Of a stretch of DNA of 64,000 nucleotides, positions 1-64,000 are shown in pieces. Within the stretch, counting starts at the first letter, position 1. Every line of letters starts with the position of its first letter. Source of the DNA: Paramoeba atlantica (Eukaryota; Protista; Discosea); the NCBI GenBank assembly GCA_977017575.1, contig CDRNVI010000142.1, forward strand, positions 12,953 to 76,952, given 5' to 3'. A program made the translations under genes and the position numbers. The notes below the pieces were generated by a model. That model was not told the DNA's origin. It did no database searches and worked only from the letters and a program-made list of their open reading frames with translations.

Positions 1-449
1 CACAAAAAGTGATGAGAATCGAGCGGTGTGTGGTTTTTTGTTTTTTGTTTTTGAAATTCAAAAAAATTAGATTTCCTTTTAGTTTGTTGATTCTTATTCT
101 TCTTTCTTTTTCTACTTGGTTTCAACTCCTTTTTTTACTTTTTTTTTCATCTGTCATTTGGAAGAGAAAAACACCTTCTTTCTTTTTGGTTCTGTTGGGA
201 ACAGTCAAGGCTCTATCAAGCACTGATACAAACAGATATGAGACTACAGAGAGAATTGGTCTTTAAGAACAAGTTTATTAACCTGACAGAGTTAGGTTGC
301 GATAACATTCGCAAGGAGCGTGACTCATGGCCAATCACCGGGTGATGTCCACGGAGCTTGACCAATCAATATGAGCCACATCAGATCGATCCACGGACAG
401 CAAACCAATCAATTGATGACACGCAAGTGGGACACTTATGGTGTCTACA

Positions 450-3339
450 GGAACCAAACAGAACCACCTCTTCTCTTCTCTTGCTCCAACCCCCCTGATC
501 TCTGTCTTTCTTTCTTCAAGCAAGATTTGGGTTTTTCCTTGTTTGTCTGTTTTGACTTTGCAGATGGTCCTTTGGAGATGATTCACTAAAACGCTTCAAA
601 AGCAGCCTGTCTTTGCTGCTCTGTGGAGTCACAAATAAAATTATTTCTTATTTTTCTCAACAAATCAATTTGATTTCAATAGATAAAAGAGTTCTTTTGC
701 TCTCCACTTTCACGTTTATTTATAATGTCGATCAAAACTGAGATTCCCAGGCTTGCCCAGACTAACTACTCTATATAGAAGAGTGCTGTTCATACACACA
801 AATCCATGCTGCAAATGGCTGGCATTACATCAGCAAGAACATTGAACCTAACACTGTTGATGGTCCTGAAAATATCAAGTCATATTGGACAGCAGCCTTG
901 CTCATAACATCCTCTGTTTCAAGCAAGTTGGCATATCTAGTCACTACCGAAAGTGATGAAAGATCATACAATCCGTCAGTTTCCTGGACGCACATCCTGC
1001 GAAGAAAGTCAAAGTGATCCGTACCAATAGTCCCAAAGAGTACAACACTTGGAGGTTATGTTCTTATTTGGATAGAAGAGGTATTCAGAAGGAAACATCT
1101 GTGCCCTACTGTCAATGTAAAGGAAGAAGTTTGAAAGCAAGGTGCAACAATATGCATTTTTCTTGGGATTGCACCAGAACACACACAGCAGATATCTTCT
1201 TCGTCCAATCAATAAGGAGGGAAAGACATCATCACCCAAGATGCTCATTTTCAAGAAATAATCTTTCCAAAACTTGAACCTCAATTTCTAATTTCACTCA
1301 AGCTCTCACTTTTCAACAGGTTTATATCTGAACTGTGAACCAAACGAAAGTATGGTCTCACCTTTGATTATTCTGAAGCAAAAAGAAGAGGAAGAGGAAG
1401 AAGAAAAGACTATCAGAGGATGAAGAAACTGAGGATGACACACCTCCTGGTACACTGCTGTTACAATCTGATCTTGTGATTGCAGGGGAGAATATATTTG
1501 ATGAGGATGATGAAGAAACCAATCACAATCCTGAGCCTAAAACGACTTTCCACCAGTTCAAAGAAGTTCGAGAGTAGTTCCTGTGCCAAACCATCATCAC
1601 CCCTTGATCTCATCTCTGAGATCACAAAGCCCCTGAGCCAAAATCCTTCAAACAAGCAATTGCATCAACTGAATTGGATAAATGGTTAGAAGCTATTAAG
1701 AAAGAGTGGTGGGATGCTTTGATTGAAAAAGAAACCTGGGAAGAGATTGACAAGAAGAAAGTTCCAAATCACCATTGTATTCTTCATCATCCTATCTGGA
1801 GATTCAAGAAGAAGCTCTATGGTCATTACAAAGCGGCCCGATTGTGTTTTGATGGTCGATTCCAAAAAGAAGGAGTTGGGGGTTTTGATGAGACTTTTTC
1901 ACACCACAGTCACACATCTTGAAGTTATTCGCATCATTCTGTCTATTGTTGCACTTGCTCGTGGTTGTTACATTGAGTTGGGAGATGTTTCAAACGCTTT
2001 CCTGAATCCCAAAGTCAACAAAGATGTCTACATGTCAACCCCACCAGAAGGTTTTGAATCTCAAGGGAGGGAAAGTCCCCAAACTAAAGAAGAGCCTCTA
2101 TGGATTGAAACAAGCTCCGAGACTGTGGAATGAAGACATTGATCAATTTCTACAACTGGAGATGAAGTTTAAACAACTCAAACTCAACAAATGTGTCTAC
2201 TCAAAGGTTGTACCTATGGAAGGTTTTGTTATAATTATCCTCTACATTGATGTGATTTACTTGTTTTATCTGTGCTACTAATGAAACAAACATTTGACTT
2301 GCTGGAGAAGAAGTTCAAAATTCAGAGAATGGGCAAACCTGATCAGTATCTTGGCATATGACATGCACTGGTTCCGAAGGATGGATGTGGAATTTATCTT
2401 TCTCAAGCAAACGTGATCTCCAAACTGCTCGATGCTTTCAAAATGCTGAACCTGAAACCAACCTCAACACCATACAACACTTCTGTGTCTCTTTAATTCT
2501 GAATGAAGATAACAAACCTTTTTTGATGTGAAGAAGTTTTGTCAAATTCTTGGCTCTTTGCTGTGGATTGCTCGGAACACTCATTCCTTCTTTCTCGCTA
2601 TGAGACGCAGCCAAAGGGTGCCTTGAAACATATTCTTCGATTCCTTTGTGGTCAAATGGATTTGGGGATTTCCCTGGGTGCAACAACAAATTCTAAACCT
2701 GTTTGTAATGCTGCATTAGAAATTTACTCTAACTCATCTTTTGCTGATCCTCAATAAAATCTTGGAAGTACCTTTGGATTTGCTCTGCTCTGCTGAATGG
2801 ATCGCCTGTTGCTTGGGGCTCAAGAAAACAAACACTCTGACTCCTACCTCTGCGGCTAAGGCCGAATTCATCGCTGCATCTGAAGCAGTCAAGGGTTGTG
2901 GCTGAAGTCTCTTGTGGCTGAGAACAGTTCAACAAACTCTTGGTGAAGACTCAATTCAAAAATTCACACTCGGACTTGATTCTCGTGCTGTTGTGGAGTT
3001 GATCAAACAACATAGTGCTCCTTTTTATGGAAAGACGAAACACACATTCACATATTCAAGCGCAATTTGTTGTTGTATCAGTTGGGTTTCTTTGATGTGT
3101 GAAGTGGATTCGTTCAAATGAAATCAGGCAAATCTATTCACCAAATGAATTGGAAGTAGTAAGTTATTCTGTGGTCTCTCTGCTCAAAGCTTCTCAAGGT
3201 GTGGGGGAGTGTTGGAACCAAACAAAACCACCTCTTCTCTTTTCTTGCTCCAACCCTTGATTCTCCATCATTCTGTGCACAAGAGAAAATGAGCGAAACT
3301 GGCGAGAAAAGAGCGTTTAGGTAACAGAAATCTGCAACA
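450..3339 (+). mobile_element. Degenerate Ty1/copia LTR retrotransposon (integrase-RT-RNase H order; gag/protease not recognisable)
   Basis: Integrase-like KVKVIRTNSPKEY..GIQKETSVPY (~1000-1110). Copia RT motifs KWLEAIKKEW..LIEKETW, YKAARLCFDGRFQKEG..FDETFS, DVSNAFLN..VYMS.PPEGF and KLKKSLYGLKQAPRLW (1674-2281). RNase H-like IYSNSSFAD..WGSRKQ..KAEFIAASEA..LDSRAV (2700-3121). Many stops and frameshifts. Confidence 0.9.
3201..3339 (+). repeat. Polypurine tract plus putative short 3' LTR of the copia element
   Basis: GTGGGGGAG (3201-3209) is directly followed by TGTTGG (3210); a candidate end CAACA lies at 3335-3339. The first ~45 bp (GGAACCAAACA.AACCACCTCTTCTCTT.TCTTGCTCCAACCC) recur at 450-495 as a likely 5' LTR remnant. 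Confidence 0.6.
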
Positions 3340-3444
3340 AAAATAAATGGATCATTTTTTGAATTTTTGAAACGTTCCAAAGATCAAAAATGAGAGAACT
3401 CTTTGTTGACTTTTCGCGAAATGAAACCAAAAAATAAGAATAAT

Positions 3445-6400
3445 TTATTCTTCCCTTTTTCTTTTACTTCCAGCTTTCACAGTTTTTTCCCTCTCAGAAC
3501 TTCGAACTCCCTCTCCTGATTCCCTCTTCCCCTTCCTTCTTGTGAAGACAAAGACGAAGATGAAGATGAAGACAAAGACAAAGATGAAGACAAAGACAAA
3601 GACAAAGACAAAGACAAAGACAAGACCAAGACAAAGATGAAGACAAAGACGAAGACAAAAGGGAGGGAGCAGGAGCAGCTCCTGCAGCAGGGCTTTTGCA
3701 CCCCCAGCAATTCCAATGGTGGTATCCAACAGATTGTGGTCATAGAGGTGTTTCTCATAAGCAGCCACCATCTTAAACATTCTGAGGAGCAAGTGGGAAC
3801 TGGACACGCGATTTGGTCTTCCGGGTGCTCATTTCATTGAACCAAGGATTGCACTAACTCTTCTTTCCCTTTGAGGGCCCACAAGTCTCCAAATGATGAG
3901 CACAAAGAAGGCAGAGAAGAGAGGTTGAATTTTGTTGTTTTTTTGTTCATGGTTTGATCAAAGCCAGAAAGTCATCTTTGTAAAACACAACCCCACAGAT
4001 TGGTCATTATATTTCAGGGATTGTGGACGACCCACAGCTCCTTTCGAGACACTCCATGATCCATGATCGATCAAGAAGAAACCATTTCACCAACTCAAAA
4101 AATCCACGGGCAACAATGCAAGCATATTCCCAGAGACAAGGGAACCGGATTTTCCATCGAACCAAAGAAAAAACATTTTCCACAATATTGGTGCCCAGAA
4201 TGGAAGTCTTGGTCAATTCAGAGGAGCGGGTTGGGTGTCATCCAAAAAAATCTTTCAGATTCTTCATGGTGGTTATCACTTGTGTGTTAAAAGTTATTTA
4301 ACACAAAATGCTTCTTGTTAGGACACCATTTTTTCCATTGCTGAAAAAGGTTCAAAACACTCTCAATCTCTTGGCATTGTGTTCAAACTTCGAAAGGCTA
4401 TTGTCCGAAACAACCTGATAAACATTTCAAATTGCTCGCAAATAAAGACACAAGGCAAGGCAAAAGTCCTTTTGTGTTGTCATGAAAGATATTGATATTT
4501 CGGTGTTTTTTGCGAATGATTCAAGATCCTCAATGTGGTTGACTAATCGCAGTACAGGGGAAATGGCTTGTTTTGTCGGATGGATGAAAGATTTTGAAAT
4601 CAAAAAAATTTAGCAACTGACCGTGCTTTTTCCAAATCAAAAAGAGATCTCTTTCAAACTCAGCAAAAACACAGGTAGGCTCATCTCCGTTCTTTTCATC
4701 TCATTTTCATCAAAGATGACACCATCGTCACCCTCTTTCTTCTTCTCTTCCTTCTTCACCATTGCACCAGCACTGGGGACTTTCTTCAGCATCATCACCA
4801 ACCATCATCATCATCAATTGGATAAAACATCCCCTCCAAACTAGTGAATGGGGGGGGATCATTATGGGAACCTTATCACCATCTTCCTCATCACCATCTT
4901 CCTCATCACCATCTTCCTCATCACCAACAGTCAGTGGTACCACCCTTCTTTGATCCATTGACAAGGGGGGAGGGGGGGTGATGGAACAAAGAAGAAGTTT
5001 ACGCCATTGATTTTTTCTTCTTCCGTTGTTGGGCTTTCAACAGAGAGAGGAGGGAGTTGGTCAATAAAAAAAGAGGAAACTCAAGGCACTTGTTCAAGAG
5101 TTGGTTTCTCCCTAACTTCACCAAATGAACGTAATCGAAGATGTGCAGAATCTTACTTTTCTTTTTTTTAAGATTTGTGAGATACTTGCCCGACCCTTTG
5201 AAACCATCCGTTGATGTCCATGTGACAAAAATCTCTTGTTTTTTTGAGAGCATCTTCGAGTTGTCCCACTTGTTTAAGCAATAATTGCTCTCCAGAAAAC
5301 CCAACTGTCGGGTAATAGGCCAGTTCAAGGGGCAGATAGTCCCACAATTTAAGATAAAGAAGAAGTGGTTCACCTTCTTTGCTAAGTCGTTCACATATGC
5401 GAAACAATTCGAACTTCTACTGCTGAAGTTCTCAACTTGAAGAGAAGAAACTCACAATATTTCTGACGCTTGACCAATCAACCGATTTGATGAGCGAAGA
5501 TAAAACCAACAACCCTGACCGAATTTCAATCTCATCAGAAACCAAACCTCCAAGAAATTTCGAATATTCCTAGTCCCCATTCAATTTTCATTCATCCCCA
5601 AACATTTTTCGAATTGCCTCACATTTCAGTGGAAGGTCCTCTTGAGAGTAAGGATCAATTGGGGGAAGAAACTCTTTCATCTTTGTAAGAGAAGGAGCAA
5701 AAAGATTGAATTTTGAGGGGGTTCAATTTCCAAATAGCCACCTTTGTTTCCTTGCCCTTGAAAACCTACTCCTACGAGTGTTCGAATTGTCTTCTTCCCA
5801 CCAACAAATAAGATGGAAGAGAAAAAGTAAAGAACATCTGGGTTCCATCAGGATTGCTCGACCATCAGGTGCTGCCAATGCCTTCAGTTGTTGCTCAATG
5901 AAGGGTGTAATGAAATGATTGAAACCAACGATCACCATACTTTTCGTTCGCTCTTTTCACTAAATCGAGGAGAGACTCATTATGATTTAATCCAAACAGC
6001 ATCCTCATTTTGTTCCAAATTATCCAGAGCCAAATATGTTGTTGGTGATGAATCACGCTCTTCAATTGTTTTTCGGCACTCGTTCTTACAATTTCCCTTT
6101 CACAAGTTCCTTGATAAAAAACCTTTAAAAAACTTTCTAAATCTCTTTTTTTTTTGAAAATAATAAAAAATAAAAAAATAAAATCTCTCTTCTGAAGAAA
6201 ATAAAATAAAATAAAACCTGAGTTGTTCGCTGGACAAAGCCTTCTCAAGTATGCCAATGAGCATCACAGGAATCACAAAGGAGGTTATACTTCCCATTTG
6301 TAATTTTTGGGAGACTATTCAACCAAACTGGATGGAAAAATTGAAAGAACACATTTGGGATCCATCCTTGATCAGACGACCAATACTCTGTGGGAGACCT

Positions 6401-8960
6401 TGAGAGCGATATTTTCGGGAAATGACACTTGAGCACAAGAATTCAATTTTTGAAGGAATACAATTATTTTCTGGTCTTTCAAAAATCCGCTACAAATCAA
6501 ACCATGATCACATTCATCTTACATTTGGAGGTTCTCAAGATCAAAAACCAGTTCGAGAAACAAAAACGGACAATCTCCAACGCATTGCAAGTAAAGGAAC
6601 ATGTGTTCAAAAGATATAAAAACATCTTATGAGCAGGTTTTTTCCGAAAACAGTCTAATCACATTGTTGTGTTGACCTCAACAAAATAACAACACCCGTT
6701 CTTTGAAGCAAAATTCAAATGTTTCTTCTTAGAAGAAGAAGAAGAAGAAGAAGAAGAAGAAGAAGAAGAAGAAGAAGAAGAAGAAGAAAGAGAGAGTTGA
6801 AGAAGAGAAGAGACAACTTCATCACCATCAGATTTTTGAGAAAACTGGGGGGGAGAGGGGAATCAAGCTTTACCTCCTTGGAGAAATTCTGGGAGAGGAC
6901 AACAGAAGACAGAGGCCCAAACATGGAGTTTTTGGAAGGTGCATTCCCATAACAAGACGACAAACACTGATATCCTCCTGGTTTTAGAACAACTATGTTG
7001 TTCACAAAATGAAAGAGTTTCATTAAAATTTTGAAAAGAGGTTCCTCTTTCAAAAACTGTCACGTAAGTTGACATCTTTCAAGGTCTTTCTGAATTGCCT
7101 GTGAAAAGACAGCATTCGCAAAGAGACAGTTCGAAACCAAAGGATGCAACTTTTCTTCCCACTTCGATTGCTCAATCAAACCTTGCGAGTATTCTCGAAA
7201 AACAAGAATTGCTCTCCCTTTAAGGGAGGCAAAAGGCGAAGAAGAAGTTCGCAACAACCTCCCGACAAAACCTCGATGCACAAACCGATTCTCATTTGCT
7301 TTCTCCCAAATGTAAGACCCTTCAATTTTCTTTGAACGAAACCGCTGGTAGAAATCTTCATCATCACAAATCATCTGATTCAGACCCCACCAATATTCCA
7401 ATCCTCCACAATCACCAAGATCAATCACAACAATCGTTTTAACTTGTGTCTCATCAAGATGTCTTGACATATCATCCATACGTACAATCAATTCCACACA
7501 AAGCCGAGAAAGATGGTCAATGGAAGAAAGATTTCGGGCATGTCGATATAACTCGTGTAATTTGTTGCGTAAATTCACATCCACAACTAATGTTTGAGCA
7601 AAAATCAAAGAATCCCAGGAGCAGTGTTAAAACAATTGCTGTTCGAAACCCTTGCTGATCCAATATCTGTTACCTTCCCAATAAATCGCCCACCAAACAA
7701 AGGCAAGAGAGCAAGAACCAATTTCTTTCTTTTTTCATCAGCAAGGCAAAGGGCCTCATCTGAGAGTTTTTGTGGTTCATACAAATTCAACCATTGTTGT
7801 TGTTGTTGTCCTTCACAACCATTCGATTCATTCAATTCATTCGATTCAAGAAATAATGATGATAATATCAATGATGAGCACTTTGCTTCTTTGTTGCTAG
7901 TAGCAGCAGCAGCAGTTCGAATTGGAGGAAGGAATCGAGGGGGAACAGGAGGTGGGGTGGTGTGACCCCCAGCAGCAGCCACAGAGGATGTTGAGGATGA
8001 CCCACCAACCACCACCATCACAACATTCAATTGGCAAAAATTTGTTCTCAGCTACCATTGCTTTTTTGGCTCCCATTTTAATCCAATCAGAGGCCAAGTC
8101 TCCAAAAGAAATTCTGAATAATGTTATATTTTAATAACAAAGTTTCAAAAAAATTTTGTGTGAAACATGGAAAAAAATGGTTATTAGTTTTTTGACTTAC
8201 TTGAAATCAGTTCCTTCTTCTTTCTTGAAATGTCCTCGAACATTTCCTTGACTGTTTTGAATTCATTGGAATCCTTGTATGAGTCGTACATTCTATGGAC
8301 ACTTCTGAAAGACACCAAAAAATTATTATTATCAATAAGGAAGAAAAAATCATCTCAAAAAAAAATCTTTCCTCCTCCTCCCCCCAACTCAACACTTTTT
8401 TTCTGTTCCTCCCCTCCTCCCCTCCCCTCCTTTTCTTTCCTTTTTTCAAAAAAAAATAATACCAATTCCTTGTTGAAGGGGACCAGCAAAACTGCTTCTT
8501 GTTACTGGCCTTGAATCCACTCTTCCCACCAACATACCACCACCACTGCCTATCATCATATCATCCCATTCAGTCCACATCAATAACCAAATTTTTTCAG
8601 GTGTTTTTTGGATTCCACTCGCTTTCAATTTTTGTCCAAGGAGCGTTTTAAGAGTCCCTTCCAAACGTTTTTTATTGGTTTCATTTTTGTGGTCCGGCAA
8701 ATTGAAAGAAAAATCTCGAAAAATCTTGAAAAATCTGTTCCACCAACCAACCGATAGTTACTCCCCTTCCGTTCTCACTTTTCCAACACCTTTTTTCAAT
8801 AATTCGAGACCTTCAATTTCAGTTCACTCTCCAAACAGATCTTGAGAAGATCATTGTGTTTCAAGGATCCTCAGCCTTCAAAGATGATTTGTAGAACTTC
8901 CGTTGCACCACTTGATAAAGAAGTCGCCTATTGGCTTCCTATTACTTGATGTTTTTAATA
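3445..8960 (-). pseudogene. Long degenerate intron-containing gene with P-element/THAP9-like transposase motifs and a C-terminal SAP-like/C2H2 region
   Basis: Protein-like minus-strand frames broken by stops and frameshifts. Motifs: SRHLDETQVKTIVVID (~7440, resembles P-type xDExxIK), RAILVFREYSQGL (resembles A..LVFM.RGL), GGYQCLSSCYGNAPSKNSMF (~6950, resembles G..V...DG..N..M), TSILGTNIVENVFSLVR (~4190, resembles QDxLENFFSxIR), LKGKEELVQSL (SAP-like) and a frameshifted CPVPTC..RMFKMVAAYEKHLYDH (C2H2). GT..AG introns at ~8200-8117 (GTAAGT donor) and ~6216-6137. No TIRs identified. Confidence 0.4.
6731..6787. repeat. (GAA)~19 microsatellite
   Basis: Uninterrupted AGA/GAA run; reads as poly-Ser in the minus-strand relic gene. 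Confidence 0.95.
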
Positions 8961-9752
8961 AAAATATGTTCTCCGTTATGGGTCAATGACCCTAACCCCC
9001 ACCACCCCTGCTTACTTTTCCACCATTCCTTTTTCCTTCTCTCTTCATCTGGCACGAACATGTCATATCTCTCTCTGCCTGGCAGCTCTCTCTTTTCTTT
9101 CTTTTCTTTATCTACGTTTTTCCCCTTCCTCCTCTCCTTTACTCTCTTAAATCAAACAATCATCTCAAAGCAAACCTGTTGTTTGTCTGTCATAAGTTCC
9201 TGCTGCTCACAAAAGCAAGTCGTTACTCACACACACACAACAGGTCAAGTTATCCCAAGACACAAGAATCGACCCCGCTGTTGTGTTGTGTTGTCCCCGC
9301 ACCAACCAAGCTTCTTCTGTAAAATATCTGCAATAAAACCTTGCTCAATCTTTGGGGATTCCTCTTCTTCTTTTGATCATCTCTTTGTTCTTCAGTTTTA
9401 AAATCATCCATCCCTCTCCTCTCCTATTTCATCATCTCACAATTATCCACACCCTCAACACCCAACACATAACCACACAATACCCAACACAAAGGTGTAC
9501 CCTTTCCCTCTCCCTCCTCTCTCCCCTTTCTTTTTTGTTTACAAACCTGTGCCAGTGTGATGTGTGATGTGTGATTACATTCAGCAATTTGATTCTGCAG
9601 GAAAAAAAAACACCAGACAATGCAAAGGTGAATCTGTTTCAGAAAATAAGATATGAATAAAAATGACAAAAAGGAAAGAGAAAAAGAAAAAGAAAAGAAA
9701 AGAGAAAAAGAAAAAGAAAAGAAAAGAAAAAAAGAAAAGAAAAGAAAAAAAG

Positions 9753-9779
<27 letters not shown>

Positions 9780-9783
<4 letters not shown>

Positions 9784-10212
9784 GAGTTTTTTCAAACTCT
9801 TCCGACACGATTTTCCAAAAAAAGAAACGTGAAGATCACGTGAATTCCGTTTCTCTCTTTTTCCATTTTATCTTTCCAAGATACAAAGACAAACTCGCAA
9901 GACTGACAGAAACTGAAAAACAAGAAAGGAAGGAAAGGCAATGCATGTACCAAAAGCGTTGGTACAACAAAAAAAGAAACTAACCTCTTCCTTCTTTACC
10001 TCCCCGGAAGTCCTCAAGGTTACAACAACAACCCTCATCATCCCAGGTTCTCTCTCTCTCTTGGCTTCTTTGTCTCATTACTTTCCTTTCAAACAGGCAA
10101 CAAATAATGAGGAAAGTCGCAACAAATTTGTTCGTTTTCTTTTTCTCTCTCTTCTCTCTTCTCTCTTCTCTCTCTCTTTTCTTTCTCTTTTCTTTCTCTT
10201 TTCTTTCTCTTC

Positions 10213-10244
<32 letters not shown>

Positions 10245-11984
10245 TCTCTCTTTCTCTTTCTCATTCAAATAAATAGAAAATCACCAAAAAAGAGAAATTC
10301 ACATATGGATATGAGAGGAGGTTTCTTTTCTCTCTTCTCTTTCTCCCTTCTCTTTCTCTCTTCTCTCTTCTCTTTCTCTTCTCTCTTCTCTCTTTCTCTT
10401 TCTCTCTTTCTCTCTTTCTCTCTTTCTCTCTTTCTCTTTTCTTTTCTCTCTCTCTCTTCTTTCTTTCTCTTTTTCCTTCTCAATAAAATTTTCTCTCCTC
10501 TTCTCCACTTCTCTCTTCTCTTCTCTCTTCTCTCTTCTCTCTTTCTTAGGAGCAAGGATGTCACACCCAAAACAATCAACAAATACGAATGAAGCAAGAG
10601 AAAAGGTTTTCTCTCTCCACTTCTCTCTCTCTCTCTTTTCTTTTCGTTTCTCTCTTTCTCTTTCTCTTCTTTTGCTTTCTCTTCTCTTTCTCACTTTTTA
10701 TCAAATCAGCTTTTTGAAGAAGAATTTCCTGTGGAACCCAAAAAATTTTTTACTCTTTTTTTGGTTCTGGGACTCAAATTGATGGTTTTCTCTCTTTTCT
10801 CTCTCTTTTCTCTCTCTTTTTTCTCTCTCTTTTCTCTCTCTCTCTCTTTTCTCTCTCTCTTTTCTCTCTCTCTTTTTTCTCTCTCTTTTCTCTCTCTCTC
10901 TTTTCTCTCTCTTTTCTCTCTCTCTTCTTCTTTTTCTCTCTCTCTCTTTCTTTTCTCTCTCCTCTCTATTCTCTTTTTCTCTTTTTCTCTTCTCTCTTTC
11001 TTTTTCAAATAATAATTTTTCTTTTCTCCTTTTTCTTTCTTTTTTCTTTCCTTCTTCTCTTTCTTCTCTCTCTCTTTCTTCTCTCTTTCTTTCTTAATCC
11101 AGTTTTTTATTTTCGGATTTTTGTGAAAAGATGAGAGAATCTTGGTTCTGTTCAAAACGGTTGGATTTGGGGCAGGTCCAGGGAAGCAAACTCGATCATG
11201 TCAAGTTCAGACAAACAAAAAGTGCTTTCTTCCATATTACTGGAATCAAAGTCTCAGTGACTGTCTCGAACACCTGACATTTCAAATCTCGAAGCAATCA
11301 TTACAATTCTCCTCACCAAACTTTTTCCTGATCTTCTCCAGGATCACATTTCCCGACATCCTCCTTCTTTGTTTTCAAAAGTCACTCTTACTTAGTCTCT
11401 CTTATCCTCGATCACCTTCAGAGGGACCATTTCAAGATTCGAAAGTTTTATTTTTTGGTTCACAACGTGCAATTCGGCCAGCAGGGCTTCCCACCCGACC
11501 ATCAGAAGAATACAAGAAATTGACCAAGAATGGAGGTTGTGGCCTTCATGTGGATGCAGAAGATCCAATTTACAACTCAGGTTTATTGATGTATTATTCC
11601 TGTTTCGTTGAACCAGATGTTGAAGATTGTGATCGTGATCATCCATTACCACAAAATGATTTGGTTTGTTTCCAACATCAGAATGGTGGAAGGGGGGCAC
11701 GAATTCAAACTATGCATCCTAACTTTCTATATCTTGCATTCCACCAATCTTGGAAGTGTCACGGCACAGTTTTTCAAGAGAATGATGTTTTTTAAGAAGG
11801 TATCCATGGTTTCCGGGTGGTAACTTATCCAATCAAAGCAGTCGAAAATCTTGTTGAACATTGTCAAGATGAAGCCCCATTTCAGTCTGTCCTCCAACAA
11901 TGGAAGACTGCCCTTCTAAATTCCTCTTCTCCAAAAAAATTGCAATGTGGCCTTGATCAAATCTTCAACAAAACTTTGGAATAA
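9780..11984 (+). pseudogene. Multi-exon gene ending in a 2OG-Fe(II) dioxygenase-like domain, best resembling TET/JBP
   Basis: ORF 11142-11795 contains GCGLHVDAEDP (HxDxxD) and SWKCHGT (distal His). After an in-frame TAA at 11793-11795 the same frame continues EGIHGFRVVTYP..KTLE to TAA 11982-11984. Small AG/GT-bounded exon-like islands sit among CT-rich introns at 9780-10790. The exon chain is not fully resolved. Confidence 0.45.
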
Positions 11985-13329
11985 AGTAACCCTTTCCTTC
12001 TTTCAACTTCAACTACTTTCAAGGATGTGATAAATCTTTTTTGGCAACATGTCTTTCTCTTTCAAATAATTTGACTCAAAGCAAAAACTACAAAAATAAA
12101 TTCTCTTCACATTATTGGCAAACTTCAAGGAGAAATAGGGACTCCTGCACCACGGGGCGGTTCTGTAATATTTGCAAAAAGCAAAAACTTTGGAAAAGTG
12201 AAAAAGAAATTCGAAGCGGAACAACACATATTTTACCCATATAAGGAAATTCTGAATGGGCTTTATTTTTCTTTCTTTTCCTTTATTTTCTGAAGGAGAA
12301 AAGAAAAGAGAAAAGAGAAAGAAAGAGGAAGAAGGAAAGTGAGAGAAGAGAGAAGGGGTGAGGCAAGAGGAAAAGGGGGAAGAAAAAGGAAGGGAAGAGA
12401 AGAAAGAAAAGAAGAGGAAAGAGAAAGACGAAGAAAAAATAGAGAAAATGCCAGTCGGGGAAAAGGGAGTTGGATTGTTCAGTGGGAATGGATGTGTGAG
12501 AATGGCTCCAAAATGAATGGACAAAACAAGAACTGATAGAATCGTAACAGGGAGGAAAGAAATAAAAGTTAAATCTTTAAAGAAAGAGAGAAAAAGAAAA
12601 GTTGAAGAAAGAGGAGGGTGGTCAGGATTTCTTTGGGTTCTTTTGTAAACAAAAATGATGAGGGAATAAGTTGGTGGTTTGTTGTTGTTTGTTGTGATTT
12701 TTTGAAGTGAAAACTTTGTTGTTGTGGTTCATGTGGTTCAACATAAATAAAAGAAGGAGAAGGATTTTGTTTCTTCTTTCTCTTTTGTGGTGATGAAGAT
12801 GAAGAGATGGCTGAAAAACGTGATGATGATTGTGAGCGTAGCGGTGATGGTGGTGGCCCTCTCAGATTTGAATCTCCCGAATTCAGAAACAAACTTCCAG
12901 CGGTGAGACAACAACACTGACAACCAAAATTGCGAGCAAAACGAAATAAAAAAAAAGTCTCTAATTTCTTCTACATCCAAGAAGAGAGTCCCTTCTTCTT
13001 CTTCTGCCACCGCAACACCAACACCAACCAAACTTTATTTCTTTTTTATTCAACGAAACCCCTAAACCCTTCGAAAAATAATAAAAAAAAAGATTTCAAC
13101 ACAAAAAGAGATTCCGAAGTGTTCATGTTTCAAACACTTGGTGTTTGCAGTTCAACAGACTACCCACACACATAGTTTTACCGCTGCTTTTTGATTTCAT
13201 TGAATTGCTCAAAGAAAAAAGATATGCAAAGCAAATCCAAATATCACTTTAACCTCAAAGAGTTAATTTTCTTTTTGGTTTTTAGTTTTTCAATGCATCG
13301 AGGTTTCACCATGTTTCGTCGACAAATCC

Positions 13330-16300
13330 TCACAATATTCCTCTCTTGGCAATGACAAAAGACTTTGAATTGTTGATTAAATCACGAATAATCTCGGTGA
13401 ACTGGAGAAAGAGAAAAGAGAAAAGGTTAGTATTAAAAGGAAGGAGAGGGAAAGGAAGGAGGGAAAGGAAGGAGGGAAAGGAAGGAGGGAAAGGAAGGAG
13501 GGAAAGGAAGGAGGGAAAGGGGAGGGATTAGGGGAGGGATTAGGGGAGGAGAATAAAAGAAAACAAAACTCTGAAAACAAACTATTTCATATAACAGTTA
13601 TGCAATGATTGTGGTGGTGATTAATGTGGCAATCCCAACTTCAAACCCAAAGAGAGACCAAAAAAAAAAAGACAGCGAGAAAGGTATCCTATCAGTGGGT
13701 CCCTTCTCAAACGGAGGACTGGAGAAAGAGAGAAAAAGAAAGAAAGGGGTTTAGTTGAATGGAGGGAGAAAAGGGAGGAGGGGTGAACACAAAGAAGGGG
13801 AGGGAGAATAAAAGAAAACAAATATCAAAAACAAACACTAAAACCAATGTGATTCGCAATAACAATGTGACGATGGTGTGGAGGCAGTGATAAAAGGTTT
13901 CAAATTGTTGATTAAATATGTTACCGATAATCTCAGCGAACTGGAGAAAGAGAAAAAAGAAAGGATTTTTTAGTTAAAAGGAGAGAGGGGAGAAAAGGAG
14001 ACAAGGGAGGGGGGGGGGGAACACAAAGAAGGGGAGAATAAAAGAAAACAAGTATGTGAAAAACAAACACAAAACTGATGATTCACAACAACAATGCGAT
14101 GATGGTGGCAGTAGTAATCCATGGCATATTTGTAAAGCACTCTATTGATTTAACAAACAATCTCTCGATATTGATAAATCGATGTCCATTCACCTTGCAA
14201 TCCGACACACAATCACTTTTGCGCAACAACATTCCAAGAGCTCTCTGCAACACAGTTGCTTGATCGTCACTCTAATGTTGTTGTCATTTTGATTATCGCA
14301 TTGCGAAGAATCTTTTCTTCTGATACAAACCCTATATGCAAAAGTTTCAGAAGCTACTCTCTTTCCTTTAAAGAAATCACCACCACCTGAACCTTCTTCC
14401 TTTGCTCCCCTCACCCTTCCCTCTCTTTTCTTCTAAAAAGACCAAAAAAAAAAAAAAGAACCTCTTTGTGTGAAGAAGAAATCAGCAACAAACACACTCA
14501 ATATTCCCTCTCTCCTCCTTTGTTGGTGTTGGTTATTGAGTTGTTCTCATTGTTGTCTCACGTTTTATCGTGTCCTCTTTTTTTGTTGGAAAGAGAGAAA
14601 AAGAAGGAATTCCCAATTAAATAATCTTTTTCCTCTAGGCCAAATACGCAAGTTTGCAAATCTCCGAAGGATTAGTGGCAAATAAAAATTATCTCAATAA
14701 ATTAATACCAAAAATAATTTTCTCATTACCAAGAATTTTCTTGATTTGCTACCAGACCCAAAGTACTGAAATTATTCAACAGAAAACACCCAATCTTTTG
14801 GTCGATTGAATGACTGAACTTTTTTCAGGAAACTGAAAAGAGAAAGAAAAGAAAAAAGAAAGGATTAGTAATGTGTGTTACTATGGAGGAGGGAAATACA
14901 AAGAAGGAAGAGAATAAAAGAAAACAAACAAAAAAAAGAAAACAAACACAAAACCCACCATGATTCACAACAACAACGATAATTGGTAAAGGTGAAAAAA
15001 TTATCACTTCAAACCTTATCAATTAAAACCCAACAAACACACACACAGGCGAGAGAGAGAGAACTCTGGAGAAAGAGAAAAGAGAAAAGATTAATGTTAA
15101 AAGGAAGGAAGGGGAGGAGGGAAAGGGGAGGGATAAAATGAATGTGGCAATCTTTATAATACATGCACACATCATTGATATTTGACAAACAACCTCTCAA
15201 TAATCGATAAGGGTTTAGGGTGTCCATTCACCTTGCAATCCAACACACACAAACACTTTCGTGCACAACACTCTCAACACTCTCCAAGAGTGTGCTTTGA
15301 GAGAGCAAAACATAGCCAGGACCAAAAAATGGAGCCCACACCAGCAAGTTAGAGAAAGGCACTGGTTTGTCAAAGTAAAATCATGCACAGTTAATCCCAA
15401 CTACTTCCAAGGAGAAAACTCACGGGGGTTCCAGAGTTCCATCGAAAAATCCCAACTTCAAACCCAAAGAGAGACAACCAAAAAAAAAAACAGCGAAAAG
15501 GGTGTCCCCCTGGTATGTCCCTTCTGAGAAAAACAGAAACTGACTGGAGAAAGAAAGGGGTTTCATTGAATGGAGGGGGAAATATGAGGGAAAAACACAA
15601 AGAAAAAGAATCAAAGAAAACATATATGACCAAAAACAAACACTAAAACCCAATGAGATTCACAACAACAACAACATGATGGTGGAAGTGGGGTGATAGA
15701 GCACAGAGCAGGGCATCCTCCAACAAACTCAACAATCAGACATTAACAAAAACAAACTCTCGGTTTAAGTTCTCCTTTTATATTAAGAATTCTATGAATT
15801 TCCAACAAACATCTTAACAACAAAGGAACAATACAACAGCAATTTGTGATGAAACACAAATAAAGACCATCCAAAATGCTCCCTAAACCCTTTTGGGAAA
15901 ACCGGAAGGAAACACACAAAACAACACATCAAATCAGGAAGCATCTTTGTGAGTTGCAACACACACACACACTTTGATATTTTTAACAAACAATCTCTCA
16001 ATATATTGATAAAGGGTTTAGGGTGTCCATTCACCTTACGATTGGTGGGGGGAGGGGATGTGGCAGGAAGGAACTAAAAGGGAAAGAGAAAAGGAAAAGA
16101 TTAGTGTTCAAAGGAATGAGGGAGGGAGAGAGGGGGGAAAAGAGGAAGAGAATAAAAGAAAACAAACATAACAGTTATGCAACGATGGTGGTGGAGATCA
16201 ATGGCAATCTTTGTGACATATTTGATAAACAATCTCTCGATATATTGATAATATTGGTGTCCATTCACTTTGCAATCCAACACACAAACCCTTATCAATT

Positions 16301-18620
16301 AAAACACCTCACAAACCTGATGAGAACTGAAAGAGAAAAGAGAAAAGAGAAAAAAGAAAAGAGAAAGGATTTCGTTCAGTTCAATGTAAGGGGGAACAGG
16401 GAAGAAATACAAAGCAAAACAAAAACAAAACAAAAACAAAAATAAAACCAATGAATTTTACAACAATATATTATTATAGAAGTGGTGGATCAATCAAAAC
16501 AAAAAAAAACAGAGAACTGCCAGTTCAAAAAACAAAAAAAGAGAGAGAGAAAACCAGATGATTGTTTGGGGCTTTTGAAAAATTATTGTCGAATATTTTA
16601 GGAACAACACACGTCGTGAAACAGCAGCACACTTCCGGAACACAAGAAGTCAAGAAATTATCCAACAATAACAATGACATCTCTCTTTTTTTTAAAAAAA
16701 CATAATCAGGAAAAAAGAGAGAAAAGAGAGGGAAAAGAGAGGGAAAAGAGAGGGAAAAGAGAGGGAAAAGAGGAAAGAAAAAGAAAACCAGAAAAGGAGA
16801 GTGAACACACAACAAAGCCTTTGAAGAAGAGAAACATGATTCTTTTTTTTAACAAATATATTTACTTGCTGATTACAAAACTCATCTCCCTTCAAAAAAA
16901 AAAATCAGTTTGGAACAACAATTAAAAGAAAAGAAAAAGAAAGAGAAAGAGAAAAAAGAAGAAAAGAAAGAAAAGAAAAGAAAACCAAAAAAAACATTGT
17001 AAAAACTGTTCAAACTAAGGAAACAAAATTTTAGAATCTTATTTGGTGAGAAGAAAGAGAACAAAAAGGACATCAAGAGGAGGGGGTAGGAGAAAACAAA
17101 AAGAAAACAGAAACAAAAAAGAAATGATCTATCAATCGTCAAACGAATGGAGAGAAAAGACAGTCAAACCAAAAAAAATCAAAACAACCACCTTTTATCA
17201 TGAAAAGGAGGGGGGAACACAAAAGGAGGAGAATAAAAGAAAACAAAAAGAAAAGAAAACAAACACCAAACACCATGATTCGCAATAATAATAATTGGTA
17301 ACGGCGAGATATTATCGCTTCAAACCTTATCAATTAAAACCCCAACAAACACCCACAAAGAGAAAGAGAGAACTCTGGAGAAAGAAAAAAGAGAAAAGAT
17401 TAGTGTTAAAAGGAATGAGGGGGAGAGAGGGAGGAAAAAGAGGAAGAGAATAAAAGAAAACAAACCCTTCATATAACAATGCAACAATGATGGTGGATCA
17501 ATGGTTTCTTTGTGACACACACTACTGATATTTGACAAACAATCTCTCTTAATATTGATGCAATTCAACACACAAACACTTTTGCACACAACAACAACAC
17601 TCCCCAAGAGCTCTTTGCAACACAACAGCAAAGTGTATTGCTTGATCATCACCTAAAACCCTTTCAATCAAGACCCACATCTTGAATGTGGGAATAGCAG
17701 CAGCAGTAATAAGTGGTTTTAAAATCCTTATCAATTAAAACACCTCACAAACCCTGATGAGAACTGAAAGAGAAAAGAGAAAAGAGAAAAGAGAAAAGAG
17801 AAAAGAGAAAAGAGAAAAGAGAAAAGAGAAAGGATTTCGTTCAGTTCGACGGAAGAAATACAAAACAAAACAAAAACAAAACAAAAACAAAAATAAAACC
17901 AATGAATTTTATAATAATATATTATCGAGGTGGTGGATCAATCAAAACAAAAAAAAAACAGAGAACTGCTAGTTCAAAAAACAGAAAAAAAGAGAAGAAA
18001 GAGAAAGAAAACCAGATGATTGTTTGGGGTTTTTGAAAAATTATTGTTGAATATTCGGAACAACACACGTCGTGAAACAGCAGCACACTTGCGTAACACA
18101 AGAAGTCAAAAAATCATCCATCAACAATGATGACATTCTCTCTTTTAAAAAAAACATAATCAGGAAAAAAGAGAGAAGGAGAGAGGAAAGATAAAAGAAA
18201 ACCAGAAAAGGAGAGCGAACACACACAACAAAGCCATTGAAGAAAAGAAATACGATTCTTTTTTTTTAACAAATATATTTATTTCCTGATTACAAAACTC
18301 ATTCTCCCTTTGAAAAAAAATCAGTTTGGAACGACCAATTAAAAGAAAAGAAAAAAGAAAAGAGAAAAAAGAAGAAATGAAAGAAAAGAAAAGAACGGAA
18401 AAAAATTTGGTAAAAACTGTTCGAACCAAGGAAACAAAATTTCAGAATCTTATTTGGTGAGGAAAAAGAGAACAAAAAGTGCACCAAGAGGAGGGGGCAG
18501 GAGGAAACAAAAAGAAAACAGAAACAAAAAAGAAATGATCCATTGTCGATCAAACGAACGGAGAGAAAAGAGAGAGAAAAGACGGTCAAACCAAAAAAAA
18601 CAAAATGACCATCTTTTCAC
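13330..18620. repeat. Mosaic array of interleaved, diverged repeat modules
   Basis: Recurrent modules include ACTGGAGAAAGAGAAAAGAGAAAAG.TTAGT.TTAAAAGG (13400, 13940, 15065, 17375), CCAACTTCAAACCCAAAGAGAGAC (13635, 15452) and GATATTT.ACAAACAA.CTCTC..TA..GAT...GGGTTTAGGGTGTCCATTCACC (14150, 15180, 15975, 16225, 17530; some copies partial). Confidence 0.8.
16290..18620. repeat. Direct duplication, two ~0.9-kb copies offset by ~1.44 kb
   Basis: 16290-17200 and 17726-18620 align from CCTTATCAATTAAAACACCTCACAAACC through GTCAAACCAAAAAAAA. Confidence 0.85.
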
Positions 18621-20807
18621 GCGAAAAAGCAATTCATCATCTATTTTTAGCACTCTAAAATATATGTCAGCCTTTTTACTACCTTTTGGCTTTGGAGTAG
18701 ATGAATTTTTATATTTTATTTTTTATGTTTTTTTCAATAAAACGAAAATAACAAAAATACTCATAAGAAAATCTGATTCGATATTTTGCCGCCCAAAAAT
18801 CTTTTATTTTTTGTATTTTTTTTTGTTTTTCGCCTTGAAAAACATGCTGTTGCTTGTTCGGGGGGGATGGAGGGAGTCGCGGTCAGGGGGGCAAAGGGAA
18901 AAGACTTTTTTTGCTTCTTTCAAACAACTCTTTTTTTGTTTTCTTTGTGTGTGTAAAAAAAAGAGAAAAAGAGTTGATCTTGATGAGGTGAGAGATCGCT
19001 TCAAAGACCACACGCAGAGAGAGGAAGGAAGAATTGTGGTGTGGATTGCTCAGAACTCAGAACATTATCCCTCCCCTATGTGATCAGGTTTTCTTCTTTG
19101 TTTCCTCTCAGTGTTTTTTTTTTTTTTGTCCTTTCTCTCCTCTTTTCCCCCCTTTTTTTTTTGGTTTTTGATCTCTTTTCCTTTTGTTTGTGTGTCTTTT
19201 GTTTGTGTGTGTCTTTTGTTTGTGTGTCTTTTGTTCGCCACCCTAAACCCTTGTTTTTCACACTTGTTTTTGTCATGTTTATTTTTCCTTTCTTGGGTAT
19301 CATGATGGATGAGGCTTGAGATGCGGTTCTCTTCATCCTTTTGTTTGTCTTGTCTTTTTTATTTGTTCTTCTTTCTTTGTTCTTTTGTTTGTTCTTTTCT
19401 TTATTGTCTTTTTGTGTCCTCTTTGCTCTTCCTTTTCCCCCTTTTCCCCCTTCCCTTTCACTCTCCCTTCCCTAAACCCTTTTCTGTTGCGAACCCCTAC
19501 CTTGTTCTGTTGTCTTCTATTCATTTTGAAGTCTTTCTCACTGCTCTTTCCTGTCGAATCTCCCCCGTCGATTCTCCCCTCTTCTGTTTTTCTACTGTCT
19601 CCTTTCTTACCTTTTCCTCAAAAATTTGTTTTCTCACTTTGATTGTTCTTTCTTATTTGGAGTGTTTTCCTCTTTTGTGTTTTTCCCTCTCTTTTGTCTT
19701 TCGTTGGTGCTTTGTGCTCCTTCAACCCTGCCTGCTGTGTTTTGATTCATTTTTGTTTTTTGTCACATTTGATTTTTTTCTGTGTTTTCTCTCTTTGAAT
19801 ATTTTCTCTTTTGTTCAAAACCCTATTCTTTTTTTTGTTGTTGTTGTTCCTTTTATTTGATATAAACCACACCTTCTGCTTTTTCGATTTGATCTTTGGA
19901 TTGACTTTCGTTTATTGTTTTGTTGTTTTTCTGTGGAGATCTCATCAATCCTGACATTTTCCCTTTCCCCTCCCCCCCAAATCTTCGCTTCCCCCTCTTT
20001 TCCTTTTCTCTTTTGTTGATATCTCCCCATTTTTACTTTAATAACCTTATTCTCTTTCTTCTCTCTTTCTAAACCTTTTTTTCTTTCAATAGAGTGTAGT
20101 TGTGGGGCAGAGGAAGTTTTTCTCCTAATTTGTCGTCATTGCAATCTTTTTCTCTTTCTTTTTTTTCAATCTCTTTTTTGCAAGTACTTTTTTCTTTTTT
20201 TTTTCATTTTCTCTTTCTCTTTCTCTCTTTTAAAGAAATAAAATAAAATAATCAATTATTGCTTGTTTGGGGGAGGGTGATGGAGGGAGTCAAAGTTAGG
20301 GGGGCAGCAAGGGGAAGAGACTTTTTTTTGCTTCTTTCATCAAACAACTCTTTTTTTGTTTTCTTTGTGTGTGTAAAAAAAAGAGAAAAAGAGTTGATCT
20401 TGATGAGGTGAGAGATCGCTTCAAAAACCACACGCGGAGAGAGAAGAAGGAAGAATTGTGGTGTGGATTGCTCAGAACATTATCCCTCCCCTATGTGATC
20501 AGGTTTTTCTTCTTTGTTTCCTCTCAGTGTTTTTTTTTTGTTTTGGTCCTTTCTCTCCTCTTCTCCCCCCTTTTCTTTTTTTTGGGTTTTTGATTTCTTT
20601 TCCTTTTGTTTGTGTGTCTTTTGTTTGTGTGTCTTTTGTTCGCTTTTTTTTTTAAGGTTCAGACACCAGGTGCCATTTATTAGAGTTAAAAACCATCTCT
20701 AGGATGGAAAAGAGGGGGGAAGAAAGGGGGGGGGGAGGGAAGATAAATTAAGAGTTAGATCCAAAGATCTCTTCAGCATGGGATGCATTGGAGTTTCTTT
20801 ACCAACT

Positions 20808-23800
20808 TTAGTTCTCACTAAGGGGTCTGCGTTTGATTGTTCGCCTTCTAAAACCAGGGAGTGAATTCGGTTTGGAGGTTTCTATGAAGTTAATTACATT
20901 CCTTCGAAAATCTTCCTCGATAAAGCTCCTCACCAGATTGCTCTCTTGGGACTGATGGAACCATCCTTGGATATCTTTAGTAATTATTACAGGGAGAATT
21001 AGAGCATTCTCAAGAGCAGTTTGGGTCGGAAACAAAACATGGGGGGTTGTCACCGTGTTTCCTTGGAATTTCCTTACAAAATTCCCTGGGGGGATGGGGA
21101 AAGTCCAGTCACGGGTGAGGGGGGAATTGATCCAGTTCCACAGGGTTGAATTCAAAATAATCCACTCTTCACTGGTTTCTGCAACATGTTGTGATCTTGG
21201 ATCCCAATGATGATCATTCACAGCACATGTTCCATCCTCTTTAGACCAACTTGCAGCAGTTGCAATTGCATCAGCTCGCTTGTTAAGTTCTCGGGGTACA
21301 TGGATGAATTCTATCTCGTCAAAGCACATTGCTAACTTACGGATTTCACAAAGTAGTTCATTCAAGGCATAGTTTTTGATGGCATGGGTTTTGGGTGCAG
21401 CCTTGGTGAGAATCATACAATCCCCGACAACTTCAATCTCATTTGTCATTGATCTGGCACATTGCATTCCTTTCAAACAGCCTGTAAATTCACCAATATT
21501 GTTGGACCCAAGAGGGATGGTTTCAAACCCACCACAAATCTCTTTCCCTTCCCTGAAAACTGCAAAGCCTGCACCCCCCAGATGAGGATCTGTACGGTCT
21601 GAACCGTCATAAAACACTTGAAAGCCTTTAAATTTAAAACTTTCCTTCTCTTTGGTTCCTTTCTTTGTTTGGGTTCTTGGGGGCCGAGGGAGGATTTTGT
21701 TCTTTCTCAAGATTTTTTCGAAAATTTCAGTAGCATACTGGGGTGATTTCGATCCTTCCGCACACACTGTGAGCCACAAACTCAACAGGGCAACACTCAC
21801 CACAGAGGTTTCTTGTCTGGTGAGAAAATTTGAGACAAGGCCACACACATTCTTAGTTTCTTGCCAGCTGGGTACATTCAACAAAATACATTTCCTTCCC
21901 ATTGCTTGGAGGAGGCCCTCAGCCACAGAACATTCCTCCAGAAGATGAGATCGTGACTCCTTTTCACGGTGGCAGAGTCGGCAACTTGAGTTTTGGTTTG
22001 TGAAGTGAGCCAACTTGTCTCTTGTAGGCAGCCCTCTTATTAGGAACTTAATCAAATTCCTCTTAAGTTGGGGCCTAATTGCATGTGCCAAGTTGTACAC
22101 CACACACTCAGCTCTTCCTTCACCCACATACAGATCTTTGATTTCAATGGGAATCACTCGAGACATATTGGAATAAGCAACTCGAGTGGCCTGGCCAAAC
22201 ACAACTTTGGTAGAGAGGCTTTGGGCTGCAAAAAGGGCATCCTTTCGCATGGCTCCAATGGAAAGAGGACTCTGATAATCGCTCCTCATTGGTGGACGAG
22301 AAGTGAGGAGGGCCCAGTTAAAAACAATTGGATGGCGCAGTTGGGGGTTTGAGTCCAAGGGAGGATAGCATGAGGTAAGAATGGAGGTTTTTGTGTTGGC
22401 ATAGGCACCCAGAGCTGAGCGGATGGACTTCCACATCAAGGAGGCGACAGATTTTGGAATCAGTTTGAATCTCGCTAAATATCCCATGCATGGAGTTAGA
22501 TAGGTATTGACCATCCTTACTCTCGAGCGAAAATTGCCACCCCTTTTTTTGATTGCTGCTCCAACTTTCTTCATCTTTAGGATCACTTTCTCCCAATCCT
22601 TAAGAGGAGATAACCGTTTACTCAACCTCACTCCCAGGTATACAGTTTCATCACCACAGTAATTGGATCTTGCCATCTCAGCCCAGGGGCCTACAGGTTT
22701 GAAAGACTCAGTTGAGAGGACAAAGCACTTATTAAAATTCAGTTTAGCTCCAGTCGCTTCTTCATATTTCTTGAAGGTTGGAGTGAGAGAATTGATGGTT
22801 TCAGCTTTCTGAATCACCATCCCCAAGTCATCCATAAAGCCTGATAGGTCTTGGGGGTTGTATTCCTTCTTCAAGCTCACCAGGAGGATGTCAAACACGA
22901 TTACAAACAGGAGGGGGGAGATCGGGCATCCTTGTCTAACACCAGTTCGACTTTGGATTGAATCATTGTTGCCTCCCCTCTTGGATCCACCAATATTCGG
23001 CAGCCAGGTTACAGATTCTCGAAGCACCTTCTCAACAACATAGATCGCTTGAGGGGGGGCATTCAAACCTTTGAGAATATGAAGAAGTGCATCACGATTC
23101 ACATAATCATATGCCTTGCAAAAGTCTGTTTGGAGGAGGGTCACGTCTTTCCCTTCTGCCAGAGCTTCATAGAAAGAGTCATACACTGATTCCACTGCTT
23201 CGTCAATTGACCTCCCCTTAAACATCGCATGCTGTTCTTTAGAAATTACTCCACTTGCAATCTCCATCAGCCATTTTGCCCAATATCTCATCACAATCCG
23301 ATAATCTGAATTGGTAACACTGATTGGTCGAAATTGGTCAGGGCGGGGGATATTCTCGACTTTGGGAATCAAACAGAGTTGGCTCTCACCAAAAGAGGGG
23401 GGGAACTCCATAATCTCACCCGCTTGTTGAATTAATTCCACCCACATGTCAAAATACTTTTCTTGTGTCGCCTTATATAAAGAGAAAGGGATACCATCGG
23501 GTCCTGCGCTGGTGTTATTGGTTCTCTGAAGAAGTTTATCAACTTTCTTCCTGTCAACATCATGTCTCTCAACTGGGGGAAAGCGAGGATGATGGTCAGC
23601 AATCAGTTCGTCGAGAGAATCCTTGTTATATGGTCTTTCTGTACTGAGAAGGCTCTCCCAAAAGTCCTTAATTGCTTTTTTAACCACATTATCATCACGA
23701 GAGATCACTCCATCTACAATTACACCTTTAACACGGGGAGAAGATTTACGACCAGGGCGCGAGGGGTGTTCATCCACAAAAATTCCGAGTTGTTGTTCGA

Positions 23801-25079
23801 GAACTGCAGTTCGATCCATCCCAGCTTTGATCATTCTAGGAATAGCTTTGATTCTCCATTTCTTGTCATCTCGAGAGCCATTCCATCCTATCGCAGCTGT
23901 ATGAAGAAGTTCGAGTTCCAACGAAGAGAAAGAGTGTATGGCTGAAGTTTTCCTTAAAATCCTGGTTTTTGCAAGGCGTTTGATGATTGTCTGGAGTTTC
24001 CATAGTTCTTTGAAAAGGTGAGCTTCTTTCCCTTTGTCTTTCCATAGAGGGACTAATTCCCACGCCTTCTCCTTGAGTTTAGTAAGACAACTGACAGAAT
24101 CACCTTCCACATAGTCCCCAACTTCATTAATGAGGGCATTAATAAATTTAGGATCTTTAATGAGGTATTCAGGGATTCTCTTCTTGTTAGATTTCAACTC
24201 CCATTCTTTGATACTAGTTCCACCTACGATCATCGCATGGTCCTTAAAGCCTGAAGGGATTGCGTTAACAAAAATCCTTTCGCTAGGAGCGTTCAAGGGA
24301 ATAAAGACATGATCGATACATCGTCCTTGGAAATGGGTTGGTTCTGACCACCCCAGTCTTGATAGATTCCAAGATTCAGAGGATTCTGCGAGCTCTTTAA
24401 AAGGGGTTTCGTTAAGATCCCAGTTGAAGTCACCTCCCAGAACGTTCAGTCCATCTTTGGAGAAGAACTTTCCGATTTGGTCTTGCATAAAGGGAAGTTT
24501 CAGATCGCAATGACGGTAGACATTCATCACAGCATATTCGGTATTGAAAATCTTGGTTCTCAGTCCAAACAAACCACTCTCAGAGCTTTCAATTGGGTAT
24601 GGTTCTATATCATGGAGGCCTTCCATTCTTCTGACTCCAATGGCAAGGCCCCGCTTCCGTTCCGAGAAGGGGTCTTTGAACCACAAATATTTCCTCAAAC
24701 AATTCTTGAGATGATCGAGATCTTTTTCAGATGCGGCATGGGTTTCTTGAAGCAAAATAAACAGAGGACGGCAACTTGCAGCCATTCTACGGCAAAGGTT
24801 GAGTTTTTCATCATTGTGAACACCATTGATGTTCCATAATAAAATCCTCATGTCTGGGAATTTGTTATACTGATACAGGTTTGGAAGCGGCGGCGCAGGG
24901 AAGGGAGGGAGGAAAGAAGATGAAGGGGGTTGGGACACCAAGACAGGTGCTTGAGGGGTTGGGGAGGCAAGGTTTGTTTTTTGACGAAGATCAATAACGG
25001 AAGAGTCAGAGGGAGCACAAGGGTCCTTCAGTGATGGAAAGAAAGATTTTAGATTGTTGTTGTTTTTCTTTCCTTTCAT
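20808..25079 (-). CDS. LINE ORF2: APE endonuclease, reverse transcriptase, CCHC finger and C-terminal RNase H (1423 aa)
   Basis: EN motifs WNING, LQETH, GGDFN, IDHVF, DHAMI. RT motifs FRPIS, DFCKAYD, GVRQGCPISPLLF, FMDD, YLGV. CCHC: CRLCHREKESRSHLLEEC. RNase H: FYDGS, SNNIGEFTG, VVGDC, HVPRELNKRADAIA. Confidence 0.97.
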   Translation of the reverse strand: MKGKKNNNNLKSFFPSLKDPCAPSDSSVIDLRQKTNLASPTPQAPVLVSQPPSSSFLPPFPAPPLPNLYQYNKFPDMRILLWNINGVHNDEKLNLCRRMAASCRPLFILLQETHAASEKDLDHLKNCLRKYLWFKDPFSERKRGLAIGVRRMEGLHDIEPYPIESSESGLFGLRTKIFNTEYAVMNVYRHCDLKLPFMQDQIGKFFSKDGLNVLGGDFNWDLNETPFKELAESSESWNLSRLGWSEPTHFQGRCIDHVFIPLNAPSERIFVNAIPSGFKDHAMIVGGTSIKEWELKSNKKRIPEYLIKDPKFINALINEVGDYVEGDSVSCLTKLKEKAWELVPLWKDKGKEAHLFKELWKLQTIIKRLAKTRILRKTSAIHSFSSLELELLHTAAIGWNGSRDDKKWRIKAIPRMIKAGMDRTAVLEQQLGIFVDEHPSRPGRKSSPRVKGVIVDGVISRDDNVVKKAIKDFWESLLSTERPYNKDSLDELIADHHPRFPPVERHDVDRKKVDKLLQRTNNTSAGPDGIPFSLYKATQEKYFDMWVELIQQAGEIMEFPPSFGESQLCLIPKVENIPRPDQFRPISVTNSDYRIVMRYWAKWLMEIASGVISKEQHAMFKGRSIDEAVESVYDSFYEALAEGKDVTLLQTDFCKAYDYVNRDALLHILKGLNAPPQAIYVVEKVLRESVTWLPNIGGSKRGGNNDSIQSRTGVRQGCPISPLLFVIVFDILLVSLKKEYNPQDLSGFMDDLGMVIQKAETINSLTPTFKKYEEATGAKLNFNKCFVLSTESFKPVGPWAEMARSNYCGDETVYLGVRLSKRLSPLKDWEKVILKMKKVGAAIKKRGGNFRSRVRMVNTYLTPCMGYLARFKLIPKSVASLMWKSIRSALGAYANTKTSILTSCYPPLDSNPQLRHPIVFNWALLTSRPPMRSDYQSPLSIGAMRKDALFAAQSLSTKVVFGQATRVAYSNMSRVIPIEIKDLYVGEGRAECVVYNLAHAIRPQLKRNLIKFLIRGLPTRDKLAHFTNQNSSCRLCHREKESRSHLLEECSVAEGLLQAMGRKCILLNVPSWQETKNVCGLVSNFLTRQETSVVSVALLSLWLTVCAEGSKSPQYATEIFEKILRKNKILPRPPRTQTKKGTKEKESFKFKGFQVFYDGSDRTDPHLGGAGFAVFREGKEICGGFETIPLGSNNIGEFTGCLKGMQCARSMTNEIEVVGDCMILTKAAPKTHAIKNYALNELLCEIRKLAMCFDEIEFIHVPRELNKRADAIATAASWSKEDGTCAVNDHHWDPRSQHVAETSEEWIILNSTLWNWINSPLTRDWTFPIPPGNFVRKFQGNTVTTPHVLFPTQTALENALILPVIITKDIQGWFHQSQESNLVRSFIEEDFRRNVINFIETSKPNSLPGFRRRTIKRRPLSEN

Positions 25080-25087
25080 TCTTTCCT

Positions 25088-27121
25088 TTATGAGGGGGGG
25101 GAAGATGAGGAGGATGAAACATTGCTTGACTCAGGGAATCGAGCACTATCCATCGTCAACACTGTCTCACCCCATTCTATTTGATGCAAATCTCCAAGAA
25201 CCGCAAAACCGTTTGAGGCAGGGATCTCCGAAAAAGGAAAAGTCGCTTTTTCCTTCCCGGGGACACCAGTGGGGACACTCTTATCACGGTCATTTTCCTT
25301 TGTTTTTTCCTCTTCGTCTTTCTCTTCTTCTATCTCCTCTTTCCCTTTCTCCTCTTCCCTACTTTTCTTTTTCTTCTTCTTTGCTGGCTTCTTGGTTACA
25401 GGTAGTGGTTTGGTCCCAGTAGAAGTTGGTTTCTTCTCCTCAACTGTTTCTTCCGACACCACCCTCTTCCTCAGTCTGGATTTCGGCTTTAATTTCAGTT
25501 CCTCAACCACCCTATCAATAATGTGGCCAAGGAAGTCTGCATCAAAACTCGACTCCCATTTAAGCTGTCCTTTTTCCAACTCACTCTTCAACTTCCCAAG
25601 GCTATCTTCAGTCCTCTCCCACTCACACTGGAAATTCGCCCCATCTAATATTTTCCAAGCCCCTTCAGTGTCGTGGATAGTCATCGACCATTTGCTCCCA
25701 GAAATTGGATCGGATGAGAATCGAGGTCTGCTCACGTCTGGGGAAATCTCGTCCTCATCCTCAATTAAAATAACCCCCCTCTCAGCGTCAGTTTCAGCAA
25801 CAATGTCTTCAAGGAAATCCATCATATCTTTTTGAGGGATTGTTGGGGTTTCTGATGTACTGCCCAAGCGAGATGATGTGGCCGGAGTTTGGGAGGCCGA
25901 TTCCTTACGAGGTTTAGTAGTCTTGAGCGAAGATTTGGGTTGATTACTTCTTGAAGGGGCTGACTTTCCCTTGGAGGAACCTTCTCGAAGAGCGGTTTCC
26001 CTCACGTTTGTGCTTTGATCGACCTCCATCGGGGTTGTAGATGAGGGACGAGGGTCAGCAGACTTCATTGAGGGTGGTGCCCTCTGATTGGGATTTGATA
26101 ATATGGGAAATTGGGACAGAGAGAGATTCGTACCTTGGTTCTCTTGATTAGTCGAGGACTCTGTAGGAATAATAAATCTTTTATGAGACTGTTCCCTCAA
26201 TTTCGTGATCGTCACAGGAAGGGAAGGAGATTTCCTCCGAGAGTCTGTCTCATTATTTAACTTTTTGATGATTCCTCCCTCTCCCTCCTTGTCCACAATC
26301 TCCTTCGCACATTTTAAATGCCTTGAGTGTGAAATCTCACACACTTGGCAATTTACTTTCTCGTGAAAGGGACTCATAGGGGTCCACAGAGAGATCCTAC
26401 CTTGGAACTCATTGTTAATAATAAAAGAACCTCTGTGCTTGGCAATAATACGTGTGAGAATAAGAGGGATTACATCATAGAAGATGACAATACAATCGTC
26501 GCTGATCTGAGCCACCTCTCTTAATCCATGGCGAGGAAGAGCAGATTCGCCAATAAACAATCTTTGGATCCACTCTTCCCCTTTGATTAAAAAGGGGACA
26601 CAGAGTTTAAAGCCCCATAAATTCCAATCCTGGTTGTTCTTCCAGACAAAGGGCTTCCCAAAACCGGTTGCGAGGAAGGAACCATTTTCCAGAATGACTT
26701 TCTCCAGGGGTTCGCGCGTTTCTTCGTCGAAGGTGGCCACGTTGAGGTGGCCTTTCATAACACGCAAGAGGAAGTTCCCTCTCAGCTTAGGGACTTTGTT
26801 GAGTGTGGCCATCACTCTCTGATAGTTTGGCATTCCTTCATAGAAACAAAAGGAACCCATTACAAAGATGGGGCGGATTATTGCGTTGTTCTTCACAGGG
26901 TTAACCTCAGTTCCAATATGGGACAAGGTCTTCGGTATTTCTTTCTCGACTCGCGACCACCATCCTTCCTCAGGCGCTCTCTTCGAGGTCGATTTGATTG
27001 GAAATTCTTCAGCATTCCCACTTGGGTTTGCGTTTTTTCTTTCGTTCTTCGAATACAAGGGGGAGTGGGACCCATTCTGGGAGCCCTTAGGGGAAGAGGA
27101 CGTACTCTTTCCACTGGACAT
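25088..27121 (-). CDS. LINE ORF1 (nucleic-acid-binding protein, ~677 aa from ATG 27121)
   Basis: Open frame directly upstream of ORF2, with a variant zinc knuckle CQVCEISHSRHLKC and basic/acidic low-complexity tracts. Confidence 0.9.
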   Translation of the reverse strand: MSSGKSTSSSPKGSQNGSHSPLYSKNERKNANPSGNAEEFPIKSTSKRAPEEGWWSRVEKEIPKTLSHIGTEVNPVKNNAIIRPIFVMGSFCFYEGMPNYQRVMATLNKVPKLRGNFLLRVMKGHLNVATFDEETREPLEKVILENGSFLATGFGKPFVWKNNQDWNLWGFKLCVPFLIKGEEWIQRLFIGESALPRHGLREVAQISDDCIVIFYDVIPLILTRIIAKHRGSFIINNEFQGRISLWTPMSPFHEKVNCQVCEISHSRHLKCAKEIVDKEGEGGIIKKLNNETDSRRKSPSLPVTITKLREQSHKRFIIPTESSTNQENQGTNLSLSQFPILSNPNQRAPPSMKSADPRPSSTTPMEVDQSTNVRETALREGSSKGKSAPSRSNQPKSSLKTTKPRKESASQTPATSSRLGSTSETPTIPQKDMMDFLEDIVAETDAERGVILIEDEDEISPDVSRPRFSSDPISGSKWSMTIHDTEGAWKILDGANFQCEWERTEDSLGKLKSELEKGQLKWESSFDADFLGHIIDRVVEELKLKPKSRLRKRVVSEETVEEKKPTSTGTKPLPVTKKPAKKKKKKSREEEKGKEEIEEEKDEEEKTKENDRDKSVPTGVPGKEKATFPFSEIPASNGFAVLGDLHQIEWGETVLTMDSARFPESSNVSSSSSSPPS

Positions 27122-28639
27122 AACAGATTTCTCTGAAGTGCTCAACTAGGCGGGGTTTCACCAACACGGCGGGTGAAGGAAAGAAAATCAGATTGGGCAA
27201 GGAAAGTCTCCTTGAACCAACCCGATTTTTTTTAACCTGTGTCTTTTGTTCGCCACCCTAAACCCTTGTTCGTCACACTTGTTTTCGTCATGTTTATTTT
27301 TCCTTTCTTGGGTATCATGATGGATGAGGCTTGAGATGTGGTTTCTCTTCATCCTTTTGTTTGTCTTGTCTTTTTTATTTGTTCTTCTTTCTTTGTTCTT
27401 TTGTTCGTTCTTTTCTTTATCTTTTTGTGTCCTCTTTGCTCTTCCTTTTTTCCCTTTTTCCCCTTTCCCTTTCCACCTTATTCTGTATTTCAAATCTCTA
27501 CCTTGTTCTGTTGTCTTCTATTCATTTTGAAGTCTTTCTCACTGCTCTTTCCTGTCGAATCTCCCCTGTCGATTCTCCCCTCTTTTGTTTTTCTCCTGTC
27601 TCCTTTCTTACCTTTTCCTCAAAAATTTGTGTTTTCTTCTCACTTTGATTGTTCTTTCTTATTTGGAGTGTTTTCCTCTTTTGTGCTTTTCCCTCTCTTT
27701 TGTCTTTCGTTGGTGCTCCTTCAACAACAACAACCCTGCCTGCTGTATTTTGATTCATCTTTTTGTTTTTTGTCACATTTGATTTTTTCTGTGTTTTCTC
27801 TCTTTGAATATTTTCTCTTTTGTTCAAAACCCTATTCTTTCTTTCTTTCTTTTGTTGTTCCTTTTATTTGATATAAACCACACCTTCTGCTTTTTTTCAA
27901 TTTGATCTTTGGATTGACTTTCATTTATTGTTTTGTTGTTTATTTTCTGTGGAGATCTCATCAATCCTCTAACATTTTCCCTTTCCCCCCCTCCCCCTCC
28001 CCCCCCCCAAATCTTCGCTTCTCCCCTCTTTCCTTTTCTCTTTCATTGATATCTCCCCATCTTTACTCTAATAACCTTATTCTCTCTCTTCTCTCTTTTT
28101 AAATCTTTTTTTCTTTCAATAGAGTGTAGTTGTGGGGCAGAGGAAGTTTTTCTCCCCAAATTTATCGTCCTTGCAATCTTTTTCTCTCTCTTTTTTTTCA
28201 ATCTCTTTTGCAAGTACTTTTTTCTTTTTTTTTCATTTTCTTTTCTCTTTCTCTCTTTTAAAGAAATAAAATAGAATGATCAATTGCTGCTGCTGCTGTA
28301 TTGTTGTTGTGGTCAGATGTCAACTATCACCTCATCTGCCTCTCCCCGAACAAAAATATCATTGCTTTTTGGAGTCATTTTTGAATGCTGCTAAATCAGG
28401 TTTACTTCTTTTATGGTAATTAGTTGTTGTTGATTAATTATTTATTATTCTTTGTTTGTTCTTTGTGTAAAATTCTTATATATGAAAATTATTAATATTT
28501 TGGGGATGATTATTTATTGTTAATATTTAACATGTTATTTTTCTGTTGTATTATCAATCCATTTTTATTAAGGTTTTGCTTTCATATATTTGTTGCTCTC
28601 GAATAATATAACACCTCTCTTTGTTTTGGTTTGATTCCT

Positions 28640-29080
28640 GGTTGGTTCTTATTTTTTAATTTTTTATTTTTTTTTTGGGAGTCAAAATCCAGACTTTTGA
28701 TCAATTTATTTTTGGGTTCAATTCTTGATTGGTTCATATTTTTTTTTTTAATTTTTTTTGGGGAGTCAAAATCCTTCTGTGACGAGGAATTTGATCAATT
28801 TATTTTTGGGTTCAATTCTTCATTGGTTCATATTTTTTTTTTAATTTTTTTGGGGAGTCAAAATCCTTCTGTGACAAGGAATTTGATCAATTTATTTTTG
28901 GGTTCAATTCTTCATTGGTTCATATTTTTTTTAATTTTTTTTTGAGGAGTCAAAATCCTTCTGTGACGAGGATTTTGATCAATTTATTTTTCGTTCAATT
29001 CTTAATTGGTTCACATTTTTTTTAATTTTTTTTTGAGGAGTCAAAATCCTTCTGTGACGAGACTTTTGATCGATTTATTT
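28640..29080. repeat. ~92-bp tandem repeat, about 5 copies
   Basis: GGAGTCAAAATCCTTCTGTGACGAGG..TTTGATCAATTTATTTTTGGGTTCAATTC recurs near 28678 (shorter copy), 28762, 28854, 28946 and 29037. Confidence 0.95.
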
Positions 29081-29665
29081 TCACACCAGGCTGGCTAAAC
29101 CCGATGCACCTTGAGTCATGAATTTATCAATCATCCAAATCAACCCTGTTTATTTCTTTCAAACCTGCAAAAAAAATCATGTCCATATCAGTTTTTTTGG
29201 TTTTTTTTTTTGATTCACCACTCTTTTTTGTTTTTTTCTTGTGTTTTGAGTTTCAGAAAAGTTGAAAGATGAGAGAGAAACAAGATTTGTTCTTCTTTTT
29301 TTCAAGTTTTTTTTGTAAGCTTTGTTTTTTTGGTTTGGGAGTCTTCTTGTATCTTCTTGTGTTTTTTTCTTTCATTTTTTTATCTTTTCAGGAGAAAACA
29401 AGGTTTTTGTGTTTTTTGAAATTCTGAAAATGAATTTTTTTTTGTGTTTGGCTGGATTCTGGGTATTTTGTTTTTTGGAATTCTGAAAAAGAAAGATTGT
29501 TTTTCGAAATTCTGATTTTCAAAGGTTTGTCCAAAATTGAGTTGGAACTGGTTATTTGCTAAGGTGGAACTTTTTTTTTGAGGCCTTGAATGGAAGTGAT
29601 GGGGTTAGTTTGGATGATTGATAAATTCACAACTCAAGGTGCATAGTTTAGCCAGCCTGGAGTGA
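29081..29665. mobile_element. MITE-like non-autonomous DNA transposon with ~65-bp imperfect TIRs
   Basis: TCACACCAGGCTGGCTAAACCCGATGCACCTTGAGTCATGAATTTATCAATCATCCAAATCAACCC (29081-29146) is the near reverse complement of 29601-29665. The interior is non-coding and T-rich. The TSD is unclear. Confidence 0.8.
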
Positions 29666-30334
29666 TTGGTTTATATTTTTTTTTTTTTTTTTGGAGAGAT
29701 CAAAAATCCTTCATTTTTTTTCTTTTTTTTTTCTCATATTATTTTTTTTTTATTTAAAGGTGAATTATTGAGTGAACTTTATGGATTTCACTTCTCTTCT
29801 TGTTATGTTAAGCTGTTTTGCTTTTTCTTCTATTGTATTAATTGAACCTTGTGTTGGTTACTATTATCAAAAGAAAGAGAAGAATAGATTAAAATCTTTT
29901 CTATTGTATTATCTCCTTTTTTTTTATGTCTTTTGTTGACCTTTTTTTTGTTTGAATTTTTTTCTTCTTTCTTTTTTCTTTCTTTAAATTCTTCTTATTT
30001 CTCTTTCAACTTGTTTTCTATTTTTTTTTTTTTTTTAATTTTTTTCAATTGTTTTTTTTCAAAAAATAATAAATAATTTTTCAAAATAAATTGAATGAAT
30101 TTATTTTTTCAATTTTTTTAAGAAACCATTTTCTTTCTCTTACAACCATTTATTTTAAATAAAAATCTTTTCTTTAAAGAAAAATAAAAAAAAAGAAGAA
30201 ATTTTAAGTTGCAGGAAAACCTAATGTTGCAAAAAAACTTTTAAAAAAAAATATTGATTTAAAGGGAGTAAAGAGCCTAAACCTATAAAATAATAGGTTG
30301 AACTGGGCAAGAGCTATAAACCCTAATAAAATAT

Positions 30335-31830
30335 AAAATACATATATTTATATTTAGTTAACTATATTCTATTAACTTTATAGCTTATTTTACTCTCTTT
30401 CCTTTGAGTTATTATCAATTTCTATCTTTTGTTGATTTTTTTTTAAAAATTCTTAAGTTGATTTAAACAAAAATTGTATTTCTTGAATATCTCAGTGTCA
30501 CCTTTTTCAATTTTATTCAAAATAGCCTCATTTTATTCACAAAACAAAGCTTTATCTTTATCTTATCGTTTCGTTTTTCAATACTCTTATTTTATCTTTC
30601 AATGATAGGTACTTTTCATTTTTCTATGATTTTTACATAGGCTTTATTATTGAATACTCTATCATTCTTAGTCATACCAACTCAAATTTTGATATAATAA
30701 AAAATACATATATCTACATTTAGTTGACTATATTCTATCAGCTTTATAGCTTATTTTACTATCTTTCTTCTGAGTTATTGATCATCTTCATATTTTGTTG
30801 ATTTTTTTTGAAAATTTTCTAAGTCCATTTAAACAAAAATTGTATTTCTTGAATATTTCAGTGTCACCTTCTTCAATTTTATTCAAAATAGCCTCATTTT
30901 ATTCACAAAACAAAGCTTTATCTTTCTCATCTAGTTTCGTTTTCAATAATCTTATTTTATCTTTCAATAATAGGTGCTTTTCTTTTTTCTATAATTTTTA
31001 TATAAGCTTTATTATTGAATACTCTATCATTGTCAGTCATACCAACTCAGATTTTGATGTGACAAAAAATACATATATCTACATTTAGTTGACTATATTC
31101 TATCAACTTTATAGCTTATTTCAATATCTTTCCTCTGAGTTATTGATCATCTTCATATTTTGTTGATTTTTTTCAAAAATTTTCTAAGTCCTTTTAAACA
31201 AAAATTGTATTACTTGAATATCTCAGTGTTAAGTTTTTCAATTTTATTCAAAATAGCCTTATTTTATTTACAAAACTAAGTTTTATCTTTATTTTATAGT
31301 TTCTTTTTTCAATAATCTCATTTTATCTTTCAATGATAGTGCTTTTCATTTTTCTATGATTTTTACATAGGCTTTATCATTGAATACTCTATCATTCTCA
31401 GTCATACCAACTCAGATTTTGATGAGATAAAAAATACACATATTTATATTTAGTCAACTATATTCTATCAACTTTATAGCTTATTTTACTATCTTTCCTC
31501 TGAGTTATTATCAATCTCCATATTTTGTTGATTTTTTTCAAAAATTTTCTAAGTCCATTCAAACAAAAATTGTATTTCTTGAATATCTCAATGTCACCTT
31601 CTTCAATTTTATTCAAAATAGCCTCATTTTATTCACAAAACAAAGCTTTATCTTTTATTATTATGTTTTATTCTTCAAAAATATCATTTTACCTCTCAAT
31701 GATAGGGATTTTTTATTATTTATTATTTTTTTTCAATACTCTATCATTGAAAAAATTGTCGATTTCAGTCAAATGACCTTAGATTTTGATGGAATAAAAA
31801 ATACATATATCTACAATATATAAACTATTT
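30335..31830. repeat. ~365-bp AT-rich tandem satellite, 4 copies plus a partial
   Basis: AAAATACATATAT.TA.ATTTAGTT.ACTATATTCTAT starts near 30335, 30701, 31066, 31431 and 31797. Confidence 0.95.
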
Positions 31831-32689
31831 AAAATCAAAATATCAACTTATTTCACTAACAATCCTCTGAGATATTCTTCATTTTCAAAGAATATTAAAA
31901 AAAAAATTCATTTTTCTATCATGTTTCTCAGAGGGAGAGACTTCAATTTCAATGAAACAAAAAAAATATGAATCTTTACAAATAAAAAAAACTCAAACAA
32001 AGAGTAAAAGAATGATTTCTTGAACAAGAAGGAAAGAAAAAAAAAAGAAAAAAAAAGAACTTTTGAGAGAATTGAACTCACAACTTTCATCAAAAAGAAA
32101 GTTTTTACCACTAAGCCATCAGGCTATTTGTTAAATACTTAGAAAAAACAATATTTTTATATTACAAAGTTGAAAAATTCAACAACCCTCTATATCTCAG
32201 TGATGTGATGTCTGTTCAAAATGAAAATCATATGTGCTGATTCCCCTTTTGTATTTTATCCATCCTATCAAATTTTCAATAAAATTGGAGAGACAAAATT
32301 TCACTCCAAAAAATCAAAAAAATTTTCACTAAGTCAAAAAATATACCCATTTACCCTACTTGTTGATCATTTATCTCTATCAAATGAAGGAATTGAAAAA
32401 AAATTTATATGACCCAATTCAAAAACATGTTGGCCTCTCTTCAAATTTTAATTTTTTCTTCCTGAATCCATCCTCATAGAAAGATAGAGTACTTTCAAAT
32501 ATGTAAATTTCCTTATTTAGTCAATTTTTTCGCATCAATTAAAAAGCTCCAAATGATGAAAAATGAATGATAGAAAATAAATCCTATTCAATAAAGGTTT
32601 TTTTAAACATATTATCAACTTTAAATCAATTTTTTGATTTCTGACATGATTTTATTAACACATTACAAAAAGTAGTTTCTCAAAAGTAT

Positions 32690-33230
32690 GCTTACATAAA
32701 AGATCTATAAAAATCTCTCAATATCAAAAAATGAAAAATGAAAGTAATAGAGTAGTGTAAAAACATCAAATGAATCTTAAAATAAAGAAAATCAATTTGA
32801 GATTTATCTATTTTGTTTTTATGTAGGGAGCAATAATATTATTTGTTATAATAGGGAAACAGAGCCAAAAGTTCCAAAAGTATGTTTACAAAAGGATGCT
32901 ATAAAAATCTCTCAATATTAAAAAATGAAAAATAAAAGTAATAAAGTAGTGTAAAAACATGAAATTAATCTATGTTTAAAGAAAACTTTGAAAAATTTTA
33001 TATATTTCCCTATTATGTAGGGACCAATTCATTGATGTTTTTTTATATGTAAAATACATAGAAAAAATACTCATATGTTTGGACTCTATAAAAATCTCTC
33101 AAAATTAAAAAATGCAAAATGAAAGTAATAAAGTAGTGTAAAAACATGAAATTAATCTATGTTTAAGGAAAACCATGAAAAATTTTATATATGACCTGAT
33201 AATGTAGGGAGGAGACTAAAATTATATGTT
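32690..33230. repeat. ~190-bp AT-rich tandem repeat, 3 copies
   Basis: CTATAAAAATCTCTCAA..AAAAATG..AAAT.AAAGTAATA.AGTAGTGTAAAAACAT at 32705, 32899 and 33086. Confidence 0.9.
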
Positions 33231-33599
33231 TGTATGTAAAAATCATATAAATGTTTTCTCAATTATTTTTGTTCTATGAGACAAAATCAAAAATCTGGCT
33301 GATCCAAGTTTTAGAAAATAGTTTTTTTTATTATGTTATCAAAAAAAATGAGTCCCAACTCACTTGTTTCCTCAATATGTAGGGTGCCACTTTAAAGTCC
33401 TATCATTATATGTGAATTTCATACATAAGACCTCTTCGTAAACTGCCTATAACTTTTTGTGACATATTCAGATTTTAAAAAAAAATATGCCATTAGGAAG
33501 ACAAAAATGAGGCGCATCTTTCTACCAGTCTTCATTTTCCGAATTGTGAAAAAAAGTGGTTCAAAACAAAGTAATTAGACCCTAAACCCTAATAAATGA

Positions 33600-34610
33600 T
33601 AACTTTATTCTACTGTAAGCTGTGCTCTGAGAGAATGAAGCTGGTCCAATTTCTCATGTGTGGATAACAGCCTACCCAAATTCTGAGGGAGAAGATACTC
33701 ACTACAATAGACCAGATTTTTTAGATGTTGAGGAGTATTGTTTTGCTTATTGGTGCTGCTTTGACATCACAGATCCTACCCTCTTGTCTCTCTCAAGTCA
33801 AGGCACTGTCACTTGCAAGGCTTGCTCCAAACTTGTGCCAAGTTCCTTCCACCTCTCTGACTGTGTGAAATATAACTAAGGTATGAATAATAGGCATCAT
33901 TATTTTATGAAACAGCTTCTCCAAATCTCCAAATTTACACAATTTGATGTGGTTCCAGATAGCTATTTCCCTTCCATTGGTCATTGCAACAAGAAGCCAA
34001 ACTTAACTTTCAAACATTGGTAAGGTGGGAAACACTTGTATCTGGATGCTACAGTCACTTCAGCCCAAGGCAGGAATGTAATATTTAGGTTTCAAGGTAT
34101 GGCAACAGGCACATCAAATATGTATAACCTCAGGAATTTACTTGCAATTCCACATATGGTGAGAATCTGAAAGCTGAATGAATATCTACCAGAACACCTA
34201 CACAGCAAAATGCTGAATGCAAGAAGAGATAACAACACCCCTGAAGAAGTAAGAACCTTTAAAGAAATTAAATTGTTCAACTCTTTAAGTGTGGAAGTTC
34301 TCTTTTTTTTTATGTTAACTTCATCAAGCAGTGCAGTTTCACCAGATGTAACAAGCTTCCTGAAGTGCATTACCTCTGAGGTTTTGCAAAAAAGTATAAT
34401 ATTAGATTAAGATCTCTATTGAGCCTTCTTGCAATATACACAGCAATGACTTTCTGTTGCACTCATTAGCAGCATGGTGAGAAATATGAGATTTATTCAG
34501 CAAGGTCTTCACATCTCTTCTTTTTCTCCTTCTTTGAACAATCTGCCATAGCAAACTTTGTACTCTAAGGAGCAAAGTCTTTAAGTGCTCCTCTTTAAAG
34601 ACATTCAAAA
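33600..34610 (-). pseudogene. Heavily decayed coding remnant of unknown family
   Basis: Higher-complexity segment with protein-like minus frames (34402-34608, 33793-33984) joined through many stops. There is only a faint resemblance to the MULE CxFH motif (VVISSCIQHF). Confidence 0.3.
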
Positions 34611-34658
34611 TGTTTTATCTTTCTTTTTCTCCTTTGTTTACAATTAAAATAAATTAGA

Positions 34659-34700
<42 letters not shown>

Positions 34701-34785
34701 AAAATTAAAATTTTTTTTTTTTAATTTGCTTCAAAAAACAAGTTTAAACAAATAAACAAAAAAAACTACAGCCTAAACCCTGAGT

Positions 34786-35092
34786 AGTTGAGTCTTCTAC
34801 GGAATAGTATGGAGATAGAGACAAGAACAGAGAACAAGAACAAAGAACAAAGAAAGAACAAGCTTGGTTCAATGTCTTTTATCAAATGCCTTCCAAAAGC
34901 CAAAAAGAACAAAAGAAAGTTTACACTCTTTTGCCCACAAATGGGTCCAAAGAACAAAACCTCTTTTGTACAAAAAAGGGCAACAAATAATTTACAATTA
35001 TTCACAATCGGAAAACACACACAAAACAGTTCAGTGTTTCTGCTCACCAACAAAACGACAAAGTCAACAAAACCAACTATGACAACCCAACA
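34786..35092 (-). repeat. 3' LTR of the chromovirus (307 bp)
   Basis: Aligns without gaps to 40484-40790 with 10 substitutions; termini 5'-TGTTG..CAACT-3'. Confidence 0.95.
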
Positions 35093-35199
35093 CCCCCCAC
35101 AAGTGCACTTGCTCGCAATTCACGATACACAATAAAAACAAAACAAAACAAAAAGAACAAAACAACCAACACAACAAGCATCACAACAGAAATAGTTCC

Positions 35200-38100
35200 T
35201 TATTTCTTCTTTACATGCCGTGTCGATTTTCTCTGCTTTGCATTGTATTCTTGAATCACATTATTTGCCAAAAAATCACTCGCAAGTTGCCAAGATGTCT
35301 CATCATAATATTTCCATTTGACAAGGTACTCCTTCTCGCCATCTTTGCCCCGATCATCCAAAATTTTCTCAAATTCATAGATATCAAATAAATTCGTTTC
35401 TCCTGGAATCACTTTCAATCGTGCAATAGAAACTTCTGCTTCAAGAACTTTCCCATCAATACATTCCAGCAAATAACCTTTCGTCTCATTGTTATATTTA
35501 GCAATATGAAAAGGGTCTTCCCAGTGTTGCTGCCATTTTGTAGTTCTTTTATCCACTTCTTTCATAACTGAAGTGCCAATTGCCAGAGGTTTAGGTTACA
35601 AAGATCTTTTTTTCTGTCTCATTTCATTCACATCATCACAGCCTTTCTTACCCGCTTCTTTGGATAATTTTGCAAACACTGGATAAACGGAATAGACCAT
35701 CTTCCGATTTCTCTCTAACAATTTTTCAGGAGTTGCAACTTCCAATTCCAACCCCTCATAATTTGCTGCTTGGTTCTTCTCTCTCGCAAACATCACTGCA
35801 AAGGGAGTAGACTTATGTTTCAAGATATAGCGATCATTCAATGACATTTGAACAACTGGCAAAAATTTCACCCAATTTGTCATATCTCCTTCCAACAATT
35901 TTACAACCAAACCCGAAACTTTTCTCACGTATCTCTCAACTGCACCATTTTGAGCAGGGTAATATCTCATCACCTTTCTCGATTTTGCAGTCAAAGCATT
36001 ACAAAAAGCCTCTATAACTTTGTTGAAAAACAATGGGTCTTGATTACTTTGAATCTCCTTTGGGACACCAAAATTCGCAAAAACAGATAGCAAAGCTTCC
36101 GCAACTGACTCCGCTTCCTTGGAGATTAATTTACACAGTATCACGAAATGACTTGCAATATCTATTACAATAAGGACAATTGTATAGCCCTCATTTGACT
36201 CAGGCAACCCACAAATAAAATCCATACCAATTATATCCATAGGCAGCACTGAAGTAACTGGGGTAATCGGATGAAATCCAATTCTCCCATGATTGTATTT
36301 CAAACACACCACACAACCTCGACAGATTGTAATTACCATCCTTCTCATTGATGGCCAGTAGTAGCCTGCATGAAATAGTTTCCAAACTGTTCTTGAAACA
36401 CCAGCATGACTTTCCTCATGCTTTTCTTTCACCAAAGGCAGTTTCTCTTCTTCCTCTGGTTCTTTCTTACCAAGTACATTCCCAATAAACTCTTCGAGAT
36501 ATCTCTTAGTTTCTTCAACAGGTTCATCCTCACACTCAAGCGCAGCAACATCGCAAGCATCAATTGCTGGTTCAGTAGAATCGTCTGTAACTGGGTATTT
36601 TTTTTGATACAATCAAGAGAGATAATCTGGTAAAACATTATGGATCCCTTTTTGGTAAACAATGTAGAAGTTGTAATCCAACAGAAAATCCAACCAGTCC
36701 AAAATCATAAACTTTATACTTGAATTCAAATACACAAGCACCTTATGATCTGTCTCCACTCTAAACTTCCGCCCAAAAACATATGAACAGAACTTCCTAA
36801 TTGCAAAAATAATTGCCAAAAGTTCCCTCTTCGGTGCAGGATAATTTCATTGCCCCACTTGAAGAGTTTTCGATGCAAATACAATATAACATTTCTTGTC
36901 ATTTGCATCAACTTGGTACAATACTGCACCAACTGCATATTGTGAAGCATCAGTTGCAATATGAAATTCTCGATCCCAATCTGGCTGAGACAACACCGGA
37001 GCATTTGAGATAACCTCTTTGAAAAAAACAAAAGACTTGTCTTGCTCCTCGCCCCACGCCTTACCAAGATGCCTCATCTTTCGCAACTTGTCCAACGGAG
37101 CCACAATAGTTGCATAATTTGGGACAAAATCCCTCAAAAAATTCAGAAAACCAAGAAGACTTTCAACTTGCTTTCCAGTCTGAGGTTTCACCATCTTCTG
37201 AGCCATTTCTTTCTTGAATGAATCGATCTCTCGAGTAAAACCATCAATCAAATGACCCATGAATTGAATCCTCTTCATATAAAATTTTGATTTCTTCATC
37301 TTAATCCGAAATCCTGCTCTCATCAACTTTCAGATGACTCTGTGAGCTTCATTAGAATGATTTTCCAGCTCTTTAGAAAAAACTAGAAAATTATCCAAAT
37401 AACTTGCAGCTTCATCTGAAACACCAATAACTCATTCTTTTTGGACTTGAAAATGTGTAACCACACCTTTCGGCCCAAATGGCATCCTCACATACACATA
37501 CTGACTCTTATCAGGTGCCAGAAAACCCAACAATGGCTGACTCTTTTCTGACACCACAATATGATGATAAGCCTCCGTGAGATCGATTTCAGTAAAATAT
37601 TTCGCACCCCAAACACGTTCAAACAATTCCACAGGAGATGGCAAAATATTACTTGGATCCTTTGTTAAAGCATTTACTGCTCTCAAATCCAAACAAACTC
37701 TGATATCATCAGGATCCACCCGACCACCAGACTTCTTAAAGACTGCTAAAAGAGGGGAATTCCACAAGTTCTTCTCGTCCTTGTCCCACTTCTTAACGAA
37801 TCCTTTTTTCACCCACTCGTTCACTCGCTCCATAACCTTTCCTTTCAATTTCTCAGGGATTGGATACTGTGGCACAAACTTCAGAGTGTCTTCTTTCAAA
37901 GAAATTTTAAACTCAGAACCTGGGAGTACACAATGAGAATTTTCCTGCAGTCTCTGGTTTTCCTTCAAAGCATCATCAATACTCTGAATAAACAACTTGA
38001 CTGACTCATCATCCCATTGCTCCTCTTGACTCTGATCCTCATCATCATCCAACCACTGCCAATCATCGACTTGGACTTGACGAGCAATACTTGAGAAGAC

Positions 38101-38380
38101 TGCTTCGATTTCTTGAACAGTCACCCCCAACCACTTTGCATCTTCATGATGAATCAACAAACGATTACCAGTCAAGGCTAGATTTCTCCAAACCTTAACT
38201 ACAGTTGCATAAAACAAAGTATACACAGCAACCATCTTAAAATGAGTAAATGTCTGTACTGCAGCACCAATGCCACCAAACCGATGCTTCCTTTGACCTT
38301 CTTCACCTTCCAACTGATCCCATAATCTTGAATCAGCCATCGTCACCATAACTGCTGAATCATGGATAGTCCAAATATCC
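35200..38380 (-). pseudogene. Chromovirus pol (protease, RT, RNase H, integrase, chromodomain), one frame with 5 internal stops
   Basis: WNSPLLAVFKK, RVCLDLRAVN, DLTEAYHHI, RMPFG, YLDN, DASQYAVGAVL, TDHKVL, integrase HHCC (HEESHAG..CVVC), GMDFICGLP, QNGAVER, and chromodomain YEFEKILDDR..EYLVKWK..SWQ. Confidence 0.95.
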
Positions 38381-38803
38381 TTTTTTTTTTTTTTTGAGGC
38401 AGACTTTATTCAATTAGTAGTTCTTAATCTAAGCCATTTGAATTACATTAAATTATATTTGTTTTTAACCTCTAACGAGAGGTGAAGTTTTAAACTTCAG
38501 CTTAGTTCAGTCGGTCTTTATGCTGAACTTTAGAACTTCTGCAAGTTCAGGCTGGAGGATGCACATCAGAAGGGAGAATAATCCAAAGCTCCTTCCAAGG
38601 GAATTTATCCTCAACTTTTTAGCAGACAGGGCTGAGATGTAACCTGTTCTGATTTTCACACTTCTTCAAGAGCTCCTCACTCCAATCAAATCACTCTACA
38701 GCACCAGAAAAATTTCCTATAATATCGAAAAACTGGGATTTGAACTTGCCCCCCCGGGGTTGGACATAGTTGAATTTACGACTAAACTACAGGCGCCAAC
38801 CCA
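38381..38803 (-). mobile_element. tRNA-derived SINE (423 bp) inserted in the chromovirus protease region
   Basis: 15-bp TSD ATAGTCCAAATATCC at 38366-38380 and 38804-38818. A15 tail preceded by AATAAA. The head GGCGCCTGTAGTTTAGTCGTAAA..GTTCAAATCC carries A-box-like and B-box motifs. Removing the insert plus one TSD (438 bp) restores the gag-pol frame. Confidence 0.88.
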
Positions 38804-40408
38804 ATAGTCCAAATATCCAGCGATTTCGAATCACCCCACGTAATCAGAACATACAATTTCGTCAAATCTGGAGGTGGTGAAATTGGGCCAAGAGCATTCT
38901 CCTCACTCACACTGAGAGGTGAATTAACATCTCTCAAAAATTGTTTATACATCTTGTCTTCTTCCATTGAAGATGAAGCACTGGCATCAGCACTGGCTCC
39001 TTCCTCCGATAGCAGAAAACAACCATCTTTGGGAGTCGAGCGTTCAGGACAGTCTTTCTTCTTGTGACCAGGTTGCAAACATTTGATACACAAATTTTTC
39101 CCTTTGATCTCTTTCCAAGAAATTTTTTTCTCCTTCACACTCTTGTTCCCATTCTCGTTTGAAGACGTTGATGAAGGCGGCAGTTTCTTCTTGTAACACT
39201 GACTTTCTGAATGGCCAGTTTTCTTACAAAACGCACAAGTTGCCTTTTTCTTTAGCACCTTTGCATCCTCCTTCAACAAAACAAACTGGTCTGTGTCTTC
39301 AACCTCAAAGGCATGGTCCACTAAAACTCTCCAATGAACCTCCTGGTTACGCTCAAACACTTGACCAAAATTCCTCACCCAAAGTAATTCATATTCTGTG
39401 CGAGAATTCTCTCGGAGCTTTAATTTTGCTTCTTTCGAATTCAAATCCAACCGAAGCTCCAACAGAAACCAAGAGAGTCACTCTGCAAATTTCTTTATAC
39501 ATTCTGACTCCTCCTGAACCACTGAACCCAAGAGTCCTTCCACCTTCTGACTGAAGTTGGCTCCCAAATTCGATTTTTTCAACAACTTAAACATCTGGTT
39601 CACCATCCAATCCGAGGTATCTGACTGTACAAAATCAGACTTCGTTGTTCCAGATACTGCCCGCAAGAGATACTTCTTCTGCACCCCCTCTTGCAAACCT
39701 TCAGCCTTCATCAAAATCTTAAACAAAAACTGAAACTCAAGGACTTTTGCGACGTCCTTCGTTGGGGTTTTTAATTTTGGTAGATTGTCAAGTTTCTTTA
39801 ACCAATCTCCCAAGCCCGTGGATGATTCAAACAAACCAACTGAAGGATTAGCTACTCCCCTCAGTATTCTGGCTTGCCTCCTTGAATCACTCCCACTTGA
39901 GGAAGAACGATCTGACGCAGACTGCTCCCTCTTCATCACGTGAAAATCTGATTCCAACTCAGTTGAAGAAGTGGCTTCCTTCTCTTCCAACTTTGTCATT
40001 CTTCTTCCAGGAATTCTCAAATTCCCTGGAACACCTGAAGGTCCTACTCAACTTCTTATGTCTGAGTACTCAGGTTTTGATGTCTCGAATTTTGTCTCAC
40101 GAGCCAATGTTTGTTTCAAGAGCTTCAACATAACTTGAATCATAGAAATTCGCTTCTGCAAACTCACAATGGCCTCTTCATGAAACTCACTCTCATCTAG
40201 ATTGAGATTAATCACCTGATCCATTAATGTGAGTTCAAGTTTCCTCAGTTTGTCATAACACTGGACAACTTCAGACTCCAGTGACCTTGATGAGACTGAT
40301 AACGACAACTCAGACAACAACATCCGTTCAATTTCACTTTCCGCATCTTGATCCTCTTGTTCCAAACTAAGGGGTGTCTCATGGGCCTCCTCCTTTGCTG
40401 ACTCCATA
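38804..40408 (-). pseudogene. Chromovirus gag with two CCHC zinc knuckles
   Basis: ATG at 40408, TGA stops at 40050 and 39480, and one frameshift near 39470. Knuckles CAFCKKTGHSESQC and CIKCLQPGHKKKDC. Confidence 0.85.
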
Positions 40409-40483
40409 GAGAAAAAGTTTTCCAAAAAAAAATGGATTTACAACTGATTAAACTCGACGCACACAAGGAAAAGACCAAAAAAA

Positions 40484-40790
40484 AGTTGAGTCCTCTATGG
40501 AATAGTATAGAGATAGAAACAAGAACAGAAAACAAGAACAAAGAACAAAGAAAGAACAAGCTTGGTTCAATGTCTTTTATCAAATGCATTCCAAAAGCCA
40601 AAAAGAACAAAAGAAAGTTTACGCTCTTTCGCCCACAAATGGGTCCAAAGAACAAAACCTCTTTTGTACAAAAAAGGGCAACAAATAATTTACAATTATT
40701 CACAATCGGAAAACACACACAAAACAGTTCAGTGTTTCCGCTCACCAACAAAACAACAAAGTCAACAAAACCAACTATGACAACCCAACA
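40484..40790 (-). repeat. 5' LTR of the chromovirus (307 bp)
   Basis: Mate of 34786-35092; followed on the element strand by T7-GGTCTTTTCC. Confidence 0.95.
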
Positions 40791-41068
40791 TGAGTCCATT
40801 CACATTGGGGTTGAAGGGGTTGGAAGAAGGGGTTGGGAGGGTGGGGCGAGTTGGTTTTTGAAATGCAGAAATTCTTGGAATTCTCTAAAAGATACCTGGA
40901 ACATTTTCTCATTTTGTTGGGCTCCTGCTTGATCTGGTAATTTCGAAAAAAAAAAAAAGATGATGTCATTTTAACTGTCACATGAAAAAAGAGAAAGAGG
41001 GACGAGAGAAATGAGAGAAGAGAAGAGAGACAGGGGAGGAGAGAAAGCTGTTTTTGTGTTTTTATTCA

Positions 41069-42271
41069 AGAATTGAAACAGTAAGAATAATGAGCTGTTG
41101 TCATTCTCACATTGAAGAGACAAGAAATCAAATCCCCCATTGCAAAAGGGTGTTGTGGTTCATCAATACCACTGGCAAGTTCAAAAATTCGTCAGTTGCT
41201 GTGTGCAATCACAATATCCCAGAATTTTTCGATTGGGTTCAAGTCTGGTGAGTTTGGGGGATTCCAAAGCAAATAGGCACTACGAGAGTTGACAATCTCT
41301 TGAAGCTCACTTTCATGTTTCTGATGGCAAGGCATGTTGTCGAGATTCACAATTGAGTTAGGGCCAGGGTATGGTGTTAAAACAGCACTCAAATTCCTCT
41401 TAAAGAAACCAATGATGTCTGCTGCAGAAAGTGTTGGGGAAACCAATTTTCCAGTTACCAGTCTGAGGTTCCCTTTTTCATTTTGATCTTGCACAGGAAG
41501 AACACCAAATGCTTCAATAATTTCGCATCATGGGAGGCTGGATTGAAGATGGGTTGTGCATTGCATATGGGGTTGAAGTTGAGTTCCAATTGGAGCATAG
41601 CCTCGAGAACAGGACTGGCTCACAATTTCATTCAGTTTGAACTTTTTTTTGTCAAGAAAAACAGCTTGGTTGACTTGGGTCCAGAGTTGCTTCAGATCTT
41701 GGAGATATCCACTTCGTTCTTTTGGAATTGAGAAACCAGGAATAAAGGAGGCTTTTTTCAAACTGAGGTTGTTTTGAGAAAGGATTTTCCACACCAGTTT
41801 TGGTTCAACGGGAACCCCAAGAGCACTAGACATGGCAATTGCAAATGAGATGGGGGTCCCTCGATTCTTTTTTACATAAGGGAGAAGAATTTTCTCCACT
41901 TTCCCAATCAAACTTTTCTTTCTTCTCTTTGGGGTGTTCTCTCTTTTTCTCTTGCACATTTTGAAAACAAAAAATGCCTGAAAAATGTGACTCTCAAAAG
42001 AAAATAAGAATTTTGTTATTTTTGTTATTTCTTTATTTTCTGATAGTTTCCTCATTTCCATTCTTTCAATTTTGTTCCATGAAAATTTTGAAATATTCTC
42101 AAATTTTCTCAGAAAATTGGAGAATTTTCTAAGAAAATAATAATTTTCGCTCTTTTGGAGTGGAGACGGGTTGACATTGGCACCATACAAAAATTCCATA
42201 ATGTGTGGTGCATCCTTCTTTCCAGAGAAGGTCCACTGGGGTTTCAACTTTCCCACAAGAGACTCAGCCAT
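41069..42271 (-). mobile_element. IS630/Tc1/mariner-superfamily transposase relic (DD36E)
   Basis: VFLDKKKF, SRGYAPIG, IVNLDNMPCH and WNPPNSPDLNPIEKFW lie in one frame with two TGA stops (41530, 41194); 36 residues separate the second D and the E. No TIRs found. Confidence 0.88.
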
Positions 42272-43080
42272 AGAGAGCTCACTAAACTCTTAATCCAAAT
42301 GAATCTGTGAACAACACAGCCACATAAACACAATTCAATACAGGGAATTTACAAACTGATTTATTGATAAGAGAATAAACAGGTTATTACCATGTTATTG
42401 TAATGTTGCATCTTGTTGCAAGGCAAAGTGGCAAGCAGTTTGTACATCATTGCAAGGAGATAACAAGCCAATAGAATGAGGAAAACTTCAAAAGAAAGGT
42501 TTCAATCCATTTTGGTCATCTAGACAATTCATTCTTCTGGAATCAATACATGTTGGTTTGGTGAAAGTGTGACTTGGACAAGCACACTAAATTTGAAGCA
42601 CCAAAATCAACTTTGTTGTTTTGTTACAATTTGCAAGGAGCACAAAGCTTCTGTGCACTAGTGGGGGAGGTGGAGGTTGGAGGTTTGATGTTAGGGGAGA
42701 TGTGCTGGACAGGTTGGGGGAGGGGAAAAGTTGATAAGGGGAGGAGGTTTGAGAGTGTGGGGAGATGAAAAGGTGGTGGGATGGTAAGCTTGAGAGGATG
42801 GGGCAACAAGGATTGTTCCCAGGGATGAGGTGAAAAAAAATTTTTTTCAAATTTATCAAATTTTCTTAAATCTTGAATATCTTACATTAGATTAATCCAT
42901 TTTTTATTCTTTTCAGTTTCCAAGGGGTTCAAAATATTCAAAAAAAGTCAGAACTGGCAAGTTCTGAATAAAAAAACATTCCAGCTTTTGCTGGTCCTTC
43001 TAGCTGTTTTAGTTGAAATATTTATTTAAAAATTAATAAAAAAAGTTCAAAAATCCATTTCAAAAATAAGAATAATTAGT

Positions 43081-46000
43081 TTATGATTGAATGGAGCCAT
43101 CAATTGTAGTGCTAGAGTTTCTTGATGTGAGCATTGATTTTGATGTTGATGCAATAACTGCCACTTGTGCAAACTGTCTCTGATTGAATTGAATTAACAA
43201 GAAAGTCATCATTAAAACTTCTGTTAAGAATAATGTAATGAACATATAAATTGATGATGCAAAATCAGCAACAAGAATAATCAAAAACAAGATTGATCGA
43301 ATCAAAAAAGCAATTGTAAATGTCCCTCCAACTACAATCACAAACTGTTGTTTTGAAGAAGCCATTTTCTTTGCAGATTGAAAGACTTGATAAGAGTAGT
43401 AGAAAAAAATACCCCCTAATCCAATTGTTACACCAATAATAATGGATTGATAAACAATTGCCAATTGTCTTGTTCTTTCTTCTTCTTTATCATAAGAAAC
43501 AACAACTCGTCCTTCACAAGCTGATTCTCCTGATGAACCATCTGGAGAAATTAAAGAAAAAAGGGCGAAAAGATCAGAAACAAAAAAGAAAGAAAAATTA
43601 CAAAGAAGAATTACATTTCCAATAAATAAGAGAATAAAAATCAGAATAAATGAAATCAGAATAAATTTAAAACAAACCAACAATTGATTCAGAATAAACA
43701 AGTGTAACAATCAGCCACAAACCCCAAACAAAAGACCACCCAAAAATCAAAATATATTTGACTTGTTCTTGAGGAAAGAAACCCTTTCTGAACACAATTC
43801 TTTTGAAAGTGTAAATCGAAAAAACAAGAATTGAAAACAACAAAAATGTTGGGATTTCGAAAACAACAAAATAAGCAACTGGTTCATTTTCAAATCTTCC
43901 TGTAAAATGGAAAATCATATTTTAGTGTTTCATATTTTTAACATTATTATTATTTCTTATTGATTCTTATTGATTCTTATTAATTCTTATTCTTCATTTG
44001 TATTCCTCATTTTTTATTATTTGTTATATTCTTATTTCTTATTCTTATGAATCCTTTTGTTTGGCTTTTTTGAAAACAATTTTGTTCTCCTTATTACAGT
44101 TGAAAATCATTTTGTGTTCAAAAAACAACAAAAAAAAAGATAAGAAACCTTTTGGATAAAGAAACATAAAAACAGCTCGAAAGATACACAAGACAATGAA
44201 AATGATTGTTGAAATGTGTGGTAACTTGAAAAGGTCTCGTTTTCCAGATCGATCACCAGTCACAAGAAACATAGTCTACTCATCTTTCATTTCAGAAACA
44301 AAAAAGATTGAACTTTGAAAAAGAATAAAAAGAATAATAAAAAAAAAGAAAAGAAAAAGAATAAAAGAATAAAGCATCATCAGAACAAAAATAAAAATTG
44401 GTAAAGAAAAAAAACCAATCCAGCAAGACACCAAAATCCAAGAAAACAATAACAAGCCCCAAGAGTGTACATCAGAGACCTTGTAGTATCACTTGTATAT
44501 TCATTATCTATTTCTTCATAATGAACCAATCTTAAGATTGGAAACAAACGAATCACTCCAGAATCTGAGAAAACAGATTGGTAATCAATTTGTGCACACA
44601 ACCATCCAATTGAGTTTATATCTTCAATGTTAATTTCACTTTCTTCCAACCCTTTTTAAAGAAAAAAAGAAAAGGTTAAAAAAGATTCCAACTCTCTTTT
44701 GGTTGAATGAAAAAAAAAAAAATAATCTTGAATAAATCAGCAAATAAAAAATAAAAGAAAAAGAAAAAGAAAACGACAAACCAACAGGATAAATAAAAAC
44801 TAATTCAGAAGTAGTATACCCAAAATCAGGAACATACTCTCCCACATACTCTCCCCCCAACATTGGATCAAGAGACAATCTCAAACAAACTTCAAATTGA
44901 CCAATCAACTCAGGATTCAAAAAACTCAAAACAACACCATCTCCAAGAACTTCTCCAACTGTTGCATCATTTTGATTGATTACAATTCCTTGTTTTCTTT
45001 CCTTTTGCCATCGGAAAGAGACAGGAGGGGGAACAAAAGGAGCAACGAACCAGTTCTGGAATAATTGAAAAATGAATTAAATAAAGGATCCAAAATAAAC
45101 CAGAAGAAAAGAAAGAAGAAAAGAGAAAAGAAAACTCGATAAATAATAGAAATATTCAAAAAACTGCATTGAGATGTTGTTGAATTAGGATGAAATGTAA
45201 CTCGAGCAGAAGGATCCTATTTTAAGAATTCATTTTAAATTTGTGATAAATCAAATAAATAAATAAATAAAATATCTCATAAAAGATAAAATGAAATACT
45301 CAAAAAAGAGGAATAAAAATTCTAATGAGAAAAACCTTTACAAAAGAAGGTTCACCCTGACAGACTGCAGCAAATCCCATTAAAACTTCTTTCTCTTGTT
45401 CTCCAACAACATAACAATGTTCTCCTGGTGTTTTTTGAAATAAAATCAAAATTAAGAGAAAGGAAAGAGAAAAGAAGGGAGAAGAGAAAAAAAAAAAGAA
45501 GAGAAAAGAAAAGAAAGGAAGGAAGAGAAAGAAAGAAAAGAAGTGAGAAAGAGAGAGAGAAAAAAAACCTCCATCTCCAGAAAGACAATCACAAACAAGT
45601 GTGGCAACTGGCTTTGTAATTGACTCAGATTCACAAATAATCTCCGATTTTAGTGAAAATATAAACTTTTCTTCCCCACTTGATTGAAATATGAATTGAG
45701 AGAATGGAGAGAATGGAGAGAATGGAGAGAGAAGAGAGAACAAGAAAAAAGAAAGAAAGAAAAAACCTTTGTTTAATCCAATCACTCAACAAAATAAATG
45801 AAAGAGAATTTTGCATAACAAAAGAAGATTGTAATTCAACAGGTCTCCATTCAAGGGGTCGTGGAATTCCACCTTGCCAAACTCCTGGAGTCCACACCCA
45901 TCTATTTTGCAGTTCTCCTCCTTTTTAAAGAAAGAAAAAGAGAGAGGAGAGAGGAAAGAAGAAAGGGAGAAGAGAAGAGAGAATCAGATGTCTAAAAGAA

Positions 46001-49000
46001 AAAAAAAAGAAAATCATCTTTCAAAAACAAACCATGACAATTACATTGTTCTTCATCAAGAATCCAAAGTAAAGTATCTTCTCGTCGACTAAAGATTTGG
46101 CAACCATATCGAGTTTGGACTTGAGCAAGACATTCTTCTTTTGTCTGTGCAGGTTCCACCCACGCCCAAAAGATAAATGGATCAGTGAATGGTACACAAT
46201 CAACAGAATTCTCAATAATTGGTGACATACAACCAACTCCAGTTCTTTTAAATGGAGATGGACAAAAAGGATTTGCATTGGAAATATATTCTCCTGAGCT
46301 CATGCAAGTACCATACTAAAAAAAGAAGAGGGTTTTCTTAAAAAAATGAAAAAAAAAAAGAAATTCATTTGTCAAACCTGAACATCAACAGGATACTCCT
46401 CTGATCGAACAATAGTTGTCCAAATACGATCAGAACAAGACCCAGATTGTTCGCATTCCTCTTGAGTACCACAAACATGCCAGCGACTCACATAACATCC
46501 AAGATATCTTTGAGGAAAAGGTTCTCCTGAACATTCTCCCACCTCATTTTGTTGACAAGTTGCCCAAACACTTCTTGAAGGAAACTGTTGTTTGTTTTGG
46601 ATCAGAAAAGTGAAATCAGAAAGAAAGATCAGAAAAGTGAAAAAAAGAAAACAAAAAGTGAAAAACAAAAAAAAAACTCCCAACAAAACAGAAACAAAAA
46701 AAGAAAAACAAGAGAGAAGAGAAAGAGAAATGAGAACCAGAGAACAAGAATCTGAAGAAGAAACACCATCAAGAACACACAAATTCCCTTGATACCACTC
46801 TGTTACAACTGAATTGTCTGAACCATACAATTCACAAGATTCCAAAGAGTCAACATCAGATGCATAACAAACTCCTTCAATATTTGTGATGGATTCACAA
46901 CTTTCTCCAAAACAATCTGTTGTACATTGCGCAGCCATTGCTCTATTATTCAAAATTATTCTTTCTCAAAGGAGAGTTGTTTGTTGTCTTTCTGAAAAAG
47001 AATGTGGTTGTGAATGTGGTTGTGATTTGGAGTAGTTTGTTTTATTTTCAAACCTGCACTCAGATTCTGTCAGAGTGAAATCAATAGAACCATCAGGAAG
47101 TTCACAAGCAATTGCTGATTCACAAGAAGCTTCATCTACAATCCCAGGAACTTCCATACACGGTAAATCTCCATTTGGTGGACAATACAAACAAAAAGAT
47201 CCTAAACACAAATGAGAAAAAAAAAACCATCACCAAGAGAATTCATCAAAAAACAAAAACAATCCAAAAAAACCAGTGCATTCTGACGAATCTTCTGCAA
47301 CACATTTTGGTTCATCTGGACAAAGTTCTTCTGTTGCCTCAATGTACTTGAACATTGGTCCACAAAAATCATGACAACCAGTGGAATTCTGAAAAAATCA
47401 ATCAAAAAATGGAAGGAGGAAAAAAGGAGGAAAAAAGGAGGAAAAAAGGAGGAAAAAAGGAGGAAAAAAGGAGGAAAAAAGGGGGGGAAAAGAGAAACCA
47501 TTTGACAAAAAGTACCCAAACAAAAATTGGATGGGCAAAATGCAAAAGCAAGGTCAGTTTCTTGAGGATAATGGAAACCCAATCGTTCTGTGAAGCATCC
47601 AAGATCAGAAGCTTCATATTGATATCGAGTTCGATGTGAAATATCAAGAGGATTTTCTGGATTCACACAGTCTCTGATTGTTGCTGCTTTTTTAAGTGCT
47701 TGGAAAAATTCTGGTGATGTTTTCGAATAGTTGGCAACACTTGATGGCAACACACTTCTCCTACAAAAAAAAATAATTATTTTCTCTTTTGTTGAATTTT
47801 GAGAGAAGACCAAAGAAATAAAAAACACAAACTTTAAGAATGATTCTTCAGATGAAGACATTTTGAGAATGTAACAGGAGAGAAATTGGTCTTCAAACTG
47901 TCCCAAGATTGTAAATCAACATTTTCATTCAAAAAAAAAAGAAAGAGAAAGAAAGGAGAAAAAAGAAAGAGAGGAATGAAGAAAAAAGAGCAATCAAACA
48001 AAGAAAGGAAAAAGAAAGAGAAAAAGAAAAAGAAAATGAGAAGAAACCTGTTGCAAAGGAGGTAAAACACAACGATTTTGATAACAAATCCCAAGAAACT
48101 GATCACATTCTGAATTTTCTTGACATCTAAATCCCAAATAGTCTCCTTTCAAATTTTAAAAAGTTTAGTTCAAGAAAAGAAAAGAATAGAGAAAACTAAC
48201 AAAGAATAGATAATAGATAAGAAGAATAAGTAAAAATAGATAACCTCCAAAACCAACTTCAATCAAACAATCAATAAACTGATTTTGAATAATATCCACC
48301 AAAAAAAGAGAGAGTGCACTCTCATAATTCTATCAGAAATATGTTATTATCATTATTCACAACAATAAGTAAAAAAAACTTGAAACTTTAAAGAAATCAA
48401 AAATAGAAAAAAATCAAACATCAATTCCAGAAGTACATCCAAGAATTGGATCATCCACATAATTCAAAGAAAAAGAAAGTTCTTCATAAAAAGATTCTGC
48501 ACATTCTGGAATTTCACATTCGCTCACAACCGCTTCGTCTGTGTACAAATCCAAAGTTGTATTGTATGAAAAGGGTAAACAACATGAAACAAACTATGAA
48601 ACAAACTATGAATAAATTATCCCTTTTCAAAAAGAAAGACAAAGAGAAAACTGTTAAATATGGGTTGCAACAAGGATCTGCAGCCCATTCAAGAGTCCCA
48701 GTTGTCTCCAAACAAGTTGTTTGATCGTCCAAATCGACAAAAGTTTCCACTGAATCCAGATTATAAGCAACTGAATAAATTTAAAAATTAGTCACACATT
48801 TTTTCAAATGAAATCCTGTTTCCACTGAATCCTTTAAGTACAGTAGAGAGGGTGCAAAAGGACCAATACACTACTTCACAACACAAAAGAAGTCTCTTTG
48901 AGGGATGTTAATGAAAGAATGAAAAAGAAGAGAGAACACCTTCTGTTGTACAAGTTGTTGCCAAAATTGCTGCATCCATGATATCCAATGTGTACTATGA

Positions 49001-51925
49001 TTTTAAATCCATTAATTGAATGAAAAGAAAAGAAAATAGAAAATAGAAAATAGAAAAATCACCCTCAACAAAAACTAAATCAACACACAGAGAGATAGAA
49101 AACAAGAAACAGATCAATGATAATATTACCTTGATAAATTGAGTTCCAAGAAGAGTTGTTTGCTCCGGAACAGCTAAAAGTTGCTCACTCACAAGTTCTT
49201 GATAAATGGTGTATTTGTCCCTTGTTGTGGGTTTTGATGTTAGAAAAGTTATCTTCTTTTTCAAAATATGATCTCTTTCTTCTTTTTCCTTCCTTCTCAA
49301 CAACACAAACAAAAAATAATAAAAAAAAAAAATAATACTGGTCACATTCTGGAAATACAAAATTGGGAATGGAGGAAATTGCAATATGGGGAAGAAAAGC
49401 AGACACTCTGTTTTTGATGGTTTCAGGAACTGAGTCATGTCCATTATTTGGAAGTGCTAATGGTTCTCCAAATTCATTTGTAATTGATGTCACCATCACT
49501 GACACCTATCATCATTGTCAAAAAAAAAAAAACACAAAGAACTCAAAAAAAAAGATTGAGAACAGTTCTCTCTCCCCTTCTAAATCAAAAAAACAAATTC
49601 TCAAAATTATTCTTGTCTTTGTGGAGATGAACTAACCTGATCTAAATCTAATGAAAGGGGACTCAAATTCGCAATAGTCAATCCAATCACAGCAACAAGT
49701 GTATTTTCTTCAATTGTTGAAAGACCACTGTCCAAATACATTTGTTGAAGATCCATGGTTGTCTCATAAAAGTAAAGTAAAGGTGAAGGAGGGAACAAAT
49801 AAAGAGGGTCTGTCGATGGAGTAATAACCCAGTCAAAGCACTGGGTGTAGGAGTCAAGACAAGCAAAATGTTGTTCTTCAAAGGTTACTCCAGTAACAGA
49901 CTGTAACCCATCTTGATATGTCAAACTTGCATGTGGGAACTCTGTTAATTTGAGACGAACAGTCTAGAGGATGAAACAAAAGAAAAATATCAATAACTTT
50001 TTTTTGAAACATTGACATCTGAGAAAAGTTGTATTCATACGAAAGAAAAAAAAAATATTACAGACCTCTGACACTGTTGAAAATGCCACCTGCCATTTCC
50101 CTTCTTTTTCAAATGCTCGGGTTCCACATACAATATATGTGACTTCATCTTCAAAACAAGCACTGAACACGATCCCTTCATTTCTATTTTGGTAGATCTT
50201 TCCAATCACTGAATTTCCGAAAGCTGGAAAAAAGTTCAAAAACTCATTTTCTCTTCTTCAACAGAAATGAAATTTAAACAACAAATAATCAAAACAAAAC
50301 ATCCAGCTGGATTTTAACAAAATAAAAAGGCATTCCAACAAATCAAAAGTGGAATTCTTACATGCAGAAATCCCAATTTGAGTTGGAAGACAGTACAAAT
50401 CAGTATTTGGATCTGACCCAAATCCAGTCAGACCAAGAGAATAAGTATGACATCCTTGTGGGACTGCTGTAAGTAACTGAACCAACCCTGTCCTACAAAT
50501 TTTTTTTTGGGGGGGGGAATCGATTAAAAATTTAATTTAATTCATTTTAAAATTCTAAATAAAATTAAATCAATTTTTTAAAAATAAAATCAATTAATTG
50601 AAATTAATGAAATTAAATAAAACAAAAAAAGAAAAAAAAGAGAGAAAAAACAAACACTGGATTCAAATCATCAAAGGTAAAGATGCGAGAAACACCATCC
50701 TCCAAACAAAGGACAGGATCACCCCCCAATCCTGCATACTCATACTCTACATCTGGAATGTCATCACATGAAATCCTCACAGGTGGAGCTGGAAGTGGAT
50801 ATGTCTGTGTTTTTTGGGGAATTGAGAAAGAAAAAAGAATGAGTTTTATGTTGTTACATTTACACTTTTGATCTCAAGACTGACAAATGTAAAGAGATGA
50901 AACTCACAAAACAACAAAATGAAAGCAAGAAAATAAACTTGGGATGAAGCATGAATATCGATCACAAAAGAAGTTGATTGAGGTGCAAAAACTGAACCAG
51001 CATAAGTTCCAACATTGTATTCAGGATGAACAATTGGGCAAATTTGAAGATAAGATTGTCCATATCCAAAAGAAGGATAGGGTCTTCCCTGATACATACA
51101 AAAGGAAACGAAAATTTTTTTTTAAAAAAAAAAAAAAAAGGTGAAAGAAAATTAAAAAACAAAAAGAAAGAAAACCTGTTTCCAACCATCAACAATTGAA
51201 AAATCGGGTTTTGGATCTATGGTTGAGAGAAATAGAGATGGAGAACCGTAAAAGGGACGAACAATTGCAAGGAGTGGTTGACAAATCATCTCTTCTGGAA
51301 CAAAAAAACGAAAATACATCCATTCTCCTTCATTCAGAGTATATTTTCTGTTTTTGTTTGGTGTGTGTGGGTAATGTGGAGAAAAAAAGAGGGATGAAGG
51401 TCATAGAATGAGAAAAAAGAGCAATAAAAGAGGAAATAGCAACAAAAGAGGAGGACCTTGAAGTTTCTCCAATCTTCAAAGTTTCATAAGAAGGAAGATT
51501 GGAATCACACCAAGATTCAGCTTGCTCCATATCTCCATTTTGAGCTGGTCCACAACACGATGGATCTCCACACCCAGTTGGCTGAAAAAGAAATTCAGAA
51601 AGAAGAAAGATTCAAAGTTCATATTGTTATTGTATTCATATGTGGAAAACATAATAATTACCTGTTGACCAGACCAATCACAAGCGGTACATTCAAGTGG
51701 TGGGCAACTCTGATCGACTGATGGACACAGAAAGGTCTGACCATTGGTGTACAGAGCTTGATCAAATTCCATTCGAACCACTGCGACATTGAAATCCACA
51801 TTCAAAACAGTTTGATTCGAGTACCAGACACTTGATGAAAGGAGCTTTGGTCTCTCTCCATCAACAACAGACCAAGCAAAGAAGGAAAAAAGAATAAAGA
51901 CAAGAAACACTCCACAAACCCTCAT
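43081..51925 (-). CDS. Large multi-exon membrane receptor: signal peptide, long Cys-rich ectodomain and a C-terminal multi-pass (probably 7TM, THH1/TOM1/GPR137-like) domain
   Basis: MRVCGVFLVFILFSFFAWSVVDG signal at 51925. Many Cys-rich exons are separated by short GT-AG introns. Hydrophobic helices SLMYTLGACYCFLGFWCLAG, IIFIVLCIFRAVFMFLY, YFVVFEIPTFLLFSIL, LAIVYQSIIIGVTIGLGGIFF and FTIAFLIRSILFLII. TAA at 43081-43083. Exon boundaries are approximate. Confidence 0.75.
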
Positions 51926-52941
51926 CAAGCCGGAGAGAAGAGAAGGAGAAAGGGGAGGGAGAAAGTGAGAAAAGAAGAGAAGAGAGAGCGGGAAGACGAT
52001 TGCGAGCGTTATCGTTACGAAAAACGTTGTGGAATAAGAACGGAACGCTTTTTTTTTTGGAATTTCCTTTTGATTTTTCCCTGTTCGAAGGGAGTACGGA
52101 GTGTAGCGTGCTCCCTTCGAAAGGGGCACATTGAATGAAAACTGTTGTTCATAAAAGCAGGTGTGCCGAGAATCGATGATTTTTTGAAAAAGTGCCAGCT
52201 CGTCATTCCTAATAGGGCGACATTTGTTTTTGGCGAGAGATTCGAGTCACCATTCTGCCTCTGTTTTCTGAAATTGGATCTGCCACCATCTTCAGGTGGA
52301 GAAGAATATTGATACTTTCAAAAACCACGTCGATGTCTCTGATACCCAATGCATGTTCCCAAACAAAGTAAAGAACAAAGAAAGAAACAAGGATTGCCTT
52401 CTGCACACGAGGAACGTGCGATTATCGCGGAACAGAACGAATCGAAGCACTTTTCTAATCCAACAAACGAACGAAAAAAAACGCTAATTTAAGAACTCTA
52501 AACCCCGCAACTTGTATTTGCTTTATTTGGATTAGGTTTGCTATTTATTTAAATTTGGTTTCGAACCGCTTCACTGAAATCTCTGAGAGCTCTTGAATTT
52601 CACACACCACTCACTCTTTCTTGACAAAATCAAAAGAATAAAACACTTTTCAAATTCCAAATTCTGAATTGAAGATTAATATCCAAAAGGAACAACTGTT
52701 GAAGACCTTGAGATTGATGAACCTATCGAGGATAAACTTGAAGAGAGGGAGGAAAAGAGAAAAAAAAAAACCAAAAAAAACACCCAAAACTCATTTTTTA
52801 TTGAATCAATTTCAATACCTCTCCCACAACAATGTGTGATGATATTGTCATCAAAAAAAGAGATTTGATTTACTTCTTTTCTTGTTATTGTAAAAGGTGT
52901 GTGAGTCAATGTTTCCATTCATTTATTTTATTGTTGTTGTG

Positions 52942-52963
52942 GAATTCATTTGCAAATGAATTC
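52942..52963. promoter_or_regulatory. 22-bp perfect palindrome GAATTCATTTGCAAATGAATTC in a duplicated non-coding block
   Basis: Identical copy at 59435-59456; the surrounding ~130 bp (52940-53075 and 59433-59570) is also similar. A regulatory role is inferred. Confidence 0.4.
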
Positions 52964-53126
52964 TTGTTTTTGTGATTTAGTTTTGTGTTATTTTCCTTTT
53001 CAAAATGTTGGAACTCTCAAAAAATGTTCAGTTTTCTTTTTTTTTTGTTGATTTGATATTTTTTCCCTACAAAACCCACACTCCAATTATTATTTCACAA
53101 AAAAGAAAAGAAAGAAGAGAAAAAAA

Positions 53127-55918
53127 TCAAACATTCCATTCAGTGATCAATTCAACAATTTTCTGATCTTTTGCAACATCAAGCACAGTTTGACCATTCT
53201 AAAATAAAAAAAAAGAAAGGCAAGTTAAAAAAAAAATTAAATCACTCTCCCACCCACTGAAAAACAAAGAGGAAAAATAAGAAAATAGACAACTTTGTTT
53301 TGAAGATTGACATTGGCATGATGTTCAATAAAAATCTTTACAATTTCTTCAAAACCTTTCTCAGCAGCTCGATGAAGAGGGGTCCAACCATCCTATTTTA
53401 ATTTTAAAAAAAAATAAAAAATAAAAATAAAACAAAAATGTTACAGACAAAAACCCTCCCCCCTCCCTTCCTTACACCCCTCCATCATCACATTAAAAAC
53501 AATTCTATTATTTTTTAACCCACAACAACACAAAACAATAAAAAGAAAAATGAGAAAAGAAAAAAAAAGAAAAGAAAAAAAAATCAAAAAACTTTATCTT
53601 GAAGATGTATGTTGGATCCATGTTCAATAAGAAGTCTAACAATTTCTTCAAAACCATTGATAGCAGCTCTGTGAAGAGCAGTCTGTCTTTGGAACTAACA
53701 AAAAGAACTTTTAAAAGAAAAAAAAAATGCTCCTTCCTATAATCAACCCCCCCTTCATTCTCAAAAAAATTCAAAAAGAAAAAGAAATAGAAACCAAATC
53801 AATAAATTCAAAATAACAAAATCAATAATAAGAGAAGAGAAGAACCTTTGTTGTAAGATCATCATTGGGTTCTCCTTTTTTCAATAAAATTTGAACAATT
53901 TGTTCATACCCTTTTTGAGCAATATGAAGAGGAGTTGCTCCACTCTTTTGATATTAAAAAGAAAGAAAAAACGAAAGAAAGTGAAAAAAAAGAAGAAAAG
54001 AAAAAAAAATAAAAAAAAGAATAAAATAAGAACCTCTATTGCAAGATCAACATTTGGTTTTCCTTTTTCCAATAAAATTTGAACAATTTGTTCATGTCCA
54101 TTTTGAGCAGCAACATAAAGAGCAGTTGCTCCATTCTTTTGATAAATAAAAAATAGAAAAATGAGAAAGAAAAAGAAAAAAAACCAAATCAACAAATTCA
54201 AAATGTAAGAAGAGAACCTTTGCTCCAAGATCAACATTTGCTTTCCCTTTTTCCAATAAAAGTTGAACAATTTGTTCAGATCCCTTTTGAGCAGCAATCA
54301 AAAGAGGAGTTGTTCCATTCTTTTTGATATAAAAAAAAGAATAAAAAAAGAGAAAATGAGTGAAAGTGAAAAAAAAAGAAAAAGAAAAAGAAAAAGAAAA
54401 AAATCAAATCAAATCAATAAATATTAAGAAGAAGAGAACCTTTGTTGCAAGATGAACATTTGGTTTTCCTTTTTTCAATAAAATTTCAGCAATTTGTTCA
54501 TATCCATTTTGAGCAGCAATAAAAAGAGGAGTTGCCCCAATCTTTAGATTAAAAAAATAAAAAGAAAAATAAAATAAAAATTGAGAAAGTGAAAAAAAGA
54601 GAAAAAAATGAGAAACCAACTCAACAAAATCAAAAGAAGAATAAAAAGAAGAACCTCAGTTGCAAGATCAATATGTGATTTTCCTTTTTCCAATAAAATT
54701 TGGACAATTTGTTCGTGTCCATTTTGAGCAGCAATATAAAGAGGGGTGGTTCTATCCTTGAGATTCAATAAAAAATAAATAAAAAAAAAATGAAAAAGAA
54801 AAAGAATAAAAATAAAAATAAAAAGAAGAACCTTATCAAGAAGATCAATATTTGCTTTTCCTTTTTTCAATAAAAGTTGAACAATTTGTTCATGTCCATT
54901 TTGAGCAGCAATAAAAAGAGGAGTTGCTCCATCCTCGAGATTCAAAAAAAAGAAAAAAAATGAGAAAAAAAAGAAAAAGAAAAAGAAAAAAAGAAAAAGA
55001 AAAACCACATCCGCAAGATCAACATTTGGTTTTCCTTTTTTCAATAAAATTTGAACAATTTGTTCATGTCCTTTTTGAGCAGCAATATAAAGAGGAGTTG
55101 CTCCACACTTTAGATAAATAAAAAATAAAATGAGAAAGCGAAAAAAGAAAAAGAAAGAAAATAAGAAAAAAAGAACTTTATCTGCAAGATCAACATTTGA
55201 TTTTCCTTTTTTCAATAAAAATTGAACAATTTGTTCATGTCCTTCATAAACAGCAAGGTGAAGAGGACTTTTTCCATCAAACTAAAATGAGAATAAGATC
55301 AAAAAGGATCAGAGTGGCTTTTTTTCAAAAGAGAGCAAAGAAGAAAAGAAAAAAAGAAAAAAAAGAGAAAGAAAAAGAATCAAAGAGTCAAAAAGAAAAA
55401 ATAAAAAAGAAAACAAAAAAAAGAAAAAGAAAGAGGACATTGTGGGAATCACATTTTTCTAGCATCTCAAAAAGGATCTCAATTTGAAGATAATTTTGAT
55501 TCACAAAAGCAATTTTGAATAATTCCTTTTTTTTTTCAATTCAAAAAAAAAAATTAAATGAAAGTAGAATTTTCTTGAACAAAATAGAAGAATGAGAGAA
55601 AGGAGGAAGAAGAGAGAAGAAAGAAAAAAGAAAAAAGAAAAAGGAGGAAAGGTGAAAAAAAAGAAATGACATAAAAAGGGAGAAAGAGAAGTGAAGAGAA
55701 GAGAAGAGAAGACAAAAGAAGACAAAAACCTCAAATGATTTTTCTTTCAACTCTCTTCTCACTTTCTCTTCTTCCTTTTCTCTCAATCCTTTCTCTTCAA
55801 GATTGTGAGTCGTCTCCTCTTTTTCTTTTTCTTCACCCCCCCTTCTCTTGATTCTTTTCTCCTTTTGACCTTTGTCTCCTTTTCTTTTTGTTCTTTTTTC
55901 TGTTTTTCCCTTTTCCAT
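53127..55918 (-). CDS. Ankyrin-repeat protein A (about 11 repeats, one per exon; K/E-rich N-terminus)
   Basis: ~99-bp exons of type GATPLYIAAQKGHEQIVQILLKKGKPNVDLAD bounded by AG/GT; last exon NGQTVLDVAKDQKIVELITEWNV ends at TGA 53127-53129. Confidence 0.9.
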
Positions 55919-56399
55919 TTGCGTTTCTTTGTGTGGAAATAATAATCAAAAAAAAAAGATGGTGTCCTCTTTTGGTGTCCCTCTTTTTGATGTCTCTCTT
56001 TTTTGATGTTGTGATTTGTTAACATCAAAGAATTTGAGTATGCTTGCTTCCAATTTTAAACCCCTCATCCTCATTTGAGTATTTTAATTTTTGTTTAAAT
56101 GTTCAAGTTGAAGCAATAGCGCTGTTTTACCAACTAAACCACCATGTTACAACTAAGTGGTGATACTTTTTTTAAAAAAACAAGAAAAATTATTTCATTT
56201 GAATTAATTCATTTCAAATTTTCTTTGTTGAAAAAGCAAAATTTTCCCAAAACCAAAAAATATTTTGAATTCTTTTTCTTTGTTTTTGTGTTTTGAAGAA
56301 AGAACTACAACAACATATTTTAATTTTCTTTTTTTGTTTGAGCTGGTTTTCTAGTTTGTCCCTAAAATCAAGAAAATAAAAAAGGAGATTCCATTTCTA

Positions 56400-59276
56400 A
56401 CAAGCATTATTTGAAGAATGAAAAAATTGAAAGAAAAAAATAAAAAAAAATCAAACCTTTAATTGCATGATTAGTTCAATAATTCTTTCATCTTTAGCAA
56501 CATCAAGTACTGTGTGACCACTCTAACAAAAAAAGAAAAAAATTCAAAAAAAAAAAAGTTTTCTCTTTCAACAACACCCCACAAATAAAAAAAATTAACA
56601 AATAAAAACAAAGAAACCCTAATAAAAAAGAAGAAAAAAAAACTTGATTTTGAATATTAACATTGGCACCATGCCCAATAAAAATCTTTACAATTTCTTC
56701 CAAACCTTTAGAAGCAGCTGTGTGAAGAGGAGTCCAACCAGTCTTGAAAAAAAAAAAAAATGTTAAAAGAGAAAAACAAAATAAAACAATCACACAAATC
56801 TATTCTCCTCTCATCATAGCAAAAAAAAAATGAGAATAAATATAAAAAAAGAAAAAAAAGAAAATGAAAACTTTCTCTTGATGATGTATATCAGACCCAT
56901 ATTCAATTAGAATTTTTACAACTTCTTCAAAACCTTTGGAAGCAGCAACATGAAGAGGGCTCCAGCCATTCTGAACATAAAAAGAAGTTTAAAAAGAAAA
57001 AAAGAAACACAAATAAAAAACCACACACATAATCAGAGTATAATCAATACAGATTAGAAACAACAAACAAAGAAAAAAAGAATAAGAAAAAATTAACAAA
57101 GTGAAAAAGAAAGAAAAAGAAAAAGAAAAAGAAAAAGAATAATCAATAAAAATAACTTCAATTGCAAGATCAACTTTTGGTTTTCCTTTTTCTAATAAAA
57201 GTTGAACAATTTGTTCATGTCCTTTAAAAGCAGCAATATAAAGAGGAGTTGCTCCATCCTTTACATTCAAAAAAATAGAAAAATGAGAAAGTAAAAAAAA
57301 AAAAAAAAAAAAAAAACAATTAACAAAATAACCTTATCTGCAAGATCAACATTAGCTCCTTTTTCCAATAAAATTTGAACAATTTGTTCATGTCCTTTAA
57401 AAGCAGCAATAAAAAGAGGAGTTACTCCATTCTTTACATTAAAAAAAAAATAGAAAAATGAGAAACTAAAAAAAAAAAAAAAGACACAATCAACAAAATA
57501 ACTTGATCTGCAAGATCAACATTAGCTCCTTTTTCCAATAAAATTTGAACAACTTGTTCATGTCCTTTACAAGCAGCCATAAAAAGAGGAGTTCTTCCAT
57601 TCTTTATATTCAAAAAAATAGAAAAATGAGAAAGTGAAAAGAAAAAGAAAAAAGAAAGGAAAAAAAAAAGAAACAATCATAAAATAACCTCCTCTGCAAG
57701 ATCAACATTAGCTCCTTTTTCCAATAAAATTTGAACAACTTGTTCATGTCCATTTTGAGCAGCAATATAAAGAGGAGTTACTCCATGCTTTACATTAAAA
57801 AAAAATAGGAAAATAAGAAACTAAAAAAAAAAAAAAGACACAATCAACAAAATAACCTTATCTGCAAGATCAACATTAGCTCCTTTTTCCAATAAAATTT
57901 GAACAATTTGTTCATATCCATTTTGAGCAGCAATATAAAGAGGAGTTGTTCCATCCTTTTGATTTAAAATTAATAGAAAAACATCCAAAAAAAATGAAAA
58001 AAAAATTTTTTATAAAAATTGTGAAAAACAAATTCAATCACAATGAACAAAAACCTTTCTCTTTCATTTCAAAAATATTTTCTTTGAATAAAAAAAAGAT
58101 AGAGAACAAAGAAAGAATAAAGAACCTTTCTTTGAGAATTAACATTTGATTTTCCTTTTTCTAATAAAAGTTGAACAATTTGATGATGTCCTTTAAAAGC
58201 AGCAGCATCAAGTGCAGTTTCCCCATGTTCCTTGGGAACATAAAAAAAAAAAAAGGGAAAAGAAATGAAAAAATAAATAAATAGTTTTTGTTTGTTTTAG
58301 AAATATGAGCACTAATTAAAAATAATAAAATAACAATAACCTTTGTTGCAAGCTCAACATTTGGGTTTCCTTTTTCCAGTAAAATTTGAACAATTTGTTC
58401 ATGTCCTTTAAAAGTAGCAATATAAAGAGGAGTTACTCCATTCTTTAACATGAATTTTTAAAAAAAATAGAAAAATGAGAAAATGAGAAACTAAAAAAAA
58501 AAAAAAAAAGGACACAATCAACAAAATAACCTGATCTGCAAGATCAACATTAGCTCCTTTTTCCAATAAAACTTGAACAATTTGTTCATGTCCTTTACAA
58601 GCAGCCATAAAAAGAGGAGTTCTTCCATGCTTTACATTCAAAAAAATAGAAAAATGAGAAAAAGTGAAAAAAAAAAAGAAAAAGAAAAAGAAACAATCAA
58701 CAAAATAACCTGATCTGCAAGATCAACATTTGGTTCTCCTTTTTCCAAGAAAAATTGAACAATTTGTTCTGATCCATTTTGAGCAGCAAAAAAAAGACCA
58801 TCCTTTTGTGAAAAAAAAAGATAAAGGTTAATTTAGTTGTTTACAACCAAAAGTTGTGACAAAAAAGAAATTTCAAATATTTTGGGCGTTTGTTTTGTTT
58901 GGTTGTTTTTTGAGAGAAAAAAAGAGTTCAAATTATGTCTCTCCCTCTCTCCCCCAAACAAAAGGAAAAAAAGAGAGAGAAAGAAAAAGAAGAAACCACA
59001 AACCTCGAATAATTTTTCTTTCAACTCTTTTCTCATTTTCTCTTCTTCTTCTTCTTCTTTTCTCTTCTTCTCTTCTTCTTCTTCTTCTTCTTTCCTCTCT
59101 TCTCCATTTCTCAATTTCGCTGCTTCAAGTTCTTCTTTTTCCACTTTCGGTCTTTTAATCACCCCATTTCTTTGTTTTTCTCTCCCTTTCTCTTCTTCTT
59201 TTCTCTTCCTCTTTCCCTCTTCCTCTCTTCTCTTCTCAGTACTCTCTCTTTCCTCCACCACCTCCTCCTCCATCAT
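56400..59276 (-). CDS. Ankyrin-repeat protein B (about 12 repeats, one per exon; K/E/R-rich N-terminus), tandem paralog of A
   Basis: Exons such as GRTPLFMAACKGHEQVVQILLEKGANVDLADQ and GWTPLHTAASKGLEEIVK. The first exon ends ELKEKLFE (A has ELKEKSFE). The 3' end is approximate. Confidence 0.9.
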
Positions 59277-59434
59277 CGTGTTTCTCTCATTCAAATTCAT
59301 CAAAGGGAAATTTGCGAACAAAAAAAACCAAGAAACTTCCCAAACACCACAAGTTCAATTCTGTTTGGAGTTTCTTTTTTTGGAACAAAAAAATTATTTC
59401 ATTTTGAAAGGATTCATTTCAAAAAAAAGAAATT

Positions 59435-59456
59435 GAATTCATTTGCAAATGAATTC
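59435..59456. promoter_or_regulatory. Second copy of the 22-bp palindrome, ~160 bp upstream of ankyrin gene B
   Basis: Sequence identical to 52942-52963. Confidence 0.4.
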
Positions 59457-59695
59457 TTGTTTTATTTTGTGTTAAATCATCTTCTCAAAATGTTGGAACT
59501 CTCAAAAAATGTTTAGTTTTCTTTTTTTTTGCTGATTTGATATTTTTTCCCTCCAAAACCAAAGAAGAAAACACAAAAAAAAAAAAAAATGAGAAAGAGC
59601 TCAATCTCTTTTTCTATTTTCCAAAACTCACTCAATTATTTCACAAATCCTATCAAAAAAGAAATGATGAGTTTAAATGAGAAAAAAAAAATAAA

Positions 59696-59777
59696 CGACG
59701 CCGGTGAGATTCGAACTCACGCTCCCAGAGGGAAATAGATTAGCAGTCTACCGCGTTAACCACTCCGCCACAGCGCC
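59696..59777 (-). tRNA. tRNA-Ser(GCT): tRNA-Ser, anticodon GCT, 82 nt, long variable arm
   Basis: GGCGCTGTGGCGGAGTGGTTAACGCGGTAGACTGCTAATCTATTTCCCTCTGGGAGCGTGAGTTCGAATCTCACCGGCGTCG folds as a cloverleaf with A and B boxes, followed by an oligo-T terminator. Confidence 0.97.
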
Positions 59778-60207
59778 TTTTTGTGAAAAGTTTCTTGGTT
59801 TCACAGAGGGTTGTTCGGGTGGGGGTTTAATTTTCTCAAGAACACCATCAGTCATCTTTTCTCAGCTCCTGGATTTCAGTCTACTGATCCCTGCTCTGAG
59901 TTCAAACCAAACCTCATCAAATTGAGGGATTTTGTGATGGCTGTGATAGTAGAGCTCCACCTCAATGATGTTGAAAAAAATGGTTTTCTTTTTCATTCAA
60001 TCCTTTTCATTTCTTGATTTATTTAGTTCACAAAACATTTTTCTTTATTATTGGTTGTATAAAGAAATCTAAAAAAATTTACATCTTTGTTTTCAACACA
60101 TTTGTTTTTGTTTTGGTTATTATACACAGTAATTTCTTATTTAAATTATTTCACTATTTGGTTCAATTTTTTCTCTTCAAGTTACATGAAGTTTAAATGA
60201 AAGGTGT

Positions 60208-62609
60208 TTACCAAAGAGGAAAAGGAGATGGGCTTGGAACTAAGCAAAAAACATCTGGGATGGCTTGTTTAAGTGGAAAGTAAATAGCCAAAGTTCCAAC
60301 TGGTCCAATAAAAATTGTTACAACCCACCCAATTTAAAATTCTCCCTAAAACAAAAAAATTATTTTCTTTTTCAATCCTTTTAACAAGTTTCAAATATAA
60401 ATAAAACAAACCAGCAACTCGCTTGTCAACATCTCTCCATGAAAGATAAGCACCCATTCCAACCACAGATCCTACCATTGTGTGACTTGTGCTCACTGGA
60501 AATCCAAATGAAGTACACACAATTACAATTAAAGCAGTTGCAAATTGTGCAGAAAAACCAGCAACAAAGGTCATTTTAGCGATTTTTGATCCCACCGTTC
60601 TGATGACACGGTAGCCAAGGAGTGAAAGACCAATTACTAAAAAAATTCCAGCACCAATGACAACATAAATGGGGCCACCATCTGTATCTGATGTTAACTC
60701 TCCATCTTTATAAAATTCAAAAATGGCAAGGAAAGGTCCAACTGCATTTCCCATATCATTGGCACCTTCAAAAAAATATTCAGTTACCTCTTCTATTTGT
60801 AGTTATTCTTATTTGTTGTTTTTGAAGGAAATTTGAAATGTAACATTTTAAAATGTTGATATAATATTATCCAGACCATGAGCGAGAGCAACAAGACCAG
60901 CAGTGATAACCATCATCCATCTAAAGGGGATTCTGATGTAAAATCTGCAACCAAAGCCAAATAGCATGAAACATATGGCTGGGAGTTATTTGTTCCTTTT
61001 TTTCTTCTTGTTCAGCTTCATCTATTTCCTCTTCAGGGTGGTCAGGCAGGGTTTATTTAACAATAAAGAGAGAAAGGGGGATTTTGATGGAACTGTGGGA
61101 TCAATTACTGTGGGAACAATATCTGAGAGGGATGCTGTTGATAGCTGATGTGCCACAAAAGATAGCTCACGACCTAGATTTGTGGGTTTCCATTTTGTCA
61201 ATTAAAAAAGAGGTCTCAAAAATAGGTTCAAGACAAAATAAAAAATTAAATAAACAAAAACTTGATTCTGAAGCAGTGCCATGTAAAATCTTGGTATGAA
61301 CATCATTTTTTGAGTGATCAAGAAGGCGTGGGATAAAGTAATAACCAATTGGAAGACATATAATATAGACAGGTAAGATCACAACAGCTGGTATCCATTC
61401 TGGTGCCAGATCCCATGCTGCTATCCCTGCCCGATTTGTGTTAAAAAAAAATAACTTAAAATGACAAAGGAAGAAAAGGGAAGAAAGACTCAAAATAATT
61501 GAGTTTAATTTGAATCTTGGGAAATGAAGACAGCAATGAGAACACCAACAAGTGCTATAAAGTAGGGAGAGATACGTTTTGCTGCATTGAAGCGATCTAT
61601 TTTTCAAAAAGATTTTTGAGGAGAAAGAGACACAAAAAAAGAAATGAAAGTGATGAAATCAAAAAAAAAAAAATCGAAATGATCTTCAAAATCACCCAAT
61701 CACCTTCCTTATTCAGAATTAATTTTTCAATCAGAAAGTAAAGAAAAGCTGCTATCGCGCATCCAAGAATAGGGGAAATAATACACGCAACAGCAATGAT
61801 GATTAATGTTGTATCATCAAACGGAGAGGAGCCAAATTCAACAAGACCAAATGTCACAACTAGAAAATGAAAATGAAAATTCAATCAAAATACAGGAGAA
61901 TAGAATATTCGAAATTATCAAAAAAGAAAAAAAAAAATGAAAAAAAAAAACATACTTCCAGAAACGATAGTGTGTGTTGTAGAAACAGGTAATGCCAAAA
62001 CAGTCGCAATTAACATCCAGACACAAGACATGAGCAAAACTGCAAACATCCCAACAACATACTCAGCTTGCCTTCCAAAGTCAATTCTTCAGGATCTTGA
62101 GAAAGAAAAAGGATCAACTTGATACCCCCATATTGACAATTGAAAAAAAAGAAAAGAAAAGAAAAGATTGAGAATGAGAAAAAGGGAAACCAATTAATTT
62201 GGACTTGATTGTCGAACTGACTAAATGACCAAATGCAACAACGCCAGCAAATTCGCAAATGGATCCAACGAGAGCTGCCTATCATGTTTTCTCAAAATCT
62301 TTTTTCTTTTTTCTTTCCTTTTGTTTTGGATTTAAGGCCCCTAAAAAAAAAGAGAAGTAAAAAAAGAGAAAAAAGAGAAAACCTGTGCCAACTGAAGTGC
62401 CAAGAGCGTTCCCAACATCATTTGCACCAATCGCGAATGCAGAAACCCCTTGACCACGCAAAATAAATGAATTTGAAAAAGAAAATTGCAAACGAAGAAG
62501 GAAGAAAACCAAAAAAAAAAAAACCTGCCAAAACTCCACCAACAATTGAGAGCTAAATAAAGAGTATCATCTTCAAAAAGCACTGTCCATCAGAGTCAGA
62601 GTCAGACAT
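60208..62609 (-). CDS. SLC20/PHO4: Inorganic phosphate transporter, PiT/PHO4/SLC20 family (multi-exon)
   Basis: Both signature repeats are present: AFAIGANDVGNALGTSVG, and HGANDMGNAVGP split by an intron; also FPVSTSHTMVGSVVGMG. Three apparent 1-bp indels (two near 62555-62580, one near 60335). Confidence 0.92.
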
Positions 62610-62841
62610 TTTCAGAACACAGGTTCCACACAAAAAACAAAATCTTGCAAGAAACAAAAAGGTGAAACAAAAAGAAATAAAAAAAGGGACACCGAAAAGA
62701 AGATGGGGATGAATTTCATTGAAATTTCGTTTGTTTTTTCACGACATTTCCCATATTCAGAAAGAGGAGTTTCGTTCCGCTCTTCCCGTTTTACTTTCTG
62801 AAATCTCAAACTGAAGAAGACCAATTATTTGAAAATCAAAA

Positions 62842-64000
62842 ATGGCGGACAAAACCAAAGAAGACACCATGACCATCACAAACTTTTTGAAGGAACATCA
62901 GCTCAGCGATATTGCAGCACTTGGTTTTTTTTTTACTTTTCACTCCCCATTTTTTTTTTTCATTAATGTTAATTCCACATAAAAAAATAGACACTCAAAA
63001 GCTTGTTGAAGTGGAGGACTCGTCATCCGTAGGAGAGGCGTTTCACGCTCTCGTTTCCCATTCACTTCATTGCGTCCCTGGTTCTCTCTCTCTCTCTCTC
63101 TCTTACTTCTTTTTGTGGGGAATGGTGCGTCTGATTAACATATTTTTTCTGTGCCACAGTGAAATCTGGGGAGAAGTATGTTGGATTATTGGATATCAAA
63201 GATTTCGTCACATATCTCATCAGATTGTGCAAGGTAAACATCCTTTTTTCCATTTCGTATTTTTTGACTCAAACTCATTTGTTGTATCATTCAGGGTGGA
63301 GAAGTTTATGACGAGTACATTTTTTTTTTCTCTTCCTTCTCTAAAAAAATTCTCTCTCTAAAATACAAAAATCAGAGCAGGGAAATTGTCTGATCTTTCC
63401 CATCAAAATCCTTTCCGTTCTCTTCCTGCTCACGGGACAGTTCTTGATGTTTGTTTCCTTCTTTTTACAAAAAGTTCCCTCTTTCCTCTCCCCTCTTTCT
63501 TTCTCATTGAAAAAACTCACAGGCGTTCCAATTGTTTGCGAAACATGCAAATGAGAAACCCTACAGCCTCCAACGTATTCCTCTCATTGGCCCTGATGGA
63601 AAGGTTTGCAAAATGTTGTCACAATCAACATTGGTGGAATGGTTTTACAAGCCAGAGGCGAAATGCTCTTCCTTCTTTTCTCAGAGTGTGTTAGATTTGC
63701 ACTGCGGTTTGTTTATTCCTTTCCCCCCTTTATCTCTCTCTCTTTTCAACCTCTCATCGAGAAAAATCGTCTTTCTATAGGGGCGCAATCAGGATTGAGA
63801 GTTAAAGCATCAGACAAACTTCGAGACGCTTTTGAAAAGATCATTTCACACAACTTTCATGGTCTTGTATTTTTTTTTTTTTTTGGTTCTTGGCCAAGAG
63901 TTTTTTTAAACATGGACTCAATTTTAAAAAATAATAGGTTGTCCCGTTGAAAATGAAGTGGGAGATATTGTTGGAAACCTCTCTCTTACTGATGTCATTC
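62842..64000 (+). CDS. CBS-domain protein (AMPK-gamma/SDS23-like), multi-exon, truncated by the window end
   Basis: MADKTKEDTMT start; exons LVEVEDSSSVGEAFHALVSHSLHCVP, YVGLLDIKDFVTYL, RIPLIGPDGKVCKMLSQSTLVEW, VKASDKLRDAFEKI and LPVENEVGDIVGNLSLTDV match four CBS repeats. Confidence 0.85.

Follow-up and report, generated by a model that had tools for sequence, protein, structure and literature searches.

TET/JBP dioxygenases of known structure, namely NgTET1 (5cg8), human TET2 (9hxv, 4nm6), Chlamydomonas CMD1 (7cy4) and Coprinopsis CcTet (7vpn), have in common a double-stranded beta-helix fold, an iron triad formed by an HxD motif and a distal His, and a basic residue in the last strand. Among protists, the thymidine hydroxylases JBP1 and JBP2 of kinetoplastids and TJ1 of dinoflagellates carry the HxD and H---R signatures; the dinoflagellate proteins came from iterative HMMER searches that used PF12851 (bioRxiv 10.1101/2023.11.30.569493). 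[quoted passage not shown] In these fungal elements transposase and dioxygenase genes are bounded by one pair of terminal inverted repeats and occur together in many independent copies. The definitions of the D(2)H motif and of the D-D-E spacing applied below were taken from PMC8230255.

The locus described here lies in a stretch of 64,000 nucleotides of Paramoeba atlantica DNA, hereafter the window. Similar to the fungal cases, a gene of TET/JBP fold and a probable DNA-transposase relic are found close to each other among repeats, and a first-pass annotation had proposed a transposon-borne module that modifies or erases 5mC. In contrast to the fungal elements, no termini were identified here, and the two genes occur together only within a single duplicated block that spans at least 20 kb. 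We regard the locus as two unrelated gene fossils that form neither a mobile nor a functional unit, at a probability of about two in three. A module, if real, would be the first case of a TET carried by a transposon in an organism other than a fungus, and would reside on a P-type element, a claim which the evidence does not carry. Until a link to an intact family is established, the locus should not be counted among the transposon-borne TETs.

The dioxygenase relic and its protein family

The plus-strand gene at 11148-11981 is a 5'-truncated pseudogene of a divergent 2OG-Fe(II) dioxygenase of TET/JBP fold, as judged from homologues, alignment, AF2 models and the comparison of copies. Positions 11127-11981 form a single frame with one in-frame TAA (11793-11795) and the natural stop at 11982-11984. 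The expected signature at the end of this gene was found in that frame as HVDAED (11547-11564, with the His at 11547-11549 and the Asp at 11553-11555), CHG with the distal His at 11760-11762, and RVVTY (11814-11828), whose Arg (11814-11816) follows the distal His by 18 residues. A GFGAGPG motif (11163-11183) and a GGR block (within 11682-11696) were also recognised. The relic has kept the double-stranded beta-helix core, with the iron ligands of HxD and the distal His and the C-terminal R/K-x-x-x-Y strand.

The homology begins at 11148, immediately 3' of a CT-rich low-complexity tract and near residue 125 of the full-length domain as modelled. In the window, tblastn at E<=20 detected nothing of the N-terminal part, which the full-length relatives do possess. 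All five other copies read CAA in place of the TAA, by which a reassigned codon was ruled out. Stops or frameshifts of independent origin have broken five of the six versions, each in a different way, and nonsynonymous and synonymous changes among the copies stand at 41:13, as under neutral drift. The copy in the window is a dead, front-truncated pseudogene. Being truncated, interrupted by a stop and evolving neutrally, it cannot modify anything, and the proposed role in 5mC modification has to be abandoned for this copy.

A phmmer search among 1.8 billion proteins retrieved 25 cluster representatives at E<=1e-3. The family alignment shows no variation at H136, D138 and D141 and hardly any at R112, G182, R184 and H207; among the 21 to 24 members aligned at these sites, the distal His is conserved in at least 90%. 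Many members carry a Lys at the position of the RVVTY Arg (GMKIV), and the nearly invariant Arg of the GGR block could be the alternative to the H---R Arg for 2-oxoglutarate. Sequence searches of solved structures with single pieces and with the family profile returned nothing relevant, and a homologue search with the family profile yielded only close kin of its first sequence. None of the 21 members scanned against Pfam, including PF12851 (Tet_JBP) and PF20515, matched a family at E<=10; the comparison with TET_JBP was negative for the dioxygenase family, as was that with Tnp_P_element for the transposase pieces.

The fold was assessed with AF2 models of the intact allele (pLDDT 81, pTM 0.77) and of a full-length member (pLDDT 78, pTM 0.84). 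Compared by VIA-align with 48,161 PDB representatives, the intact-allele model matched NgTET1 (Z 8.9), CMD1 (7.0), TET2 (6.7) and CcTet (6.1) best; AlkB types came next by a clear margin, with Z <=5.4. The full-length model had the same top four among the 48,161 chains (Z 12.4, 12.2, 11.2 and 10.8), with a narrow margin over AlkB types (10.8 vs 10.5). The ranking of TET proteins was visible only by VIA-align; Foldseek searches of the PDB gave weak, generic 2OG matches for the core model, and FTO ranked first with a poor TM for the full-length model. Homology to FTO was rejected, as FTO ranked 21st by VIA and no FTO Pfam match was obtained.

In the AFDB, Tet-like oxygenases of fungi were the best structural matches (E 4e-8 to 4e-6), one of them KDZ-associated, and a Perkinsela-type 'thymine dioxygenase' model was a weaker neighbour at rank 27. 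The best shape match in the ESM-Atlas was a PF12851 Tet_JBP cluster (TM 0.68 by the hit), and a search with the dioxygenase piece scored an uninformative 0.77. Nearly all best structural matches in all five libraries were 2OG oxygenases. The models and fold searches support a TET/JBP-type 2OG-Fe(II) fold for the plus-strand domain, and the predicted 2OG-Fe(II) fold of the earlier annotation was borne out.

The family is a small set of protist TET/JBP-fold proteins undetected by Pfam. Unlike the dinoflagellate proteins, its members obtain no match to PF12851. They have about 10% sequence identity with the solved TET/JBP proteins and, unlike these, carry an upstream GxGxGxG, the blocks GGSGLHVDxxDP, GGR and HLHGSVFP, and a long C-terminal helical bundle; the copy in the window differs further in that the N-terminal third is missing and the gene is dead. 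The relic led to these unannotated, Pfam-invisible proteins of marine protists, whose full-length members (600-790 aa) are intact, ordinary host genes. Three of them (L007, L008 and L009) lie in host-gene neighbourhoods with a conserved HEAT-repeat neighbour. Judged by their fold, the full-length relatives would act on DNA, with a methylated pyrimidine (5mC or T) as the base that is oxidised. A single-protein search of JGI metagenomes for related loci gave no match.

The probable transposase relic

The minus-strand gene is a decayed relic that probably derives from a P-like transposase, as its motifs and a language-model lead suggest. Its putative catalytic core (4157-5545) of the P/THAP9 superfamily type is spread over several frames with many stops and frameshifts. 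The N-terminal block LVSDEIEI (5545-5522) holds the candidate first Asp (5536-5534); TSTDG (5217-5203), read by eye and outside the shuffle test, holds the candidate second Asp (5208-5206); DYVHLVKLGRN (5136-5104) is the D(2)H block, and ENVFSLVR (4180-4157) holds the candidate Glu (4180-4178). The D, D, D(2)H and E blocks follow one another in the order, and roughly at the distances, seen in the P element and THAP9, in which D(2)H is likewise followed by K..RN and the Glu lies in an EN.F..R block. Between D(2)H and E, the relic exceeds the fly and human proteins by about 120 codons.

Each of the LVSDEIEI, D(2)H and ENxF patterns is found just once in the 64-kb window; all three are on the minus strand and run in order from the N to the C terminus. 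Their chance rates were 0.775, 0.005 and 0.055 per shuffled window, for patterns written after the sequence had been seen; in none of 200 shuffled windows did D(2)H and ENxF share a strand at a distance of at most 2 kb. Of the P-element-like motifs claimed for this gene, three ordered blocks thus stand, but a profile match is lacking: seven translated pieces gave none in Pfam at E<=10, TNP-like and Tnp_P_element included. In contrast to the P element and THAP9, the relic is shattered by stops and lacks a THAP finger by Pfam; the minus-strand stretches of 5600-8051 were scanned for this zinc finger, which decay could have removed.

The longest stop-free stretch of the region, 188 codons at 7063-7626 on the minus strand, matched no Pfam family. 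Conservation of this stretch was seen in the collinear copies alone, and its ESM-Atlas scores were <=0.77 with scattered methyltransferase clusters; a VIDLGxxGG sequence in it weakly resembles motif I of SAM-methyltransferases. Its membership in the transposase is not demonstrable. Pfam scans of every ORF and stop-free stretch in 3984-11984 returned nothing usable, and no protein family matched in 5600-11100.

The shared block and the linkage of the relics

The transposon-rich setting and the decay of both genes were confirmed: the 64-kb window holds an intact LINE (20808-27145) and a Ty3/gypsy relic (about 35.6-39.5 kb). Both relics (4157-5545 and 11148-11981) lie inside a block that extends at least from 1144 to 20643 and that blastn/megablast showed to be collinear with four public contigs, L001, L003, L005 and L006 (94-98.5% identity). 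The block resumes at 27238-28607, past the LINE insertion, which is present only in the copy of the window. Copy comparisons covered the block outside 10101-10299, and 10132-10263 was masked in the BLAST databases. All four contigs carry both relics and remain collinear with the window to the ends of the fetched sequence, about 20 kb. As this collinearity reaches far beyond 3445-11984, the contigs represent alleles or segmental duplicates rather than transposon copies. We infer that the versions of the block are paralogues and not population haplotypes, with the reservation that the five public versions all come from one long-read metagenome assembly, where the two are indistinguishable.

Directly upstream of the dioxygenase relic, A-rich and then CT-rich low-complexity arrays occupy 9669-11095 on the plus strand (Tandem Repeats Finder), and the GC skew over 8-12 kb is -0.33 to -0.41. 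The paralogue L002 has a comparable tract just upstream of its gene, which reads KRKRK/EKR on the minus strand. Neither the window nor the compared loci contain telomere repeats, and megablast against a phage collection gave no match. An Rfam scan of the window found a single tRNA at 59696-59777.

The two genes had been described as starting about 0.8 kb apart; in fact the N-terminal part of the dioxygenase is absent, and the cores lie 5.6 kb apart (5545 vs 11148). Joint occurrence of both relics is limited to the copies that are collinear over about 20 kb. The paralogue L002 (50-60%) keeps the dioxygenase, and its two flanks of 10 kb each hold nothing P-like; the rearranged copy L004 retains the CT-rich tract and the 3' part of the dioxygenase with the P-like part missing. 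All copies and relatives with different flanks (L002, L004 and L007-L012) are without the P-like part. The relics were copied together because the whole block of at least 20 kb was copied or inherited. The proposal of a transposon-borne module is not supported on these grounds, the relics being unlinked wherever this could be tested (L002, L004 and the host-gene relatives) and the search for terminal inverted repeats being negative. The region would then be non-functional debris inside a block of at least 20 kb that is rich in transposons and present in several copies; the N-terminal third of the catalytic domain was probably lost before the block multiplied.

Could the locus instead be an eroded composite cut-and-paste transposon, with a P-like or other transposase and TET/JBP cargo, whose termini were erased by decay and which was later duplicated? 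Transposase and TET/JBP-fold relics on opposite strands within 7.8 kb would fit such an origin, as would the capture of TET/JBP genes by many transposon superfamilies that the abstract of the fungal survey documents (PMC12730594). We consider this unlikely, given the dioxygenase without a P-like part in L002 and L004, the distance between the cores with no recognisable coding sequence in between, and the conserved synteny around the closest full-length relatives, which are host genes. The search for shared termini and target-site duplications was equally negative: inverted matches in 1-10100 were low-complexity only, and no 8-bp duplications were identifiable for the P-like relic. Furthermore, an exhaustive phmmer search of a database with at least five contigs of the organism found close relatives only as versions of one locus, with no multi-copy, transposon-like set. 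That the locus is a transposon-borne TET beyond fungi, on a superfamily outside the list in the survey's abstract, is slightly less probable still. The identity of the transposase is a separate matter. Chance motifs, or another superfamily with a D(2)H motif such as hAT, CACTA, Transib or Mutator, would account for the failure of all seven pieces in Pfam and for a search of 5.8 billion proteins within the length range in which the P-like piece found its own allele only. Several transposase superfamilies indeed share the [C/D](2)H motif that follows the second Asp (PMC8230255). The piece 5002-5451 scored 0.84 in the ESM-Atlas, below the lead threshold of 0.9 and hence a lead only; its nearest named clusters, however, were all TNP-like (PF21787/PF21788, RNaseH_N/GBD). 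The single occurrence of the three patterns on one strand in catalytic order, the joint finding of D(2)H and ENxF in 0 of 200 shuffles, and the distance of 133 codons between the first Asp and D(2)H, against 109-110 in fly P transposase and human THAP9, also speak for the P-like assignment. The K..RN continuation past the D(2)H block presumably fits P/THAP9 and not CACTA. That the minus-strand motifs are due to chance or to a superfamily other than P is accordingly doubtful, though a substantial probability of it persists.

Least probable is that the dioxygenase still works as a short gene in some copies, the window holding a null allele of a minimal 280-codon oxidase. All metal-ligand motifs are retained, and the 280-codon ORF is intact in L003 and in the JGI protein P0001. 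The MMETSP transcript ORF P0027 is identical to the last 131 residues, the 3' half of this ORF, so that some expression occurs, and a 2015 run of probable RNA contains 34% of the sampled words. The ORF, however, begins within the catalytic domain (near residue 125) and aligns with NgTET1 residues 132-321 only, and the independent breakage of five of six versions together with the 41:13 ratio speaks against a working gene. L003 owes its intact ORF merely to the near absence of private mutations throughout its sequence (1 in 8.6 kb). Two unrelated gene fossils in a duplicated block thus remain the preferred reading of the locus.

Mutation bias among the copies

Private substitutions in the comparison of copies were C>T or G>A in 312 of 351 cases, and the C-to-T changes among block copies occurred in all sequence contexts. 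Drift after the duplications under such strongly C-to-T-biased mutation produced the TAA in the window and a TGA in three other copies. Single, strand-coordinated deaminase events were rejected as the source of the hypermutation by runs tests (P = 0.03-0.49). A CpG decay specific to the transposable elements, as had been assumed, was not found: CpG observed/expected is 0.39-0.51 everywhere in the window, the intact LINE included. Divergence almost exclusively by C-to-T changes, with one copy nearly untouched, is direct evidence of a strong cytosine-deamination-type process acting on repeats, and it bears on how Paramoeba atlantica silences or degrades them.

The plus-strand dioxygenase relic and its family

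Protein-like signal was found in two stretches of the region, on the plus strand at 11127-11981 and on the minus strand at 5545-4157. The plus-strand stretch is a single frame with one interruption, a TAA at 11793-11795. It carries the HxDxxD..HG..RxxxY pattern claimed in the first-pass annotation as HVDAED (11547-11564), CHG (distal His at 11760-11762) and RVVTY (11814-11828). With a 222-residue piece of the relic as query, phmmer was run exhaustively against 1.84 billion cluster representatives and yielded 25 proteins at E≤1e-3. When family proteins were aligned to the window by tblastn, homology extended from 11148 to ~11980 and continued across the TAA. The H, D and D of HxDxxD are invariant across the family, and the GGR block and distal His nearly so. 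None of the 21 family members scanned matched a Pfam model at E≤10, and a sequence search of solved structures with the family profile found none; the family lies beyond the reach of curated sequence profiles.

Structure models were obtained for two members. The AlphaFold2 model of P0001, a stop-free version of 280 residues with 98% identity, reached a pLDDT of 81 and a pTM of 0.77. In a Foldseek-independent comparison with 48,161 PDB representatives it ranked NgTET1 (Z 8.9), CMD1 (7.0), TET2 (6.7) and CcTet (6.1) highest, followed by AlkB-type enzymes (Z ≤5.4). Its AFDB cluster matches were fungal Tet-like oxygenases, one KDZ-transposase-associated protein and one Naegleria protein. For the full-length member P0014, modelled over residues 140-652 (pLDDT 78, pTM 0.84), the same four enzymes again led (Z 12.4, 12.2, 11.2 and 10.8), with ALKBH3 just below (Z 10.5). 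The best AFDB matches of this model were Tet-like oxygenases (E 4e-8 to 4e-6) and the best cluster in the ESM-Atlas shape search was PF12851 Tet_JBP; Foldseek against the PDB ranked FTO first, at a TM of only ~0.25. From the phmmer family, the metal motifs and the rank of TET enzymes in the model comparisons we conclude that the relic belongs to a divergent family with a predicted TET/JBP fold, fold and metal motifs being present, and the TET/JBP-like identity proposed for the gene holds. P0007, P0014, P0017, P0046 and relatives are TET/JBP-fold proteins of 600-790 residues without Pfam annotation, found in marine metagenomes and MMETSP transcriptomes, and have a long C-terminal helical bundle after the oxygenase core.

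The relic can be aligned only from the GxGxGxG block on, a start that falls near residue 125 of the modelled domain; in NgTET1 the match covers residues 132-321. Searches with 100-145 N-terminal residues from seven relatives gave no match to the window at a threshold as permissive as E≤20. The window copy is a truncated pseudogene. Six versions were compared, namely the window and five contigs (L001, L003, L004, L005 and L006) that all derive from one ENA long-read metagenome assembly. The reading frame is intact in L003 (280 codons), as it is in the JGI protein P0001. The window carries CAA>TAA at 11793. L001, L005 and L006 have in common CGA>TGA at 11409, to which are added a 1-bp insertion after 11476 in L001, a 1-bp deletion at 11382 in L005 and L006, and a further stop at 11865 in L006. 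The partial copy in L004 has a 5-bp insertion and a stop at 11752. Over all versions nonsynonymous and synonymous changes stand at 41:13, a ratio that gives no indication of purifying selection on these copies. Transcription of the locus is probable, as the MMETSP transcript ORF P0027 reproduces the final 131 residues of the intact reading frame and a 2015 run, probably of RNA, contained one third of the sampled words.

A probable P-like relic on the minus strand

The probable transposase relic consists of the blocks LVSDEIEI (5545-5522), TSTDG (5217-5203), DYVHLVKLGRN (the D(2)H block, 5136-5104) and ENVFSLVR (the Glu block, 4180-4157), scattered over different frames with many stops. The P superfamily is characterized by the order D-D-E and by a [C/D](2)H motif that follows the second Asp (PMC8230255). 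Patterns for three blocks (all but TSTDG), devised after the sequence had been inspected, were searched in all six frames; each matched the window a single time, always on the minus strand, and the matches follow the catalytic order. Across 200 shuffled windows of preserved composition the LVSDEIEI, D(2)H and Glu patterns turned up 0.775, 0.005 and 0.055 times per window, and the latter two never fell together on one strand within 2 kb. The spacing is wider than in fly and human, with 133 codons between the first Asp and D(2)H compared to 109-110, and 319 between D(2)H and Glu compared to 192-199. For the piece 5002-5451 the nearest named ESM-Atlas clusters were all TNP-like RNaseH_N/GBD families (score 0.84), which is a lead only. 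No piece of the relic matched Pfam at E≤10, a homologue search with the P-like piece retrieved only its own allele, and neither a THAP finger nor terminal inverted repeats were found. The P-like identity is supported by motif blocks in catalytic order and weakened by the missing Pfam match, homologues, THAP finger and terminal repeats and by the post hoc choice of patterns; on balance, we consider it fairly probable.

No open stretch of the region is longer than the 188 codons at 7063-7626 on the minus strand; this stretch has no assignable family, and no evidence ties it to the P-like relic. A VIDLGDCGG block and scattered ESM-Atlas matches were observed in it, and a SAM-dependent methyltransferase relic is weakly hinted at.

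Linkage of the two relics

The two genes had been described as starting about 0.8 kb apart; their recognisable cores are 5.6 kb apart. The region is eukaryotic DNA of ~38-40% G+C, rich in low-complexity arrays, and is not repeated elsewhere in the 64-kb window. Four public contigs (L001, L003, L005 and L006) are collinear with the window at 94-98.5% identity, from ~450-1144 to at least 20643, and the match of L003 resumes at 27238-28607, past a LINE carried by the window alone. This collinearity spans everything compared, so that the extent of the block is a minimum. The four are alleles of a large block or segmental duplicates of it, and are therefore silent on transposition of an 8.5-kb unit.

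In L004, a rearranged derivative, the CT-rich tract and the 3' part of the dioxygenase are kept and the P-like part is absent. L002, which belongs to a different assembly and organism (G+C of its DNA 44.6%), holds a paralogue 50-60% identical to the relic with its N-terminal part present. This paralogue is preceded by a Ty3/gypsy element and followed by a GREB1-type helicase-domain gene, and the 10 kb to either side of it contain no P-like sequence. Full-length family members are located among host genes: one is flanked by a hydrolase and an ABC transporter (L007), two share a conserved HEAT-repeat neighbour (L008 and L009, the latter also near PIP5K and HMG-box genes), and no transposase was seen in L010-L012.

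The first-pass annotation had proposed a transposon-borne module and had named unlinked copies as evidence against it. As far as public data reach, such copies exist: L004, L002 and the host-gene loci lack the P-like part. The locus might instead be an eroded composite transposon with the dioxygenase as cargo, later enclosed in a larger duplication. Among close relatives, the exhaustive protein search recovered versions of this single locus only and no multi-copy set, which argues against such an element, and we regard it as unlikely. The locus is ordinary genomic debris. The earlier observation is partly confirmed and its interpretation partly supported, in that the dioxygenase identity holds, the P-like one probably does, and the module is not supported. 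A modestly useful by-product is a divergent TET/JBP-fold family that lacks annotation and has marine-protist host genes as its intact members.

In L002 the TET/JBP-fold gene (10001-11415) lies 4 kb from the GREB1-type gene (15204-16580), which encodes a circularly permuted SF2 helicase domain (PF20692), and is split by an insertion or intron of roughly 240 bp. GREB1-type proteins have been associated with DNA-base glycosylation. Long pyrimidine tracts lie immediately upstream of the dioxygenase in both the window and L002, in the window as CT-rich repeats over ~1 kb. At 8000-12000 the plus strand is rich in C and T (GC skew -0.33 to -0.41) and at 12000-18000 in purines (GC skew +0.30, AT skew up to +0.47), with a sharp flip near 12 kb.

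Mutation pattern and variation of the block

Window positions 2829-13547 were compared with L001, L003, L005 and L006 (8,580 aligned columns, five versions). Private substitutions were C>T or G>A in 312 of 351 cases, with 24 reverse transitions and 14 transversions. Of the changes, 23% fall on CpG sites, which make up 8% of cytosine contexts, an about 2.7-fold enrichment; three quarters of the changes (77%) are therefore outside CpG, and the excess after T is no more than slight. L003 has a single private change, the window, its nearest relative, 43, and the others up to 144. Strand clustering was little in runs tests. Shared variants do not fit one tree and may reflect exchange between copies or recurrent hits. 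CpG decay had been taken as a mark of the elements; the observed/expected ratio is 0.39-0.51 throughout the window, intact LINE included. Such a substitution pattern points to repeated DNA being subject to a strong process of cytosine-deamination or RIP-like type. Both the window's TAA and the shared TGA arose through this C>T/G>A process.

The window shares the segments 2029-2829 and 6398-6786 with L003; L001 and L005 lack them or have other sequence in their place. These segments are structural variants within the block, possibly small insertions. The LINE (20644-27237) appears intact, with an ORF1 of 685 aa and an ORF2 of 1423 aa containing endonuclease, RT, zf-RVT and RNase H domains. As it is missing from the otherwise collinear L003, it represents a recent insertion polymorphism.
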